A stretch of 64,000 nt of DNA from Bacteroidales bacterium UBA3297 (GTDB lineage Bacteria > Bacteroidota > Bacteroidia > Bacteroidales > Paludibacteraceae): NCBI GenBank assembly GCA_002362105.1, contig DETD01000026.1:1139-65138 (forward strand), read 5' to 3'. The translations under genes and the position numbers were made by a program. Below, piece after piece: positions 1-64,000 of this stretch; within the stretch, counting starts at the first letter, position 1, and the number at the start of each line of letters is the position of its first letter. Under the pieces are notes generated by a model. The model was not told the origin of the DNA. It saw nothing but the letters and a program-made list of their open reading frames with translations, and ran no database searches.

Positions 1-477
1 ATTTTTACTCCTATTCGTAACGTTAAGTATACTATCGACCCTTATCGTGTTGAGCAGAAGACTGACTACGAAAAGTTGACTCTTGAAATTGAATCTGATG
101 GCTCAATTCATCCTAAAGATGCGTTGAAGGAAGCTGCTAAGATCCTTATCTACCACTTCATGCTCTTCTCTGATGAGAAGATAACTATCGATTCTCGTGA
201 CGGTGCTGATGACGAAGGCTTTGATGAAGAAGTGCTTCACATGCGTCAGTTGCTCAAGACTAAGTTGGTCGACATGAACCTCTCTGTTCGTGCGCTTAAC
301 TGCTTGAAAGCTGCCGATGTTGAAACTCTTGGCGATTTGGTTGTATTCAATAAGAACGATCTATTAAAGTTCCGCAACTTCGGTAAGAAGTCGCTCACTG
401 AGTTGGATCAGTTGTTGGATAGCCTCAACCTCTCCTTCGGTTTGGATATCTCTAAGTATAAATTAGAAAAAGAGTAA
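1..477 (+). CDS. rpoA: DNA-directed RNA polymerase subunit alpha, C-terminal portion (5' end lies outside the window)
   Basis: Frame 1 is open from base 1, and track ORF 76..477 is the same frame. The translation contains the alpha-CTD helix-hairpin-helix region ([34 protein letters not shown]). rplQ follows 6 nt later, which is the conserved rpoA-rplQ order. Confidence 0.9.
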
Positions 478-483
478 TTTAAA

Positions 484-966
484 ATGAAACATATCAAGAC
501 TTTCAACCATTTGAGCAGAAAGCATTCTCACCGTAAGTCAATGCTTGCTAATATGGCGATTTCTCTCATCATGCACAAGCGCATCAACACTACTGTTGCT
601 AAGGCTAAGGCTTTGAGAGTATATGTTGAGCCTCTCCTTACCAAATCTAAGGAAGATTCAACTAATTCACGTCGTGTAGTGTTCAGCTATCTTCAGAACA
701 AGGAAGCCGTTACTGAATTGTTCCGTGAGGTTTCTCAGAAGATCGCTAACCGTAATGGTGGCTACACCCGTATCATCAAGACTGGTCTTCGTCTTGGCGA
801 TGCTGCAGAAATGTGCTTCATCGAACTCGTTGACTACAATGAGGCTATGTTGAAGAACGCTGCTCCTGCTGCTAAGAAGGCTACTCGCCGTGGTGGTAAG
901 AAGAAGACTACCGAGGCTGCTGTTGTTGAGGAGGCTGCTCCTGCAACTACTGAGTCTGCTGAATAA
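484..966 (+). CDS. rplQ: 50S ribosomal protein L17
   Basis: 160-aa ORF. The N-terminus ([21 protein letters not shown]) and the GGYTRI motif are typical of L17. It has an Ala/Lys/Glu-rich C-terminal tail and lies directly downstream of rpoA. Confidence 0.95.
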
Positions 967-982
967 TTTTTATTCCAGATAT

Positions 983-1016
983 AAAAAAGGGTTCTCTTTT
1001 GGGAACCCTTTTTTTG
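983..1016 (+). terminator. rho-independent terminator after rplQ
   Basis: Stem GGGTTC (989-994) pairs with GAACCC (1003-1008). An A-run precedes it and a T-run (1009-1016) follows, 17 nt after the rplQ stop. Confidence 0.6.
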
Positions 1017-1100
1017 TTGCCGGATGGTCTATAATAGTCTATAATAAAACAAGCCGGATTGGAAACGCATCTAAACCCGTCTTGTTTTATTGCTTGCTGA

Positions 1101-1144
1101 ACGCAAAAGCAAAGCGGGCGGAATCCTTTCGGTTCCCGCCCGCT
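1101..1144 (-). terminator. rho-independent terminator after pyrH (minus strand)
   Basis: GC-rich stem GCGGGCGG (1114-1121) pairs with CCGCCCGC (1136-1143). On the minus strand it is followed by a T-rich tract (plus-strand A-rich 1101-1113), just downstream of the pyrH stop at 1165. Confidence 0.55.
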
Positions 1145-1164
1145 TATTTTCGTTCTAACAGCGT

Positions 1165-1875
1165 TTATGGGTGTACGTAGGTGCCAATGCCTTCGCCGCT
1201 CATAACCTTCTTTAAATTGCCGTATTTGTCCATGTTGAACACAATGATAGGAAGGCCGTTCGTTTTGCACATCTCTGTAGCGGTAAGGTCCATTACCTTC
1301 AAACCACGCTTCAAGATTTCGTCGTATGAAATATCGTCAAACTTGGTCGCTGTTGGATCCTTTTCTGGGTCTGCGGTGTAGATGCCGTCGACGCGGGTGC
1401 CTTTCAACATAACGTCGGCTTCTATCTCAATGCCACGGAGCGACGAACCTGTGTCGGTAGTGAAATATGGGTTGCCGGTTCCTGCTCCGAAAATGGCGAT
1501 TTTGCCGGCTTCAATTGTTTCTATTGCCTTGTCTTTGCTGTAGAAATTGCCGATTGGCTCCATTCTGATGGCTGTCAGTACTTCGGCTTGTACGCCTACG
1601 GCTTTCAGTGCAGACTGGAGTGCCAGACTGTTGATGACGGTTGCCAGCATACCCATCTGGTCGCCCTTTACACGGTCGAAGCCTTTTGACGCTCCGCTCA
1701 AACCACGGAAGATGTTTCCACCGCCAATCACAATGCCGATTTCGATGCCCATCTCATGGATTTCCTTTATCTGCTCGGCGTAGTCTGCTAGCCTTTTTTC
1801 GTCTATGCCGTATCCTTTCTCGCCCATCAGCGACTCTCCGCTGAGTTTGAGCAGTATTCTTTTGAATTTAGCCAT
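1165..1875 (-). CDS. pyrH: UMP kinase
   Basis: 236-aa ORF with amino-acid-kinase/UMP-kinase motifs (KRILLKLSGESL, GGGNIFRG, TTDTGSSLRGIEIEAD). Confidence 0.95.
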   Translation of the reverse strand: MAKFKRILLKLSGESLMGEKGYGIDEKRLADYAEQIKEIHEMGIEIGIVIGGGNIFRGLSGASKGFDRVKGDQMGMLATVINSLALQSALKAVGVQAEVLTAIRMEPIGNFYSKDKAIETIEAGKIAIFGAGTGNPYFTTDTGSSLRGIEIEADVMLKGTRVDGIYTADPEKDPTATKFDDISYDEILKRGLKVMDLTATEMCKTNGLPIIVFNMDKYGNLKKVMSGEGIGTYVHP

Positions 1876-1887
1876 TTTTATAGTTTT

Positions 1888-3786
1888 TTATTGTTTTATT
1901 ATCAGTTTCTGGTTCAAGCGGAGCTTGTCGTTCTTCAGGTTATTCCACTCCATCAGCTGTTTCACAGTGCAGTGGTGCCTTCTCGATATGTTGTAGAGGT
2001 TATCTCCGTTCTTTACGGTATATACACCGTTGACAGCCATATTTGGAGCTTCCTTCTTTTCAACTTCGTGCTTGGCCGTGTTGGTCGTGTTCTGGATTTT
2101 CTTTTCTGCAACGACCTCTTTCTTCGGAAGTACTTTCTTGCCACTCTTCTTTATGACAAGTTTCGCACCGGCTCTGATGTTGGTGGTCTTCATGTGGTTC
2201 CATACCATCAGTTGTTTTGTGCTTACGCCATATTTGCTGGCAATTTTGCTGAAAGTGTCACCCTTCTTTATCGTGTATACGATGTCTTCTTCTACTTGTG
2301 CTTCCGCTTCGCCCTCTTCTGTCGTGTTTTCGGCCAGCTGTTCGGTGCCTGCCGGTTCCCGAGGGTCAGCAATTGTAGGAATGACCTTTACGGTGTCTTC
2401 TGTATAGTAGATACCTGTCGCATCGGACCTGACTTTTATAATTCTGCCGGCCCTAATGTCTTTATGGGTGAGGTGGTTCCATTCTTTCAAGTCTTCAACC
2501 GTTACGCCATATTTAACGGCCAACGTCTCTAGCGTCTCGCCGTCTCTAACCGTGTGGACGCCCTTTTTGTCGGCTCGTTTGATGACGAGTTTTGTGCCTG
2601 GTTGCAGAATGTTGCTGGTAAGGTTGTTCCAGCTCTTTAACTCTTGCAAGTTACAGCCGTACCTGCGCGTAATCTGGTAGATGTTCTCACCTTTGGCTAC
2701 GGTATGTACAACCTCGCCGTTTTCTATGGTGTCTTTTGGCATCGTATGGTCAATAGGGCGGATAACCAGTTCTTGCCCTACGGTTACCGGGTTGCCTTTC
2801 AGGTTGTTCCAGGTGTCAATTTCCCTTACCGTACAATGGTATTTTTGGGAGATAGTGCAGAGGTTTTCCCCCTCTTTTACAGTAATGGTCACGTTGTTGG
2901 CGTTGCCATAGCGTTCTGCCTTCGCTTTTTCAAGTGCCTCCTGTGCCTGCTCGTCTGTTTTTGCAACAGCCGGTTTTACCACCAGCTTTTGGCCGATTTT
3001 CAGTTGCGCGCCCTTCTTCAAGTTGTTCCATTTTTGGATTTGTGCAGGGGCTACGTGGTATTTTTTTGCGATAGAGTAGACGTTCTCTCCTTTTTTCACC
3101 GTATGGCGTTCGTCAACCTCTACAACGGTGTTCTCTGTTGTTTCTTCTTCCTCTTCGTCTTCTATGCTGATGGCCGAAGGTGGAGGTGTGATGTTGTAGA
3201 ATGTGTTGTCGATAGGAAGTGGACTTGGCGATACAACGTCAACCATTCGCTTGGCACCACGGAAACGCTTGCTGTAGTAGCCTCCGTCGGGGTAGCGTGC
3301 AATAGAGACGCCTTTTGAAGAAGAGGAGTGGATGAAGCGGAACGATTTGTTGTCTGGTGCTACATCGTACACAATTCCTACATGGCCGACACCCGCGTGC
3401 GCGTCGCGCCCTGTGAAAAAGACAAGGTCGCCTTTGTGGATGTGCTCTTTCGATACTTTTATACCCTGCTGGTATTGGTCGCGTGAGTTGTTCCCCAAAT
3501 TGAAGCCCAGTTGCTTGAAAACATAGCTGGTGAAGCCAGAACAGTCGAATGTGTTCGGACCTTTGCTGCCGCTTCGGTACGGCTTGCCCATGTGGCGGGT
3601 GGCTTCGAAAATGATGGAATCGGCTAAGGTTACAGGTTCGGGTAGTGTGTCGTGGGTGATGGCGAGCCGCGCACGTAGTTGTGCCGTTTGTGGCCGCCTG
3701 GTGTTACTCTTCTTTCCTTTCTTCTTTGCTGCCATACATGGCAGGCTGAAGGCGATACATATAAGGAATAATAAGAGTTTTTTCAT
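1888..3786 (-). CDS. NlpC/P60 (C40) peptidoglycan endopeptidase with six LysM repeats
   Basis: Track ORF is 1888..3840. I place the start at the internal ATG 3786 (MKKLLLFLICIAFSLPCMA signal peptide). The NlpC/P60 core has a catalytic Cys (FDCSGFTSYVF) and His (GHVGIV). Six LysM-like modules follow (e.g. HTVKKGENVYSIAKKYHV..WNNL). The stop is 12 nt upstream of the pyrH start, so the two are probably co-transcribed. Confidence 0.85.
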   Translation of the reverse strand: MKKLLLFLICIAFSLPCMAAKKKGKKSNTRRPQTAQLRARLAITHDTLPEPVTLADSIIFEATRHMGKPYRSGSKGPNTFDCSGFTSYVFKQLGFNLGNNSRDQYQQGIKVSKEHIHKGDLVFFTGRDAHAGVGHVGIVYDVAPDNKSFRFIHSSSSKGVSIARYPDGGYYSKRFRGAKRMVDVVSPSPLPIDNTFYNITPPPSAISIEDEEEEETTENTVVEVDERHTVKKGENVYSIAKKYHVAPAQIQKWNNLKKGAQLKIGQKLVVKPAVAKTDEQAQEALEKAKAERYGNANNVTITVKEGENLCTISQKYHCTVREIDTWNNLKGNPVTVGQELVIRPIDHTMPKDTIENGEVVHTVAKGENIYQITRRYGCNLQELKSWNNLTSNILQPGTKLVIKRADKKGVHTVRDGETLETLAVKYGVTVEDLKEWNHLTHKDIRAGRIIKVRSDATGIYYTEDTVKVIPTIADPREPAGTEQLAENTTEEGEAEAQVEEDIVYTIKKGDTFSKIASKYGVSTKQLMVWNHMKTTNIRAGAKLVIKKSGKKVLPKKEVVAEKKIQNTTNTAKHEVEKKEAPNMAVNGVYTVKNGDNLYNISRRHHCTVKQLMEWNNLKNDKLRLNQKLIIKQ

Positions 3787-3848
3787 CTGTTTTCCACTAC
3801 TTGTTTTTTCTCGTTGGTGATGCAGCAAAAATCGCACCACTTTTAATG

Positions 3849-3856
3849 CAAATATA
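3849..3856 (-). promoter_or_regulatory. candidate Bacteroidota -7 promoter box (TATATTTG) for the NlpC/P60-pyrH unit
   Basis: The minus strand reads TATATTTG, matching the TAnnTTTG consensus, 63 nt upstream of ATG 3786. Confidence 0.4.
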
Positions 3857-3920
3857 CGTTTTTTACCTCCTAGTTTGAAATAAATGGTGCAATAAGTGCC
3901 CTTTTTGGGGACAAAAATAC

Positions 3921-3958
3921 AAAAACCAGCCTCCTATTTTGCTGGAGACTGGTTTTTT
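3921..3958 (-). terminator. hairpin terminator downstream of tRNA-Ser
   Basis: CCAGCCTCC (3926-3934) pairs with GGAGACTGG (3944-3952) with one mismatch, flanked by A- and T-runs. It lies immediately 3' of the tRNA on the minus strand. Confidence 0.5.
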
Positions 3959-3959
3959 G

Positions 3960-4047
3960 CGGAAAGAGAGGGATTCAAACCCTCGGTACGGCAAAGCCGT
4001 ACGCCGGATTTCGAGTCCGGTCCATTCGATCACTCTGGCATCTTTCC
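3960..4047 (-). tRNA. tRNA-Ser (anticodon CGA)
   Basis: The minus strand folds by hand into a cloverleaf. Acceptor stem GGAAAGA pairs with UCUUUCC, followed by discriminator G. Anticodon stem CCGGA/UCCGG carries loop CUCGAAA (anticodon CGA). The long variable arm GUACGGC-UUU-GCCGUAC marks a class II tRNA. T arm is GAGGG-UUUGAAU-CCCUC. No CCA is encoded. Track ORFs 3863..4084 and 3939..4517 overlap it and are spurious. Confidence 0.85.
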
Positions 4048-4172
4048 TAATTGACACTGCGAAATTAATTCTTTTTTCTTCCAATACAATTCTGTGGAGG
4101 CATTTATTTCTTGGAAGAGGCGTATTTTTTTATTTTTTTGTGCTTGTTTTCGCTTTTTGTACGTGTTCGGCG

Positions 4173-4820
4173 TCAGATGTAGTACTCTGCCATGTCGACG
4201 ATGCCGGCCCGCACCGCATACCTTATGGCTTCGTGCACGTTGTTGACCTCGAGTTTACGGAAAATGTTTTTGCGGTGTGTGTTTATAGTATGGAAACTCA
4301 GACAACGGTCTGCCGCAATCTCTTTGGTCGTTTTCCCCATGGCAATTTCTTTGAGCACAAGCCGCTCTGTTGGCGACAACGGTATTTTTTCTTCTTCTTT
4401 TTGCCTCAGGGTAGAGTTGAGCAAGAGGTTTTGCACGTAGTGGCAGATATAGCGCTCTTTCTTGAAAACAACGCGCAGCGCAAACTCTATTTCGTCTTTT
4501 TTACTGTCCTTCATTAAGAAGCTGGTCTTGTTGTTCGTCAGCACCATTTTACGGATGAACTGCTCGTTAAGTTCCGGACTGAAAAACATCCATTGGCTTT
4601 CCGGAAATCGTTCCACAACAATTAAAATGTCGTCTGCTTCTTCAAAGTCGAAATTCGTATGGTCGAGTATGACAATCGCATCGTTGCCCTTTTGTAGCTC
4701 CGTTACCAAATGGTTCTTGTTATCGACCTCACATATCTCAACATCCTCTTTTAATATGTTGATGTAATATCTGATACCCGCTTTTGTTATGTCTTGCAGG
4801 TCGGCTAGTATAACTTTCAT
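4173..4820 (-). CDS. LuxR/GerE-family response regulator (receiver domain plus C-terminal HTH)
   Basis: Track ORF is 4173..4853. I place the start at ATG 4820 (MKVILADLQD...). The receiver domain is recognisable (VILDHT Asp, FFSPE, FLMK). The C-terminal LuxR HTH reads LSPTERLVLKEIAMGKTTKEIAADRCLSFHTINTHRKNIFRKLEV. There is no adjacent histidine kinase. Confidence 0.75.
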   Translation of the reverse strand: MKVILADLQDITKAGIRYYINILKEDVEICEVDNKNHLVTELQKGNDAIVILDHTNFDFEEADDILIVVERFPESQWMFFSPELNEQFIRKMVLTNNKTSFLMKDSKKDEIEFALRVVFKKERYICHYVQNLLLNSTLRQKEEEKIPLSPTERLVLKEIAMGKTTKEIAADRCLSFHTINTHRKNIFRKLEVNNVHEAIRYAVRAGIVDMAEYYI

Positions 4821-4839
4821 TTGTTTTTCCGTTATGGTG

Positions 4840-4847
4840 CAAATATA
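4840..4847 (-). promoter_or_regulatory. candidate -7 promoter box (TATATTTG) for the LuxR-family regulator
   Basis: The minus strand reads TATATTTG, 20 nt upstream of ATG 4820. Confidence 0.4.
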
Positions 4848-4925
4848 GTGCAATTAGTTTAGAATACCATACATGTGGTATCAAAATGGCATTTTTGTGC
4901 GATTGCCTACCCTGTGCGCTTGCTC

Positions 4926-4933
4926 TAACTTTG
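4926..4933 (+). promoter_or_regulatory. candidate -7 promoter box (TAACTTTG) for metY-cysK
   Basis: TAACTTTG on the plus strand, 68 nt upstream of ATG 5001. Confidence 0.45.
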
Positions 4934-5000
4934 CATCGTCGAAAAGAAAGAAACGACGTTGTAAAAAAAGAAAAACAAAAATATATAGGAGGTTAAATTT

Positions 5001-6284
5001 ATGGGAAAAAAACTTCACTTCGAGACACTTCAGCTTCATGTAGGTCAGGAACAGGCCGACCCAACAACCGATTCACGTGCGGTGCCTATCTACCAGACTA
5101 CTTCGTATGTGTTCCACAACTTCCAGCATGCGGCCGACCGTTTTGCGTTGAGAGATGCCGGTAATGTATACGGACGTATCACGAACTCTACCCAGGGCGT
5201 GCTCGAAGAGCGTGTTGCAGCGCTCGAGGGCGGTGTGGCCGGTTTGGCTGTGGCCAGTGGTGCGGCTGCCATCACTTACGCCATTGAGAACATTACGAAG
5301 AGCGGCGACCACGTTGTGGCTTCGAAAACCATCTACGGCGGAACTTACAACCTGCTTTCTCACACCCTTCCTACCTATGGTATTTCTACCACTTTCGTCG
5401 ATGCGCACAAGCTAGACGAGATTGAGGCTGCCATTAAGGAGAACACCAAGTTGGTGTTCATTGAAACACTGGGTAATCCGAATTCCGACGTGCTCGACAT
5501 CAAGGCCATTGCCGACGTCGCACACAAGCACGGCATTCCATTGTTGATTGACAACACATTCGGAACTCCATACCTGATCCGACCAATCGAATACGGCGCA
5601 GACGTAGTTATCCACTCTGCCACCAAGTTCATCGGCGGTCACGGAACTTCTCTTGGTGGTATTATTGTCGACTCTGGTAAGTTCGATTGGAAGAAAAGCG
5701 GCAAGTTCCCTCAGTTGACTACTCCAGACCCAAATTACCATGGTGTTGTGTTTACCGAGGCATTGGGTGCTGCTGCCTACATTGGCAGAATTAGAACCGT
5801 GCTTTTAAGAGACACAGGCGCGGCCATCAGTCCGTTCAACGCCTTCATCCTCTTGCAGGGCTTGGAGACCCTCTCACTCCGTGTTGAGCGTCATACCTAC
5901 AACACCCAGAAGGTGATCGACTACCTGTTGAAGAACCCTAAGGTAACCAAGGTTAACCATCCGTCTGTTCCAACCCATCCAGACCACGAACTGTATAAGA
6001 AGTTGTTCCCTAACGGTGGTGGTTCCATCTTCACGTTCGACATCAAGGGCGGCCAGAAAGAGGCAGAGATCTTCATCGACAAGCTGAAAATCTTCTCTCT
6101 GTTAGCCAATGTGGCCGATGTTAAGTCGCTCGTCATCCACCCTGCCACTACCACCCACTCACAGCTTAGTGCCGAGGAGTTGGCGTCTACCGGCATTCTG
6201 GAGAGCACTATCCGTCTGAGCATTGGTACCGAGCACGTCGACGATATTATCGACGACTTGCAGCAGGCGTTCGACGCTATTTAA
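5001..6284 (+). CDS. metY: O-acetylhomoserine/O-acetylserine sulfhydrylase (PLP-dependent, Cys/Met metabolism family)
   Basis: 427-aa ORF. The N-terminus (FETLQLHVGQE..DPTTDSRAVPIYQTTSY) and the PLP-lysine region (HSATKFIGGHG) are typical of OAH sulfhydrylases. Confidence 0.9.
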   Translation: MGKKLHFETLQLHVGQEQADPTTDSRAVPIYQTTSYVFHNFQHAADRFALRDAGNVYGRITNSTQGVLEERVAALEGGVAGLAVASGAAAITYAIENITKSGDHVVASKTIYGGTYNLLSHTLPTYGISTTFVDAHKLDEIEAAIKENTKLVFIETLGNPNSDVLDIKAIADVAHKHGIPLLIDNTFGTPYLIRPIEYGADVVIHSATKFIGGHGTSLGGIIVDSGKFDWKKSGKFPQLTTPDPNYHGVVFTEALGAAAYIGRIRTVLLRDTGAAISPFNAFILLQGLETLSLRVERHTYNTQKVIDYLLKNPKVTKVNHPSVPTHPDHELYKKLFPNGGGSIFTFDIKGGQKEAEIFIDKLKIFSLLANVADVKSLVIHPATTTHSQLSAEELASTGILESTIRLSIGTEHVDDIIDDLQQAFDAI

Positions 6285-6333
6285 TCAACTCTTCTTTAAA
6301 AATCAATATATCAACCTTTAATTCTCAACGGTT

Positions 6334-7281
6334 ATGAAAATCGCAAAAAAACTTACCGACCTTATAGGAAATACCCCTCTTTTGTCCTTAGACCGCTATG
6401 CCGCTTCAAAGGGCGTGGCTGCTGGTTCTGTTATTGCCAAGCTGGAATACTTCAATCCGGCTGGCAGTGTGAAAGACCGTGTTGCCTTTGCTATGGTGGA
6501 AGATGCCGAGCAGAAGGGTATCTTGAAACCAGGTGCTACTATTATTGAGCCTACAAGCGGAAACACTGGCGTTGGCTTGGCTTTTGTTTCTTCTGTAAAA
6601 GGCTACAACCTGATCCTTACTATGCCTGACTCTATGAGTATAGAACGCCGCAATTTGCTGAAAGCCTATGGCGCACGTCTTGAACTTACCCCTGGTAAGG
6701 ATGGTATGAAGGGCGCTATTGCCAAGGCGGAAAGCTTGAAGGCTGAAATTCCGGGCGCGGTCATCCTACAGCAGTTCGAGAACCTCGCTAACCCTGAAAA
6801 GCACTATCGTACTACGGGCGAGGAAATCTGGCGCGATACTGACGGACAAGTCGATATCTTTGTCGCTGGTGTGGGTACTGGTGGCACTGTTAGTGGTGTG
6901 GGTAAACTGTTGAAGGAGAAGAACCCGAATGTGAAGATTGTGGCTGTTGAGCCTGCTGCCTCTCCGGTTCTTTCTGGTGGCAATCCGGGCCCTCACAAAA
7001 TTCAGGGTATTGGTGCTGGCTTCGTGCCTAAGACGTTTAACCGTGGTGTTGTTGACCAGATTTTCACTGTCGAGAACGACGATGCTATCCGTACCGGACG
7101 CGAATTGGCACAGCAGGAAGGCCTTCTGGTTGGTATTTCTTCTGGTGCTGCTGCCTATGCGGCTTTCCAGTTGGCCAAGTTGCCAGAGAATAAGGGTAAA
7201 AAGATTGTCGCTTTGTTGCCTGATACTGGCGAACGTTATCTTTCTACTATTCTCTATGCTTTTGAAGAATATCCTCTTTAA
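6334..7281 (+). CDS. cysK: cysteine synthase A (O-acetylserine sulfhydrylase)
   Basis: 315-aa ORF with cysteine synthase motifs ([31 protein letters not shown]). Confidence 0.9.
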
Positions 7282-7305
7282 GTGTAGATTTTTTCTGATG
7301 ACGAG

Positions 7306-7348
7306 GCGGGGACATATGTTTGCGGTATGTCCCCGCTTCTCTTTTCTT
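7306..7348 (+). terminator. rho-independent terminator after cysK
   Basis: A 10-bp stem, GCGGGGACAT (7306-7315) pairing with ATGTCCCCGC (7327-7336), is followed by TTCTCTTTTCTT. Confidence 0.65.
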
Positions 7349-7395
7349 CGATAAAACCCCCGCTCTGTTTGAATGCACTTTTCACAGAATTGGCC

Positions 7396-7403
7396 TATCT
7401 TTG
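7396..7403 (+). promoter_or_regulatory. candidate -7 promoter box (TATCTTTG)
   Basis: TATCTTTG lies 28 nt upstream of ATG 7431 and downstream of the cysK terminator. This supports the internal start over the track start at 7320. Confidence 0.45.
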
Positions 7404-7430
7404 CACAATGCAATTATATTCTGTATATCT

Positions 7431-9266
7431 ATGTCTTTAAAAAGTAAGATTCAATCGCTGAAGGTGCCGTTTATCTGGTACGTCTTTTCTGTTGTCTGTG
7501 TGGCCTGCCTTTTCTTATCTTATTGGAACTATGCGTCGGTTGGTGCTGCAAGTGGTGTGGCTGGCTTTATCTATTATATTGTTTCGTGTATCAGTCTTGC
7601 TGTCGGCTTTACCTTGCCGGTGTTTTTGTTGCCAGCCTTGTTCCGCCTGTTCGGTTGGCAGAAAGTGGGCAATGTGTTGCAGGTGCTGCTCACGGGCTTC
7701 CTGTTCTTGCTGGTGGTGGTCAACGGTTTCGTTTATGCCCAATATAGGCTGCACATAAACAGCATGGTTTTACAGATGGTGCTGAAGGCCGGCAGCGATA
7801 TCTTCGCTTTCGATGTTATGTTGTATGTGCGCACCTTTGTCGGACTCCTTTTGGCTTTTGCTTTCGCCTATGCGTTGTTGAAGCTGGCCCAATGGACCGA
7901 CCGCAAGGGGTGGACGGTGTTGAAGCCTTTTTTGTGCGTTTCCCTCCTCTCGCTTTTGGGGGCCAACCTCTTCCACATCTATGCCAAGGCCAATATGCTT
8001 CCGGCTTGCCGTTTGAATGCGCTGCTCCCTTACTATTATCCGTTGTCTGCCAACAAACTGATGGCGAAGATGGGGCTCTCGCTTGCGAAGGAAGATGCCT
8101 TTAAAGCGGCCCGTCATAGTGGTGTGCTGAACTATCCGAAGGCTCCGCTGGTGGTCGATTCTGCAAAGGCTACCCGTCAGAATGTGTTGCTTATTGCTAT
8201 CGATACTTGGAACTATCGGGCTTTTACGCCCGAATGTGTGCCTAACATTACAAAATTTGCCGAAAACGCCTGCGTTTTTACCCACCATCTTAGTGGTAGC
8301 GAGGGTACGCGTGGTGGGGTGTTCAGCCTTTTTACCGGTCTGGTGCCGTCTTATTACGACGACTTCCTTTATTCTGGGCAGCAACCCCTGCTGGTGGAAC
8401 AGTTCCTAGCCGAGGGTTATAACACCAAGGTGCTGGCTAGTGCAACGCTGGAATATCCTGAGTTCTCGAGTATCTTGTTCGCTAAAATTCCGAACCTCCG
8501 TGTCTCTACGCCTGGCATCACTTCTTATGACAGAGACCATCGGATTACGGACGACTTCTTGCTGAGCCTCGACACTTTGGCGGCGTCTAAGGACCCTTTC
8601 TTCGCGTTCTTGTTCTACGATATGGCCCACTCGCCTGAAATTCCGGAACCGTGTACTCACCGTTTTACTCCGTCGTGGAAGTTTGCCGACTATATGAAAC
8701 TCGGGCCCGATTTTGACCCTACTCCTTATTGGAACCTTTACCGTAACACACTCTTCCAGGTCGATTTGCTGATTGGACGGGTGCTGGACCGCTTGAAGGT
8801 GAAAGGGCTGTTGGAAAATACGGTGGTGGTCATTACTTCCGACCATTCGCAAGAGTTTAACGACAATAAGAAGAACTATTGGGGACATGGCTCGAACTTC
8901 TCGAATGCCCAAATTCATGTGCCGTTCATCCTTTACCAGCCGAAACTGCAACCTAGGGTGGTCGACTACCGGACCAACCACTACGATTTGGTGCCTACCC
9001 TTATGCACGATGTGCTGGGGGTGGTGAATCCGACTTCCGATTATTCGTTCGGACGCCTGCTTAACGACTCTACCGACCGTGGCTGGCACCTGGCTGCCGA
9101 TTATTACGGGTTTGCCTTCGTTTTGCCCGATGGCACTATTGTCCAGAAAAACATGTCGGGCGATATGGTGTTCTACGATGCGCATATGAACGAACTCTAT
9201 AATTATCCGCTCAATTTTGAGGAACTGAACCGGCAGTTGCTTAACATGAATTCGTTTTACAAGTAG
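7431..9266 (+). CDS. inner-membrane sulfatase-fold protein (DUF3413/YejM-like)
   Basis: Track ORF is 7320..9266. I place the start at ATG 7431 (MSLKSKIQSL). The N-terminal third is multi-TM. The C-terminal domain has the alkaline-phosphatase/sulfatase fold (NVLLIAIDTWNYRAF, VVVITSDHSQEF). Confidence 0.7.
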   Translation: MSLKSKIQSLKVPFIWYVFSVVCVACLFLSYWNYASVGAASGVAGFIYYIVSCISLAVGFTLPVFLLPALFRLFGWQKVGNVLQVLLTGFLFLLVVVNGFVYAQYRLHINSMVLQMVLKAGSDIFAFDVMLYVRTFVGLLLAFAFAYALLKLAQWTDRKGWTVLKPFLCVSLLSLLGANLFHIYAKANMLPACRLNALLPYYYPLSANKLMAKMGLSLAKEDAFKAARHSGVLNYPKAPLVVDSAKATRQNVLLIAIDTWNYRAFTPECVPNITKFAENACVFTHHLSGSEGTRGGVFSLFTGLVPSYYDDFLYSGQQPLLVEQFLAEGYNTKVLASATLEYPEFSSILFAKIPNLRVSTPGITSYDRDHRITDDFLLSLDTLAASKDPFFAFLFYDMAHSPEIPEPCTHRFTPSWKFADYMKLGPDFDPTPYWNLYRNTLFQVDLLIGRVLDRLKVKGLLENTVVVITSDHSQEFNDNKKNYWGHGSNFSNAQIHVPFILYQPKLQPRVVDYRTNHYDLVPTLMHDVLGVVNPTSDYSFGRLLNDSTDRGWHLAADYYGFAFVLPDGTIVQKNMSGDMVFYDAHMNELYNYPLNFEELNRQLLNMNSFYK

Positions 9267-9312
9267 TGGGGTGGGGTGCCGCCCCCAACCCGCTTACATA
9301 AAGTATAAAAAC

Positions 9313-9345
9313 AAAAAAACTGCGACAGTCTGTCGCAGTTTTTTT
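9313..9345. terminator. bidirectional hairpin terminator between convergent genes
   Basis: CTGCGACA (9320-9327) pairs with TGTCGCAG (9331-9338), flanked by A7 and T7. It sits between the stops at 9266 (+) and 9366 (-). Confidence 0.65.
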
Positions 9346-9365
9346 GTGCTATATCGTTTTGTTTT

Positions 9366-10100
9366 TTACTCGAAGTTGAAGGTGAGTGTGAATATGCGGG
9401 ACGTTAGCTTGTTGATGGCGTCTTGCCATTTTTCGTTGTCCGTACCTACCAGGTCTGGCCGGTCTTTGTCGAGCATGTCGTTGAAGCCGAGAAACATTTT
9501 AAATTCGGGCGCTAGTTTGAAGTAGGGGAGGTAGACGTCGCAACCTACACCAAACTCAACACCATAGTCCATTTGTTTCAACAGCAGGTTGCAGTCTTGC
9601 GATCTGCTCAAGTCTAGTGTCATTGCAGGACCTGCAACCAGATAGGGTCTGTAGTTCTGCATACGCTGGGCGCGCAGTTTGAACAAAAGCGGAAGGTCGA
9701 TGATGCTCGACTTTACGATGATGTCTTCTGGTGCTGGATTCCCTTTGGGGTCTCTATAGCATACCGTACGGTCGTTAAACATCAGCACGGGGTTGAAACG
9801 CAGGTTGAAGTACTCGCCCAGACGCAGGTCGGAAATTATACCAACCGTAAAGCCCGTACCAAAAGAGGTGACGTCCGGATACCAGATTTTACCATCCTTG
9901 TCTGCTACTTTGCTTTGGGCAATGTCGAAGTCCATGGAGTTAAAACCCAGTATAAAGCCGAAATGGTACTGCTTGTTGTCGGCGTTAATCAAGTTCAACG
10001 CTTTCCCGAAATTTTTATATGCCGATTGTGAAAAGACGCTGGTGCTAGCGGTTGCCGCTAGCAGTGCTGCCGTCACAAATATCCTTTTTAGTTTGTTCAT
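9366..10100 (-). CDS. PorT-family outer-membrane beta-barrel protein (T9SS-associated family)
   Basis: 244-aa ORF with a signal peptide (AALLAATASTSVFSQ). It shows alternating beta-strand patterning and a terminal aromatic residue region (TLTFNFE). Its length and the segment IIDLPLLFKLRAQRMQNYRPYLVAGP resemble PorT/SprT-type proteins. The assignment is from memory of the family, not from a search. Confidence 0.6.
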   Translation of the reverse strand: MNKLKRIFVTAALLAATASTSVFSQSAYKNFGKALNLINADNKQYHFGFILGFNSMDFDIAQSKVADKDGKIWYPDVTSFGTGFTVGIISDLRLGEYFNLRFNPVLMFNDRTVCYRDPKGNPAPEDIIVKSSIIDLPLLFKLRAQRMQNYRPYLVAGPAMTLDLSRSQDCNLLLKQMDYGVEFGVGCDVYLPYFKLAPEFKMFLGFNDMLDKDRPDLVGTDNEKWQDAINKLTSRIFTLTFNFE

Positions 10101-10185
10101 CTTTGTATGGTGTGGTAGGTCCCCTTTCGTAAAACGTATTCTATACCGGTTTTATTGGAGTAACCGGTGCAAATTTACAAAAAAC

Positions 10186-12765
10186 TTACATATATAGCCC
10201 CATACCTACGTTTATACCCCATTTGCTGGCTTTCGGGTGGTCGAGGTAGTTGAGGCGTCGGGTTACTTCTACCCTGAATACTTTCAAGAGGTTGTGCAGG
10301 CCGGCGCTGACTTCCATATAGGGTTTGTCGACAAATTCAAACGAGGTCTGGTTCCCGTACTTGTCGGTCGGAAATTGGTAGAGTAGGTGGTCGTCCGCAT
10401 TCTTTTCCAAAAACGGGTTGTTTTTGTCTGAAAGTCCGCCGTATATGGCTTTGAAACGGAAAACCTCTTTCAGGTGAAGCCTTCTGATGCCGGGTATGCG
10501 GCCGAGTAGGAAGCCGTTCATGTTGTAGCACAGGTCTAGCGAGGCGTACTGGTCGGTCAGGAACTCCATGTTGTTCATTAACCAGAACGACTCTTTGGCG
10601 TTGGTGTACGACAGGTTGGCCGCTGGTATGAACAAGAGCGGATACGGTACCTTCTCCCATATTTTCCCCGCTTTCAATACAATGTAGGTGTAACCCAATG
10701 GGGTCAGGTTGTATTTTTGGCGGTAGGTGAACTCTGTCTTGTTCCGGTTGTATTGCGTGCCTAGTAGCCCTTTGGCTGCTGTTGAGTGTCCGAGGGTGAA
10801 TTGCGGAATGTCTTTGTTGATGATGTAGCGCGTACTTTTGTTCTGGTAGTAGCTGATGCCAGGGGCGTACGAGAGGGTACAGTTCAGCGATGTCTGCTCA
10901 ATGTTGTTTACTTCCTCTCCATTGTGTAGCTTGATGTACCGGAGGTCGCCTGCTGGGCTCTCTTCGCTGTGGTAGACGTTGAGGTTGAGGCCGAATCCGT
11001 TGCCTTTCTCGTAGAGGTATTGGAACGTCTGGCTGCGGACATAGGCGAACTGCGATACTTTTTCCCGCTTGAAGGAGTGGATGAAACTGCTGCTGAATTC
11101 ACCTAGAAACCGCTCCGATGGTATGTCCCAGTCGTAATTGATATTCGCCATCAGCGAGTGGCGTGGAAAATCCATTTTGCTGAATTCTTTCTCACGGAAC
11201 GAGTATTCCAGCTCGGCCTTATATTTGAGGCGCTCGTCTTTGGTGCCATAGGCCAGATAGCCGTCGAGGAAGAGGTGGTTGTTCAGGGCCGGATTGGTGC
11301 GCCCGCCCACGCGGAAACGGTTGCCCTCTAACTCGTTTCTCGAGTAGGTGCTCATGACACGCCCATAATCGAAATAGCCGTGTTTGCCTATGGTCATGTA
11401 GCCTTCAATGCAGGTCTTTATCAAGTATTCGCTGATGTTGAACAGGGTGCTCTCGTCCATTTTCCGGACGAGGGTGTCTATTCTTGACTCGTTTTTGCTG
11501 AGTTGGTCGGGCCTCGATGCCGCCCAGAACTCGTTTGACTGCATTTTCGCGTCTTTTTGGGTGACGATGTTTTCTTCGCGGGCGAATACCGATTTGTCTA
11601 TGTCGTGCCATTTATAGCCGGTGTAGTAAACGTCGCGTTTCGCATAGCCGCCTTGCAACCCGTCTATAAAGGCAATTTCAGAAATCATGCGTTCGTGGGT
11701 AATGGCCCATCTGCCTTCCTCGTTTTGAGTGTAGTCTTGCTCTATATGCAGTTTCTCCACCAAGTTGAGTTTAATGTCTCGTGGTATGTCCATTTTCACC
11801 TTTTTCACGGCATACGAGCTGTCGGTGGAAATGTAGAGGTAGCCTGTGAAGCCGAGGTCGCTTGTGTTCGCGGGTATAAATGTCATTTCGGTGTAGCGTT
11901 TCCCGTCTTCAAGGGTTACGGTGTCGGTTATGTAGAAGTGGTAGAAGGTGGTCGCCATAACCGAAAGCGGACTCATAAACTTCTCGATGAAGATGTCGAT
12001 GTTGTTGTCGTATATTTGTACGTCGGTAAAGCATTCGTTCAGCAGGTTGTCTATCATCTCTTCTGAAATGATGTTCATTACCGTTTTGTTGTTCTGGGCT
12101 GTAATGGTGCGTTTCAGACGTTCGGGCGACTTCTGGTAGCTGATGTCGCTCAGGTTCTCCCTTACCGAGACGGGCAGGTAGGTCTTGTTCGATATTTCCG
12201 ACGAGTCGATGTAGTCGTAAATGTATCCCCAACTGCGCTTGCTCCGTCTGGCCGAGTCTTCTGGTGCCTGTACGTTGTTCAGACCAAGTATCGTTTTCTC
12301 GTATTTCTTTACGGCATAGTAGTCGGTCGAGCGGATGTCGTTTGAGTCGCGATGGGCTATCACCTTCTTCATCAACTCAACCGATGGATTTCCTTTCCTG
12401 CGGTATTTTTCGCGGCGTTTGCCTTTTACTACTACTTCTCCCAGTTCTTGTGCTTCTTCGGGGCTGAGGCGTACGTTCAGGCGGTGGCCGGCCTTTTTGA
12501 GGTCAATCACTTTGGTTTTGTAGCCCAGGTAAGAAATTTCCAGTTTGTCCGACTTCAAGACGTCGGTTTCCAGCCTGTAGAATCCCTGTAAGTCGGCTTC
12601 TGTTCCGAATGGCGTGCCCTTGTAGATGACGGAGGCGAAAGGAAGCGGCTCGCCGCTTATGGAATCTTTGATGAAGCCTTGGTACACGACATCTCCGGCA
12701 TGCACGTTGTGTAGGCCGAAAATAACAAGCAAAAGGAATAGTGTGTGTCGTAGGTTCTTTCTCAT
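10186..12765 (-). CDS. large envelope protein with N-terminal CarboxypepD_reg-like domain (DUF5686-type)
   Basis: 859-aa ORF with a signal peptide. The N-terminal domain is carboxypeptidase-regulatory-like (GFIKDSISGEPLPFASVIYKGTPFGTEADLQGFYRLE). The long C-terminal region is predicted beta-rich and ends in an aromatic residue. Confidence 0.65.
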   Translation of the reverse strand: MRKNLRHTLFLLLVIFGLHNVHAGDVVYQGFIKDSISGEPLPFASVIYKGTPFGTEADLQGFYRLETDVLKSDKLEISYLGYKTKVIDLKKAGHRLNVRLSPEEAQELGEVVVKGKRREKYRRKGNPSVELMKKVIAHRDSNDIRSTDYYAVKKYEKTILGLNNVQAPEDSARRSKRSWGYIYDYIDSSEISNKTYLPVSVRENLSDISYQKSPERLKRTITAQNNKTVMNIISEEMIDNLLNECFTDVQIYDNNIDIFIEKFMSPLSVMATTFYHFYITDTVTLEDGKRYTEMTFIPANTSDLGFTGYLYISTDSSYAVKKVKMDIPRDIKLNLVEKLHIEQDYTQNEEGRWAITHERMISEIAFIDGLQGGYAKRDVYYTGYKWHDIDKSVFAREENIVTQKDAKMQSNEFWAASRPDQLSKNESRIDTLVRKMDESTLFNISEYLIKTCIEGYMTIGKHGYFDYGRVMSTYSRNELEGNRFRVGGRTNPALNNHLFLDGYLAYGTKDERLKYKAELEYSFREKEFSKMDFPRHSLMANINYDWDIPSERFLGEFSSSFIHSFKREKVSQFAYVRSQTFQYLYEKGNGFGLNLNVYHSEESPAGDLRYIKLHNGEEVNNIEQTSLNCTLSYAPGISYYQNKSTRYIINKDIPQFTLGHSTAAKGLLGTQYNRNKTEFTYRQKYNLTPLGYTYIVLKAGKIWEKVPYPLLFIPAANLSYTNAKESFWLMNNMEFLTDQYASLDLCYNMNGFLLGRIPGIRRLHLKEVFRFKAIYGGLSDKNNPFLEKNADDHLLYQFPTDKYGNQTSFEFVDKPYMEVSAGLHNLLKVFRVEVTRRLNYLDHPKASKWGINVGMGLYM

Positions 12766-13132
12766 TTTTTTCGTTGCTATATCTTCCGCTGTTACTGCGA
12801 AAGTTGTGCCAAACTTTTAAAGGTCTGGCTGTTTTTCCATTCGCCCCATCCTATGTCTTCATTGCCTCGCTGCCACCCACCCTTCAGAAAATCTAACATT
12901 ATGCCCATTCTTTTGTGGTGCCGAGGCTGTTGTTTATGTCCCACATCCTCGTTGCTCGGACGGTTATATATAGGCTGATTTTTGCGTTTCGCAAAATTAG
13001 CAATTAGGCGGAAACCATGCAACCGGGGTTAGCGGACGGAGGCCCGGTACTGTATATAGCTTGTTGTAATCATTGGGTGCTAAAATAACCTGAGGCGCAA
13101 GCCAGGTGTTATGTTGTTTTAATCGCATCAGC

Positions 13133-14632
13133 CTACTTTATTTCCAAATACTGCCATATTCCGTCTTTCTTTATAGGGAGGTACCTGTTGGAAAGGTCTT
13201 CTGTGTTAATCTCGTCCGCGTAAAACACTTTCGACTTCTTTTTATTTCTATGGAAATACCGGTATTTGCCATTGCCTTCATCAAAAACATAGTGAGTATG
13301 GTAGTGATGGGAATCTGGCTTTATTAGATAATCATCACTTCGCAAGTATTCTGGCATGCTATCCGCTAATAGTTTGCCACGTTTGTCATAAAAGTTTTGT
13401 TTCCAGTCTTTTATTCCTATATAGTATGGTTTGTCAATGTAAATATCATCGAAGTGGGTTGGTATTATGGTGTTCCCATTTTTGTCTATAATTCCATTAT
13501 ACATTCCTTTCTTTATGCCTATATGCTGGTTGCTGTTCAAACCTGTTATTAGGTCGATGCTGTCAGTCGAAAGCCGACTTTTCAGTATCCATTTTTTTCC
13601 AGACTTTTCCAAACTGCACTTTCCCAACTTTATGCGGTTTATTTTCGTTCCGTCCATCGTCACGGCAAAAGTTTCCTCCTTGTTGTCGTAAAAAAGTATG
13701 TTTTTAAAGTAGCCCGAAAAATTGTGTTTTTCAGGAGTCAAGGGTGTCCCGTCTAACTTAAAGACCCTTAAATGCAAATGACCTGCTCTTTGATATTCTG
13801 TTACAATTAGTTTTTTCTCCCAGATAAATCCTCTACACCATTCGGATTCGTCTTTTTCTTTGACCCCACACAATTCTTCTTCTGTCATAGGTAGGACTTG
13901 TTTTTTTCCACATTTGTCGTTAAATATAAAGATTTTGCCGTCTTTATGAAGAAAAAAAGAAGTATACATTGGGTAATACTCTACAAAGCCGTTGTGGCAT
14001 AAAATATGTTTTGTAGGCCTTATGTCGCCTTCTAATACCACATTTAAATTCTCATCATATAGCTTATGGCTGCTACGTACAAGTCTGTATTTGTCGTATA
14101 TGTATACGTCGCAATAATCCTTCGGCCAAGATGAGAATGTGTCTCTTTGGACGACGTTCCCCTTTTTATATAGTACCCTTTCTATAGACGTGTATGTAGG
14201 ATCTAATTTTCTATAGGCGATGAAGTTATCCTTCATTGGGTAAAATTCGAAAACATTGTCTAATAATATGGTGTCACCTTTAATTTTCCTGTCCTTCAGA
14301 TTGCCGAAACAAAATGTATCTTCTTCTGATACCTGTGGAAGATCGTCGTAAAATAGGATATAACCTACTTTCGTTAAACTCATATTCTCGTGAACATCGG
14401 ACACGATAGCCTTTTTTTTGATATCTATAATATCAAAATTGCTACAACAATCTATACAATTTGGTTTGTATATTTTTGCATAACCGTTATAAATTGGACT
14501 TATTTGACCTATCTGATTTTCAACTTGGTATTCAGCAAGGAATTTGTTTGCCCACTTCAAATGGTTTGAAGCCTGTGTGTTTACAAGGCAGAACAAGGAA
14601 AAGAGTAACAGTATGTATTTTCTTTTTTTCAT
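13133..14632 (-). CDS. secreted WG-repeat-like protein, cassette gene A copy 1 (function unknown)
   Basis: 499-aa ORF with signal peptide MKKRKYILLLFSLFCLVNTQA. C-terminal modules resemble WG/KWG beta-repeats (IGIKKGMYNGIIDKNGNTIIPTHFDDIY, LPIKKDGIWQYLEIK). It has many Cys residues and is a paralogue of 15986..17494. Confidence 0.75.
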   Translation of the reverse strand: MKKRKYILLLFSLFCLVNTQASNHLKWANKFLAEYQVENQIGQISPIYNGYAKIYKPNCIDCCSNFDIIDIKKKAIVSDVHENMSLTKVGYILFYDDLPQVSEEDTFCFGNLKDRKIKGDTILLDNVFEFYPMKDNFIAYRKLDPTYTSIERVLYKKGNVVQRDTFSSWPKDYCDVYIYDKYRLVRSSHKLYDENLNVVLEGDIRPTKHILCHNGFVEYYPMYTSFFLHKDGKIFIFNDKCGKKQVLPMTEEELCGVKEKDESEWCRGFIWEKKLIVTEYQRAGHLHLRVFKLDGTPLTPEKHNFSGYFKNILFYDNKEETFAVTMDGTKINRIKLGKCSLEKSGKKWILKSRLSTDSIDLITGLNSNQHIGIKKGMYNGIIDKNGNTIIPTHFDDIYIDKPYYIGIKDWKQNFYDKRGKLLADSMPEYLRSDDYLIKPDSHHYHTHYVFDEGNGKYRYFHRNKKKSKVFYADEINTEDLSNRYLPIKKDGIWQYLEIK

Positions 14633-14716
14633 TATTCGAGTTTTAAAATGTTTCTTGATTTACCATAGACTTCTTGTCCTTTTTTAGTTAATATGAACTG
14701 AAATGGGAAGTATAAA

Positions 14717-15859
14717 TTAGTTTAATTTAATTTCAAAGTTCAGTCCATATTTATTTTTTATCAAACTCCAGTATTCTTCACAACTTTTACCCTTTAAAGG
14801 AAAAGGGTAGTACAACGTACTTATTGGTTCTATATTTACTTTCGTAATATAGCATACGGAAGGTCCTTCGTCATACGCAAAACACTTTCGTTCTCTATCA
14901 TAAAAGAAATCTTTATCACAGTCTACATCAAGTATGTATTTTGCTTCCTTTTTTTCTAAGTCGACAAGAACAAGAACGTCCTTACAATAAACACATTTTT
15001 TTCCTAAGAAATAGCGTTTGTCGTCAGATTCAACAAGCGGTTCAATATCTTTTGAAACAAGTTCCCGGCCTGATTTTTTGTTTTCATAAACCATATAGGC
15101 TTGATGGGTTTCTCGAATCCACTTATATTCTGTTGTGTACTTGGCTTTTATGTACTCGTTAAAATTCTTCCGATTAAAAACTTTCTTGATATAGTTCTCT
15201 CCCTGTTTTATGTATAGAATAATATCCCTTTCGCCATTATAGAAATCATCGTCTTCATCTCCCATTTCAGAACAATAACAGATTATAGAATCTCCAGAAC
15301 CAATAAAAGACGGATCGTAAAGATATTCAATACAATTGCCTTTTAAAGTGTCAATGGGTATCGTAGTTTCTTCGGTGCGAAGATATAGAACTTGGTAATC
15401 TAAATCCTTTTTACGTGTCATTAAAAGCATTTTGCCTTCTGTGGCGTCTTCATATTCGAGTCCTATTTCAACTTCAAAAAAATTTTGGTAATAATCCCCT
15501 TTTTTTATGGCAATAATATCTGGCTTTTCAAAAATCTCATCTAAAGATAGTTCATTTCTAAATAAGGAAAAGTTTCCGATTTTTCCGTCTTTAAACATCT
15601 TTTCAAAAAATCTTGAGTCTCCCTTTTTGGGAACTTCAAGAATTTCCGTTTTTTCAAACCCTTTAAAATTGAAGTCGTAGGATTCTAATGAATCTATGGC
15701 TTGAGGTTTTGAATCTATGGCTTGAGTGGTATCTGTTGTTTGTGTGTCAGCGTCTGTGGCTTGAGGTTCCTTATTTAGGCAAATAACAACTATGCAAATA
15801 CTAACTAATAATACCAATATAAAAATTAATGATTTAATCTTCTGTTTCATATTATTCAT
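14717..15859 (-). CDS. membrane-anchored or lipoprotein Cys-rich protein, cassette gene B copy 1 (function unknown)
   Basis: 380-aa ORF with an N-terminal hydrophobic anchor (IKSLIFILVLLVSICIVVIC). A T/D/Q-rich linker follows (ATDADTQTTDTTQAIDSKPQAIDS), then a Cys-rich domain with no motif I recognise. It is a paralogue of 17578..18693. Confidence 0.7.
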   Translation of the reverse strand: MNNMKQKIKSLIFILVLLVSICIVVICLNKEPQATDADTQTTDTTQAIDSKPQAIDSLESYDFNFKGFEKTEILEVPKKGDSRFFEKMFKDGKIGNFSLFRNELSLDEIFEKPDIIAIKKGDYYQNFFEVEIGLEYEDATEGKMLLMTRKKDLDYQVLYLRTEETTIPIDTLKGNCIEYLYDPSFIGSGDSIICYCSEMGDEDDDFYNGERDIILYIKQGENYIKKVFNRKNFNEYIKAKYTTEYKWIRETHQAYMVYENKKSGRELVSKDIEPLVESDDKRYFLGKKCVYCKDVLVLVDLEKKEAKYILDVDCDKDFFYDRERKCFAYDEGPSVCYITKVNIEPISTLYYPFPLKGKSCEEYWSLIKNKYGLNFEIKLN

Positions 15860-15985
15860 TTCTTATACATCCAAAAACTTATTATATTTTTCAACTGATT
15901 TCCTCACGTATTTGCGTTAGTACCACACTCCGCTATTATTTTGTATGTTCTTCTCATTTTACTTCATTTTTTTAAGCGCATCAGC

Positions 15986-17494
15986 CTACTTTATTTCCAG
16001 AAACTGCCATATTCCGTCTTTCTTTATAGGAAGGAACCTGTTGGAAAGGTCTGCTGTGTTAATATCGTCTGCATAAAACGCTTTTGATTTCTTCTTATTT
16101 CTCAGCCAATAGCGGTATTTGTTTTTGCCCTCTTTAAAAATGACGTAACGGAATCTGTCTCCATACGGGATGCTATTACTTATACCATACGAGCTGTCTG
16201 TAAAGCCATCTTCGTCTTCTGTCATAATTTCAGTCATTCCTTCCGCTAACAATTTGCCTTTTTTGTTAAAAAGTACATATTCATACCCTTTTTGCCCTAT
16301 GTAGTATAGCTTATCAATGTAAATCTTGTCGTAGCAAATTGGCAATATGGATTTTCCATCTCTATCAATAATGCCTATATATTTTCCCACCTTTATTCCG
16401 ATGTGTTTGTCGCTATTCAGACCAATTATCAGGTCAATGCTGTCAGTTGAAAGCGGACTTTTCAGCACCCATTTCTTTCCAGACTTTTCCAAACTGCATT
16501 TCCCCAATTTGATTTTAGGTGTTGAAAATCCGTCAATTGTAGATGCAAACGCTTCTTCTTGCTTGTCGTATATGAGGTAATCCTTGAAGTAGCCAGAAAA
16601 ATAATGATTCTTAGGGGTGACAGCTACCCCCTTCAGGTTATAGCCCCTTCTGCACATAACGATTAATTTCTTGTCCCATAAAAAAGACACATTATAACAA
16701 TGGTAGCCATTATCATCTTTTTGGATCTTGAGGGGAACAACATATTTTTTCTTACATTTTTCATTGTAAATGTTCATACTATCCTTTAAAAAGGCGAAAA
16801 AGGAATAGTTGTTTGGATACATCTCAATGAAATCGTGGTGTGGCATTTCTACCACACCAGCATCAACATCTTCATCTATCACTTTTTTTAAATTTTCATC
16901 GTAAAGTTTCCCTTTTATCCAACAATATCTGTCATAGATAAAGTGTGCTCCATAAGGTCCAATTCCAATTTCGTAAAAGCATGTGTCACTATGTATTGAC
17001 TTTCCCTCTTTGTATATTGTCATTTTGACTAAAGTATCAGTGTTGGCAATTTTTTTATAGACAATAAAAAAATTACGAGCTGTCTGCCACTCATACACAC
17101 TATCTGTAACGGTTTCACCTCCAAATTTCCTAATTCCGCGGTTAGATCCGTTATAAAGTTTAAAGCCATTTTCGTCTGTCTCACCTGCGTCATATAAAAT
17201 ATACTCACCCATTGTAATATCATCGACTTGATAACCCTGATAATCCACTTCAAATACTCTATTTTTAATGTCTATGTAGCTTTCGATTCCTGGAGCAAAC
17301 ACCATTCCAGTGTAGGCTTTATCATAAGATTCTAAGAGTGCATAACCTTTATAAATAGGGCTCAATCCCCTTATTTTATACTTTATTTGATGCTCTTTAA
17401 GAACTTTGTTTACCCATTTCAAATCGTTTGAAGCCTGTGTATTTACAAGGCAGAACAAGGAAAAGAGTAACAGTATGTATTTTCTTTTTTTCAT
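15986..17494 (-). CDS. secreted WG-repeat-like protein, cassette gene A copy 2 (function unknown)
   Basis: 502-aa ORF. Its first 23 residues are identical to A1 and the C-terminal ~165 residues are highly similar to A1. The central ~300 residues are only distantly alignable. Confidence 0.75.
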   Translation of the reverse strand: MKKRKYILLLFSLFCLVNTQASNDLKWVNKVLKEHQIKYKIRGLSPIYKGYALLESYDKAYTGMVFAPGIESYIDIKNRVFEVDYQGYQVDDITMGEYILYDAGETDENGFKLYNGSNRGIRKFGGETVTDSVYEWQTARNFFIVYKKIANTDTLVKMTIYKEGKSIHSDTCFYEIGIGPYGAHFIYDRYCWIKGKLYDENLKKVIDEDVDAGVVEMPHHDFIEMYPNNYSFFAFLKDSMNIYNEKCKKKYVVPLKIQKDDNGYHCYNVSFLWDKKLIVMCRRGYNLKGVAVTPKNHYFSGYFKDYLIYDKQEEAFASTIDGFSTPKIKLGKCSLEKSGKKWVLKSPLSTDSIDLIIGLNSDKHIGIKVGKYIGIIDRDGKSILPICYDKIYIDKLYYIGQKGYEYVLFNKKGKLLAEGMTEIMTEDEDGFTDSSYGISNSIPYGDRFRYVIFKEGKNKYRYWLRNKKKSKAFYADDINTADLSNRFLPIKKDGIWQFLEIK

Positions 17495-17577
17495 TATTCA
17501 AGTTTTAAAATGTTCTTGATTTACCATAGACTTCTTGTCCTTTTTTAGTTAATATGAACTGAAATGGGAAGTATAAA

Positions 17578-18693
17578 TTAGTTTAATTTAATTTCAAAGT
17601 TCAGTCCATATTTATTTTTTATCAAACTCCAGTATTCTTCACAACTTTTACCCTTTAAAGGATAAGGGTCGTACAGCGTACTTATTGGCTCTATATTTAC
17701 TTTCGTAATATAGCATACGGAAGGTCCTTTGTCATACGCAAAACACTTTCGTTCTTTGTCGTAGAAGAAATCTTTATTACAATCTACATCAAGTATGTAT
17801 TTTGCTTCCATTTTCTCCAAGTCAACAAGAACAAGAACGAACCTACGATAAACACATTTTTTTCCTAAGAAATAACGTTTGTCGTCAGATTCAACAAGCG
17901 GTTCAATATCTTTTGAAACAAGTTTTCGACCTGATTTTGTGTTTTCATAAACTAAATAGACTTCATCGACTTCTCTAATCCACTTATATTCTGTTGTATA
18001 CTTGGCTTTTATGTACTCGTTAAAATTCTCCCGATGAAAAACTTTCTTGATATAGTTGTCGTCCTGTTTTATGTATAGAATAATATCCCTTCCGCCATTA
18101 TAGAAATCATCGTCTTCATCTCCAAGTTCAGAACAATAACAGATTATAGAATCTCCAGAACCAATAAAATACGGATCGTAAAAATTCTCAATACAATTGC
18201 CTTCTAAAGTGTCAATGGGTATCGTGGTTTCTTCGGTACGAAGATATAGAACTTGGTATTCTAAATCCTCTTTATTTGTCATTAGGAGCATTTTGCCTTC
18301 TCTCGCATCACTAAATGCGAGTCCCTTTTCAACTTCGTAAAAATCTTGGTAATAATCCCCTTTTTTTATGGCAACTAAAGAGCTACTATGGCTAAATAAT
18401 GAATAGTCTCCGATTTCTCCTATTTTGCGCATCTCTTTAAAGAATTTTGAGTCTCCCTTTTTGGGCACTTCAAGAATTTCCGTTTTTTCAAACCCTTTAA
18501 AATTGAAGTCGTAGGAATCTAATGAATCTATGGCTTGAGGTTTTGAATCTATGGCTTGAGTGGTATCTGTTGTTTGTGTGTCAGCGTCTGTGGCTTGAGG
18601 TTTCTTATTTAGGCAAATAACAACTATACAAATACCAACTAATAATACCAATATAAAAATTAATGATTTAATCTTCTGTTTCATATTATTCAT
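17578..18693 (-). CDS. membrane-anchored or lipoprotein Cys-rich protein, cassette gene B copy 2 (function unknown)
   Basis: 371-aa ORF. It is highly similar to B1 throughout, except for a replaced and shortened segment after FFKEMRKIGEIGDYSLFSHSSSLVAIKKGDYY. Confidence 0.7.
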   Translation of the reverse strand: MNNMKQKIKSLIFILVLLVGICIVVICLNKKPQATDADTQTTDTTQAIDSKPQAIDSLDSYDFNFKGFEKTEILEVPKKGDSKFFKEMRKIGEIGDYSLFSHSSSLVAIKKGDYYQDFYEVEKGLAFSDAREGKMLLMTNKEDLEYQVLYLRTEETTIPIDTLEGNCIENFYDPYFIGSGDSIICYCSELGDEDDDFYNGGRDIILYIKQDDNYIKKVFHRENFNEYIKAKYTTEYKWIREVDEVYLVYENTKSGRKLVSKDIEPLVESDDKRYFLGKKCVYRRFVLVLVDLEKMEAKYILDVDCNKDFFYDKERKCFAYDKGPSVCYITKVNIEPISTLYDPYPLKGKSCEEYWSLIKNKYGLNFEIKLN

Positions 18694-18903
18694 TTCTTAT
18701 ACATCCAAAAACTTATTATATTTTTCAACTGATTTCCTCACGTATTTGCGTTAGTACCACACTCCGCTATTATTTTGTATGTTCTTCTCATTTTACTTTG
18801 TCTTTTCTCACCTCATGGCCACCATAACGTACAGATACCGTAACCATGTGCTCGTTGAAACAGACTCAGGTGTAAAATTGTACTTTTTTCTTGAAAATAT
18901 ATA

Positions 18904-18911
18904 CAAATTTA
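18904..18911 (-). promoter_or_regulatory. candidate -7 promoter box (TAAATTTG) upstream of the cassette array
   Basis: The minus strand reads TAAATTTG, about 210 nt upstream of the B2 start (18693) and downstream of the typA terminator. No convincing -33 TTTG lies at the usual spacing. Confidence 0.3.
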
Positions 18912-19020
18912 ATGTTTTTTGTCTGTTCCGGTATGAACCATACTCCAAAAGTGTGATGCTGAGACTGTTTTGACTTCTGGCACTTCTGCGCACTGACGGA
19001 AGGTTGTAGGCGGGCCTGGC

Positions 19021-19057
19021 AAAAAGAAAGAGGGCATATCTTTCCGATATACCCTCT
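19021..19057 (-). terminator. rho-independent terminator after typA
   Basis: A 12-bp stem spans 19029-19040 and 19046-19057. The single non-Watson-Crick position becomes a G-U pair only on the minus strand. A T-rich run follows on the minus strand (plus-strand AAAAAGAAAG 19021-19030). Confidence 0.65.
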
Positions 19058-19088
19058 TCTGTTTGCTTGTTTATATGCTGTTGTGGCA

Positions 19089-20903
19089 TTATTCACCAGT
19101 TGGACGCTTGGCCGAACGCTTGCGCTCGCCTTCGTCAAGGATAATTTTACGCATACGCATGCTCTTTGGCGTGATTTCTGCGTATTCGTCTTCCTTGATG
19201 TATTCCAACATTTCTTCCAAAGAGAAGACAATTGGCGGAGCCAGCTTAACCTTGTCGTCAGAACCAGCTGCACGCATGTTGGTCAGCTTCTTGCTCTTGC
19301 AGACATTGACCACCAGGTCGTCTTGCTTGTTGTTCTCACCTACAACCTGACCCATATAGACTTCGTCTTGTGGGTTGATGAAGAACTTACCACGGTCTTG
19401 CAGGTTGTTCAATGCGTAGGCGAATACGGTACCGCCTTCCATTGCGATGATGGAGCCGTTGTTGCGGCGCTCCATAGGGCCTTTGTAAGGCTGGAAGTCT
19501 ACGAAACGGTGGGCCATAACGGCTTCACCGGCAGTAGCTGTCAGAACGTTGGTTCGCAAACCGATGATACCGCGTGAAGGAATCATGAATTCCAAGTGCA
19601 CGCGGTCGCCCTTCTGCTGCATATTGACCATTTCGCCCTTACGGGTCTGAACCATTTCAATAACTTTGCCAGAGCCTTCTTCCGGAGTGTCGATGGTCAA
19701 CTCTTCCATTGGCTCGCACTTTACTCCGTCAATTTCCTTGATGATGACTTTTGGCTGGCCTACCTGCAACTCGTAACCTTCGCGGCGCATAGTCTCGATA
19801 AGTACCGATAAGTGGAGCACACCACGACCGAAGACGGTCCAGTGTCCGTCGGCTTCTCCTTTTTCTACACGCAGTGCCACGTCGCGCTCCAACTCGGCCT
19901 CCAAACGGTCGTTGATGTGGCGTGAGGTGACGAACTTACCCTCTTTGCCGAAGAAAGGAGAGTCGTTGATGACGAACTCCATGCTCATGGTTGGCTCGTC
20001 GATGCTGATGGCTGGCAGTGGTTCTGGGTTCTCGGCGTCGCAGATGCAGTCGCCAATTTCAAAGCCTTCCAAACCGACAATCGCACACAACTCGCCATTC
20101 TGCACTTCCTGTACCTTGCTCTGGCTGAAGCCTTCGAATACGCGGAGCTCCTTGATTTTGCTCTTGACCATTGTACCGTCGCGTTTTGCGAGGGTCACCA
20201 TCTGGCCTTCCTTCAGTGTGCCGCGGTGCAGGCGGCCAATGGCGATACGGCCAACGTATGAAGAGAAGTTGAGTGAGGTGATCAGCATCTGGGTGGTGCC
20301 TGGGTTCTCTTTTGGTGCTGGAATGTTCTCGATGATGGCGTCAAGCACTGGTGTGATGTCGTTCTCGCGAGGCTGTTTCCAGTCGGTACTCATCCAGTTG
20401 TTTTTGGCAGAACCATATACGGTAGGGAAGTTGAGCTGCTCTTCTGTCGCGTTCAAGTTGAACATCAGGTCGAATACCTCTTCCTGTACTTCGTCAGGAC
20501 GGCAGTTTGGCTTGTCTACCTTGTTTACTACTACAATTGGCTTCAGGCCAATCTGAAGTGCCTTCTGCAACACGAAACGGGTCTGTGGCATTGGACCTTC
20601 AAATGCGTCAACCAACAGCAGGCAACCGTCGGCCATGTTAAGCACACGCTCAACCTCACCGCCAAAGTCTGAGTGCCCTGGAGTGTCGATGATGTTGATC
20701 TTGTAACCTTTGTAGCGGATTGATACGTTTTTTGAAACGATGGTTATACCTCGTTCACGCTCCAAATCATTGTTGTCGAGGATGAGCTCGCCAGGCTTTT
20801 CGTGATCGCTGAAAAGTTTTCCGGCTTGTAACATCTTGTCCACCAGCGTAGTCTTACCGTGGTCGACGTGCGCAATAATTGCGACATTCCTGATTTCTTG
20901 CAT
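19089..20903 (-). CDS. typA: translational GTPase TypA/BipA
   Basis: 604-aa ORF with N-terminus [25 protein letters not shown]. The G-domain motifs ([12 protein letters not shown]) and the overall EF-G-like architecture are present. Confidence 0.95.
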
Positions 20904-20944
20904 CGTATCTTTTAGATTTTATGATATATATTCAATTTGGAGTG

Positions 20945-20952
20945 CAAAGTTA
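20945..20952 (-). promoter_or_regulatory. candidate -7 promoter box (TAACTTTG) for typA
   Basis: The minus strand reads TAACTTTG, 42 nt upstream of ATG 20903. Confidence 0.45.
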
Positions 20953-21052
20953 GTTATTTTCAGTTAAACATTATCAATATGTTATGGGAAAAATATGTTG
21001 AGCAACATTATTTTGGGCTGTTCTCTCTGATGCCCGACTTTGATTTATTCTT

Positions 21053-21060
21053 TAACTTTG
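21053..21060 (+). promoter_or_regulatory. candidate -7 promoter box (TAACTTTG) for the MATE transporter gene
   Basis: TAACTTTG lies 84 nt upstream of ATG 21144 and is divergent from the typA promoter. Confidence 0.4.
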
Positions 21061-21143
21061 TGCTGCCTGTTGCTGGGCGTTTGTTTTTTTACTTAATGGG
21101 GGCGGACGGCTTCCTTCCCCCTTTTTAACACATAGGTTCTTTT

Positions 21144-22511
21144 ATGAAAGTTGGAAAATCGCCTGCCGAACTGGGTACCATGCCGGTGGGTAAACTTCTG
21201 GTGAGTTATTCGTTGCCCCCTATCGCGGCAATGATGGCTTCCTCGGTCTATAATATTATCGATAGCGCTTTCCTCGGCCACAGCGTGGGCGACTATGCGC
21301 TCGACGCTATGGCTATTACTCTGCCGCTGATGAATGTGGCGGCGGCTTTTGGCGCTATGGTTGGCGCGGGTGGCAGCACGTTGATCTCCATTAAGATGGG
21401 ACAGAAAGACGAAAAGGGGGCCGCCCATGTGTTGGGAAACATTACCGTGCTGAATATTATTCTGGGATTGACCTTAATGACGGTCGGGTTGCTGTTTATG
21501 GACCCTATTCTGACGGTTTTCGGTGCCAGCAACGATGTCCGCCCCTATGCGGCTGAGTTTATGACTATTATTCTGCTGGGTAACGTGTTTACCCATATGT
21601 ATTTCGGCCTGAACAATGCATTGCGCTCAAGTGGTAATCCGAAAATGGCGATGAATATGACGTTCCTGACGGTGGGTATCAACCTGGTCCTTGCCCCGTT
21701 GTTCATCTTCGTCTTCGGTTGGGGACTGAGGGGGGCCGCTTTGGCGACCATTACAGGGCAGATTGTCTCGTTGGCGTTGATTGTCCGCTATTTCTCCAAT
21801 CCCCAGCAGTTCCTGCATTTCCAACGCTGGACTTTCCATTTGAAGGGGTCTATAGTCAAAGGTATTCTTTCCATCGGTATCTCTCCCTTCCTGCTGAACC
21901 TCTGTTCCTGTTTGGTGGTCATCCTCATCAACCACCGGCTCTATGAGTTTGGCGGCGATCATGCGATTGGCGCCTACGGAAACGTCAACAAGGTGCTGAT
22001 GCTGTTCGCTATGGTGGTGTTAGGCATCAACCAGGGCATGCAGCCAATTGCGGGCTATAACTTCGGCGCCCGCCAGTTCCACCGTGTGATTGAGGCTCTG
22101 AAATATGCCGTGCTCTATGCCACTTCTGTCATGTTGTTCGCCTTCACCATGTGCGAACTGTTCCCTACTATAATTATGCGCTTGTTCTCTCAGGGCGAAG
22201 ATATGGTAGAGGCTTCGGCTTATGGTTTGAGGATTACTATTGCCACCTTCCCTATTGTAGGCTTCCAAATGGTGGCTTCCACTTTCTTCCAGAGCATCAA
22301 CAAGGCGTTTATCGCCGCCATTCTTTCCACTACCCGCCAACTCTTGTTTCTGGTGCCGCTTCTGGCCTTTTTGCCAAATTTCTGGCAACTCGATGGGGTG
22401 TGGTTCAGTCTGCCGATTGCCGACACGCTGTCGTCGCTGCTGACGGCTGCCGTGCTCTTCTGGCAACTGGGCAAGTTTAAGGAAATGGCAAGACAGAATG
22501 GATTTAAATAA
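21144..22511 (+). CDS. MATE-family multidrug/compound efflux transporter
   Basis: 455-aa polytopic membrane ORF of about 12 TM segments. The N-terminal GKLLVSYSLPPIAAMMASSVYNIIDSAFLGH is typical of MATE/NorM-type proteins. Confidence 0.85.
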   Translation: MKVGKSPAELGTMPVGKLLVSYSLPPIAAMMASSVYNIIDSAFLGHSVGDYALDAMAITLPLMNVAAAFGAMVGAGGSTLISIKMGQKDEKGAAHVLGNITVLNIILGLTLMTVGLLFMDPILTVFGASNDVRPYAAEFMTIILLGNVFTHMYFGLNNALRSSGNPKMAMNMTFLTVGINLVLAPLFIFVFGWGLRGAALATITGQIVSLALIVRYFSNPQQFLHFQRWTFHLKGSIVKGILSIGISPFLLNLCSCLVVILINHRLYEFGGDHAIGAYGNVNKVLMLFAMVVLGINQGMQPIAGYNFGARQFHRVIEALKYAVLYATSVMLFAFTMCELFPTIIMRLFSQGEDMVEASAYGLRITIATFPIVGFQMVASTFFQSINKAFIAAILSTTRQLLFLVPLLAFLPNFWQLDGVWFSLPIADTLSSLLTAAVLFWQLGKFKEMARQNGFK

Positions 22512-22527
22512 CCTAAAATCAACTGTT

Positions 22528-23160
22528 ATGGATGGTAACAAGAACAATATAGTCATCAGCGTCGGCCGCCAGTTCGGCTGTAAAGGCCGTGTTATCGGCA
22601 AGGCTTTGGCCGAACGTTTCGGTTTCAGTTTTTACGATGCCGAACTCCTCAACCTTGCCGCCAAGGAAATAGGATTCGACCCTTCTATGTTTGAAATGGC
22701 CGACGAGAAACCTGGACTGCCGGAGTTCTTCCAGAATGTGGGCCAGCTTTTGTTCGGCATGAATGGCGGTGCCGACAGCTACCTCTCGAGCGCCAAACTG
22801 TTTGAAATACAGAGCGAGGCTATACGGCATGTTGCAGAAGTAGGCCCCTGTGTTATTATGGGCCGTTGCAGCGATTATGTGTTGCGTGACAATCCGAACC
22901 TGTTCAGTGTGTATTTCTCGGCTCCGCTCGATTTCCGTATTGCCTGTGTGAAAGAACGCTCGGGTATTACCGACGACGAGGCGGTGCGCGATATTATCTT
23001 GAAGACCGACAAGAAACGTGCGGCCTACTATAACTATTATACCGATAAGGTGTGGGGACATTCGGCTAGCTATAACCTTTGTGCCGATGTTACTATGCTG
23101 GGTGTGGAACAGACGGCTGTTTTTGTTGGCGATTTTATTAAGGCAAAATTTGGTTTGTAG
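22528..23160 (+). CDS. cytidylate-kinase-like family protein (P-loop NTPase)
   Basis: Track ORF is 22498..23160. I prefer ATG 22528 (MDGNKNNIVISVGRQFGCKGRVIGKALAERFGF) because it avoids overlap with the MATE gene. The start remains uncertain. The glycine-rich loop and length fit the cytidylate-kinase-like family. Confidence 0.65.
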   Translation: MDGNKNNIVISVGRQFGCKGRVIGKALAERFGFSFYDAELLNLAAKEIGFDPSMFEMADEKPGLPEFFQNVGQLLFGMNGGADSYLSSAKLFEIQSEAIRHVAEVGPCVIMGRCSDYVLRDNPNLFSVYFSAPLDFRIACVKERSGITDDEAVRDIILKTDKKRAAYYNYYTDKVWGHSASYNLCADVTMLGVEQTAVFVGDFIKAKFGL

Positions 23161-24233
23161 TGCAAATAAAGGAAACCGAAAGTACGTGGAAGGCTGCTGC
23201 TAAATGCGTGCTGTTCTTCTTTGTGTGGCTGATTATCGGATCTTTGCCTATGTCATATATATTTATATGTAGTGGCTCCCATTTCAAGAATGCCTGTATT
23301 TTTATGTTGCCGGTCAATCTTGTGATGTGGATTTGTGTCCGCCACAATATGAAAAATGTGCAGAAACTGATCGGTGTTACATTGCTTACTTATGCTGTCT
23401 TTTATGTGGGCGATGAATTGTATTTTTCTGATTTTCGCTTTTTTCGCCATTACTTGGTTTACATAGCGTATGACATAAGTTTGGTTTTGCCGCTAGCTTG
23501 TTTCATTCGACCAATGAATGCCTCTATGATTTCTAAATTGGTGGAAATGTTTATTTGTTATTTGTTGTTTGTCGGCTTGACATTTAATTATGGATTAAAG
23601 TCTTACACACCAATTGTGTCAGTTGTCTTTATTCTCATTTATAGTTTCTTTTTTGTGTCTTTATTTGTTCGTTCCATCAAAGCAACAGGAAAAGATAAAT
23701 CTGAAGAAGGGCATGCTTCTGGCTTTGCAGGTTCAGAAGAACGCGAAGAGCGTTTTTCAATCAAAAGGAAGTGCGCCTATCGGGTGGCAGGTTTAATTGC
23801 ATATATCTATAAGGGACAGAAACTGCTGACAACTGACGATTTTGAAAAACTGACAAGTATGCTGGAATCGGATTATGCGGTTTTGGTAAAAGAGTTTCGT
23901 AGACGCAATGTAAGGGGTGGGCTGTTCAAAAATCAGAAAGAGCCATTTAATAGTGTTGAATGTCTCGACTTGAAGGGAAAGAGTGAAAAGACTGTCCTGC
24001 CGATTGTGGATGTCCTCTATTTGGGTGTCTCTGCGGCTGGTCTGAGCAAGGCTTCGTTTGAAAGATTCTTACAGGTAATTGGGCACTTGCATGCCGATGA
24101 TGAACTGGTGGAACAACTGAAGTGTTTTTATGAATTACGGAAGACACGCATTCCTCGTGAAAAAGGGCAGGGTTTGTTGAGCGTGAACTCTACTTCTGTT
24201 GTGCCCTGTTGCAACGATGTCGCTTTAAAATAA
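23160..24233 (+). CDS. hypothetical polytopic membrane protein with cytoplasmic C-terminal domain
   Basis: 357-aa ORF starting at a GTG that overlaps the preceding TAG stop (TAGTG). Alternative ATG starts lie downstream. It has about 5-6 hydrophobic segments and then a ~170-aa soluble region with no motif I recognise. Its G+C is lower than that of its neighbours. Confidence 0.5.
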
Positions 24234-24309
24234 AGCTGTTTTGCAAAACCTCAGCTACAAAAAAATACAGTCGGTTAAGTCCCTTTTTGTGTAATTCCTT
24301 TTTTTCTGC

Positions 24310-24317
24310 TATTTTTG
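24310..24317 (+). promoter_or_regulatory. candidate -7 promoter box (TATTTTTG) for frr
   Basis: TATTTTTG lies 39 nt upstream of ATG 24356. This supports the internal start over the track start at 24209. Confidence 0.45.
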
Positions 24318-24355
24318 TGCAACTTAATAAAAACATTCAAGATATAAATAAGACT

Positions 24356-24916
24356 ATGGCAGACGTAGAAAGCTTCTATAAAAATGCGCAAACCAAGATG
24401 GATGGTGCGCTCTCTCACCTCGACGATGCTTTTGCACACATCCGTGCGGGAAAGGCAAATGTTCGCATCCTCGAACCTATTCACCTCGATTATTATGGTA
24501 GCATGACTCCGCTTTCTGGTGTCGCTAATATCACAACTCCCGATGCACGTACCATCGCAATACAGCCTTGGGAAAAGAAGATGTTGCCTGCTATTGAAAA
24601 GGCCATTCTCGCTTCTGAAATTGGTATCACCCCTGAAAACAACGGCGAAATTATCCGCTTGAGCATTCCACCGCTCACCGAGGACCGCCGTAAGCAGTTG
24701 GTTAAGCAGGTGAAAGCCGAGGCTGAAAATGCCAAGGTGGCTGTACGTAACGCCCGCCGCGACGCTATTGATGGCCTGAAAAAGGAAATCAAGAATGGCT
24801 TGGCTGAAGATGCCGAGAAGGATGCGGAAGACAAGGTGCAGAAATTGCACGACAAGTACATCAAGATGGTGGACGACGCTTTCGCTGTTAAAGAAAAGGA
24901 AATTATGACCGTCTAA
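24356..24916 (+). CDS. frr: ribosome recycling factor
   Basis: Track ORF is 24209..24916. The true start is at ATG 24356 ([17 protein letters not shown]...), giving 186 aa. The sequence is RRF throughout ([33 protein letters not shown]). Confidence 0.95.
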
Positions 24917-24948
24917 TCTTTCTGATGGTTGTTCTTTAGAAGAAGTAC

Positions 24949-24998
24949 CGCAGAACAGGGTCGGTGGCTACCGATGCTGTTCTGCGTTCTTTATTTTT
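24949..24998 (+). terminator. rho-independent terminator after frr
   Basis: A 10-bp stem, CGCAGAACAG (24949-24958) pairing with CTGTTCTGCG (24977-24986), is followed by TTCTTTATTTTT. Confidence 0.6.
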
Positions 24999-25002
24999 GA
25001 TT

Positions 25003-25926
25003 ATGGAAGGACTAGTTGTAAAAAATACGGGTAACTCCTACTTGGTGCGGACGGCAGACAAGCAGGTGTTCGACTGCCACTTGAAGGGCAATTTCCGCAT
25101 TCAGGGTATTAAGAGTACCAATCCTATCGCAGTCGGCGATAATGTGGAGTTTGACGTCCGGTCGGCGGAAGACTGTCTCATCACCAAACTTCTGCCTCGC
25201 CGTAACTATATTGTGCGCCGTCCGGCGAACCTTTCGAAACAGTTGCACATCATTGCATCGAACCTCGATGCGGCTATGCTGGTGGTCACCATCAACCATC
25301 CGGTCACTTCTACCGTGTTCATCGACCGTTTCCTGGCTACCTGCGAGGCCTACAGTGTGCCGGGCATGTTGCTCATCAACAAGGTGGACCTCTACGACGA
25401 TGACGAGAGGGTGTATATGGAAAATTTGGTGCGCCTCTACGAGCAGATTGGTTATCCGTGCTATGTGGTGTCGGCTAAAACTGGCGAGGGGGTGGCCGAG
25501 GTGGCCGAACTCCTGAAAAATAAAATAACCCTGCTTTCGGGTAACTCCGGTGTCGGCAAGTCTTCGCTGGTGAATGCCATTAATCCCGATTTTAAGGCGC
25601 GTATTGGCGATTTGTCTGATGTCCACGATGCGGGTATGCACACCACTACCTTCTCTGAAATGTTCGAGATTGCGCCAGACAGTTTTATTGTCGACACGCC
25701 GGGAATCCGTGGTTTTGGCACTATCGATTTCAAGAAAGAAGAGGTGGGGCACTACTTCCCCGATATTTTTCGCTTCTCTTCGGAGTGCCGTTTCGGAAAC
25801 TGCACGCATACCCACGAACCTGGCTGCGCCGTGCTGAAAGCGGTTGAAGAACACTATATAAGCGAATCGCGCTATAATAGCTATCTTAGTATAATGGATG
25901 ACGAGAACGACGCTAAATACCGTTAA
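25003..25926 (+). CDS. rsgA: ribosome small-subunit-dependent GTPase A
   Basis: Track ORF starts at GTG 24964, inside the frr terminator, so I prefer ATG 25003 (MEGLVVKNTGNSYLV). It has the circularly permuted GTPase motifs (NKVD, GNSGVGKSSLVNAI) and a zinc-binding C-terminus (CRFGNCTHTHEPGC). Confidence 0.9.
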   Translation: MEGLVVKNTGNSYLVRTADKQVFDCHLKGNFRIQGIKSTNPIAVGDNVEFDVRSAEDCLITKLLPRRNYIVRRPANLSKQLHIIASNLDAAMLVVTINHPVTSTVFIDRFLATCEAYSVPGMLLINKVDLYDDDERVYMENLVRLYEQIGYPCYVVSAKTGEGVAEVAELLKNKITLLSGNSGVGKSSLVNAINPDFKARIGDLSDVHDAGMHTTTFSEMFEIAPDSFIVDTPGIRGFGTIDFKKEEVGHYFPDIFRFSSECRFGNCTHTHEPGCAVLKAVEEHYISESRYNSYLSIMDDENDAKYR

Positions 25927-25935
25927 CTGACGCTT

Positions 25936-27114
25936 ATGCATATCACTTTCGAGAATTTTGCAAAGGTTAAATATTTGTTCGCCTTTCTGGCTCTGGTTAT
26001 TGTAGCCATTTCCACCTACTTTACGAATGGATTGGTAAAGAGTGTGGCACAGGAGGAAGAACGCAAGATGACTCTTTGGGCCGAGGCTACCCGGAAGGTT
26101 GCGTCGGCTGGTGAGGTCACCGACTTCGATTTCCTGCTGAAGGTGATTGAAGACAATACGACCATTCCGTGCTTTATTCTCGACCAGAATAACAATGTGG
26201 TGGGCTCTAGGAATATAAGTGTGCCTCAGTCGCTCGGACAAACGGAACTAGACGATTTCTGGCGTAGGAAACGGACCAACTACAGCGATTTGCATGACCC
26301 TATTGTTATTGAAATCGACCACGATACCCGCCAATATATCTTTTACGACAACTCGTTGTTGCTGAAACGCCTGTCCTATTATCCCTACATCCAGTGGGGG
26401 GTTATCCTGATCTTCTTTTTGGCTGTTTTGTTCTTTTTCACGTTGGCTAAGCGGGCAGAACAAAACAAGGTGTGGGCCGGACTCTCGAAGGAGACGGCAC
26501 ACCAGTTGGGTACCCCTATCTCGTCGCTGATGGCCTGGGTGGAACTGATGAAGGTGCAGAATATGGCTCCCGATGTGATTCCGGAAATGGAAAAAGATGT
26601 GGCCCGGTTGCAAACTATTGCCGACCGCTTCTCGAAAGTCGGCTCTATTCCCGAACTTAAGCCGGCCTGCTTGAACGACGTGCTCGAAAATACGCTGGCC
26701 TATATGCGGCGGAGGGTGTCGGCCAAGGTGGTTATCTCTACGGCCTACCAAACCGACGGACCGGTCAATCTGCTGCTTTGTGTGCCTTTGTTCGAGTGGG
26801 TTTGTGAAAATCTCTGTAAAAATGCGGTCGATGCTATGGAGGGACGTGGCAGCATTACGGTGAACGTTGCCTTGCATGAAAATAAGGTCTGCCTCGATTT
26901 TACCGATACGGGAAAGGGCATTCCAAAGTCGAAGTTTAAAACGGTGTTCCAGCCGGGCTTTACTACGAAGAAGAGGGGGTGGGGACTTGGTCTGTCGCTG
27001 GTGAAGCGGATTGTTGAAGATTACCACCACGGTTCCATCTTTGTCAAACAGTCTGAAATAGGCAAGGGTACCACTTTCCGTATTTTGTTGAACCTCCCTT
27101 CCAAAGATGAATAA
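25936..27114 (+). CDS. membrane sensor histidine kinase (HisKA + HATPase_c)
   Basis: 392-aa ORF with two TM segments. The H-box reads ETAHQLGTPISSL. The N/G boxes are present (NLCKNAVDAM, DTGKGIP, GWGLGLSLVKRIV). No response regulator is adjacent. Confidence 0.85.
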   Translation: MHITFENFAKVKYLFAFLALVIVAISTYFTNGLVKSVAQEEERKMTLWAEATRKVASAGEVTDFDFLLKVIEDNTTIPCFILDQNNNVVGSRNISVPQSLGQTELDDFWRRKRTNYSDLHDPIVIEIDHDTRQYIFYDNSLLLKRLSYYPYIQWGVILIFFLAVLFFFTLAKRAEQNKVWAGLSKETAHQLGTPISSLMAWVELMKVQNMAPDVIPEMEKDVARLQTIADRFSKVGSIPELKPACLNDVLENTLAYMRRRVSAKVVISTAYQTDGPVNLLLCVPLFEWVCENLCKNAVDAMEGRGSITVNVALHENKVCLDFTDTGKGIPKSKFKTVFQPGFTTKKRGWGLGLSLVKRIVEDYHHGSIFVKQSEIGKGTTFRILLNLPSKDE

Positions 27115-27162
27115 AAAGATAAAGCGCACACCGCATCGTTTGCCGTGTGCGCTTTATTTTTT
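27112..27162. terminator. bidirectional hairpin terminator between the histidine kinase gene and dnaG
   Basis: An 11-bp stem, AAAGCGCACAC (27121-27131) pairing with GTGTGCGCTTT (27146-27156), is flanked by an A-rich tract on the left and a T-rich tract on the right. Confidence 0.6.
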
Positions 27163-29251
27163 ACATTACATTGCCCCGTTGGTCTGAAATCTCACGGTAG
27201 ATGTTTTTGAGCATCATGTACTCCTTCATCTTGTCAACTCTCGACTTTTGGTCTTGGTCGGTGAGCATATCTTTCTCCTTTTGGCTTATCTCGTCTTTCA
27301 CAATCTGCCACTGTAAGTCAAGAATGATGCGGGGCACTTTCAGTATTAACTCGTTGTCGATATCGGGGTAGAGTGGGTCCATCAGCAGCTCGCTGGCAAC
27401 CCTGCTCACTTCTATGTCGGAGTTGTTAAGAAAGTGGCTTTGCGTGAGGTAGTTCGTATCGTTCATGTGCTCAAGTATGTCTTTTTTGATGCGTTGGTAG
27501 ATGGGATTCTGGAAGTCGATGTTGTCAATCTCCATCCGCATCAGTAAGATGTATTGGGCTACGGTTATTTTTGTCTTGTCTCCGTTGTCTTCCTCTTGCT
27601 GCATCAGTATGTCGTTCCCGTTTTTCAGCAGATAGTGGACGATGCTGCGCTCGTACGGCTCGTAGGGCGAAACCGGCATTTCAATCGGGTTGGTGGTCGT
27701 TGTTACCCGCTGTTGTGTGCCCGGTTGGATGAACTCTGTAGGAATGAGCGCCTCTAAAGGAATGTCTTCTGGAGTGCCGGCTATGTGCTGTTGACCGCTC
27801 TGGTCGTTGGCCGGGGTGGTGCTGGTATTGCTGGCCTCGGTGGCGGTTGTCGTATTGCCATAGGCGCTCGCATCCGTGTCTTCACCTTTCTGTTGCTTGT
27901 TGTAGGTCTCTAACAGTTTTTTCTGGCGCAACTCGCCCACCTGCTCGGTAAGGGCCAATTCGTTAGCGTCGAGCAAGCGGCTGCATTCTTGAATGTAGAC
28001 CGAGCGGCGTATCTTGTCGGGAATGGCGGCTATGGTCGATGCCGTCTCCATTATGGCACTGGCTTTGGCCAATGGGTTCTTAGCGATTTCCGGACCGAAG
28101 TGTTTGGCAAAGAACAGCACATAGTCTTGCTCGTTTTCGGTCAGGAACTGTTTGACCTCCTCGCCGCTGTGGTTCTGTGCAAAGGTGTCGGGGTCGTCGT
28201 CTGGTGGCAGAATTACCACATGCACATACAGCCCCTGTTCTAGCAGCAGTTTGCCGTTTTTCAGTGCAGCGTGAACGCCGGCTCCATCGCCGTCGTACAT
28301 CATTGTCACGTGCTTTTCTTCGCTGTCTTCACCGCCTACCGACGGAATGACGCGCTTCAGCAGCCTTATCTGTTCGCTGGTCAGTGCGGTACCGCATGGC
28401 GCCACAATGTTCTCAATGCCGGCCTGAACCATCGATATGACGTCGCAGTAACCTTCACTAATGTAGCACTTCTTCTCTTTCTGTATAGCTTTCTTTGCGA
28501 AATACAGTCCGTAGAGGGCGAACCTTTTCTGGTAGACATCGCTTTCTGGCGAATTCTGGTATTTGACCGGATCGTCGGCACGGAGAGTTCGGCCGCCGAA
28601 TGCGATAACCTGACCCGAAATGGAGTGGATTGGGAATATGGCACGGCTGGCAAAACGGTCGGTGGTGGGCCCGCCTTCGTGGGGTATAGAGGCTCCCAGT
28701 TTAACCAGGTACTCGGTCTTTATACCCTTGGTTGCGGCTTCCTTGGTGTAGTGGTCGCGCTCTTTTAGGGCGTAGCCTAGCTGGAATTTGTTGATGATGT
28801 CTTGACGGAAACGGCGCTTCTGCATAAAATAGGTCATACCTACCTGCTGGCCTTCGTCGCTTTCGTGCAGATTCTTTATGAAGTGCTGGTTCAGCCATTC
28901 GTTGGTGTGAATCAGACTTTCGCGCTCGTTGTGCTTCTGCCGGTCTTCTGCCGACATTTCTTTGTCTTCTACCTCAATGTGGTACTTGTTCGCCAGTATC
29001 TTGATGGCTTCAATGTAACTCACATTCTCAATGTTCATGATGAAACTGATGGGGTTACCGCCATTACCACACACGAAACAGTGGCAGAAGTTTTTGCTGG
29101 GTGACACATAGAATGAAGGACGTTTGTCGTCGTGGAACGGACAAAGTCCCACATAGTTGACTCCGCGGCGCTGTAGCGTCAGGTAGTCTTCTACTACTTC
29201 TTTAATTTCTGCGCGATCCTTTATCGCCTCTATGGTCTTTGCATCTATCAT
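27161..29251 (-). CDS. dnaG: DNA primase
   Basis: Track ORF starts at GTG 29266. I prefer ATG 29251 (MIDAKTIEAIKDRAEIKEVVEDY). It has the zinc-ribbon (CPFHDDKRPSFYVSPSKNFCHCFVCG) and TOPRIM region (YISEGYCDVISM, MYDGDGAG). Confidence 0.95.
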   Translation of the reverse strand: MIDAKTIEAIKDRAEIKEVVEDYLTLQRRGVNYVGLCPFHDDKRPSFYVSPSKNFCHCFVCGNGGNPISFIMNIENVSYIEAIKILANKYHIEVEDKEMSAEDRQKHNERESLIHTNEWLNQHFIKNLHESDEGQQVGMTYFMQKRRFRQDIINKFQLGYALKERDHYTKEAATKGIKTEYLVKLGASIPHEGGPTTDRFASRAIFPIHSISGQVIAFGGRTLRADDPVKYQNSPESDVYQKRFALYGLYFAKKAIQKEKKCYISEGYCDVISMVQAGIENIVAPCGTALTSEQIRLLKRVIPSVGGEDSEEKHVTMMYDGDGAGVHAALKNGKLLLEQGLYVHVVILPPDDDPDTFAQNHSGEEVKQFLTENEQDYVLFFAKHFGPEIAKNPLAKASAIMETASTIAAIPDKIRRSVYIQECSRLLDANELALTEQVGELRQKKLLETYNKQQKGEDTDASAYGNTTTATEASNTSTTPANDQSGQQHIAGTPEDIPLEALIPTEFIQPGTQQRVTTTTNPIEMPVSPYEPYERSIVHYLLKNGNDILMQQEEDNGDKTKITVAQYILLMRMEIDNIDFQNPIYQRIKKDILEHMNDTNYLTQSHFLNNSDIEVSRVASELLMDPLYPDIDNELILKVPRIILDLQWQIVKDEISQKEKDMLTDQDQKSRVDKMKEYMMLKNIYREISDQRGNVM

Positions 29252-29266
29252 AGTGCAAATATACAC

Positions 29267-29307
29267 AAAACAAAAAAGTGCAGGGAGAAATGCCCTGCAC
29301 TTTATTT
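29267..29307 (-). terminator. rho-independent terminator after the 335-aa lipoprotein gene
   Basis: A 9-bp stem, AGTGCAGGG (29277-29285) pairing with CCCTGCACT (29293-29301). A T-run follows on the minus strand (plus-strand A-run 29266-29276). Confidence 0.6.
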
Positions 29308-29332
29308 GAACATGGTTTGAACGAGGTCTTTG

Positions 29333-30340
29333 TTATAAAGAGATGCCTAGCAACGCCGAAATGGTTGCTGCGTTCACGTCGTCTTCTGAGTCGAACATGT
29401 CGACCAAAGCTGGTGAAACACCATTGTTCAGCAACCCTTGTTTGAAGGCTGCCTTATATTCGTCGGTACCGTTGCGGTAGGCCTCCTTGTAGGTGCCTAT
29501 CTGCTGAATGAGGTCGGCGTTGTTGATAATCTCGCCCAAGGTCTTTCCGTTCAGCGACTCCAGTACTTTTGCTGCCTCTGCTGCATCGGTTGTGCCCTGG
29601 TCAGCAGTCTCACCGCCATCAAGATTGATGCCGAAAATAACCATAGCAGTTTCTTTCGGATGCTCAGAGTCCATAACCTGTTGTACAAGAGTCTCTCCAA
29701 TACCAGTGGCAATGGCGGTTGCCTTCACGTAGGTGCTTCTGTAGATGGAGTTGCTGCTTAACTGGTATTTTCCTTTGATCTCTTTTTCGAGGAGGTCAAG
29801 TGCGGCCTCTTTCTCTTCTTGGGTACTATTGTTGTTCGTCAATGTCTCGTAGGCATTGCCCAGCGTTTTACCGTCTTCATATCCGTTCAGGTATTGCGCT
29901 GCGTTTGCAAGAACCGACGACTTCTCGTCAGGAGAAAGGCTGGTAATGATGGCAGAAATGCCGGTGTTGCCGATGTTTGTGTCGGTAAACAGCTTGCTCA
30001 CGGTTGTATCTTCTAAACCGGTGGCGTCTGAAATAAAACGTTCAACTTGTCCAAGATAGTCTGGATTGCCTTTCGACAAGACTTCTTGAATTTTTGACTT
30101 CGCATTAGAGAGGTTTTCCTCTAGCTTGCTTTTCCCGGTTTCTGAAAATCCGCTTTCTTCTGCTGCAATATAGTCAAGCAAACTGCTGGCTATGTTGGCT
30201 GCAGCCTCTTGCGAATTTTGTTGTTGGACTTTTTGCTCGTTGGCATTTTCGTCTTCGTCGTCGTTGTTACAACTTTGTGTGCAAACCGAGAAACTCAATA
30301 AGGAGGCAAATGCGAGAAAACTTACATATTTTTTCTTCAT
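29333..30340 (-). CDS. acidic lipoprotein of unknown function (probably surface-exposed)
   Basis: 335-aa ORF. The signal peptide with Cys is followed by an acidic run (SVCTQSCNNDDEDENANEQ). The protein is Ala/Glu/Asn-rich and predicted helical. It contains internal modules related to the 143-aa neighbour (..YKAAF.., ..ATGIGETL..). Confidence 0.6.
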   Translation of the reverse strand: MKKKYVSFLAFASLLSFSVCTQSCNNDDEDENANEQKVQQQNSQEAAANIASSLLDYIAAEESGFSETGKSKLEENLSNAKSKIQEVLSKGNPDYLGQVERFISDATGLEDTTVSKLFTDTNIGNTGISAIITSLSPDEKSSVLANAAQYLNGYEDGKTLGNAYETLTNNNSTQEEKEAALDLLEKEIKGKYQLSSNSIYRSTYVKATAIATGIGETLVQQVMDSEHPKETAMVIFGINLDGGETADQGTTDAAEAAKVLESLNGKTLGEIINNADLIQQIGTYKEAYRNGTDEYKAAFKQGLLNNGVSPALVDMFDSEDDVNAATISALLGISL

Positions 30341-30383
30341 GGTAATGTAGTATTTAGTTTTAAACTAGTGTAAATAAATTACT

Positions 30384-30391
30384 CAAATATA
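30384..30391 (-). promoter_or_regulatory. candidate -7 promoter box (TATATTTG) for the 335-aa lipoprotein gene
   Basis: The minus strand reads TATATTTG, 44 nt upstream of ATG 30340. Confidence 0.4.
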
Positions 30392-30436
30392 GGTATTTAA
30401 ATAATACGATGTGCTAAAAAGACGAATTTTTTCTAA

Positions 30437-30470
30437 ATAAAAAAGCCAGATGCGGTTGCACCTGGCTTAA
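30437..30470 (-). terminator. rho-independent terminator after the 143-aa lipoprotein gene
   Basis: Stem AAGCCAG (30443-30449) pairs with CTGGCTT (30462-30468), with inner TGC/GCA pairs. A T-run follows on the minus strand (plus-strand AAATAAAAAA). Confidence 0.55.
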
Positions 30471-30490
30471 AACTCGCTAAAGCTGTTCTT

Positions 30491-30922
30491 TTAGTCTTCT
30501 GTGCTATTGTCGTCCGAGAATATGGTCTCCAACAATCCTTTCAGAGCTGAAACAGAGGAACTGTTCTCAAGCAGGTTTGTAACGGTTTCTGCATCGCCGA
30601 TACCGCCGGCTGCTGCTACGAAAGCGGCCTTGTAGGTATAGCTCTGGCTTTTCTTGTATTTCTTGCCATAAGTAACCATCTGGGTCATGCTGGTAATGCC
30701 ACTAACAGAAGTTACACCATTCTCTTTTACATCGGCGTATGCATCGGCATAGGCCTTACCGTCGTTAGAGCCCTGCTCAAAAGCGGTTTTTATGTCTGCT
30801 GTGTCAACTGTGGTAATTCCACCGTTGTTGTCGTCATCGTCGTCGTCGCTACAAGCAGCGTTGTTGAAACCTACGAATACGAGCAGTGCTGTTGAAAAGA
30901 GGGCCAATAATTTCTTTTTCAT
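30491..30922 (-). CDS. small acidic lipoprotein of unknown function
   Basis: 143-aa ORF. The lipoprotein signal ends in NNAAC and is followed by SDDDDDDNNGG. It shares the motif YTYKAAFVAAAGGIGDAETV with modules of the 335-aa neighbour. Confidence 0.6.
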   Translation of the reverse strand: MKKKLLALFSTALLVFVGFNNAACSDDDDDDNNGGITTVDTADIKTAFEQGSNDGKAYADAYADVKENGVTSVSGITSMTQMVTYGKKYKKSQSYTYKAAFVAAAGGIGDAETVTNLLENSSSVSALKGLLETIFSDDNSTED

Positions 30923-30963
30923 TTTCTGGATAAATTAAGTATTTGTTAAATTGTTTGTAATCT

Positions 30964-31668
30964 TTATTTCTCGGCAGAAGCCAACGCCATCATGCTGATT
31001 TTTACGTTTACCCCACTAAATGCCTTTGCACAGGCTTCTAGGGTGGCCCCCGTCGTCAGCACATCGTCGATAATGGCTATGTGCCGGCTTTCAACTTTGT
31101 CTAAGTTGCGTGTGGCGAAAATGTCTTTGACGTTTTCCCGACGCTCTTCGGCGGTCTTTTTCGTTTGCGTGGTGTTCGCTGTCTTTCTGTACAAGACGTC
31201 TGTCACTACGGGTTTGCCAAGCGACTGACCTATGCCTCGGGCTATGCATTCTGCCTGATTGTAACCGCGGACTTTCAGTTTGTCGGGGTGGAGTGGTACT
31301 GGTACTAGTAGGTCAATGTCTTCCCACCTTCCGCCTCTTAGCTCGGTGCCGAATTGGTAGCCTAACGCCTCGCCTAGTTGGCTGAATCCGCGATATTTGA
31401 TTCCGTGTAGCAGTTTTTGTGTCATGTTGCCTTTCTCGAAGTAGAGAAACGTGGTTGCCATCTCTACTTTTACCCTTCCGTAGAAGCGTTGTTCAAAACT
31501 GTTGCCCTCCTCTTCGTGACGATGGGTGTAGGAAAGACGGGTGCGGCAGTCGAGGCAGATTAAATCCTCTCCTCTGGCAAGCACGTTGTCGCAACAGACA
31601 CACAGTCTAGGGTAGAACAATTGGGTGAAATCAGACAGCGTGTCTTTTATCCAACTCCCTAATTTCAT
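30964..31668 (-). CDS. ComF-family phosphoribosyltransferase-domain protein
   Basis: 234-aa ORF with an N-terminal Cys4 cluster (CVCC...CLDC) and a C-terminal PRTase motif (IAIIDDVLTTGATLEA). Confidence 0.8.
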   Translation of the reverse strand: MKLGSWIKDTLSDFTQLFYPRLCVCCDNVLARGEDLICLDCRTRLSYTHRHEEEGNSFEQRFYGRVKVEMATTFLYFEKGNMTQKLLHGIKYRGFSQLGEALGYQFGTELRGGRWEDIDLLVPVPLHPDKLKVRGYNQAECIARGIGQSLGKPVVTDVLYRKTANTTQTKKTAEERRENVKDIFATRNLDKVESRHIAIIDDVLTTGATLEACAKAFSGVNVKISMMALASAEK

Positions 31669-31680
31669 GCCGTGTTGTCC

Positions 31681-32544
31681 TTAGCTGTTCTTCTTGGTGT
31701 CGAGTCTGCCAAACACTTTTTTCAGCACGTCGTTTACGCGGGCGTTCACATTGGTGCGAATCTGGTATTCCTGGTCTGCGACTTTTGTGAACAGACCATC
31801 GAGCGCTTTGCCGGTAATGTAGTCAGAAAGGTCGTTGTTGACCTCTTGAACCGACTGAACGCTGGCATACTGGCTGCTAGTGATGACACCGGTTAACTGT
31901 GCGGCTGTAAGTCCGGCTTTGACAGTCTTGTCGCTGATGACATTTGCCAACTTGTTGTTGTAGTCGGCAAATTTCGTCCAGGCAGATGTGGTGGTAACAC
32001 CGGCAACTTTCACGCTGTTCAACGAGGAAGTTACAGGTTCGTGGAACGCACTCTGCAACTGGGTCGCTGTGTTATCGTGCAAGTAAGAGGTGGCAGCGTT
32101 GTCTGCTCCGAAAAGGATGCTTTCTGCATCGCTGATCGTCATCTTTGTGATGGCACTCTTGAAAATATTTACCGACTTTGGTGCTGCGTCTTCGGCGGCA
32201 CTGTTAAACAGCTTTATGAAGGTATTCTCGTCAGGAATGCTGGAGTTTGTTGCGTTAAGAAGCTTACTGAAGGTCTCGTTTTTCGACAAGGCCTGTACTG
32301 CGCTGAATGCGGTGGCTGCTTCTTCTGGCATGCCGATCTTTACGGCTGCATCGTTCAAATAACCGCCGTCTTTGCTCAAATTGGTTGCTGCGGTGTCGAT
32401 GCCGACGCTGAGGGCTGACTTTAATCCGGTAGCTACTTCTGAGTCTTCTGTGATTGCGTCGAGAACGCTTGACGCCTCGTCGCAACTATATGATGCCAAT
32501 AAGATGGCGCCTGCGCATGCGCTTTTGAGTACGATGTTTTTCAT
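31681..32544 (-). CDS. DUF4197-like lipoprotein
   Basis: 287-aa ORF with a lipoprotein signal (ILLASYSC). The segment ATGLKSALSVGIDTAATNLSKDGGYLNDAAVKIGMPEEA resembles the conserved N-terminal block of DUF4197 proteins. The assignment is from memory. Confidence 0.55.
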   Translation of the reverse strand: MKNIVLKSACAGAILLASYSCDEASSVLDAITEDSEVATGLKSALSVGIDTAATNLSKDGGYLNDAAVKIGMPEEAATAFSAVQALSKNETFSKLLNATNSSIPDENTFIKLFNSAAEDAAPKSVNIFKSAITKMTISDAESILFGADNAATSYLHDNTATQLQSAFHEPVTSSLNSVKVAGVTTTSAWTKFADYNNKLANVISDKTVKAGLTAAQLTGVITSSQYASVQSVQEVNNDLSDYITGKALDGLFTKVADQEYQIRTNVNARVNDVLKKVFGRLDTKKNS

Positions 32545-32644
32545 AAATTCTATTGTTTAGTTGTTTTTATTCGTTCATTACAAAAATTAGTCCGAACTTC
32601 CTTTCTGGGAAAATAAATTATATGAAAATACGGATTTTTTGCGT

Positions 32645-33307
32645 TTATTGTTGGTTTTCTACAATTTTTCCGTCCTCCATGCTAATGACGCGGTCCGATA
32701 TTTTTGCCAGGTCTTGGTCGTGGGTGACGATGACGATGGTTTGACCCATTTTGTCGCGTAAATCGAATAACAGACGGTACAGTTCGGCCTTGTTTTTAGA
32801 GTCGAGACTGCCCGATGGCTCGTCGGCTAGCAGGATGTCGGGCTCGTTTATGAGTGCCCTGGCCACTGCTACGCGTTGCTTTTCTCCGCCCGACAACTCG
32901 TTCGGACGGTGGTTGGCACGGTCTTGAATGCCTAGATACTCCAACAGTTGCTTCGCTTTTTCCTGTGCATCTTTACTAGACTTGTGCGCTATGAGGGCTG
33001 GAATGCAGATGTTCTCGAGAGCACTGAATTCGGGAAGTAGCTGGTGAAACTGGAAGACGAAGCCGATGTGCTTGTTACGGAATGCCGATAATTCTTTCTC
33101 GTTGAGGGAAAGGACGTCCTGCCCGTTTATACAGACGGTCCCGTTGTCGGGCTTCGACAGTGTGCCTACTATTTGCAACAGGGTCGTCTTGCCGGCTCCG
33201 CTGGGGCCGATAATGGAGACCACCTCGCCTTTGCCGATATGGAGGTTTATGCCTTTTAAGACTTGCAGACTGCCAAAACTCTTGTTGATGTTCTCGACTT
33301 TAATCAT
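32645..33307 (-). CDS. ABC transporter ATP-binding protein (LolD/MacB-type subfamily)
   Basis: 220-aa ORF with Walker A (GPSGAGKTT), ABC signature ([14 protein letters not shown]) and Walker B (ILLADEP). No permease gene is adjacent in the window. Confidence 0.85.
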
Positions 33308-34079
33308 TACTCTTCTTTAATTTAGAAAGGTATTGCTCCAGTTTCTCTTGCGAAATGCCCGTTTCTATGTTCCCAAATTCAGACCAGGATATCCGACCGG
33401 TCTCTTCTGAAACCACAATGGCCCAGGCGTCCGATTTTTCGGTAATGCCTAAAGCGGCCCTGTGACGCAGTCCGAGGTCTGGATCAACATCGGTCTTATG
33501 GGTGACGGGTAGGATGCAGCTTGCCGCCTTTATCCTTCCGTTCGATATCAGCATTGCACCGTCGTGCAGGGGCGAGTTTTTGAAGAAAATGTTCTCTATC
33601 AGACGCTCGCTGATTTTTGCGTCGATGCGCTCGCCGGTGTCTTCAATGTAGCGGAGGTCGATGTTGTGCGGAATGACGATGAGCGCTCCCACTTTGTTGC
33701 GGGCCATGTTTTTGCACGCTATCACAATCTGCATAATGTCGTCGTTCTCGATTTTTTGCTCGTTGAAGTTTAGCACGCGGGTGAGGAAGCGAGAGAAAAA
33801 GTTCTGACGGGAGCCGAGTTTCGTGAAGAATTGTCTGATCTCGTCTTGAAAGAGGACGATGAGCGCAATGACGCCTACGTTGACAATCTGGTCCATTATG
33901 GCGCCCAACAACTGCATTTGGAACACGAAGCTAACGACAAGCCAGACGGTAATGAAGAACAGCACGCCCACAAAGAGTCTGTTGGCCGATGTGCCCTTCA
34001 AATCTTTGTATAGCCTGTAGAGAATGCAGGCTACTACAATGATGTCGATATAGTCGATAAAACGAGGTCCGAAACGCAT
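33300..34079 (-). CDS. cdaA: diadenylate cyclase CdaA (membrane-anchored DAC domain)
   Basis: 259-aa ORF with three N-terminal TM helices. The DisA_N/DAC domain has GALIVI, the HDGA-type motif ([10 protein letters not shown]) and RHRAALG. It overlaps the downstream ABC ATPase gene by 8 nt. Confidence 0.85.
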
Positions 34080-34097
34080 TTTTCCTATTGTCTAATA

Positions 34098-34958
34098 TTA
34101 TAAGGTGTTGTTGCCGTTTTTTCTCAGCTCTTTACAGATTTTTATGGTTTCTACCGCTTCTTTTACGTCGTGTACGCGGAGTATGTCTGCACCTTTCAGC
34201 AAAGAGATGGTGTTGAGTACGGTTACTCCGTTTAGCGACTCTTCTGCATTGCAGCCCAGCACCTGCCAGATCATCCTTTTTCTGGAAATGCCGACCAACA
34301 GGGGCAGACCGAATTGCTGGAACAAGTCCATGTTGGCCATGAGTTCGTAGTTTTGCGCAATGTTTTTCGCAAAACCAAACCCTGGGTCGAGAATGACGTC
34401 GTTCACACCCAGTTTGCGAAGTCGGGCCAATTTCTCTGCAAAATAACGAAAAATATCTTTTGTTATGTTCTCATATTCTGTTTTTTGTTGCATCTCTTGC
34501 ACTGTATGGCCTACCGTATGCATCAGAATGTATGGCGCGTGCAGTTCGGCGGCGGCTTCGAAAATGCCGTCTTCAATCAGTCCGCCCGATATGTCGTTGA
34601 TGATGTCGGCCCCACAATGTCCGATACCTTCTTTTGCCACTTTCGCCCTGAACGTGTCGATGGAGATGGGGGTGTCGTGGTCGATGCTGCGGATGGCTTC
34701 CACGGCCATACATACACGGTCGCACTCTTCCTGTTCGCTGACATCGCTGGCACCCGGACGGGTCGAGAATCCGCCAACGTCGATAATGCCGCCTCCTTGC
34801 GCGACAATTTCTTCGGCGCGTCGCTTAATGGCGTCGGTGTCGCGGAAACGGCTGCCCTCGTAAAAAGAGTCGGGGGTTATGTTTACGATGCCCATCACAA
34901 CCGGGGTGTCTAGGGATATGAGCTTGCCATTGCAATTGAGGACTTTAGGTGTAGACAT
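34098..34958 (-). CDS. folP: dihydropteroate synthase
   Basis: 286-aa ORF with pterin-binding DHPS motifs (MGIVNITPDSFYEGS, IIDVGG.STRPGA, ISIDT, INDISGG, RVHDV). Confidence 0.9.
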   Translation of the reverse strand: MSTPKVLNCNGKLISLDTPVVMGIVNITPDSFYEGSRFRDTDAIKRRAEEIVAQGGGIIDVGGFSTRPGASDVSEQEECDRVCMAVEAIRSIDHDTPISIDTFRAKVAKEGIGHCGADIINDISGGLIEDGIFEAAAELHAPYILMHTVGHTVQEMQQKTEYENITKDIFRYFAEKLARLRKLGVNDVILDPGFGFAKNIAQNYELMANMDLFQQFGLPLLVGISRKRMIWQVLGCNAEESLNGVTVLNTISLLKGADILRVHDVKEAVETIKICKELRKNGNNTL

Positions 34959-35007
34959 TTTACTTTTTTTTGTGTTGGCTGTAAAAAATGTTTGATTTTT
35001 ATTTCTA

Positions 35008-35015
35008 CAAAGATA
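35008..35015 (-). promoter_or_regulatory. candidate -7 promoter box (TATCTTTG) for folP-cdaA
   Basis: The minus strand reads TATCTTTG, 50 nt upstream of ATG 34958. Confidence 0.4.
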
Positions 35016-35024
35016 GAAAATCTA

Positions 35025-35032
35025 TATCTTTG
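35025..35032 (+). promoter_or_regulatory. candidate -7 promoter box (TATCTTTG) for the GldJ-like gene
   Basis: TATCTTTG on the plus strand is divergent from the folP box and would give a ~200-nt leader. A second candidate, TAGGTTTG, lies at 35133-35140. Confidence 0.35.
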
Positions 35033-35243
35033 CCCAATCACTGACTAAAATACTATTTCGATTTGGATGGTGTTTTTGAAGTTGTGTGGGCAGAAAAAAC
35101 GAATTTGTTTGGAGAATATCGTTTTTTTTAGTTAGGTTTGCATTCGCTATCGACTAAGAAGACGATGGTCTCGCAAAATTTTTTTTGTTTTGCCTGATAA
35201 ACTAATTTTATTACGTAAACAATTATCTTATTCATAAAGTACT

Positions 35244-36803
35244 ATGAAACACGTAAAGCTTTTAAAGCTGGCGGCATTACTGCTTGTGGTGGGTGCGACT
35301 CTCCCATCTTGCGGTAAGAAGTCTTTGAAAGACTCCCAAGCCTCTAATGTTACAGGTTGGAAGTATAATGACAAGGAAAACGGCGGTTTCCAGGTTGTAA
35401 CTGGTTATGAACAGGACACTCCTCCGGGCATGACTTTCATCCAGGGTGGTACCTTTACAATGGGCCGCGTTATTGAAGATGTAATTGGTGACTGGAACAA
35501 TATTCCACGTCGTGTAACTGTTGCATCTTTCTATATGGACCAATACGAAATCAGCAACGTTAACTGGCGTGAATACTTGCACTGGATGGGTCAGGTGTTC
35601 CACAATACTCCAGAATTGATTGAAAAATGTTTGCCTGATACATTGGTATGGCGTGAAGAAATGGCTTACAACGAGCCTTATTTGGATTACTACTTCTCTC
35701 ACGTCGCTTACAACTATTATCCAGTTGTAGGTATTAGCTGGGAACAGGCATGTGACTACTGCTTGTGGCGTAGCGACCGTGTGAACGAAAAACGTATGGT
35801 TGATGCTGGTGTAATCCAGTATCCTGACTTCCAGGCTTTGAAGGGCAATACCGATTCTGACGATATCAGAAACAACCAGGTGTTCAATACCGACAAGTAT
35901 ATTGCTAAGCCTGACTACAAGCCAACTGAAGGTAAGAAGGGTATGAAGGACGTATACGGAAATGCTCGTAAGACTAACATGTCTGACGGTATCCTCCTTC
36001 CTAAGTTCCGTCTCCCAACCGAAGCTGAATGGGAATATGCAGCATATGGTACCAAGTCTGTTGAAGGCGAAGAAAACTACGAGGAAAAGAAGATTTATCC
36101 TTGGTATGGTCACCAGATGCGTAACCCTGATAAGAAGTATCGTGGTGAAATGAACGCCAACTTCGTCCGTGGACGAGGCGATATGATGGGTATGGGTGGT
36201 AAGTTGAACGATAAGGCCACCATTACTGCTCCAGTTGACGCTTTCTTCCCTAACGAGTTCGGTCTTTACAATATGGCCGGTAACGTTAACGAATGGTGTT
36301 TGGACGTTTATCGTCCTCTTACCAGCGACGATGAACAGGAATACAACCCATTCCGTGGTAACGTATACACTGTAATGAAGACTGAGGAAGGTACTATCGA
36401 CGGTTCTGAAGGTACTGTTAAACTCCCTGTTATCGATGAATACGGTCGTGTGACTTTCGCTATCGATGCTGACTCTACAACTTCTCAGGCTGTTATCGCT
36501 AAACTCGATGTTCGTAACTTCAAGGATGGTGATGCTGGAAGTAGCTTGAACAGCTGGAAGGATACTGAACTTTCTCCAGATGCTACTACTAAGAAGATGT
36601 ACGATCCTGATACTGACGCTGAGTCAATGCTTACTACTAAGATCTCTAACACCGTTCGTGTCTACAAGGGTGGAGGTTGGAAAGATCGTGCTTATTGGTT
36701 GAACCCAGGACAGCGCCGTTATCTTGAGCAGACTGAAAAACGTAGCGATATCGGTTTCCGTTGCGCAATGAGTAAGGTAGGTCCTGAAGATGATGACAGA
36801 TAA
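35244..36803 (+). CDS. gldJ: GldJ-like lipoprotein (FGE-sulfatase/SUMF1 fold; gliding/T9SS-associated family)
   Basis: 519-aa ORF with a lipoprotein signal (VVGATLPSCGKK). The N-terminus reads SNVTGWKYNDKENGGFQV. SUMF1-fold blocks are present (FIQGGTFTMG, RVYKGGGWKD, IGFRCA). murF lies immediately downstream, the arrangement I recall for gldJ in other Bacteroidota. A GldK/PorK paralogue cannot be fully excluded. Confidence 0.65.
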   Translation: MKHVKLLKLAALLLVVGATLPSCGKKSLKDSQASNVTGWKYNDKENGGFQVVTGYEQDTPPGMTFIQGGTFTMGRVIEDVIGDWNNIPRRVTVASFYMDQYEISNVNWREYLHWMGQVFHNTPELIEKCLPDTLVWREEMAYNEPYLDYYFSHVAYNYYPVVGISWEQACDYCLWRSDRVNEKRMVDAGVIQYPDFQALKGNTDSDDIRNNQVFNTDKYIAKPDYKPTEGKKGMKDVYGNARKTNMSDGILLPKFRLPTEAEWEYAAYGTKSVEGEENYEEKKIYPWYGHQMRNPDKKYRGEMNANFVRGRGDMMGMGGKLNDKATITAPVDAFFPNEFGLYNMAGNVNEWCLDVYRPLTSDDEQEYNPFRGNVYTVMKTEEGTIDGSEGTVKLPVIDEYGRVTFAIDADSTTSQAVIAKLDVRNFKDGDAGSSLNSWKDTELSPDATTKKMYDPDTDAESMLTTKISNTVRVYKGGGWKDRAYWLNPGQRRYLEQTEKRSDIGFRCAMSKVGPEDDDR

Positions 36804-36828
36804 TTGTAGCTACTCATAATAGTGATAG

Positions 36829-36859
36829 ACCCCCAGTTTTATAATTGGGGGTTTTTTAT
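36829..36859 (+). terminator. rho-independent terminator after the GldJ-like gene
   Basis: Stem ACCCCCAG (36829-36836) pairs with TTGGGGGT (36845-36852), including one G-U pair, and is followed by TTTTTATTT. Confidence 0.6.
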
Positions 36860-36928
36860 TTAATTAGGAGTTTGCGTCGTCTGACTTTTTTTTGATGCAC
36901 TCCTGGCTTTTTCTTTACTGGTTTTAGA

Positions 36929-38209
36929 ATGAAATTAAATACAGAAGAGGTCTACAAATTGTTTTTGCAGTGTACCTCTGTTACAACCGATTCTCGCAAT
37001 TGCCCCGCTAATTCGCTTTTTGTTGCTCTAAAGGGGGCTTCGTTCAATGGTAATGCTTTTGCTGCAAATGCTGTTGCCGCAGGTTCTAAATTCGCTATTG
37101 TCGATGAAGCGGAATATGCCGACGGCAAAAGTATCTTTTTGGTCGACGACTGCCTGCTTATGCTCCAGTCGCTTGCTCGTTTGCACCGTGAAACCTTGGG
37201 TACTACGGTAATTGGTATTACGGGTACCAATGGTAAAACGACGACAAAGGAGTTGGTTGCTTCGGTTCTACAAAAAAAATACAACCTGCTCTACACCCAG
37301 GGTAACTTAAACAACCAGATTGGTGTGCCACTGACGGTGCTCCGACTGACGAAGGAACATGAACTCGCGGTTGTTGAAATGGGTGCCAGCCATCCTGGCG
37401 ATATTGAAGAGCTGGTGGCGATCGCAGAACCAAATTTCGGTTTGATTACCAATGTCGGTCATGCCCATATTCTTGGATTCGGTTCGTTTGAGGGAGTGGT
37501 CAAAACCAAGGGGGAACTCTATGACTTTATCCGTAAAAATGGAGGCAAGATTTTCCGCAATGCCGACAACTCAATCTTGGCGTCTATATCGCAAGGCTTA
37601 GATGCGGTTCTTTATGGGGTCTCTGAATCCAACTATGTTCATGCGCACTCTTTGGGTGCGTCTCCTTTCTTGAAAGTGGAGTGGAATGGGACTGCTATTC
37701 AAACCCATTTGATCGGAGACTATAACTTCGAAAATGTGATGGCGGCTATTGCTGTTGGTTCTTATTTCGGCGTACCGTCGGCTGATATTGTTGCTGCACT
37801 CGAAGCCTACCAACCTAGCAACAACCGTTCCCAGTTTAAAGATACGGGTAAAAATCACCTTATAATTGATGCCTATAACGCGAACCCTACCAGTATGGCG
37901 GCCGCCCTTAACAATTTTGCAGCTATGGATGTCCCTTCAAAAATGCTGGTTTTAGGCGATATGAAGGAATTGGGTGGTGATAGCGAAATGGAACACGACA
38001 AAGTTGTTGATTGGCTGAAAAAACACGACTTTAAGTCTGTTTGCCTGGTGGGCGACTGCTTCAAGCTGGCCGCTAAGGGAAACTTCAACTGCTTCGCTAA
38101 TGTAGATGAACTCAACGAATGGCTGAAGGCTAACCCTGTTTCTGACGCAAATATCCTTATTAAGGGCTCTAACAGTACTAAACTGATAAAGGCTGTCGAT
38201 TTTCTCTAA
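36929..38209 (+). CDS. murF: UDP-N-acetylmuramoyl-tripeptide--D-alanyl-D-alanine ligase
   Basis: 426-aa ORF with the Mur ligase P-loop (GITGTNGKTTTKE) and typical MurF blocks (TTDSR, NNQIGVPLT, EMGASHPGDI, DAYNANP). Confidence 0.9.
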   Translation: MKLNTEEVYKLFLQCTSVTTDSRNCPANSLFVALKGASFNGNAFAANAVAAGSKFAIVDEAEYADGKSIFLVDDCLLMLQSLARLHRETLGTTVIGITGTNGKTTTKELVASVLQKKYNLLYTQGNLNNQIGVPLTVLRLTKEHELAVVEMGASHPGDIEELVAIAEPNFGLITNVGHAHILGFGSFEGVVKTKGELYDFIRKNGGKIFRNADNSILASISQGLDAVLYGVSESNYVHAHSLGASPFLKVEWNGTAIQTHLIGDYNFENVMAAIAVGSYFGVPSADIVAALEAYQPSNNRSQFKDTGKNHLIIDAYNANPTSMAAALNNFAAMDVPSKMLVLGDMKELGGDSEMEHDKVVDWLKKHDFKSVCLVGDCFKLAAKGNFNCFANVDELNEWLKANPVSDANILIKGSNSTKLIKAVDFL

Positions 38210-38223
38210 TGTAGTTTCTGAAT

Positions 38224-38646
38224 ATGATTCCAAAAGAGGTGCTGGTTGTAGCGTTTATTGCCGTTATAGTGTTCTACTATGTCGGTAAGTATTTCACGGA
38301 ACGCTCTATGCAAAAAAAGGAAGACTCGTCTTCTTCAACGGAAAAAAATACGGTTTCTCATTCTGCCGAGGATTGTGCCGAGGGGGGATGCGGTATGCGT
38401 GCTGTTTGTGCTGGTAAGGTCGAACGGCTGGTTGAGTATTTTGAAGATGAAGAGTTGGACCGCTTTAAGGAGCGTGCTGCCGATGGCTATTCTGCCGATG
38501 AAATTGCCGAGTTCCGTGAAGTGCTGGTGACACTGAGGGGCGACGAGGTGGCTCCTTGGCTGAACAGTCTCTGCGCCCGGAATATAAACTTGCCGTTGCC
38601 GTTACGTCAGGAGGCGATTGCTTTGGTTAATAAAAACAAGAAATAG
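38224..38646 (+). CDS. small membrane-anchored protein with Cys motif (function unknown)
   Basis: 140-aa ORF with an N-terminal TM helix (VLVVAFIAVIVFYYVG) and a Cys cluster (DCAEGGCGMRAVCAG). The C-terminal domain is acidic and predicted helical. It starts 14 nt after murF and ends 1 nt before the next gene. Confidence 0.5.
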   Translation: MIPKEVLVVAFIAVIVFYYVGKYFTERSMQKKEDSSSSTEKNTVSHSAEDCAEGGCGMRAVCAGKVERLVEYFEDEELDRFKERAADGYSADEIAEFREVLVTLRGDEVAPWLNSLCARNINLPLPLRQEAIALVNKNKK

Positions 38647-38647
38647 G

Positions 38648-40459
38648 ATGAAATCGCGTCTATTATATTTCGTTGCTTATTATTTCTTCTGGGTGCTGGC
38701 TTTTGTCGTTCAGAAGCCTGTTTTTATGCTTTATCAGTGGGAAACGTCCAAAAGCTACGGATTGGCCGATTGGCTTAGGGTGGTGTGGAACGGACTTTCG
38801 ATGGATTTCTCTACTGCTGGTTATCTTTCGGTCCCTGTCTTGTTGCTCCTCCTTGTCTCCTGCTTTACGGGGGGCGGCCGGTGGCTCAATAAAACTATTC
38901 GGGTGTTGGGCGTCGTGCTACTGACTATTGTGGTTATGGGCTTTGTGGCCGATATGTTCCTATATCCGTTTTGGGGATACAGGCTCGACGTGACACCGCT
39001 GTTTTATATGGAGACGCCGAAGAATGCGGTCGCTAGTGGTACCATGGCACAGAATGTGGCCTGTGTGGCCTGCTTTGTAATCGAGTGGCTGGCCTATTTC
39101 TTTGCCTTCCGTTTCGTACATAAAAAGGCTTACCATATTGACGGACGCTCCTTTTTGTCGGCAGCCCCTTTGTTGTTGCTGACGGGAGTCTTGTTCGTCG
39201 TCATTCGTGGGGGTGTTACGGTGTCGGTTATGAATGCCGGACGTGCCTATTTTAGCAAGGATATGTTCTTGAACCATTCTGCGGTTAATCCTATTTGGAA
39301 CTTTTTTTCCTCTTTCGCCAAAGAAGATAATTTTGCCAGCCAGTATCGTTTTATGGATGATGCCGAGGCACACCGGTTGATGGCGGAAATGAGCAATCCG
39401 GTAACCCTGCCTGCCGACACGTTCGTGCTGAAAAACAAACGGCCTAATATCGTTGTTTTCATTCTAGAGAGTTTCGGCTCTAACATCTGTGGGGCTGCGG
39501 GGGGTGCGAAGGGGCTGACGCCTAACCTCGACCGTATGGCTGCCGAGGGACTTTTCTTCTCGAACTTTTATGCGAACAGTTATCGTACCGATAGGGGACT
39601 TGTGGCTATACTGAGTGCCTATCCGGGTCAACCTGTGACTTCGCTGATGAAGTATCCGGAAAAGTCTCAGAATGTGCCTACACTGCCTGGCGTGCTGAAA
39701 CAGAACGGGTATGACCTCTCGTTCTATTATGGTGGCGACGAAGATTTTACAAATATGCGTTCCTATTTGCTGCACGCGGGCTTTGAAAAGCGGGTGTGCG
39801 ACAAGAATTTCTCGAGTGACGAGCTCTCGACCAAGTGGGGCGCTTACGACCATGTTGTGATTAACCGGTTGATTGACGACTTGAAAAAGCCACAGCAACA
39901 ACCGTTCTGTAAGGTGTTGTTGACATTGAACAGCCATGAGCCGTTTGATGTGCCTTTCCAGAAATTCGCCGACCCTTATCCGAACTCTGTCGCTTATACA
40001 GATAGCTGTTTGGGTGTTTTTTACGACTTTTTGAAAGCTAGCCCTTGCTGGGACAACACGCTTTTCATCTTGTTGCCTGACCATGCCAAACCATATCCCG
40101 AGACCATGACGAACCAGGAGGTCGCGCGTTACCAGGCTCCGATGATATGGACTGGTGGTGCGGTCAAGGGACCGATGGTGGTTTCGCAGATGGGGTCGCA
40201 AATTGATCTGGCGCGTACTCTTTTGGCACAGTTGGATATCGATGGAAGCGATTTTGTTTTCAGTAAGAATATATTTAGTGAAAAATCTCCTAAATTTGCT
40301 TTCTACGCATATAACGACGGTTTAGGCTTTGTGACCCCTGAAGGCGCTTCTGTTTTCGATTGTGGGGGGAATGTCTCGTTGCGGGAAGACAATCCGCAGT
40401 TGACTGTCAGGGGGAAGGCTTTCCTTCAGTGCCTGATGGATGACTTGGCAAAGCGTTAG
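38648..40459 (+). CDS. LTA-synthase-family (sulfatase-fold) membrane protein
   Basis: Track ORF is 38618..40459. I prefer ATG 38648 (MKSRLLYFVAYYFFW), immediately after the upstream stop. It has five N-terminal TM segments. The extracytoplasmic sulfatase-fold domain has LtaS-like blocks (NIVVFILESFGS, LPDHAKPY). Confidence 0.7.
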   Translation: MKSRLLYFVAYYFFWVLAFVVQKPVFMLYQWETSKSYGLADWLRVVWNGLSMDFSTAGYLSVPVLLLLLVSCFTGGGRWLNKTIRVLGVVLLTIVVMGFVADMFLYPFWGYRLDVTPLFYMETPKNAVASGTMAQNVACVACFVIEWLAYFFAFRFVHKKAYHIDGRSFLSAAPLLLLTGVLFVVIRGGVTVSVMNAGRAYFSKDMFLNHSAVNPIWNFFSSFAKEDNFASQYRFMDDAEAHRLMAEMSNPVTLPADTFVLKNKRPNIVVFILESFGSNICGAAGGAKGLTPNLDRMAAEGLFFSNFYANSYRTDRGLVAILSAYPGQPVTSLMKYPEKSQNVPTLPGVLKQNGYDLSFYYGGDEDFTNMRSYLLHAGFEKRVCDKNFSSDELSTKWGAYDHVVINRLIDDLKKPQQQPFCKVLLTLNSHEPFDVPFQKFADPYPNSVAYTDSCLGVFYDFLKASPCWDNTLFILLPDHAKPYPETMTNQEVARYQAPMIWTGGAVKGPMVVSQMGSQIDLARTLLAQLDIDGSDFVFSKNIFSEKSPKFAFYAYNDGLGFVTPEGASVFDCGGNVSLREDNPQLTVRGKAFLQCLMDDLAKR

Positions 40460-40488
40460 AATGATTATTATAAAGAAAGGATTGTAGA

Positions 40489-41259
40489 ATGTCTATTTTA
40501 TTCGACCAAATTGCATACGGACCTGTACACAGTCGTCGACTGGGTGTTTCGTTAGGGGTTAACTTGTTGCCTGTTAACCAAAAAATGTGCTCGTTCGAGT
40601 GTATTTATTGTGAGTGCGGTTTTACCAACAAGGTGATGGGCGCAAAACTGCCTACCCGACAGCAGGTGATAGAGGCGCTTACTGTAAAACTCGACGAAAT
40701 GAAGGCGCAGGGGCTGAAACCCGATGTCTTCACTTTCGCTGGAAATGGTGAACCGACCCTTCATCCCGATTTTGCTGGAATCATCGACGATACCATTGAG
40801 GTTCGCAGCCGTTTGTTCCCTAATGCGAAAATCAGTGTCCTCTCTAATGCGACCATGATTGGCCGTGACGAGGTCTTCCAGGCATTGAGTAAGGTCGATA
40901 ACAATATCTTGAAATTAGACTCAGGCATCACCGAAACGGCCCGGCTTATCGACTTGCCCAACTCTCCGGCATACAGCGTTGAGAAGCAGATTGAGTTGAT
41001 GAAGCGCTTTGAGGGAAACCTGATTATACAGACTATTTTCCTCCGTGGTATGTACAACGGACGGGTGGTCGATAATACGACTCCTGAAGAAATTGCCGCA
41101 TGGACAGAGGCAATCCGTCAAATCCGTCCTAAGCAGGTTATGGTGTATCAGGTCGACCGGGAAACTCCGGTGCCTGGCTTGGAGAAACTGACTAACGAAG
41201 AACTGGCCCGGTTGTCGCAACCGGTCAGCGATTTGGGAATTCCTGTGTTGGTCGCTTAA
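40489..41259 (+). CDS. radical SAM protein (function unknown)
   Basis: 256-aa ORF with a CxxxCxxC cluster near the N-terminus (CSFECIYCEC) and a glycine-rich SAM motif (FAGNGEPTL). Confidence 0.75.
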   Translation: MSILFDQIAYGPVHSRRLGVSLGVNLLPVNQKMCSFECIYCECGFTNKVMGAKLPTRQQVIEALTVKLDEMKAQGLKPDVFTFAGNGEPTLHPDFAGIIDDTIEVRSRLFPNAKISVLSNATMIGRDEVFQALSKVDNNILKLDSGITETARLIDLPNSPAYSVEKQIELMKRFEGNLIIQTIFLRGMYNGRVVDNTTPEEIAAWTEAIRQIRPKQVMVYQVDRETPVPGLEKLTNEELARLSQPVSDLGIPVLVA

Positions 41260-41273
41260 TTTTTTATTCGTTT

Positions 41274-41921
41274 ATGGTGCAAAGACTAATCTGTACTTTT
41301 TCTTTATTGCTGGCTTTGGTTTGCCCTGCATTTTCTCAGTTTGAAATTGGTGCGAACTTGGGCGCTAGTGTCTCCGTTTCTAATTTGGACCCGTTGGGCC
41401 GCGATGTCTCTCCTTTGTCGGGTATCTACCCCGAACTTAGGGCGGGCTACTTGTTCAACGACTGGCTGTCGGCCAATTTGGGCGTAGGTTTTGCTCAGCG
41501 TGGCTTTAAAGAACAGCCCGAAGGCGAAGCCGCACGTAAGGTCCGCCTCCGTTATTTCCAAGTACCTGTATATGCGGGTGCGCGCTATCCGCTTTGCAAT
41601 AAGGTCAGTGTGGCTGCCTCTTTGGGTTTGCAGCTCAACTTCTTCAATTCTTCCGATGCCCCGGCTCCGTTTAACATCGATTATCAGGAAATGCACAATC
41701 CTGTTGCTTTCCTTTGTGGTGCCGAATGTGGTTACGACCTGTTTAAGGATGTGCGTTTGAACCTCCAATACCGCTATACGGCCGATTTTGTTTATGCCGA
41801 CCGTTATGAGTCGCTGGGCCGCCTAAGTGCGAACTGGATTATGCTCGGTGTTACGTACACGCTTCGTCCTAAAACAGCAGAGGTTCATCCTATCGAGGGG
41901 GCGCTTTCTTCTATATGGTAA
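41274..41921 (+). CDS. small outer-membrane beta-barrel (porin-family) protein
   Basis: 215-aa ORF with a signal peptide (LLLALVCPAFSQ), alternating hydrophobic beta-strand pattern, and a C-terminal aromatic residue. Confidence 0.65.
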   Translation: MVQRLICTFSLLLALVCPAFSQFEIGANLGASVSVSNLDPLGRDVSPLSGIYPELRAGYLFNDWLSANLGVGFAQRGFKEQPEGEAARKVRLRYFQVPVYAGARYPLCNKVSVAASLGLQLNFFNSSDAPAPFNIDYQEMHNPVAFLCGAECGYDLFKDVRLNLQYRYTADFVYADRYESLGRLSANWIMLGVTYTLRPKTAEVHPIEGALSSIW

Positions 41922-41941
41922 TTCTTTAAACTGCTTGGTTT

Positions 41942-44900
41942 ATGCATAGGTTCGTCGCTTTTCTTTGTTGTTGGGTGCTGGTTTTGCTGGCGCCGGCGCA
42001 GGGCTATGCGGTGAAACGGCTGCATTTTACCAACTACCGGACGAGTAACGGACTAAGCAGTAACTATATAGTCGATATGGCCGTCGATGCGCACGGCTTC
42101 TTGTGGCTGGCAACCGATTGCGGTGTCAACCGCTTCGATGGTGCCGCCTTCCGGTCTTATCGGACCGACAACTATCCGTCGCTACTCGAGAACGATGCCC
42201 TGCAGGTTTGCCCTGTCAGTGATGGTGGGGTGCTGGTGTCGGGCTATAACGGTTTCCTGCAACGGTACGATTATGCTACCGACCGTTTTGAGTCGGTTTT
42301 CCCCCGTAGTTTTACGCAAACGGTGGGCAATTTATACTACGACTCCCTCAACGATGACTATTTCGCCTTGACTACGGGCGGCATTTATAGGAAAAAGCAT
42401 GGAGCTGATGGTTTTTCAAAAGACTTCCTGCCTTCTGTTTCCGACAGGCCGACCGTTCAGCGCATACTTAACGATGGGCACGGCCATTATTGGCTGGCAG
42501 AGTCGGATTCTGTTTCTGTTTTTTCGGCTGATGGACGGCTAGTGCTTGTCCTTCGCCCGTCTTCCTCCCATATTCAGACGTTTACCCCCCAACTGATGTC
42601 GCTGTCTGATGGACGGCTGATGGTCAGTTACCAGACGAACAAGGTCGATTTTTTTTCTTTCTCCAGCAAGGGTGATATTGTTCACGAACGGAGTGTTACC
42701 CTGCCTTTCTTGAATTTGACCTGTGTGCAGGTGACGACCGATGGGGCCTATTGGTTCGCTTCCGATGGCGACGGCTTGTGGTATAGTCCTTCCGAACCAG
42801 TTGCGGGTGCCGATTTGCAAAAGGTGCTGCCTTATGGCTCGAATGGCGACGAAATTAGAAAGGTTTACTCGTTGTTGGCCGATAGCTTGGGCAATTTGTG
42901 GGTGGCAACCCAAAATGCCGGTCTATGGCGCTATTCGGCTAAAGATTTAAGGGCTTCGTTCATGTCTTCCGATCTGGGTATCCCACGGGGTGTGGGTACA
43001 GGTTTCTGTGAACTTCCTTCCAAATGTATGATGATGGCCTGCGACGGTTCGGGGCTGTATGAGTTTTCGGAGAATGCTGGACTCCTGCAGGCCTATTCGG
43101 AAACAGACGGCTTGAAGAACCGAAACTTGATTTCACTTATGTGCGATTCTCGGGGACAGGTCTGGGCTTCGACTTGGGGCGCAGGGCTTTACCTCGGTAA
43201 CAGCCAGGGGGGGCGGTATGCCTTCAAACCAGTCGACTTCACAGGACTAGACAATCCGCAAACTACCATTACCAACTGTCTGGAACTTGACAATGGCGAT
43301 GTGTGGGCTTGCTCTGGTGGCGATGGCGTCTATATACGTCACGACGGAAAATGGAGCAGAACGCTGTTGCGTTACCCTTGGAATAAAGATGCTATTGAAC
43401 GCTGGCCGGTATTCTCGATAGAGGTGAACGATAGGGAACACTGGGTTCAAACCTCTTGCTGTATGTGGAACGATAGGGGCGGCGGTATGCTGAAACCCTA
43501 TAATATAGAAAAATTTATGGGGCCCGAACGCTACATCATTAACGATGCGGTCTATGTGCCGGGTTGTGGCGTTGTGCTGGCCACGCAAAAGGGGCTGCTG
43601 GTCGCAAAAAGCGATACGTTCTCCTTCTCGAAGGTCGACTGCTGTCCTGAAGTGGATATCCATTCTATTGTTTTGGACCAGAAAGGACGGCTATGGGCAA
43701 CTTTGCCCGATGGTGTATGGTGTTTCAACCTCCAGCAACGCACTTCTTTCCGCTACCCGAAAGATTTTGGGGCGTATGGGCGGAACTACTTCGTGAAACA
43801 TTCTAAATTCTGCAATAGCCAGAACTTTGTTTATTTCGGCACCAAAGACGGCTTTTTCTGCTTTAACGGCGACAGTCTGCCAACTGTTCGGGAAAACTCC
43901 GATTTTTGTCTGAACCGTATTGAAGTCGATGGGGAGCAGATTGATTTTGGAACTCTGTTTGTCGGACAGTCGACGGCTGAGCGAGAAGTTGAACTGCCTT
44001 ACGGACACAGTTCGCTGGCCGTGTGTGTCGATATGGCCGATTTCTCCCAACAGCGTGCGGTGCTGGTGTACCGTTTGGGAGACGCCGACTGGCAGTCGGT
44101 TAATACCGACCAACGTATCGCTTTCAACTACCTTCCGTCGGGAAACTACCTGCTTGAAGTTAAATTGTTGGGTACGCCAGACAGCAGTGCTATAAAACTG
44201 AAAGTGGTGGTCCTCGGACCTTGGTGGCAGTCTCTTTGGTTCAAGGCGTTGTGTGTACTTTTGATTGTTTTGCTGATTGGCTACAAAATATACCGTATGC
44301 AGCGCGACAGGCGTGCATTGCGCGATATGGTGGATGAACGCACACGGGAACTGAAAATACAAAAAGACCTCGTGGAACAGCGTAACCAGGAACTGAATGT
44401 GGCCTTGTCGACTAAAGACCGGCTGATGACGGTCGTCGCCCACGATTTGAAGAACCCTGTGTTTGCCATAGTCGGGGCTCTTGAAGGCTTACGCCGCAGA
44501 AACCACCAGCTGACAGAGGAGGAACGTGCCTCTTCGCTCGACAGTATGATTGACCGTACTAGAACTTTGCAGAACGAACTGGGCAAACTGCTCGTCTGGG
44601 CGACTTCAAAACAAGACGAGGTGACTTTCCGGCCTTCGAATGCCGACTTGGCTGAAATTATTGGAAGTGATGTGGAACTGCTGAAAATCCAGGCTGAAGA
44701 GAAGGGTGTGGCGTTGCACTGCTCGGTTGATGTGCCGAACTATGTGTACGTCGATTCCCGTATGGTAGCCACGGCTATACGGAATGTTTTGGGAAACAGC
44801 CTGAAATTTACGCCTCCGGGTTGTGCTGTGCGTGTCCGTGCCTGGCAGGAAGGGGCTTCGGCTTTCGTTGAAGTTGTGGACGAGGGCGTTGGTATGTCGG

Positions 44901-45943
44901 CCGAAAAATTGCAGGAACTGTTGGCAAAAGATGTCAATGCGTCAACCGTAGGAACTGGCGGAGAGTCCGGTAGCGGTTTGGGAGTCGGTTTGGCTAAGTA
45001 CTATGTCGCTACCAATGGCGGCCACTTCTCAATGAGTAGTGAAGTGGGTTCGGGCACGACCACTTTGTTGGAACTGCCGGCTACACAGATTCCGGTTGCT
45101 AAGTCAACGGCCGGATTAGAAGACCAAACGGTTGCTGTAGAAGTTGATGCCGAACTGCTGGAGGGTAACTGTGTGCTGGTTGTTGACGATGACCCGCTCA
45201 TTGCACAGAACATAAAGTCGATGCTGGAAAAATATGTCGAGGTACTGTTGGCTAAAGACGGTCAGGAGGCACTCGGCGTGGTTCGCTCCCATTCGGTCGA
45301 CGTGGTGGTCAGCGATGTCGAAATGCCGGTGATGAACGGTATTGAAATGTCGAATGCACTGAAGTCCGACGCTAATTATAACCACATACCGGTGCTGTTC
45401 CTTTCGGCAAGGACCACAGAAAGCGACCGTTTGCTCGGCTTGTTGACGGGGGCGGTCGACTATATTCCTAAACCTTTCAACCGGAACGAACTGCTGGTGA
45501 AACTGAACAACATCCTTTCGGTGCGCCAGCGCCAACAGCAGTATTTGCTGAATAAGGCTGTCGCAGACGGTAGCCGTGAGGCTGTTGGTGAAGAGTGTGC
45601 CGAAAAGGCGGAGGAAGCAGAGAAAATGAATCCGTATCTGCAACGGGTTCTTGCTGATATAGAGGCGAATTTTTCCGATTCGGAATATAGTGTGGAACTG
45701 CTGGCCAGCAACCTCTGCACCACCCGCATAACCCTTTATAGGAAAGTGAAGTCGCTGTCGGGACAGAATCCGAGCGATTTGTTGATTGACTACCGGCTGA
45801 ACAAGTCGTGCCAACTGCTGAAAGAAAAACAAATGCCGGTGCAAGATGTCGCCTATGCGGTCGGCTTCTCTGACTATGCCTATTTCTCGCGCAGGTTCAA
45901 GGCTCGTTTCGGACAGTCGCCGAAAGATTTTGCCGCTCTTTGA
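41942..45943 (+). CDS. hybrid two-component system regulator (HTCS): periplasmic beta-propeller/Y_Y_Y sensor, HisKA, HATPase, receiver, AraC HTH
   Basis: 1333-aa ORF with a signal/TM segment and a long periplasmic repeat region (FLWLATDCGVNRFDG, LWVATQNAGLWRY). A TM helix follows (LCVLLIVLLIGYKIY). Then come the H-box VVAHDLKNPV, the ATPase G-box GSGLGVGLAKYYV, the receiver (VLVVDDDPL, VVVSDVEMPVMNG) and the AraC HTH (GFSDYAYFSRRFKARFGQSP). Confidence 0.9.
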   Translation: MHRFVAFLCCWVLVLLAPAQGYAVKRLHFTNYRTSNGLSSNYIVDMAVDAHGFLWLATDCGVNRFDGAAFRSYRTDNYPSLLENDALQVCPVSDGGVLVSGYNGFLQRYDYATDRFESVFPRSFTQTVGNLYYDSLNDDYFALTTGGIYRKKHGADGFSKDFLPSVSDRPTVQRILNDGHGHYWLAESDSVSVFSADGRLVLVLRPSSSHIQTFTPQLMSLSDGRLMVSYQTNKVDFFSFSSKGDIVHERSVTLPFLNLTCVQVTTDGAYWFASDGDGLWYSPSEPVAGADLQKVLPYGSNGDEIRKVYSLLADSLGNLWVATQNAGLWRYSAKDLRASFMSSDLGIPRGVGTGFCELPSKCMMMACDGSGLYEFSENAGLLQAYSETDGLKNRNLISLMCDSRGQVWASTWGAGLYLGNSQGGRYAFKPVDFTGLDNPQTTITNCLELDNGDVWACSGGDGVYIRHDGKWSRTLLRYPWNKDAIERWPVFSIEVNDREHWVQTSCCMWNDRGGGMLKPYNIEKFMGPERYIINDAVYVPGCGVVLATQKGLLVAKSDTFSFSKVDCCPEVDIHSIVLDQKGRLWATLPDGVWCFNLQQRTSFRYPKDFGAYGRNYFVKHSKFCNSQNFVYFGTKDGFFCFNGDSLPTVRENSDFCLNRIEVDGEQIDFGTLFVGQSTAEREVELPYGHSSLAVCVDMADFSQQRAVLVYRLGDADWQSVNTDQRIAFNYLPSGNYLLEVKLLGTPDSSAIKLKVVVLGPWWQSLWFKALCVLLIVLLIGYKIYRMQRDRRALRDMVDERTRELKIQKDLVEQRNQELNVALSTKDRLMTVVAHDLKNPVFAIVGALEGLRRRNHQLTEEERASSLDSMIDRTRTLQNELGKLLVWATSKQDEVTFRPSNADLAEIIGSDVELLKIQAEEKGVALHCSVDVPNYVYVDSRMVATAIRNVLGNSLKFTPPGCAVRVRAWQEGASAFVEVVDEGVGMSAEKLQELLAKDVNASTVGTGGESGSGLGVGLAKYYVATNGGHFSMSSEVGSGTTTLLELPATQIPVAKSTAGLEDQTVAVEVDAELLEGNCVLVVDDDPLIAQNIKSMLEKYVEVLLAKDGQEALGVVRSHSVDVVVSDVEMPVMNGIEMSNALKSDANYNHIPVLFLSARTTESDRLLGLLTGAVDYIPKPFNRNELLVKLNNILSVRQRQQQYLLNKAVADGSREAVGEECAEKAEEAEKMNPYLQRVLADIEANFSDSEYSVELLASNLCTTRITLYRKVKSLSGQNPSDLLIDYRLNKSCQLLKEKQMPVQDVAYAVGFSDYAYFSRRFKARFGQSPKDFAAL

Positions 45944-45998
45944 ACTAATATTCCATTTGCTTGAAACAAAATTCTCCGTCTTGCTGCTTGTTTAAGCC

Positions 45999-46006
45999 TA
46001 TATTTG
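45999..46006 (+). promoter_or_regulatory. candidate -7 promoter box (TATATTTG) for the GH44-like gene
   Basis: TATATTTG lies 28 nt upstream of ATG 46034. Confidence 0.45.
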
Positions 46007-46033
46007 TATGACTTTAAACAAACACAAGTTGAT

Positions 46034-47899
46034 ATGAATAAACACTTACTACTTCCTACTACATTTTTAGCATTTGTCGCGGTGGCCAATGCACAAGTTT
46101 CGGTGGTTATTGATGCCGATGCCGACAACATGCCCATCTCGCCCTACCTCTATGGGAAAAATGGTGCGACCAGCGACCAGGCTACGCCTACAAGTGCCGC
46201 CGATATGCTGCGTATGCGTGAGGCGGGGCTCCGTTTCGCCCGTATGAACAATGGCAATAACGCCACAAAGTACAACTGGCGCAGAAAACTGACCTGCCAT
46301 CCCGATTGGTACAAAAATGTCTATCCTTGCAACTGGGACCAGTCTGCTTCCGACCTACAAAGCGAACTGCCTGGAGTGCAGGGTATGTATGCCTTCCAAC
46401 TGATTGGCAAGGCGGCTAAAACCAGCGACTATAATTTCAACGACTGGGCCTACAACCAAAGCCAGTGGGGCGAGTGGTGCAGCAAACCTGTGTGTGGTGG
46501 TGGCGAACTCGACGCTGCGGGCAATTTGGTTAAGAAGGGCGATGCCTCGCTCTATCTGGAAGACTGGCCTGCCGACTCCACAGTGGGCATCTATAAACAC
46601 TGGCGCGACGAACTGGGCCTCGATATGTCGCAGTTTCAATATTGGAGCATGGATAACGAGTTCGAAATGTGGCCTTGGACGCATTCCGACGTTGTGGAGA
46701 AAAACAGCGACGAGGTGTTTGAAATGATGATGCAGAACTATTTTGCTACCGCTAAGGCTATCCGTGCCATTGACCCTTCGGTCAAACTCTGCGGACCAGT
46801 TGCCGGCAGCGAGTGGACATGGTTTTACCCTGCCGACTGCCAACCTACTTACAAGGGCAAAAAATACTGCTGGTTGGAATACTTCATTATGCGTTGTGCC
46901 GAGGAAGAAAAATCTTCAGGCGTGAAAATGCTCGATGTGCTCGACATCCACTTCTATCCGGGCGACACCAAGGTGGCCGATGTGCTGCAGACCCACAGGG
47001 TACTCTGGGACCGCAATTTCGTCTATTCGGGAGCCAACGGTGTGAAGACTGTTAATGGCGGATGGGACGAAACGCAAACCAAAGAATATATTTTCGGCCG
47101 TTGCCAAGACTGGATTGACCAGTATTTTGGACCAAACCGTGGCATTACTTTCGCCATTTCAGAATACGACAATACCTCCTCGTTCAATCCGACGGTTACC
47201 GCATTGAGCTATGCCTCTTTCTTGGGCGAGGGCGCACGCCACGGCATGGAGTTTTTCACACCGTGGACGTGGAATACGGGTATGTGGGAAACCCTCCATC
47301 TTTTCGGCCGATATGCGCAAGACGTGAACGTGAGCGCCGTCTCTTCTAACGAAGAGTTGCTTTCCGCCTACACCTCCATCTCTTCTACCCGCGACTCTAT
47401 GACCATTATTCTGATTAACCGTTCGGAAACAGCGTCTCAGAAAGTTAGTCTCACTATCGGCAATTTCGATGCGCAGGATGGTGCTGCAGAAACCTTGCAG
47501 TTGGCCAACCTGCCGGCTTCCGAAACTTTCAATTCGCATACCGACAATGCGCTTACATCGGGTAAGGTGGCTGTCGCTTCCAACATGTTGTCGGTCGAGG
47601 TACCGCCTTTGTCGATGACTGCTGTCCTGGTTCCTTCCGCCCATACGGGTGTAGACGGTTTTGTAGCCCAATCGGTTGCCGTCTATCCAAATCCGACTAC
47701 CGATGTGCTTTATGTGTCGAACGACGGGACTATAAAGTCTGTCGATATTGTAAATACTAGCGGAGTTGTTGTCAAGACTGTGAACGCAACTGCCGATGAC
47801 GATGTCGCAATCTCGGTTGCCGACTTAGACAAAGCGGTGTATCTGGTGAAAATCCGTACTGCCGGCGGTGTCAAGTTTAGCACGGTTGTCGTGAAGTGA
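46034..47899 (+). CDS. clan GH-A glycoside hydrolase, GH44-like, with T9SS C-terminal sorting domain
   Basis: Track ORF is 46004..47899. I place the start at ATG 46034 (MNKHLLLPTTFLAFVAVANAQ signal). The blocks PISPYLYGKN, NNGNNATKYNWR, WSMDNEFEMWPWTH (acid/base NE), LDIHFYP and FAISEYD (candidate nucleophile) fit my recollection of GH44. The last ~75 aa (VYPNPTTDVLYV...YLVKIRTAGGVKFSTVVVK) match the Por_Secre_tail pattern. Confidence 0.6.
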   Translation: MNKHLLLPTTFLAFVAVANAQVSVVIDADADNMPISPYLYGKNGATSDQATPTSAADMLRMREAGLRFARMNNGNNATKYNWRRKLTCHPDWYKNVYPCNWDQSASDLQSELPGVQGMYAFQLIGKAAKTSDYNFNDWAYNQSQWGEWCSKPVCGGGELDAAGNLVKKGDASLYLEDWPADSTVGIYKHWRDELGLDMSQFQYWSMDNEFEMWPWTHSDVVEKNSDEVFEMMMQNYFATAKAIRAIDPSVKLCGPVAGSEWTWFYPADCQPTYKGKKYCWLEYFIMRCAEEEKSSGVKMLDVLDIHFYPGDTKVADVLQTHRVLWDRNFVYSGANGVKTVNGGWDETQTKEYIFGRCQDWIDQYFGPNRGITFAISEYDNTSSFNPTVTALSYASFLGEGARHGMEFFTPWTWNTGMWETLHLFGRYAQDVNVSAVSSNEELLSAYTSISSTRDSMTIILINRSETASQKVSLTIGNFDAQDGAAETLQLANLPASETFNSHTDNALTSGKVAVASNMLSVEVPPLSMTAVLVPSAHTGVDGFVAQSVAVYPNPTTDVLYVSNDGTIKSVDIVNTSGVVVKTVNATADDDVAISVADLDKAVYLVKIRTAGGVKFSTVVVK

Positions 47900-48001
47900 T
47901 AAAATGCAGTATCCACGTAATGCGGATTTTATACTTGTTCGCTTAAATGTGTACCTCTGCTCTTCGATTATTTTGATTTTGTGGTGAATGCAAAATCAGT
48001 G

Positions 48002-48043
48002 AAACAGGCTGAATCCGGTTGCTGGATTCAGCCTGTTTTTCTA
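48002..48043 (+). terminator. rho-independent terminator after the GH44-like gene
   Basis: A perfect 15-bp stem, AAACAGGCTGAATCC (48002-48016) pairing with GGATTCAGCCTGTTT (48024-48038), is followed by TTCT. Confidence 0.7.
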
Positions 48044-48060
48044 TTGTGGAATCTGGATAA

Positions 48061-48300
48061 AACCCCACCCGTCAGGAAGGGGTATCTCAATAACCGGGTA
48101 TGCGGAGGTCAGAAAGACTGAAGCGTGCTCGGGTAAGAAGCGTATCCGGAAAGAACATGTGAAAATCCATCCGTCTGGAAGACGGTATCTCCATAACCGG
48201 GCACGGTCTCCTATGCGGCGCCGTGCGTTTGGAAAACGCTACGTGGCAACACTGGGGGCAGGGTGGGCCGTAACACTTAGCCCCTTCGGAGTGCAAATTT
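48061..48300. other. unclassified G+C-rich, hairpin-rich intergenic element with an internal direct repeat (candidate ncRNA; strand unknown)
   Basis: It has no credible ORF. Line 48181-48240 is 36/60 G+C, whereas other intergenic spacers here are AT-rich. A direct repeat spans 48069-48105 and 48171-48218 (core GGTATCTC[A/C]ATAACCGGG). Local hairpins occur at 48171-48185 and at 48201-48206/48221-48226. CCCACCC (48064-48070) is complementary to GGGTGGG (48261-48267). Confidence 0.3.
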
Positions 48301-48333
48301 CCACTTAAATCAAATACACTCCCGAAAAAATGT

Positions 48334-48341
48334 TAACTTTG
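48334..48341 (+). promoter_or_regulatory. candidate -7 promoter box (TAACTTTG) for ftsY
   Basis: TAACTTTG lies 29 nt upstream of ATG 48370. Confidence 0.45.
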
Positions 48342-48369
48342 TGTTTAAATTCACCATCTTATAATCAAT

Positions 48370-49329
48370 ATGGGTTTATTCGATATTTTCTCCTCAAAAA
48401 AGAAAGAAGACCTCGATAAGGGGTTGGAAAAGACCAAACAGGGCTTTTTCGATAAACTGAAGCGTGCTGTCGCTGGCAAGTCGAAAGTCGATGACGACGT
48501 CCTCGATAATCTGGAAGAGGTGCTGATCACTTCTGATGTGGGCGTGGAAACTACCCTGAAGATTGTTGAGCGCATTCAAGACCGTGTGGCTCGCGACAAA
48601 TACATGGGGACCGAAGAACTCAACGGTATCTTGAAAGACGAAATCGCTTCGTTGTTGGAAGAGAATAATACAGCCGATGGCTCTTCTTTCGATTTGCCGA
48701 AGTCCGACTCCCCTTATGTCATTATGGTTGTAGGTGTGAATGGCGTTGGCAAGACCACTACCATCGGTAAACTGGCCTACCAGTTCAAGAAGGCGGGCAA
48801 GTCGGTCTACCTGGGTGCTGCCGACACCTTCCGTGCGGCCGCTGTTGACCAACTGGTTATCTGGGGTGAGCGCGTGGACTGCCCTGTCATTAAGCAGAGT
48901 ATGGGCTCTGACCCGGCTTCTGTGGCTTTTGATACACTTTCTTCCGCAAAGGCGAACAAGGCCGATGTGGTGATTATTGATACGGCAGGACGTCTGCACA
49001 ACAAGGTGAACCTGATGAACGAGCTGACCAAAATCAAGCAGGTGATGAAAAAGGTGATCCCCGATGCACCGCACGAGGTGCTGCTTGTGCTCGACGGGTC
49101 GACCGGACAGAATGCGTTTGAACAGGCTAAGCAGTTCTCTAAAGCAACCGAAGTTACTGCTTTGGCTGTAACCAAACTCGACGGCACTGCCAAAGGAGGC
49201 GTCGTTATCGGCATCTCCGACCAGTTTAAAATTCCGGTTAAGTATATTGGCGTAGGCGAGGGTATCGAACACCTCCAGTTATTCAATAAGAAGGAGTTTG
49301 TTGATTCCCTGTTCAATACAAATGCCTAA
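48370..49329 (+). CDS. ftsY: signal recognition particle receptor FtsY
   Basis: 319-aa ORF with the SRP-GTPase NG domain (VIMVVGVNGVGKTTTIGKLA, DTAGRLHNK, TKLDGTAKGG). Confidence 0.95.
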   Translation: MGLFDIFSSKKKEDLDKGLEKTKQGFFDKLKRAVAGKSKVDDDVLDNLEEVLITSDVGVETTLKIVERIQDRVARDKYMGTEELNGILKDEIASLLEENNTADGSSFDLPKSDSPYVIMVVGVNGVGKTTTIGKLAYQFKKAGKSVYLGAADTFRAAAVDQLVIWGERVDCPVIKQSMGSDPASVAFDTLSSAKANKADVVIIDTAGRLHNKVNLMNELTKIKQVMKKVIPDAPHEVLLVLDGSTGQNAFEQAKQFSKATEVTALAVTKLDGTAKGGVVIGISDQFKIPVKYIGVGEGIEHLQLFNKKEFVDSLFNTNA

Positions 49330-49344
49330 TCGTAAAAAAGAGGA

Positions 49345-50643
49345 ATGAAGAATAGCAATATTGTTGACATTATTACGCTGGGTTGCTCAAAAAACTTGGT
49401 GGATAGCGAGATGCTGAGCCGCCAACTTTCGGCAAACGGCTATCAGGTCGTTTACGACGACGAAAATCCGAAGGGAGGCATTGTTATTGTCAATACTTGT
49501 GGATTTATCGGCGATGCGAAAGAAGAGAGCATCAACACCATTCTGGAACTCGGGGAACTGAAGAAACGCAGGAAGATTAGCAAACTCTATGTTATGGGGT
49601 GCCTTTCTGAACGTTATTTGGCCGATTTGAAGGAAGAAATTCCCGAGGTGGACAAGTTTTATGGAAAATTCAATTGGAAGGAAATCCTTAACGAACTGGG
49701 CAAAAGCTATAACCAGCAGTTGGCGCTTGAGCGCGACCTGACTACACCCAAACATTACGCTTATTTGAAGATCGCCGAAGGGTGTAACCGCTTTTGCTCT
49801 TACTGCGCCATCCCTATTATTACAGGACGATACCAGTCTCGGCCTATTGAAGAGATTGTTGACGAGGTGAAGTACCTTGTGGAAATGGGGGTGAAGGAGT
49901 TCCAGGTTATTGCCCAAGACCTTTCATATTACGGGGTAGACCTTTACAAGGAAATGCGCCTGGCCGAATTGGTTGAGCGTATATCCGATGTTCCGGGGGT
50001 GGAGTGGATCCGTCTGCATTATGCCTACCCGGCACAATTCCCTTACGATGTGCTGAAAGTGATGCGCGAACGTCCGAACGTTTGCAAATACCTCGATATT
50101 GCGTTGCAGCATATTTCCGACAATATGCTCACAAAAATGCGCCGACACGTAACCAAGCAGGAAACCTACGATTTGGTGACCCGCTTGCGTGAGGAGGTGC
50201 CCGGCATTCATTTGCGTACCACTTTGCTGACAGGACATCCTGGCGAGACGGAGCAAGACTTCGAAGAACTGATTGAGTTCGTTCGTTGGGCGAAGTTCGA
50301 ACGTATGGGCGCCTTCCCATATTCTGACGAAGACGGTACTTATGCCAGCGAAAACTACGAAGACGATATCCCTTTCGAGGTCAAACAGCAGCGGGTTGAC
50401 GACCTGATGGCAGTGCAGCAAAAAATCTCGAAAAAGATAAATGAGAACAAGGTCGGACAGTCGTTGAAGGTGATAATCGACCGTGAGGAGGCCGACTATT
50501 ATATTGGCAGAACCGAATTCGACTCGCCTGAAGTGGACCCAGAGGTGCTGGTTTCGAAAGACCAAAAACTGACCATTGGTGAGTTCTATAATGTGGAAGT
50601 TACGGGCGCTGAAGAGTTCGAATTGTACGGAAAAGTGGTGTGA
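49345..50643 (+). CDS. rimO: ribosomal protein S12 methylthiotransferase RimO
   Basis: 432-aa ORF with an MTTase N-domain (IITLGCSKNLVDSE), a radical SAM cluster (CNRFCSYCAIP) and a C-terminal TRAM-like region. Its length and architecture fit RimO better than MiaB. Confidence 0.8.
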   Translation: MKNSNIVDIITLGCSKNLVDSEMLSRQLSANGYQVVYDDENPKGGIVIVNTCGFIGDAKEESINTILELGELKKRRKISKLYVMGCLSERYLADLKEEIPEVDKFYGKFNWKEILNELGKSYNQQLALERDLTTPKHYAYLKIAEGCNRFCSYCAIPIITGRYQSRPIEEIVDEVKYLVEMGVKEFQVIAQDLSYYGVDLYKEMRLAELVERISDVPGVEWIRLHYAYPAQFPYDVLKVMRERPNVCKYLDIALQHISDNMLTKMRRHVTKQETYDLVTRLREEVPGIHLRTTLLTGHPGETEQDFEELIEFVRWAKFERMGAFPYSDEDGTYASENYEDDIPFEVKQQRVDDLMAVQQKISKKINENKVGQSLKVIIDREEADYYIGRTEFDSPEVDPEVLVSKDQKLTIGEFYNVEVTGAEEFELYGKVV

Positions 50644-50815
50644 AAACACCCTTGCTTGAACCTCCATTTTTAGGAAAATGTTTTGTAAAACTATGTTTTT
50701 TAGTTTTTTAAAAACTTGAAAAACAATAAATAAAGTGCGAATAATATGCTGTATTGAAAACCGTATAGCATTCGCAATTTATGGTTAATTCTGAAATTAT
50801 AGTAATTGTTTAGAT

Positions 50816-51424
50816 ATGTTTTCTGGAATAGTAGAAACCACAGCCAAAGTCCTCGCTCTGGAGAAGGAGGGCAGTAATTTGAATATTACTATGTCGTGTC
50901 CGTTTGCCGGTGAACTGGGTGTCGACCAGAGTGTAGCGCACAATGGTGTCTGCCTGACGGTTACCAGCCATACCGACAGCAGTTACACGGTTACTGCCAT
51001 CAAGGAAACCCTCGACCGTAGCAATCTGGGTGTCTTGAAGGTGGGCGACGAGGTAAACATTGAGCGGTGCATAATTATGAATGGACGGCTCGACGGTCAT
51101 ATTGTGCAGGGACATGTTGACACTACGGGTGAATGTGTGTCGAAAACGTGGGCCGATGGTAGCTGGGTGTTTACGTTTAAGTATGCGGTGACCCCTGAAT
51201 TGGCTCTGAAGGGGTACGTTACTGTTGAAAAGGGATCGGTAGCGGTTAATGGTACCAGCCTTACAGTCTGCAACTCGCAAAAAGACCAGTTCTCGGTGTG
51301 CATCATCCCTTACACCTACGACCATACCAACTTCCATAATATCGAGGTAGGCACTAAGGTAAACCTCGAGTTCGACATCATTGGCAAGTATTTGAGCCGG
51401 ATGATGGAGTTTAAAAACGATTGA
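50816..51424 (+). CDS. ribE: riboflavin synthase (alpha chain)
   Basis: 202-aa ORF with N-terminus MFSGIVETTAKV. It has the duplicated lumazine-binding repeat, with GVCLTV and VNGTSLTV blocks. Confidence 0.9.
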   Translation: MFSGIVETTAKVLALEKEGSNLNITMSCPFAGELGVDQSVAHNGVCLTVTSHTDSSYTVTAIKETLDRSNLGVLKVGDEVNIERCIIMNGRLDGHIVQGHVDTTGECVSKTWADGSWVFTFKYAVTPELALKGYVTVEKGSVAVNGTSLTVCNSQKDQFSVCIIPYTYDHTNFHNIEVGTKVNLEFDIIGKYLSRMMEFKND

Positions 51425-51444
51425 TAGCCGTTTTATAACAGTTA

Positions 51445-51500
51445 AACGGGTACACGTAGCGGAATTTTTCGGCCGCTGGTGTACCCGTTCTTTTGTTTTT
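51445..51500 (+). terminator. rho-independent terminator after ribE
   Basis: An 11-bp outer stem, AACGGGTACAC (51445-51455) pairing with GTGTACCCGTT (51479-51489), encloses an inner AGCGG/CCGCT helix and is followed by CTTTTGTTTTT. Confidence 0.65.
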
Positions 51501-51568
51501 CATCTCTGGTTCGCCCGTCTGGTGCTGGCGTAAGGCCGTACACAGGTTGGACGTAGTCTGTTTTGAAT

Positions 51569-52477
51569 TTAGTACTTCCTTTTGATTTTCAGTACCTTGA
51601 TGTCCATCGTTATCTCTTTGTTTTCCACTTTCTTCCGGTCTGTTTTCAGGGGGTCGTCGAAGATGACGTCATCGCGGTAGCCGAGCCCTTCAGGGATGAT
51701 GATAGAGGCCTCACCGCCTTCTTTCATGTTTATCAGGGCGGCGCAGAGTCCGTTAATCACATAGTCGGGGGTGACCTCAACGGCTTTGCCGTAGCCGACC
51801 TCGGTTCCGTCCGCTAGTTTCAAGTAGTATTCAAGGGTAACAGTGTCCTTCAGTTTGGCCCGTTCGCCCTTCCCCTCATTGGTCGTTTTCATCAATACGC
51901 CTCTGCCCTCATAGTCGAGTTCGCTGGCAATGCCTTCGCTTTTGGTCTTCAGCTCCTTGTAGCCGCTTTCGCTGATGAGTTTGTCCCACCGCAGACCCTT
52001 GCTGGCCTTTTTGTTTTCCGAGGCCGTCTCAATCCGTTTAAGGTAGTTGGCCATATCTTCTTCCTTCCAGCCCAAACTGCTTTCCCCCTTCAGCTTGTCA
52101 ATCAAACTTTGGATGAAAATAGCGCCTCTTTCACCTTCCGAGAAACAGAGGGCTCCCAGCATAAGGCCTGTTTCTACCGTTTCTTTATGCTCCAGGTTCG
52201 GGTTGTTTTTCCTTATCTCTTCTTTGATTTCCTTTTCGCTAAGCCCTTTTTTGAATCCGTTGTAGGTGGCGCTCACTGCCGTAATGAAGACATCGCTGTA
52301 CTTAACGAGGTCGCTGTATTCCTTGGCGTTTTTCTTGTCGTCGAGGAAAAAGTACGATTTTGCGTAGTAGATGCTGTCTTGTCGGTTGTTTAATAGCGGC
52401 TTTTCAGTGCTTTGGGCGCAAACACAGGTTGTAGCTCCTAGTGTACAGGTGAGTAGTAACACATTTTTTCTGTTCAT
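51569..52477 (-). CDS. secreted protein with C-terminal FKBP-type peptidyl-prolyl isomerase-like domain
   Basis: 302-aa ORF with a signal peptide (LLLTCTLGATTCVCAQ). The C-terminal ~100 aa (KDTVTLEYYLKLADGTEV...VINGLCAALINMKEGGEASIIIPEGLGY) resemble an FKBP domain. Confidence 0.55.
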   Translation of the reverse strand: MNRKNVLLLTCTLGATTCVCAQSTEKPLLNNRQDSIYYAKSYFFLDDKKNAKEYSDLVKYSDVFITAVSATYNGFKKGLSEKEIKEEIRKNNPNLEHKETVETGLMLGALCFSEGERGAIFIQSLIDKLKGESSLGWKEEDMANYLKRIETASENKKASKGLRWDKLISESGYKELKTKSEGIASELDYEGRGVLMKTTNEGKGERAKLKDTVTLEYYLKLADGTEVGYGKAVEVTPDYVINGLCAALINMKEGGEASIIIPEGLGYRDDVIFDDPLKTDRKKVENKEITMDIKVLKIKRKY

Positions 52478-52534
52478 ACTGGTTTTGTTTAGATAGAATT
52501 TGTATTAAGTTATGTCTGTCAGATAAAATTTACG

Positions 52535-52542
52535 CAAATTTA
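52535..52542 (-). promoter_or_regulatory. candidate -7 promoter box (TAAATTTG) for the FKBP-like gene
   Basis: The minus strand reads TAAATTTG, 58 nt upstream of ATG 52477. Confidence 0.4.
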
Positions 52543-52709
52543 AAGATTCTTAGCGATATATAAAACAGACCGGGCTTTTTTGCTTATGAATAAGTGATTT
52601 GTGGTTACACTTTGTAGGTTAACACGGCATAAAAGTCACAAAAGACCTGATTTTCTGCTGGAAAAACTGTTTTCTCGTTGCTTATAAGGTTGTTGCTGCA
52701 TATTTTTTG

Positions 52710-52717
52710 TATTTTTG
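52710..52717 (+). promoter_or_regulatory. candidate -7 promoter box (TATTTTTG) for the second HTCS gene
   Basis: TATTTTTG lies 20 nt upstream of ATG 52737. Confidence 0.4.
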
Positions 52718-52736
52718 TTAAAACAGTCTGTATTGC

Positions 52737-55700
52737 ATGAACTATTTGAAGACGCTGATCATTTTGTGTTTTCTGGTGCTGGTTTCGGCTCCGGCTTCGG
52801 CGTATGCAGTCCATAGCTTGAATTTTGTGAATTACCGGACGTCGAACGGACTGGTCGGTAACTGTGTGAACGACTTGGCCATCGACTCGAGCGGCTTCCT
52901 TTGGGTGGCTACCGATTGCGGGTTGAGCCGTTTCGATGGTGCCGTCTTCCGTAATTTCAGTACCGAGACTGAACGCTCAATGCAAGACGATGCGGTGTTG
53001 CACGTTACGGCGGTCAACGATGGCTCTGTGGTGGTTTCCGGTTATAAGGGCTTCTTTAAAAAGTACAATTGCAAGGCCGACTCGTTTGTGGGGGTTACGC
53101 CTGCCAATTTTTCCCAGACGGTCACCTCGGTCTGTTACGATGGGTTGCGCGATGTGTTTTATGCGCACACCGCTATCGGCACTTTCTGGAGCCGGACCTC
53201 GTCGCAGTTTAGTTTGTGCAACCACCTTAACAAGAAGGGCAGAATCAACCATTGTATGCATATCGATGCCAATGGCAATTACTGGCTGCTCGACGGCAAT
53301 TCGCTGACTGTTTACGACAAGTCGGCCAATAAAGTGTTGTTCCAGACGGTAGTGCCGTCGGCTAAGAGGTCGCCCTCTCCCCAATTCATACCTCTGCCCG
53401 ACAACCGGGTGATGGCTTGCGTAAAGGTAAACCAGATTGATATCTATAGAATTTCTTCTCCGACTTCTATCCAGTTGGAAACGTCTGTCGTTGTTCCTTT
53501 CGACGGCCTCAGGTGCGTGCAAAAGGCGGCCGATGGGTCGTTTTGGTATGCCTCCGACGGCGACGGCCTGTGGTACACGGCCGGAGAACCGTCTTCAGCC
53601 TCTTCTTTCGAAAGGGTGCTGCCTTATGGCGCCGACAATTACGACTTTGGCAAACTCTATGCCCTGCTGGCTGACGCTGATGGCAACATATGGGTCGGTA
53701 CTCAGAATTCGGGCCTTTGGAAGTATTCGCTGCGTGGAAAAGGACGCTCTTTCTCGTCGGCCGACTTCGGCCTTCCGAATTGTCCGGCTAATGACTTCTG
53801 CCAACTGCCCAACGGAAACATTGTCGCAACCTGCGACGGTTTGGGGCTGTGCGAGTTCTCGGAGACGGAGACGTCTGTAAGGCTTTATTCCGCTTCCGAC
53901 GGCTTGAAAAACAGAAACCTGACTACGGTCTGCTCCGATGCGGACGGTCGCTTGCTGGTTGCTTCGTGGGGTGGTGGCCTGTTTGATGGAACGCCTACTA
54001 AAAATGGATATACGTTCACGCCTTCCCTTTTCCAAGGTATCGACAACCCAACCTCCAAAATCGCGTCTTCGCACAGGTTCTCGAATGGCGATGTGTGGGT
54101 GCTGACGGGGGGCGACGGTATGTACATCTACCAGAACGGGCATTGGAAACGCCAGTCGCTGGCGCATAACCGCTGTCTGGAACTCTGGCCTAAGCATTGG
54201 CTAGAGGTGGATGGGGAAGAACGGTGGGTTTCGGCCCCTAACTCGTTGTGGAAGTTTGCTGGCGGTCAGTTCTTCCTGTTTAACGAAAGTTGGTTTATGG
54301 GAAGCGGTGCCTACGCCGTTAGCGATATTGTCTACCTCGACAGTATTGGCGTGGTTTGTGCTACCGATAGCGGCCTCTTTATCGTCGACGAGGCGAAGCA
54401 CAAGTTCAACCGCTATGAGAAATGTCCGCACAAACTGGTTTCGTCGATGGTGGTCGACAACAAGGGACGCTTGTTGGTGACTGTAGACAACAGCATTTGG
54501 CGGTTCGACCTGAAAAATGACTTGGCTGAGCGCTATCCGCGCAATTTCGATATAAACGGGCGCAATTTCTTTGTGCAGCATTCCTCTTTTTGCAGCCGTA
54601 GCGGTAATGTGTATTTTGGTACGGCCAACGGCTTTATCTGTATTACAGAAAAAGACTTCCAAGTCGAGAATGTGGCGCCTTCCCTGTCTTTCTCACGCAT
54701 CATGGCCGATGGGGAAAAGGTGTATATAGAAAACGGGCACCATATAACGCTCTCTTACGGCCATAGTTCGTTATCGGTGAGCGTCGATATGGTCGATTAT
54801 TCTCCGCTCCGTTCTCCGCTGGTTTACCGCCTGAACAAGAACGACGAGTGGAAAAATATGCAGCCTGACCAGACCATCAGGTTCAATTTTTTGCCAACGG
54901 GGCACTATACGATTCAGGTGAAGTGCCTGAATGCGGAAAATGCCGACATTCTGGAACTCTTTGTCGAGGTGGAGGCGCCTTGGTGGCAGACGTGGTGGTT
55001 CCGCTCGGGATGCGTGGCCTTGCTGCTGTTGCTGTTAGGCTGGAGGCTGTACAGCATGAACCGCGACAGAATTGTACTGAAACAGAAGGTGGAAGAACGG
55101 ACAAAAGAGCTGAACGACGCGCTTTCGACCAAGAACCGCATTATGCAAGTGGTGGCGCATGACCTTAAAAATCCGGTTTTCGCTATCTACGGTGCACTGG
55201 AGCAGATGCGGATGCGTTCGGCGGTCTGGACGGCCGATGAACGTAATTCGGCGCTCGACAAGGTGATTGAAAGCACCCGGACGGTTCAGGACGAACTGGG
55301 CAAACTGCTCAACTGGGCTACTGCCCGGCAGGAAGAGCAGGTGTGCCACCTGACCAATGTGAACCTTTCTGAACTGGTTGTTTCCGAAGTGGATTTGCTT
55401 CGGTTGCAGGCCCGGGAAAAACAGATTGAGATTGTTTGCAACCTCAATATTACCCGTTATGCCTATGCCGATGCCCGTATGCTCGGCACTTCGGTCCGCA
55501 ATGTGTTGGGCAACAGCCTGAAATTTACGCCTTCTGGCAAAACAATACATGTGCGTGCCTGGCAAGACTCGGCCTTCGCCGTTGTCGAGATTAAGGACGA
55601 GGGGGTGGGCATGTCGCCAGAACAGGTGGAGCGGTTGCTGGCTTCTGAGGTGAACGATTCGACGCGTGGCACGGCTGGTGAAAGTGGCTCGGGTTTAGGC

Positions 55701-56654
55701 GTCGGACTGGCAAAACAGTACATGACGGCTATCGGCGGTGTGCTTGAAATGACCAGCGTGCAGGGCAGTGGTACCACCACCAGGCTGAAGGTGCCGTTGG
55801 CGCAGTTTGTGGTAGAAACGGCTACGAAGAAGAGTGAAGAGCCGTCGATTGAGGCTTCTGTCGATGCCGAACTTTTACGTGGCAACACTGTTTTGGTGGT
55901 TGACGACGACCCGCTGATTGCCCAAAACATAAAGGGTATGCTCGACGAGTATGTCGATGTGCTGCTGGCCGCTAATGGTGAAGATGCGTTGGGGGTAGTG
56001 GCTGAACATGCAGTCGATATTGTTGTTACCGATGTCGATATGCCGGTGGTGAACGGCTTTGAACTGGGCCGACGCCTACTTTCTGACCCCGACACCAATC
56101 ATATACCTTTGTTGTTCTTGTCGGCCAGAACGGCGGAAAACGACCGTTTGACCGGTTTGCTGACCGGTGCTGTTGACTATATTACCAAACCTTTCAGCCA
56201 AGGCGAACTGTTGATGAAGCTGAACAACATCTTGTTGCTCCGCCAACGCCAGCAACAGCGCTTGTTGAAAGAAATAGGTAAACTGCCTGCCCCTAGCGAG
56301 ACTCCGGCAGAGGAGGTGAAAGAGGAACCTGAGAAAATCAATCCGTACCTGTTGAAGGTTATTGATGTGATAAGCGAACATTTTCCTGACCCTAACTATA
56401 ATGTTGAATTGCTGGCTTCTGATATGTGCACTTCGCACGTGACGCTTTACCGCAAGGTGAAGTCGCTCTCGGGAAAAACACCGCTCGACCTGCTGACCGA
56501 GTTCAGGCTCAACCGTGCACACCAGCTGTTGGAAGAGGGAAAGACCGATTTGCAGGATGTTGCCTTCCAAACCGGATTTCCCGACTATACGTATTTCTCG
56601 CGTAAGTTTAAAGCCCGTTTTGGCTACCCTCCGAAGGATGTCTCGGCACTTTGA
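52737..56654 (+). CDS. hybrid two-component system regulator (HTCS), paralogue of 41942..45943
   Basis: 1305-aa ORF with the same architecture as the first HTCS and long collinear similarity to it (FLWVATDCGLSRFDG, VVAHDLKNPV, GSGLGVGLAKQYM, VLVVDDDPLIAQNIKGML, GFPDYTYFSRKFKARFGYPP). Confidence 0.9.
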   Translation: MNYLKTLIILCFLVLVSAPASAYAVHSLNFVNYRTSNGLVGNCVNDLAIDSSGFLWVATDCGLSRFDGAVFRNFSTETERSMQDDAVLHVTAVNDGSVVVSGYKGFFKKYNCKADSFVGVTPANFSQTVTSVCYDGLRDVFYAHTAIGTFWSRTSSQFSLCNHLNKKGRINHCMHIDANGNYWLLDGNSLTVYDKSANKVLFQTVVPSAKRSPSPQFIPLPDNRVMACVKVNQIDIYRISSPTSIQLETSVVVPFDGLRCVQKAADGSFWYASDGDGLWYTAGEPSSASSFERVLPYGADNYDFGKLYALLADADGNIWVGTQNSGLWKYSLRGKGRSFSSADFGLPNCPANDFCQLPNGNIVATCDGLGLCEFSETETSVRLYSASDGLKNRNLTTVCSDADGRLLVASWGGGLFDGTPTKNGYTFTPSLFQGIDNPTSKIASSHRFSNGDVWVLTGGDGMYIYQNGHWKRQSLAHNRCLELWPKHWLEVDGEERWVSAPNSLWKFAGGQFFLFNESWFMGSGAYAVSDIVYLDSIGVVCATDSGLFIVDEAKHKFNRYEKCPHKLVSSMVVDNKGRLLVTVDNSIWRFDLKNDLAERYPRNFDINGRNFFVQHSSFCSRSGNVYFGTANGFICITEKDFQVENVAPSLSFSRIMADGEKVYIENGHHITLSYGHSSLSVSVDMVDYSPLRSPLVYRLNKNDEWKNMQPDQTIRFNFLPTGHYTIQVKCLNAENADILELFVEVEAPWWQTWWFRSGCVALLLLLLGWRLYSMNRDRIVLKQKVEERTKELNDALSTKNRIMQVVAHDLKNPVFAIYGALEQMRMRSAVWTADERNSALDKVIESTRTVQDELGKLLNWATARQEEQVCHLTNVNLSELVVSEVDLLRLQAREKQIEIVCNLNITRYAYADARMLGTSVRNVLGNSLKFTPSGKTIHVRAWQDSAFAVVEIKDEGVGMSPEQVERLLASEVNDSTRGTAGESGSGLGVGLAKQYMTAIGGVLEMTSVQGSGTTTRLKVPLAQFVVETATKKSEEPSIEASVDAELLRGNTVLVVDDDPLIAQNIKGMLDEYVDVLLAANGEDALGVVAEHAVDIVVTDVDMPVVNGFELGRRLLSDPDTNHIPLLFLSARTAENDRLTGLLTGAVDYITKPFSQGELLMKLNNILLLRQRQQQRLLKEIGKLPAPSETPAEEVKEEPEKINPYLLKVIDVISEHFPDPNYNVELLASDMCTSHVTLYRKVKSLSGKTPLDLLTEFRLNRAHQLLEEGKTDLQDVAFQTGFPDYTYFSRKFKARFGYPPKDVSAL

Positions 56655-56711
56655 AAAATTTACAACACCTGTTTGAAAAAAAAACAGCATTTCATAACCA
56701 GCTGCTAACTA

Positions 56712-56719
56712 TAACTTTG
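56712..56719 (+). promoter_or_regulatory. candidate -7 promoter box (TAACTTTG) for the GH9 genes
   Basis: TAACTTTG lies 90 nt upstream of ATG 56809. Confidence 0.4.
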
Positions 56720-56808
56720 CGACAGAATCAGCCGTGATGGATGGACCTGTCGGTGATTGGTGTTCCATTTTAAATACGGCATCTTGTCTAATACTAAGAA
56801 TGATGCTT

Positions 56809-58638
56809 ATGAATAAACGAATACTTGTTTCTACAGCTATTATAGCTGCTTCGCTTTACACAATAGAAGTCGCCCAGGCACAGGACGATTTCGCATTTAC
56901 GACCGATCAGTACCAGAAGGCGCTGTGGATGACCACACGTTTCTACGGGGCCCAGCGTTCCGGCTATGGGCCAAACTGGCTGACGGCAACCCACGAACCA
57001 ACCAACGTCCCTGCCGAGTGGTTAGATTATGCCGCAAATGCGGTGAAGGGTGTCTCTTATATTAAGGACGCCGACCCTCAAGATGGCTATGATTTGACGG
57101 GTGGTTGGTTCGACTGTGCCGATTATGTGAAATTCGGCCAGACCGAATTTTATTCTGCTTATGTGTTGTTGTTGGGCTATAGCGAGTTCCCTAAGGGGTA
57201 CGGCGACTATTACAGTGCCGACTACAACGGCTACATTGGTAGCAACGACTATTCTTGGGAAGGAAAGGCGGGCGTGCCTAACGGTATTCCCGACATCCTC
57301 GACGAGGTAAAATATGCCACCGACTACTTTATGAAGTGTATGCGTGCCGTCGATACCTTCTATTACCAGGTTGGTGAGGGTGGCATCGACCACAAGGTGT
57401 GGTGTACCTCGGTCTTCAAGTCTGCCCTCCCTAAAGCGTTGGGTGGTGAGGCCGAAGGCTCGCGTACGGTTTACCGCATTAGCGCTAGGGGTACTTCTAT
57501 GGTGGCCCTTTGCGGCGCTTCGCTGGCTGCAATGTCGCGCCTCTATCGTCCATACGATGCGGCTTATGCCGACCTTTGCCAGAAAAAGGCGAAAGTGGCT
57601 TACGACTACATTATGGAGAATCTCGAGGGTAATATTGGTGCTCCCGGCGGTTTCTATGGCGCTAAGGGCCGATATGAACCCGACTGCACCATCTTGCTGA
57701 TGGAGTTGTTCCGTGCTACGGGAGACTCTAGCTACGTTGAACTGGCTTTGGACCCCGATGAAGGTTTTGCCAGCTTTATGTATGGCGATAAAACTTGGAA
57801 CCACGGCTTCTCGTTGTGTTATGGCAATACCGAAGATCTGGCCTACTACCTGATGGGCAACTACGCTGGGGTGACTCTCGCACAAGAACGTCTGAAGAGC
57901 TATGTGTTCGACCTTTACAGACCAGCTTCCGGCTACATACTTAACAAAAAGTATGACAAGTGGGGTATGCTCCGTTACCCAGCCAACCAGGCTTTCGTAT
58001 ACGGACTTTATAACAAGATGGTAGGCAACCTCGAAAAGGTGGACCCTTACAGCCTGGCCTCTGTGGAGTACATTATGGGCAACAACAGTGCTAATTTCTC
58101 CTTTATCACTGGCTTTGGCGACAAGTATGCGCGCTATCCGCACTATAGAAATGTTTACCTCGACGATTCGAACAACATGAGTGAGTGCGAAATCGACGAC
58201 AATCACCGTCAGCTGGGTTATCTGGTGGGTGGCTCGTTCAACCCAGACGAATATCCCGACAATATCAATAACTACCAGACCGGAGAGGGTGGTATCGACT
58301 ACAACGCGGGTTTGGTAGGTGCGTTAGGCTACATCAACTCAATTGTTTGCCCGGTTGAACTGGCTGACACCTCTAGCGCGGTGTCTAAGGTCGATGGCGT
58401 GCAAACCTATCTCTATCCGAATCCGACTACCGACTACATCTTCCTGTCGTCAGCTGAAAATGGCAGTGTCCGTGTTACCGTTTCAAATGCGGAAGGCCAG
58501 CTGGTAAAGCAGGCCGATGCAACTTGGCAGAGCTTGAAAGACAACGGTATTAATGTTTCGGACCTTGTTCGTGGCACTTATGTGTTGAATGTGGCATCGG
58601 CCGCTGGTTCTACAACCAAGTTGTTTGTTAAACGCTAG
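56809..58638 (+). CDS. glycoside hydrolase family 9 endoglucanase with T9SS C-terminal sorting domain
   Basis: Track ORF is 56734..58638. I place the start at ATG 56809 (MNKRILVSTAIIAASLYTIEVAQAQ). It has the GH9 signature DLTGGWFDCADYVKFG and a C-terminal catalytic block (GEGGIDYNAGLVGALGY). The last ~75 aa (LYPNPTTDYIFL...YVLNVASAAGSTTKLFVKR) match the Por_Secre_tail pattern. Confidence 0.8.
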   Translation: MNKRILVSTAIIAASLYTIEVAQAQDDFAFTTDQYQKALWMTTRFYGAQRSGYGPNWLTATHEPTNVPAEWLDYAANAVKGVSYIKDADPQDGYDLTGGWFDCADYVKFGQTEFYSAYVLLLGYSEFPKGYGDYYSADYNGYIGSNDYSWEGKAGVPNGIPDILDEVKYATDYFMKCMRAVDTFYYQVGEGGIDHKVWCTSVFKSALPKALGGEAEGSRTVYRISARGTSMVALCGASLAAMSRLYRPYDAAYADLCQKKAKVAYDYIMENLEGNIGAPGGFYGAKGRYEPDCTILLMELFRATGDSSYVELALDPDEGFASFMYGDKTWNHGFSLCYGNTEDLAYYLMGNYAGVTLAQERLKSYVFDLYRPASGYILNKKYDKWGMLRYPANQAFVYGLYNKMVGNLEKVDPYSLASVEYIMGNNSANFSFITGFGDKYARYPHYRNVYLDDSNNMSECEIDDNHRQLGYLVGGSFNPDEYPDNINNYQTGEGGIDYNAGLVGALGYINSIVCPVELADTSSAVSKVDGVQTYLYPNPTTDYIFLSSAENGSVRVTVSNAEGQLVKQADATWQSLKDNGINVSDLVRGTYVLNVASAAGSTTKLFVKR

Positions 58639-58664
58639 TCTTACTAGCTGAAAAATACGGGACT

Positions 58665-60371
58665 ATGGTTTTAAGAAAAACGGTTCTGCTGTCTGCCTTG
58701 GTTTCTTCCTTGTCGGCCTTTTCACAGGAGATTTGGATTAACCAGTTGGGCTATAGCACTGGTGGCGTGAAGCGCATCCAAGTGGCAGGCGGCAATTCTA
58801 AGTCGTTCTCGCTGGTGGACGAAAAGACCGGGAAGAAGGTCTTTGAGGGCCGGCTTGGCAAACAGGCTTATTGGGACCTGTCGGGCGACAATGTGCAAAC
58901 TGCCGATTTCAGCAGTTTCGCAAAAGAGGGTACCTACAGGATCAAGGTTGGCGATAAGCGTTCGCATCCGTTTCAAATTGCGCGTAAAGGCGTTTACGAT
59001 GAACTGAACCAGTGGGTTATAAAGGCGTTTTACCTCTGGCGGGCGTCAACCCCAATCGAGGCAAAGTACGCTACATTCAAAGGCACCAGTTTCGCCCGTG
59101 CTATGGGTCACCCCGATACGGCGGTCTATTGGAATGCTCCGGCTACTAATGGCGGTATGGCCAATTATGTAGAGCATAAACTTTCCTCGCCGAAAGGGTG
59201 GTACGATGCTGGCGACTATAACAAGTATACAGTAAATGCGGGTTACTCCTGCGAGTTCTTGGGTATGCTGTATGAAATGTACCCTGAGTTTTATCAGCAG
59301 TTGGAATTGAATATCCCAGAATCCGGCAATGGAGTGCCAGACCTTCTAGACGAACTGAAGTGGGAGTTGGACTGGTTGTTGACTATGCAGGACGAAGACG
59401 GCGGCGTCTTTTTTAAACTAACTACAAAAGCCTTTTCAAGGTTCGTGATGCCCGAGTTCGACTTGAACGATCGCTATATGATTGGCAAGTCTACCACGTC
59501 CGCTCTCAATTTTGCCGCAGCTTTGGCAATGGCAGCGCGTCTGTACAAACCGTATGAGGCGCAGTTTCCGGGCTATTCGGGAAAGGCGCTATCAGCGGCT
59601 AAAAAAGCTTTCGAATGGGCGCGTCAGCATCCGTATGTGCCGTTCGCCAATCCGCGCGATGTAACGACTGGCGGTTATACCGACACTTCTTATGTCGACG
59701 AGTTCCAAATGGCGGCTACCGAGTTGCTGGTTACGACAAAGGATGCGCGTTATGCCCAGTACGTCGACCTCGATGCTCTGTTCAACACGCCTACCTGGCC
59801 TTATGTGGCCACTATGCATTTGCTGCAGTTGCAGCTGCACAGCCGCGAGCTGGAGGGGTTGGTCGATGTGAAGAAGGTGGAACGCCAGTTCGTAAAACTG
59901 GCCGACAGCCTTTACACGGCTCACCACCAGTGCGTGGGACTGATTCCGATCGATGTGTTCCGATGGGGCAGTAACTGCGAGGTGGCTGGCGCCGGCTGTA
60001 TTGCCGGTATCGCTTACCGGGTGACTGGCGACAAGAAATACCTTGGTATGGCAGTCGACTGTTTCGATTATCTGCTGGGACGTAATGCGACGGGCTATTG
60101 CTTTGTATCGGGTTTCGGGTCAAAGTCGCCAAAGAATTTGCACGACCGTCGTTGTGAGGCCGACGGTATAGCTGAACCGCTGCCTGGCTACCTCTGTGGC
60201 GGACCAAATGCGGGCGCGAGAATCGATTGCGGCGAAGAACGCTACTCCAAGTTCCCGGCCAGGTCGTATTTCGATGCGAAGTGCAGCTATTCGACCAACG
60301 AGATTGCCGTCAACTGGAATGCCCCTATGGCGTTGCTGACGGGGCTGATTGTAAATGAAATAGACAGATAA
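58665..60371 (+). CDS. glycoside hydrolase family 9 with N-terminal Ig-like (CelD_N-type) domain, no T9SS tail
   Basis: 568-aa ORF with a signal peptide (LSALVSSLSAFSQ) and an N-terminal Ig-like module (IWINQLGYSTGGVKRIQV). GH9 signatures are KGWYDAGDYNKY and STNEIAVNWNAPMALL. Confidence 0.8.
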   Translation: MVLRKTVLLSALVSSLSAFSQEIWINQLGYSTGGVKRIQVAGGNSKSFSLVDEKTGKKVFEGRLGKQAYWDLSGDNVQTADFSSFAKEGTYRIKVGDKRSHPFQIARKGVYDELNQWVIKAFYLWRASTPIEAKYATFKGTSFARAMGHPDTAVYWNAPATNGGMANYVEHKLSSPKGWYDAGDYNKYTVNAGYSCEFLGMLYEMYPEFYQQLELNIPESGNGVPDLLDELKWELDWLLTMQDEDGGVFFKLTTKAFSRFVMPEFDLNDRYMIGKSTTSALNFAAALAMAARLYKPYEAQFPGYSGKALSAAKKAFEWARQHPYVPFANPRDVTTGGYTDTSYVDEFQMAATELLVTTKDARYAQYVDLDALFNTPTWPYVATMHLLQLQLHSRELEGLVDVKKVERQFVKLADSLYTAHHQCVGLIPIDVFRWGSNCEVAGAGCIAGIAYRVTGDKKYLGMAVDCFDYLLGRNATGYCFVSGFGSKSPKNLHDRRCEADGIAEPLPGYLCGGPNAGARIDCGEERYSKFPARSYFDAKCSYSTNEIAVNWNAPMALLTGLIVNEIDR

Positions 60372-60492
60372 TAATATATGATGAAGTACGGACTACAAAT
60401 TAGTATCAGACTCAATATACAAATGAGAAACTACATCTAAATCTAAGAAACTACATCAAGTAACCTGTTTCCTTCGTAAGTCTATCTAAACA

Positions 60493-60533
60493 AAGCAGGA
60501 CACTCCGTGATGGGGTGTCCTGCTTAATTTTTA
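60493..60533. terminator. bidirectional hairpin terminator between GH9 and metA
   Basis: An 11-bp stem, AAGCAGGACAC (60493-60503) pairing with GTGTCCTGCTT (60515-60525), is followed by AATTTTTA. It sits between convergent stops at 60371 (+) and 60548 (-). Confidence 0.6.
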
Positions 60534-60547
60534 TGGTTGTGTTCCCT

Positions 60548-61468
60548 TTATTGGTGCACTTGCTCTATGTCGTAAGGTGTCAACTGGTAGACGAAGTAGT
60601 TGATCCAGTTGTTGTAGAACAGGTTGGCATGGCTGCGCCAGCGCACAATAGGACCTTTCGAAGGGTCGTCGTCTTTGTAGTAGTGCTCAGGCATAAGAAT
60701 GTGCAAGCCTTTGTCGAGATCGCGTTTGTACTCGTTGTCGAGGGTGTTCGGCGCATATTCCGGATGTCCTGTCAGATAGAACTCGCGGCCACCGCGTGCC
60801 GACATCATATAGATGCCCGCCTCTTTCGATTCGCTGAGGATGGTCAGCTCCGGCTCTTTCAGAATGTCGTTCTTGTCTAAACCGATGTGGCGGCTGTGAG
60901 GCACGTAGAACGTGTCGTCGAAACCTCTGAAGATAGGGTGTCTTGGGTCGTTTACCTTGTGCTCGAATATGCCGAAGCATTTTTCGTCTAGCCGCTTCTT
61001 CTGTATGCCGTAGTGGTAGTAGAGGCCGGCAAAGGCGCCCCAGCAGACATACAGGGTCGAGAAAACGTTAGTGCGCGCCCAGTCGAAGATGGTCTTCATC
61101 TCTTCCCAGTAGGTCACCTCTTCGTACTCGTAGTTCTCTAGAGGCGCGCCGGTAATAATCATGCCGTCGTATTTGTGATGCTTCAACTCGCTGAATTTCT
61201 TGTAGAAGGCCAGCATGTGTTCGACCGGAGTGTGGGTCGACTGGTGGCTTTCCAACTGCATCAGGTCTATTTCTAGCTGTAGGGGTGTGTTTGAAAGCAA
61301 ACGGACAAGGTCGGTCTCCGTCGTAATCTTAATTGGCATTAAGTTGAGGATGACAATCTTCAATGGACGGATTTCCTGTGTGGATGCTTCTTCTGTCGTC
61401 TTTACGAAAATGTTTTCGTCTTGCAGCAGTTTGACTGCTGGCAGGTCTTTCGGAATGTTTAATGGCAT
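60548..61468 (-). CDS. metA: homoserine O-acyltransferase (MetA family)
   Basis: 306-aa ORF with N-terminus MPLNIPKDLPAVKLLQDENIFV. MetA blocks are present (ILNLMP, DGMIITGAP, VCWGA). The acyl-donor specificity (acetyl or succinyl) cannot be read from the sequence by eye. Confidence 0.9.
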   Translation of the reverse strand: MPLNIPKDLPAVKLLQDENIFVKTTEEASTQEIRPLKIVILNLMPIKITTETDLVRLLSNTPLQLEIDLMQLESHQSTHTPVEHMLAFYKKFSELKHHKYDGMIITGAPLENYEYEEVTYWEEMKTIFDWARTNVFSTLYVCWGAFAGLYYHYGIQKKRLDEKCFGIFEHKVNDPRHPIFRGFDDTFYVPHSRHIGLDKNDILKEPELTILSESKEAGIYMMSARGGREFYLTGHPEYAPNTLDNEYKRDLDKGLHILMPEHYYKDDDPSKGPIVRWRSHANLFYNNWINYFVYQLTPYDIEQVHQ

Positions 61469-61541
61469 CGTTACCTCCTTTTTTTATGAAAAGTAAGGGC
61501 CAAAGTGTGGACTCTTCCCCCCTCACGTATATTTAGGACTG

Positions 61542-61549
61542 CAAAGATA
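61542..61549 (-). promoter_or_regulatory. candidate -7 promoter box (TATCTTTG) for metA
   Basis: The minus strand reads TATCTTTG, 74 nt upstream of ATG 61468. Confidence 0.4.
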
Positions 61550-61570
61550 ACCATTATTTTTTTAATTGCG

Positions 61571-61578
61571 TATTTTTG
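61571..61578 (+). promoter_or_regulatory. candidate -7 promoter box (TATTTTTG) for the CinA-family gene
   Basis: TATTTTTG overlaps the track start (TTG 61576), which argues for a downstream ATG start at 61594 or 61603. Confidence 0.4.
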
Positions 61579-61593
61579 CATTATCACTATAAT

Positions 61594-62112
61594 ATGGTAT
61601 TTATGCTTGTGGATTTTACAAAGACATGGGATGCGACTGTTGAGGAGGCGGCTAAAATTGTGTTCGACCTGATGCGGGATCGACACCTTACCCTGGCCAC
61701 AGCCGAAAGTTGCACCGGTGGAAACATAGCCCACCACATTACCCTGTTGCCCGGCAGCTCTGAGTTCTTCCTTGGGGGCGTTGTCAGTTATGCCAATTCG
61801 GTGAAGAACGGCGTGCTGGGGGTCGATATGGCCGATATAGAAAAATATGGTGCAGTCAGCCAGCCGGTCGTTGAACAGATGGCCGAAGGGGTGGCGCGCC
61901 TGACGGGGGCCGATGTGGCAGTCGCCACGTCGGGAATAGCAGGCCCGGGGGGCGGAACCGCCGACAAACCGGTAGGTACCGTCTGGATGGCGGCTGCAAA
62001 CGGCGAAAAAACAATTTCGCACTGCTTCCATTTCGGAACGGAACGGCAGAAAAATATTGAAAATGCCACTTCTATGGCTTTTTTTATGATAAAAGCACTT
62101 GTTGATAACTAA
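61594..62112 (+). CDS. CinA-family protein (nicotinamide-nucleotide amidohydrolase PncC-type domain)
   Basis: Track ORF is 61576..62112. I place the start at ATG 61594, although ATG 61603 is equally possible. CinA C-terminal domain blocks are present (TLATAESCTGGNIA, GGVVSYANSVK, ATSGIAGPGGGTADKPVGTVW). Confidence 0.8.
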   Translation: MVFMLVDFTKTWDATVEEAAKIVFDLMRDRHLTLATAESCTGGNIAHHITLLPGSSEFFLGGVVSYANSVKNGVLGVDMADIEKYGAVSQPVVEQMAEGVARLTGADVAVATSGIAGPGGGTADKPVGTVWMAAANGEKTISHCFHFGTERQKNIENATSMAFFMIKALVDN

Positions 62113-62120
62113 TTTTTGAC

Positions 62121-62128
62121 TATCTTTG
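62121..62128 (+). promoter_or_regulatory. candidate -7 promoter box (TATCTTTG) for the rpmB-rpmG operon
   Basis: TATCTTTG lies 188 nt upstream of ATG 62316, implying a long leader. Confidence 0.4.
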
Positions 62129-62315
62129 CGGTCGATATCCACAAAAGGTATTCTCTCCTTTAAGTGGTTGTTATTAAAGTTAGTAGCAAAATCTGAATTG
62201 CAGTTTCTCCACAAAATGGTGCTCTGATGGTTACGCTGCTCGGCTTAGAATAGCCCGAGAATCAGAGATGTCCCGCAATTCTTATTGAGATAATAACATA
62301 AAAGGATAAAATAAA

Positions 62316-62549
62316 ATGTCAAGAATTTGTCAGCTTACCGGAAAGAAAGCTCAGAACGGTAACAACGTTTCTCACTCAAAGAGAAGAACACACAGACTGT
62401 TCAACGTTAATCTTCAGAAAAAGAAGTTCTATTGGCCAGAACAGGGCTGCTTCATCGAAATGAAGGTTTCTGCTAAGGCTATCCGTACTATCAATAAGAA
62501 GGGTATTAACGCTGCCCTTTTGGATGCTGCCAAGAAGGGCTTGGTCTAA
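62316..62549 (+). CDS. rpmB: 50S ribosomal protein L28
   Basis: 77-aa ORF beginning [34 protein letters not shown], which is typical of L28. Confidence 0.95.
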
Positions 62550-62570
62550 TCTTTTAAAATTTTTACGAAA

Positions 62571-62759
62571 ATGGCTAAGAAAAATAAAGAAGCAAGAGTT
62601 CAAGTTATCCTTGAATGCACTGAGATGAAAGAAAGCGGAATGCCTGGTACTTCTCGTTACATCACTACCAAGAACCGTAAGAACTCTCCTGAACGTCTTG
62701 AGTTGAAGAAGTACAACCCAATTCTTCGTAAGTATACTATCCACAAGGAAATCAAGTAA
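62571..62759 (+). CDS. rpmG: 50S ribosomal protein L33
   Basis: 62-aa ORF ([18 protein letters not shown]...[21 protein letters not shown]), typical of L33. Confidence 0.95.
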
Positions 62760-62779
62760 TTTTAAATAAGCATTAAATC

Positions 62780-62935
62780 ATGGCAAAGAAAGTAGTTGCT
62801 ACCCTCCAAAAGGGTGAAGGCCGTACCTATTCTAAGGTTATCAAGATGGTTAAGTCTCCAAAGACTGGTGCTTACATTTTCGATGAGAAGATTATTCACA
62901 ACGATGACGTTAAGGACTACCTCGCTAAGAAGTAA
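62780..62935 (+). CDS. small conserved basic protein (DUF4295-type), third gene of the rpmB-rpmG operon
   Basis: It is absent from the supplied ORF track because it is below the length cutoff. My hand translation gives 51 aa: MAKKVVATLQKGEGRTYSKVIKMVKSPKTGAYIFDEKIIHNDDVKDYLAKK, with stop TAA at 62933-62935. It starts 20 nt after rpmG and is followed by a strong terminator. A small gene of this kind downstream of rpmG is typical of Bacteroidota. Confidence 0.75.
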   Translation: MAKKVVATLQKGEGRTYSKVIKMVKSPKTGAYIFDEKIIHNDDVKDYLAKK

Positions 62936-62967
62936 TTCCCTTTTCTGATTCGTATTGAATGAAATAT

Positions 62968-63007
62968 AAAGCAGTTGTGACCGTTTGGGTTACAACTGCT
63001 TTTTTTT
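62968..63007 (+). terminator. rho-independent terminator after the rpmB-rpmG-small-ORF operon
   Basis: A 12-bp stem, GCAGTTGTGACC (62971-62982) pairing with GGTTACAACTGC (62988-62999) with one G-U pair, is followed by T8. Confidence 0.7.
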
Positions 63008-63014
63008 ATTTTTG
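63007..63014 (+). promoter_or_regulatory. candidate -7 promoter box (TATTTTTG)
   Basis: TATTTTTG lies 18 nt upstream of ATG 63032. Confidence 0.4.
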
Positions 63015-63031
63015 CAAAAACACTTCTAATT

Positions 63032-64000
63032 ATGAAACTTATTCAAAAAGTACAAAAATGGTTTGCTGACTTCTATCGCAGCATCTCCCGGTTCCCTGTT
63101 GAAACAACTCTTTGCCTCTTTGCTTTTGTTTTGGTTGTTGCCATGTGTGAGATGAACCGGCACAGTTGGATGACAAAAAGCTTCTTCTATGAACGGTTTG
63201 TGCCTGTTGCACTCTTGTATGCGCCTGTTGCGTTTGCTGTAGCTTTCGCTATTAGGGTAGGGTGGATGCAAAGCCAACGGAAATGGACCTCCGTCTGTTA
63301 TGTGCTGTCGGGGTTGCTGGTGCTTGTGCCACCATTTTTCTTCAGCACCCTCGATTTCCAAACTTGCTTCCTATTCCATGCTGGCGTGTATATACTTGCC
63401 CTCTTGTTTGTATTCGCTGTTAGGGGACAGAAAGATAACTATTTGTTCGTTAGCGATGCCATTAAGGTCTGTACTTCGTTGGAGGTTGCCGTTTTTCTGG
63501 CAGGCGCAATCTCGATGGTCTATTATGCTGTCATGGCGTCGGTCTTTTATCTTTTCCTGAGCAATTATGCTTCAGACCAATATCTGTTTTTTAGAATTGT
63601 GTTCGTCTATGTGGGGCTCTTTATTCTGGTTGTTCTTACTCCTTTGACCTTCTGCTATTGCGCCAAAAGTTTGCAAGATAAAGATGCTGCCCGTTTGTCA
63701 AGTTCGTTTGATGTGCTGTATTCTAAAATTCTCTCTCCAGCGCTGGTGTGCTACACCCTTGTTCTCTATCTCTATGCGGCTAAAATTTTAGTTGCATGGG
63801 ACCTGCCTCGTGGAGGGGTGGCATGGATGGTGGTGGCCTATCTTGTTGTTGCGTTTGTGGTTTATATGCTGCAGCCGTTCCTGTCTAAGACTCGCCTTTC
63901 TTTCTTCTTCAAATACCTTCCTTTTATATCAGTGGTGCCGTTGGCGCTATTCTGGGTGGGTATTGTACGCCGAATCAGTGATTATGGACTGACTGAGAGT
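63032..64000 (+). CDS. polytopic membrane protein (possibly DUF4153-type), 3' end outside the window
   Basis: It is not in the ORF track because it has no stop in the window. By hand translation, frame 2 is open from ATG 63032 to the window end: MKLIQKVQKWFADFYRSISRFPVETTLCLFAFVLVVAM... It has many hydrophobic segments. The family assignment is tentative. Confidence 0.6.
   Translation, partial: MKLIQKVQKWFADFYRSISRFPVETTLCLFAFVLVVAMCEMNRHSWMTKSFFYERFVPVALLYAPVAFAVAFAIRVGWMQSQRKWTSVCYVLSGLLVLVPPFFFSTLDFQTCFLFHAGVYILALLFVFAVRGQKDNYLFVSDAIKVCTSLEVAVFLAGAISMVYYAVMASVFYLFLSNYASDQYLFFRIVFVYVGLFILVVLTPLTFCYCAKSLQDKDAARLSSSFDVLYSKILSPALVCYTLVLYLYAAKILVAWDLPRGGVAWMVVAYLVVAFVVYMLQPFLSKTRLSFFFKYLPFISVVPLALFWVGIVRRISDYGLTES

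Follow-up and report, generated by a model that had tools for sequence, protein, structure and literature searches.

The window, as we call the whole 64-kb stretch of DNA analysed here, contains four minus-strand genes in the order B2-A2-B1-A1, which occupy an island of low GC content flanked by typA and a DUF5686 gene (Table 1). The GC content was 30-37% within the island and 47-53% in its flanks, and the island limits, ~13067 and ~18806, are where homology to the island DNA of the related contigs L001, L004 and L010 stops. The DUF5686 gene (10186-12765) was assigned by Pfam and typA (19089-20903) by synteny with an L004 gene bearing GTP_EFTU and BipA_C. The open reading frames of the two units, all on the minus strand, match those given in a preliminary description of this DNA. 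A hairpin 3' of A1 is also conserved in L004 and L001, where it follows the terminal A gene; since it folded no better than shuffled sequence (z 0.59), it counts as weak evidence.

Table 1. Features of the B2-A2-B1-A1 island (window coordinates)
Feature	Position	Strand	Remarks
Low-GC island	13067..18806	-	inserted between DUF5686 gene and typA
Weak terminator-like hairpin 3' of A1	13088..13107	-	consensus scan and conservation
A1 conserved 3' handle	13121..13270	-	
A1	13133..14632	-	499 aa, A-family orphan copy
Decayed X-CT1 3' end before A1	14633..14665	-	translates ..SRNILKLE, two stops
B1	14717..15859	-	380 aa, B-family orphan copy
Second decayed X-CT3 3' end	15856..15932	-	overlaps B1 ATG
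Second Y 5' remnant, between A2 and B1	15933..15957	-	alignment to Y starts
A2 conserved 3' handle	15974..16123	-	last 45 codons, stop and GCTGATGCG motif
A2	15986..17494	-	502-aa beta-repeat protein, predicted Sec-exported; immunity position of X-CT1 (orphan copy)
Decayed X-CT1 3' end before A2	17495..17526	-	translates ..IKNILKLE, two stops
B2	17578..18693	-	371 aa, predicted exported or anchored; immunity position of X-CT3 (orphan copy)
Decayed X-CT3 3' end	18690..18766	-	translates AECGTNANT, stop, GNQLKNIISFWMYKK, stop; last stop overlaps B2 ATG
Y 5' remnant, 25 nt	18767..18791	-	MRRTYKII; alignment to Y starts of L004 and L010

Overall, the two units diverge by 27%, and this difference is distributed very unevenly. 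Between segments 14565-14800 and 17427-17661 there are 2 substitutions and one 1-nt indel in 236 nt, and between 15661-15964 and 18495-18798 there are 4 substitutions in 304 nt, exactly as counted before; random 236-nt pairs from the island had a mean identity of 28% and a maximum of 47%. Between units, identity is 92-100% in the B genes and at every junction. In sliding windows, identity was 95-100% from the region upstream of B into the B 5' end, ~92% over B, with one 27-nt indel and a variable patch near 15540-15640, and 98-100% from the B 3' end across the spacer to the signal-peptide codons of A. It was ~27-58%, near random, over A codons ~24-290 and 60-93% in the 3' third of A. Segment-wise Nei-Gojobori estimates likewise established strongly non-uniform divergence: between A1 and A2, dS was 0.07 in codons 1-23, saturated in codons 24-330 (dN 0.60), 1.2 in codons 331-430 and 0.45 in codons 455-499 (dN 0.10). 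In B, dN/dS was elevated, at 0.5-0.75 over codons 61-300. At the protein level A1 and A2 are 45% identical, B1 and B2 84%. The strongly diverged core between near-identical flanks noted previously is thus borne out. The high similarity claimed for the last ~165 residues of A was found in residues 331-430 (64%) and 455-499 (82%), but not in residues 431-454 (30%).

A duplication of this kind could arise as an assembly artefact, and breaks in related contigs are indeed frequent at the conserved 3' handle of A; L011 terminates 10 nt past an A stop codon, and many of these contigs reach only ~4 kb. We consider this extremely unlikely, however, given the extent to which the units differ and because other samples, assembled independently (L001, L002, L010), also show the order B-A-B-A with the same junctions. 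The A-to-B-to-A junctions recur in independent assemblies (L001/L002, L010, L022 and L023), which confirms that both copies are real.

Related contigs also encode a protein, X, with a conserved zincin-motif region (AHELGHGLYSFQHAFDY...NLMDYG; 91-94% identical) that ends at the junction FLTDDEDGW, beyond which at least four alternative, unrelated C-termini (CTs) are joined. Comparable junction motifs are VENN in CdiA and DPxGL in Rhs. In the long form of X, the zincin-motif region is preceded by a Sec signal peptide and by FN3; copies of ~600 aa begin inside the FN3 domain, lack the signal peptide and, by analogy, resemble orphan toxin cassettes. Each CT type has its own downstream partner: A follows CT1 (HECIH motif) at three loci (L004, L012 and L013), a 317/342-aa family follows CT2 (HEFGH or HEFAH motif), B follows CT3 (possible Cys/His pair) and Y follows CT4 (Peptidase_M43-like HELGHWL region). 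The zincin and Cys/His assignments of CT1-CT3 are possible ones, made from short motifs; none of the CTs matched a Pfam toxin family, and only CT4 reached Peptidase_M43. Reading frames overlap by 1 nt at L004 X/A (TGATG) and by ATGA at L012 X/A, L014 X-CT2/partner and L001 X-CT4/Y, and are separated by 2 nt at L013 X/A and by 8 nt at L018 X-CT3/B. At one chromosomal site, A (495 and 492 aa) comes after X-CT1 in L012 and L013, whereas the syntenic L014 and L015 have X-CT2 and an unrelated 317-aa gene instead. Judged by this gene arrangement, X and its CT-specific downstream genes appear to have a polymorphic toxin/immunity architecture. The succession of CT3 and B is known from one locus type only (L018/L019), which counts against an immunity reading of B. 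A and B had been taken for a functional pair; this did not hold, since each occurs alone after a different CT, and they are independent cassettes.

In the window, A and B each keep the decayed 3' end of their cognate toxin domain. The remnants before A1 and A2 correspond to intact X-CT1 ends reading ..KNILNLE and ..KHILNLE before the stop. Upstream of both B1 and B2 lie ~20 decayed codons and ISFWMYKK, the stop of which overlaps the B ATG; the intact X-CT3 of L018 ends in ...ILECGPNVKNADCPLWANMAGNLLNNISFWIYKK and a stop. Y is a third gene found in immunity position, and its 25-nt remnant had been overlooked. By tblastn, neither X, Y nor any other partner gene was found in the 64-kb window, and no secretion system was found near the locus. 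These observations bear on another explanation, namely ordinary tandem duplication of a lineage-specific secreted pair (for example an adhesin or nutrient-binding pair) with gene-converted flanks and no role in toxin defence. Two head-to-tail units with near-identical junctions would be expected from it, and the lack of a known-family annotation for A and B would fit as well. We nonetheless find it quite unlikely: the unit junctions consist of toxin and Y-gene remnants, A and B separately adjoin different X C-termini as direct downstream partners, near-identical alleles occur in other strains in other combinations, and the A1/A2 cores are saturated at synonymous sites, which makes them old alleles and not drifted duplicates.

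A is predicted to have a cleavable Sec signal and to be exported to the periplasm or envelope, and the N-terminus of B may be either a signal-anchor or an atypical lipoprotein signal. The AlphaFold2 model of A1 (pLDDT 75.8) is all-beta and confident in its C-terminal hairpin-repeat half, where regular hairpins exceed a pLDDT of 90; fold matches were generic (TM below 0.26). The B model had a pLDDT of 33.6. In its C-terminal half of beta-hairpin repeats A resembles WG_beta_rep (PF14903) proteins, as proposed earlier, and 6 of 17 family members match this family (best E 3.5e-10); A1, however, stays under the gathering cut-off (20 bits against 25.6) and A2 has no match. Since PF14903 has no assigned function, membership is silent on the mechanism of A. 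The 3' handle is ~85-95% identical in nucleotides across every A gene, even where the encoded proteins are 33-35% identical overall, and its dS is 0.4-1.1, compared with saturation in the cores.

Two properties count against an immunity reading: A (~500 aa) and B (~375 aa) are large for immunity proteins, and the near-invariant 45-residue tail of A is unexpected in a simple one. They could instead be accessory factors of X, acting in maturation, export or as adaptors, or resistant or decoy versions of the toxin's envelope target, orphan copies being retained for the accessory role. Bacteroidales are known to replace toxin targets by resistant alleles. The large, apparently exported, beta-rich proteins would suit such roles, and the A tail looks as though it touched a constant partner. 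Partner genes that are CT-type-specific and swap together with the CT behave, however, as immunity genes and not as shared export factors. Moreover, the copies persist in the window, where X is absent and the toxin ends are decayed, so that an export accessory would be useless there. We therefore regard an accessory or decoy role as unlikely, though it is the alternative that we take most seriously.

B and A alleles have been reshuffled from strain to strain: the window has B1-A1 and B2-A2, L023 has B1-A2 and L022 a B2-like gene with A1. Individual alleles are near-identical in other strains in different combinations, and A1 recurs with 100% identity in a MAG that shares only 74% identity with the window in housekeeping DNA. 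Mosaicism extends into the gene, as A1 and P0002 share blocks of 97-100% identity beside blocks of 27-50%. L001 contains pseudogenised and truncated copies, and L012 and L014 have an A 3' remnant upstream of X. Both the exchange at conserved flanks with swapping of a variable A core and the conflict-driven character of the locus, for which immunity was among the options named, had been anticipated; reshuffled alleles and intragenic mosaics agree with them, as does the AT-rich composition of the island. Conserved ends, a variable core and mosaic alleles of A, together with low-confidence model loops that coincide with hypervariable segments, might also point to surface antigenic variation, in which silent and expressed A cassettes recombine within a genome to escape phage or host. 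This is very unlikely, since both A copies are complete, with signal peptides, and apparently co-oriented in one operon rather than laid out as silent cassettes, invertases, recombinases and inverted repeats are lacking, and matches to PHROG and PADLOC were absent. Linkage to X CTs would also be left without explanation.

Taken together, the CT/partner architecture, the decayed toxin tails and the absence of X from the window lead us to conclude that the locus is probably an orphan polyimmunity array from a hitherto undescribed polymorphic toxin system in Paludibacteraceae-like Bacteroidales. The array most likely consists of two copies each of two new immunity families, left toxin-less from a rumen/gut Bacteroidales system. 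A and B would be exported to the periplasm or envelope, where they may bind the peptidase-like CT1 and CT3 domains arriving from neighbouring strains and neutralise them, and two diverged A alleles would broaden the span of CT1 variants resisted. We propose that the mosaic divergence stems from conserved segments (the B gene, the toxin-remnant spacers, the signal peptide of A and its near-invariant 3' end) serving as homology arms, through which homologous recombination would exchange A cores and whole cassettes among strains, with diversifying pressure acting on the A cores.

Among known systems, the acquired interbacterial defence clusters of gut Bacteroidales, AID-1, AID-2 and the recombinase-associated rAID-1 (Ross et al. 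2019, bioRxiv 10.1101/471110; Azhieh et al. 2025, PMC12247911), are orphan-immunity clusters with skewed GC (bioRxiv 10.1101/471110). Like them, the window locus is an apparent orphan immunity array whose cognate effector is absent from the 64-kb window, has skewed GC and signs of horizontal spread, and holds orphans that have diverged from their cognate counterparts and bear marks of rapid evolution. Unlike them, it is situated between typA and DUF5686, without a XerD-type recombinase, mobile-element context or integron-like repeats; its intergenic repeats are toxin-tail remnants, A and B have no homology to T6SS immunity genes, no T6SS is linked, and the hosts are Paludibacteraceae-like MAGs and not human-gut Bacteroides.

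The closest match in architecture is provided by polymorphic toxin systems, with their orphan cassettes and homogeneous or heterogeneous polyimmunity loci, including Rhs and CdiA orphan CT/immunity modules (Zhang et al. 2012, PMC3482391). Shared features are a constant N-terminal toxin region with alternative CTs at a conserved junction motif, a zincin-motif domain directly upstream of the CT, as in the 'releasing peptidases', a tightly coupled, CT-specific downstream gene, truncated toxin copies, toxin-less immunity arrays and recombination between conserved segments. On the other hand, the CTs of X and their partners fall outside the described Tox, Ntox and Imm families, X has no RHS, filamentous-haemagglutinin, PAAR, VgrG or LXG element, its long form being limited to a Sec signal and FN3, the partners are apparently exported proteins of unusually large size, and the A family combines a near-invariant C-terminal module with intragenic mosaicism. 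The earlier view that no characterised system has these genes thus stands at the level of families, A and B being new, confined to one lineage and without a curated family match, but not for the architecture, which polymorphic toxin systems with orphan or poly-immunity loci share (PMC3482391; bioRxiv 10.1101/471110). All in all, we see in this system a new example of a known strategy of bacterial warfare rather than a new kind of system.

The tandem cassette in the low-GC island between typA and the DUF5686 gene is real and well resolved. The preliminary description had reported two units (unit 1, B1-A1; unit 2, B2-A2) with near-identical flanks and a strongly diverged A core, and its counts of 2 substitutions plus a 1-nt indel in 236 nt and of 4 substitutions in 304 nt proved exact. 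Global alignment of the two units gave 95-100% identity for the ~105 nt upstream of B together with the B 5' end, ~92% for the B genes, a 27-nt indel patch aside, 98-100% for the B 3' end, the spacer and the A signal-peptide codons, ~27-58% for the first ~290 codons of mature A, and 60-93% for the A 3' third. Between A1 and A2, the Nei-Gojobori estimates followed the same course: dS was 0.07 over codons 1-23, saturated over codons 24-330 (dN 0.60) and 0.45 over codons 455-499 (dN 0.10). B1 and B2 showed dS values of 0.03-0.23, with dN/dS of 0.5-0.75 over codons 61-300. The GC content of the island was 30-37%, against 47-53% in its flanks. The strong terminator-like hairpin that follows typA indicates that the island is probably transcribed from its own promoter. 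Matches to the sigma-70 promoter consensus, which is not applicable to Bacteroidetes, occurred at chance level (25 found, 22.9 expected), and the fold of the terminator-like hairpin after A1 was no better than that of shuffled sequence.

Coordinates of features in the window and in related contigs (window genes in transcription order; coordinates of contigs are those of the respective entry)
Feature	Sequence	Coordinates	Strand	Length	Remark
typA	window	19089-20903			first in minus-strand transcription order, before B2
Terminator-like hairpin	window	19027-19059	minus		14-bp stem and T-run, directly past typA stop codon
B2	window	17578-18693	minus	371 aa	
A2	window	15986-17494	minus	502 aa	
B1	window	14717-15859	minus	380 aa	
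A1	window	13133-14632	minus	499 aa	
DUF5686/CarboxypepD_reg gene	window	10186-12765			after A1 in transcription order; Pfam
Gene syntenic with 621-aa gene of L011	window	46004-47899			
Site matching the L011 A paralog	window	~47899-48370			no insertion; homology stops at 48063
Further A paralog	L011 (CAMNDM01)	9716-11506			downstream of 621-aa gene
Long protein following B	L018	3134-5323		at least 730 aa	
Signal peptide of the L018 long protein, on B gene	L001	3037-3160			
Signal peptide of the L018 long protein, on B gene	L010	583-705			
Fragment of the L018 long protein	L012	13222-14106		~300 aa	
Z-family genes	L001	9298-10311; 12723-13754			
Z-family gene	L010	10695-11708			
MGLYLNPNADA starts	L004	8151-8183; 13167-13199			
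typA-side flank	L004	1-5468			90.5% identity to window 17341-22794
DUF5686-side flank	L004	14977-21478			77% identity to window 6333-12824

Related contigs place A and B next to a polymorphic protein, X. The syntenic typA-DUF5686 interval of one of them (L004) contains, in order, B, A, Y, X, A, Y and an AAA-ATPase_like/PDDEXK_9 gene. The X proteins of these related loci (not of the window) are ~580-660 aa long, and their N-terminal parts, which carry AHELGHGLYSFQHAFDY...NLMDYG, are 91-94% identical up to the junction motif FLTDDEDGW. Past this junction the sequences split into four unrelated types of C-terminal domain (CT): CT1 with the motif HECIH or HECVH, CT2 with HEFGH or HEFAH, CT3, seen in L018, with ACCNMC...DNHVF, and the Peptidase_M43-like CT4. 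As to the activity of the CTs, the HExxH or Cys/His motifs and one Peptidase_M43 match give only a hint, and searches of PDB sequences with CT3 and with X-CT1 returned no match. The downstream gene changed with the CT. CT1 was followed by A in three loci; at one chromosomal site, two contigs (L012, L013) carried X-CT1 and then A, and the syntenic L014 and L015 carried X-CT2 and then an unrelated 317-aa gene. In L018, a B-family gene 83% identical to B1 started 8 nt past the end of X-CT3, and the Y gene in L001 overlapped X-CT4. In all cases the stop and start codons of X-CT and its partner overlapped or lay at most 8 nt apart. Judged from this gene order, A and B are independent cassettes, putatively cognate to CT1 and CT3, respectively. 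A and B do not form a functional pair, given that A follows CT1 and B follows CT3.

A longer form of X, P0033, which is cut off by the end of its contig, carried only an FN3 domain and a signal peptide. The ~600-aa copies start inside the FN3 domain and are devoid of a signal peptide, which gives them the look of truncated orphan toxin cassettes. No secretion genes were found adjoining X in L012-L015. The ~600-aa copies (in L004 and at the X starts of L012-L015) begin with MGLYLNPNADA, which also forms the first 11 residues of the AAA-ATPase_like/PDDEXK_9 gene ending the island in L004 and L010. Since this common start is followed by the FN3 interior, the orphan toxin cassettes appear fused to the 5' end of the AAA-ATPase_like/PDDEXK_9 gene.

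The window copies carry remnants of such toxin genes. Directly upstream of both A1 and A2, and in frame, we found ..NILKLE followed by two stop codons; intact X-CT1 proteins end in ..KNILNLE or ..KHILNLE and a stop. In translation, the ~80 nt that precede B1 and B2 read MRRTYKII-AECGTNANT, a stop, GNQLKNIISFWMYKK and a second stop, and an intact X-CT3 tail has ..ILECGPNVKNADCPLWANMAGNLLNNISFWIYKK before its stop. By its translation, the segment upstream of B is recognizable as eight Y-start codons fused to a decayed X-CT3 tail, and the stop codon of the CT3 remnant overlaps the ATG of B1 and of B2. With Y, CT3 and CT1 scars at both copies, the repeat unit is a Y 5' scar, a CT3 scar, B, a CT1 scar and A, present twice. 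tblastn detected no X, Y or other partner genes in the 64-kb window.

The best-supported reading of the window array, as far as sequence can tell, is that of an orphan polyimmunity array. In such an array the exported immunity-type proteins A and B, each in two alleles, would be kept without their toxin and reshuffled through conserved junctions. Toxicity of the CTs, its neutralisation by A and B, their localisation and the delivery route of X are steps that we infer. Four other explanations have to be weighed here: the two units might stem from plain duplication or from an assembly artefact, the divergence of A might reflect antigenic variation, or A and B might have an accessory or decoy role. 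None of them accounts both for the CT-specific linkage in the related loci and for the toxin scars in the window.

Reshuffling is visible in the combinations of alleles. The window pairs B1 with A1 and B2 with A2; in L023, B1 (98%) goes with A2 (99.8%), and in L022, A1 (99.8%) stands between a B2-like gene (91%) and a third A. Within the gene, A1 and the related protein P0002 form a mosaic in which blocks of 97-100% identity alternate with blocks of 27-50%. Debris was observed as well: L001 contains an A2-like gene with a frameshift and an A1-like gene that breaks off at codon 131, where an X-tail scar and then another A follow, and in L012 and L014 an A 3' remnant lies upstream of X. The last 135 nt of A and the first post-stop bases retain ~85-95% nucleotide identity, even between proteins that are ~33-35% identical. 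The dS of this 3' region was 0.4-1.1, versus saturated values in the cores, which indicates purifying selection together with more recent common ancestry. One might go further and regard A as a modular immunity protein, in which a near-invariant C-terminal WG-repeat scaffold, serving at the DNA level as recombination arm, and a second arm at the signal-peptide end enclose, as a fixed frame, swapped specificity segments. The swaps would proceed by homologous recombination, between strains and within the gene. We consider this extension unlikely; if true, the population would hold a cassette repertoire of toxin-recognition specificities rather than independent immunity genes.

In the MAG CAMNDM01 (L010, L011), A1 was 100% identical at the amino acid level and the island DNA 90.7% identical to the window, versus only 74% for housekeeping DNA. 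This suggests horizontal transfer or, alternatively, a binning error of the 12.6-kb island contig. The two flanks of the island in L004 differed sharply in their identity to the window, which suggests a recombination boundary at the island.

Neither A nor B matched a Pfam or NCBIfam family above threshold, the B matches being noise, and PADLOC anti-phage defence models and PHROGs gave no match for either. For WG_beta_rep (PF14903), A1 scored 20 bits, under the gathering cut-off of 25.6, and A2 had no match; across the A family, 6 of 17 members matched at E<=0.01 (best 3.5e-10). A database of 5.8 billion proteins held 15 relatives of A (33-99% identity) and 9 of B (71-100%), and all those with a source name came from MAGs labelled Paludibacteraceae. 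A B profile run against 1.84 billion representative proteins recovered its own cluster and four weak relatives only. A was present in a single MAG among 185,579 GTDB species representatives; an A profile scan of JGI metagenome contigs found no match, nor was the conserved A 3' end found in IMG/VR. The structure model of A (pLDDT 75.8) was all-beta with a confident hairpin-repeat C-terminal half, and Foldseek against PDB and BFVD returned generic beta-propeller/WD40-like matches only (TM 0.07-0.26), which are uninformative on function. Modelling of B failed (pLDDT 33.6). The 45 C-terminal residues of A (KYRY.LR.KKKSKVFYADEINTEDLSNRYLPIKKDGIWQYLEIK) are near-invariant across the family. A T9SS sorting signal was considered for this tail and rejected, because no Por_Secre_tail or type-B CTD model of Pfam or NCBIfam matched at the C-terminus and because the tail was modelled as WG-like repeat hairpins. 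Remote B-like secreted proteins of ~360 aa (P0038-P0041) have the motif DGKYILGKKYLYG...FAFD in common. On the JGI contig of P0039, 6 nt separate one of them from an upstream 1327-aa protein that has no annotation, and a gene about as long as the B-like one (367 aa) comes after it, which hints that the wider B superfamily likewise occupies immunity positions.

Several further genes were encountered in the related contigs. The additional A paralog of L011, preceded by the CT1 tail scar ..KYKDIYNLE and a stop, apparently marks a second hot spot of insertion; its stop codon is 10 nt from the end of the contig. The long protein that follows B in L018 (MRHLLIYIVFCLALLPRTCYAWDETT...) possibly represents the beginning of a further long toxin. 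B genes of L001 and L010 carry its signal peptide as a graft, and in L012 and L014 the immunity genes are followed by ~300-aa fragments. Candidates for additional cassettes are the paralogous Z family (~337-343 aa, no signal peptide) and, in the same islands, a 314-aa X fragment with HEFAH that is followed by a 342-aa exported protein.

Our analysis brings together a new toxin scaffold and four families of orphan genes, namely A, B, Y and the 317/342-aa family, as a single, testable antagonism system whose hosts, Paludibacteraceae-like Bacteroidales, have been little studied. The predicted scaffold comprises a Sec signal, FN3, a zincin-motif region, the FLTDDEDGW junction and a variable CT, with four CT/partner pairs, of which CT1-A and CT3-B offer themselves as concrete toxin/immunity pairs for testing. 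A would be an unusual immunity candidate, large, exported, with an invariant tail and mosaic within the gene, and its family could reveal how recombination diversifies immunity specificity.

What defines polymorphic toxin/immunity systems is the combination of an N-terminal region that is conserved, a junction motif, CTs that can be swapped and downstream genes specific to the CT (PMC3482391). As in these systems (Zhang et al. 2012), X of the related loci combines a constant N-terminal part with alternative CTs at the junction, and each CT type has its own linked downstream gene, exchanged together with it. As in orphan or polyimmunity loci, the window has genes of immunity position without a full toxin and with toxin-gene remnants. 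Unlike rAID-1, the island consists of B2, A2, B1 and A1 only, with no XerD-family tyrosine recombinase heading the array, and integron-like intergenic motifs are absent, the repeats of the window being accounted for by the toxin-tail and Y remnants; no inverted-repeat sites were found. The skewed GC of the island relative to its flanks is shared with rAID-1. An orphan-immunity hot spot would exist on the chromosome between housekeeping genes and without a recombinase, extending the idea of orphan-immunity defence past the T6SS-linked AID clusters of human-gut Bacteroides. The window array follows the same logic as polyimmunity loci (PMC3482391) and the AID clusters of Bacteroidales (bioRxiv 10.1101/471110; PMC12247911); unlike those clusters, it has neither a recombinase nor a T6SS link, and all of its families are new.
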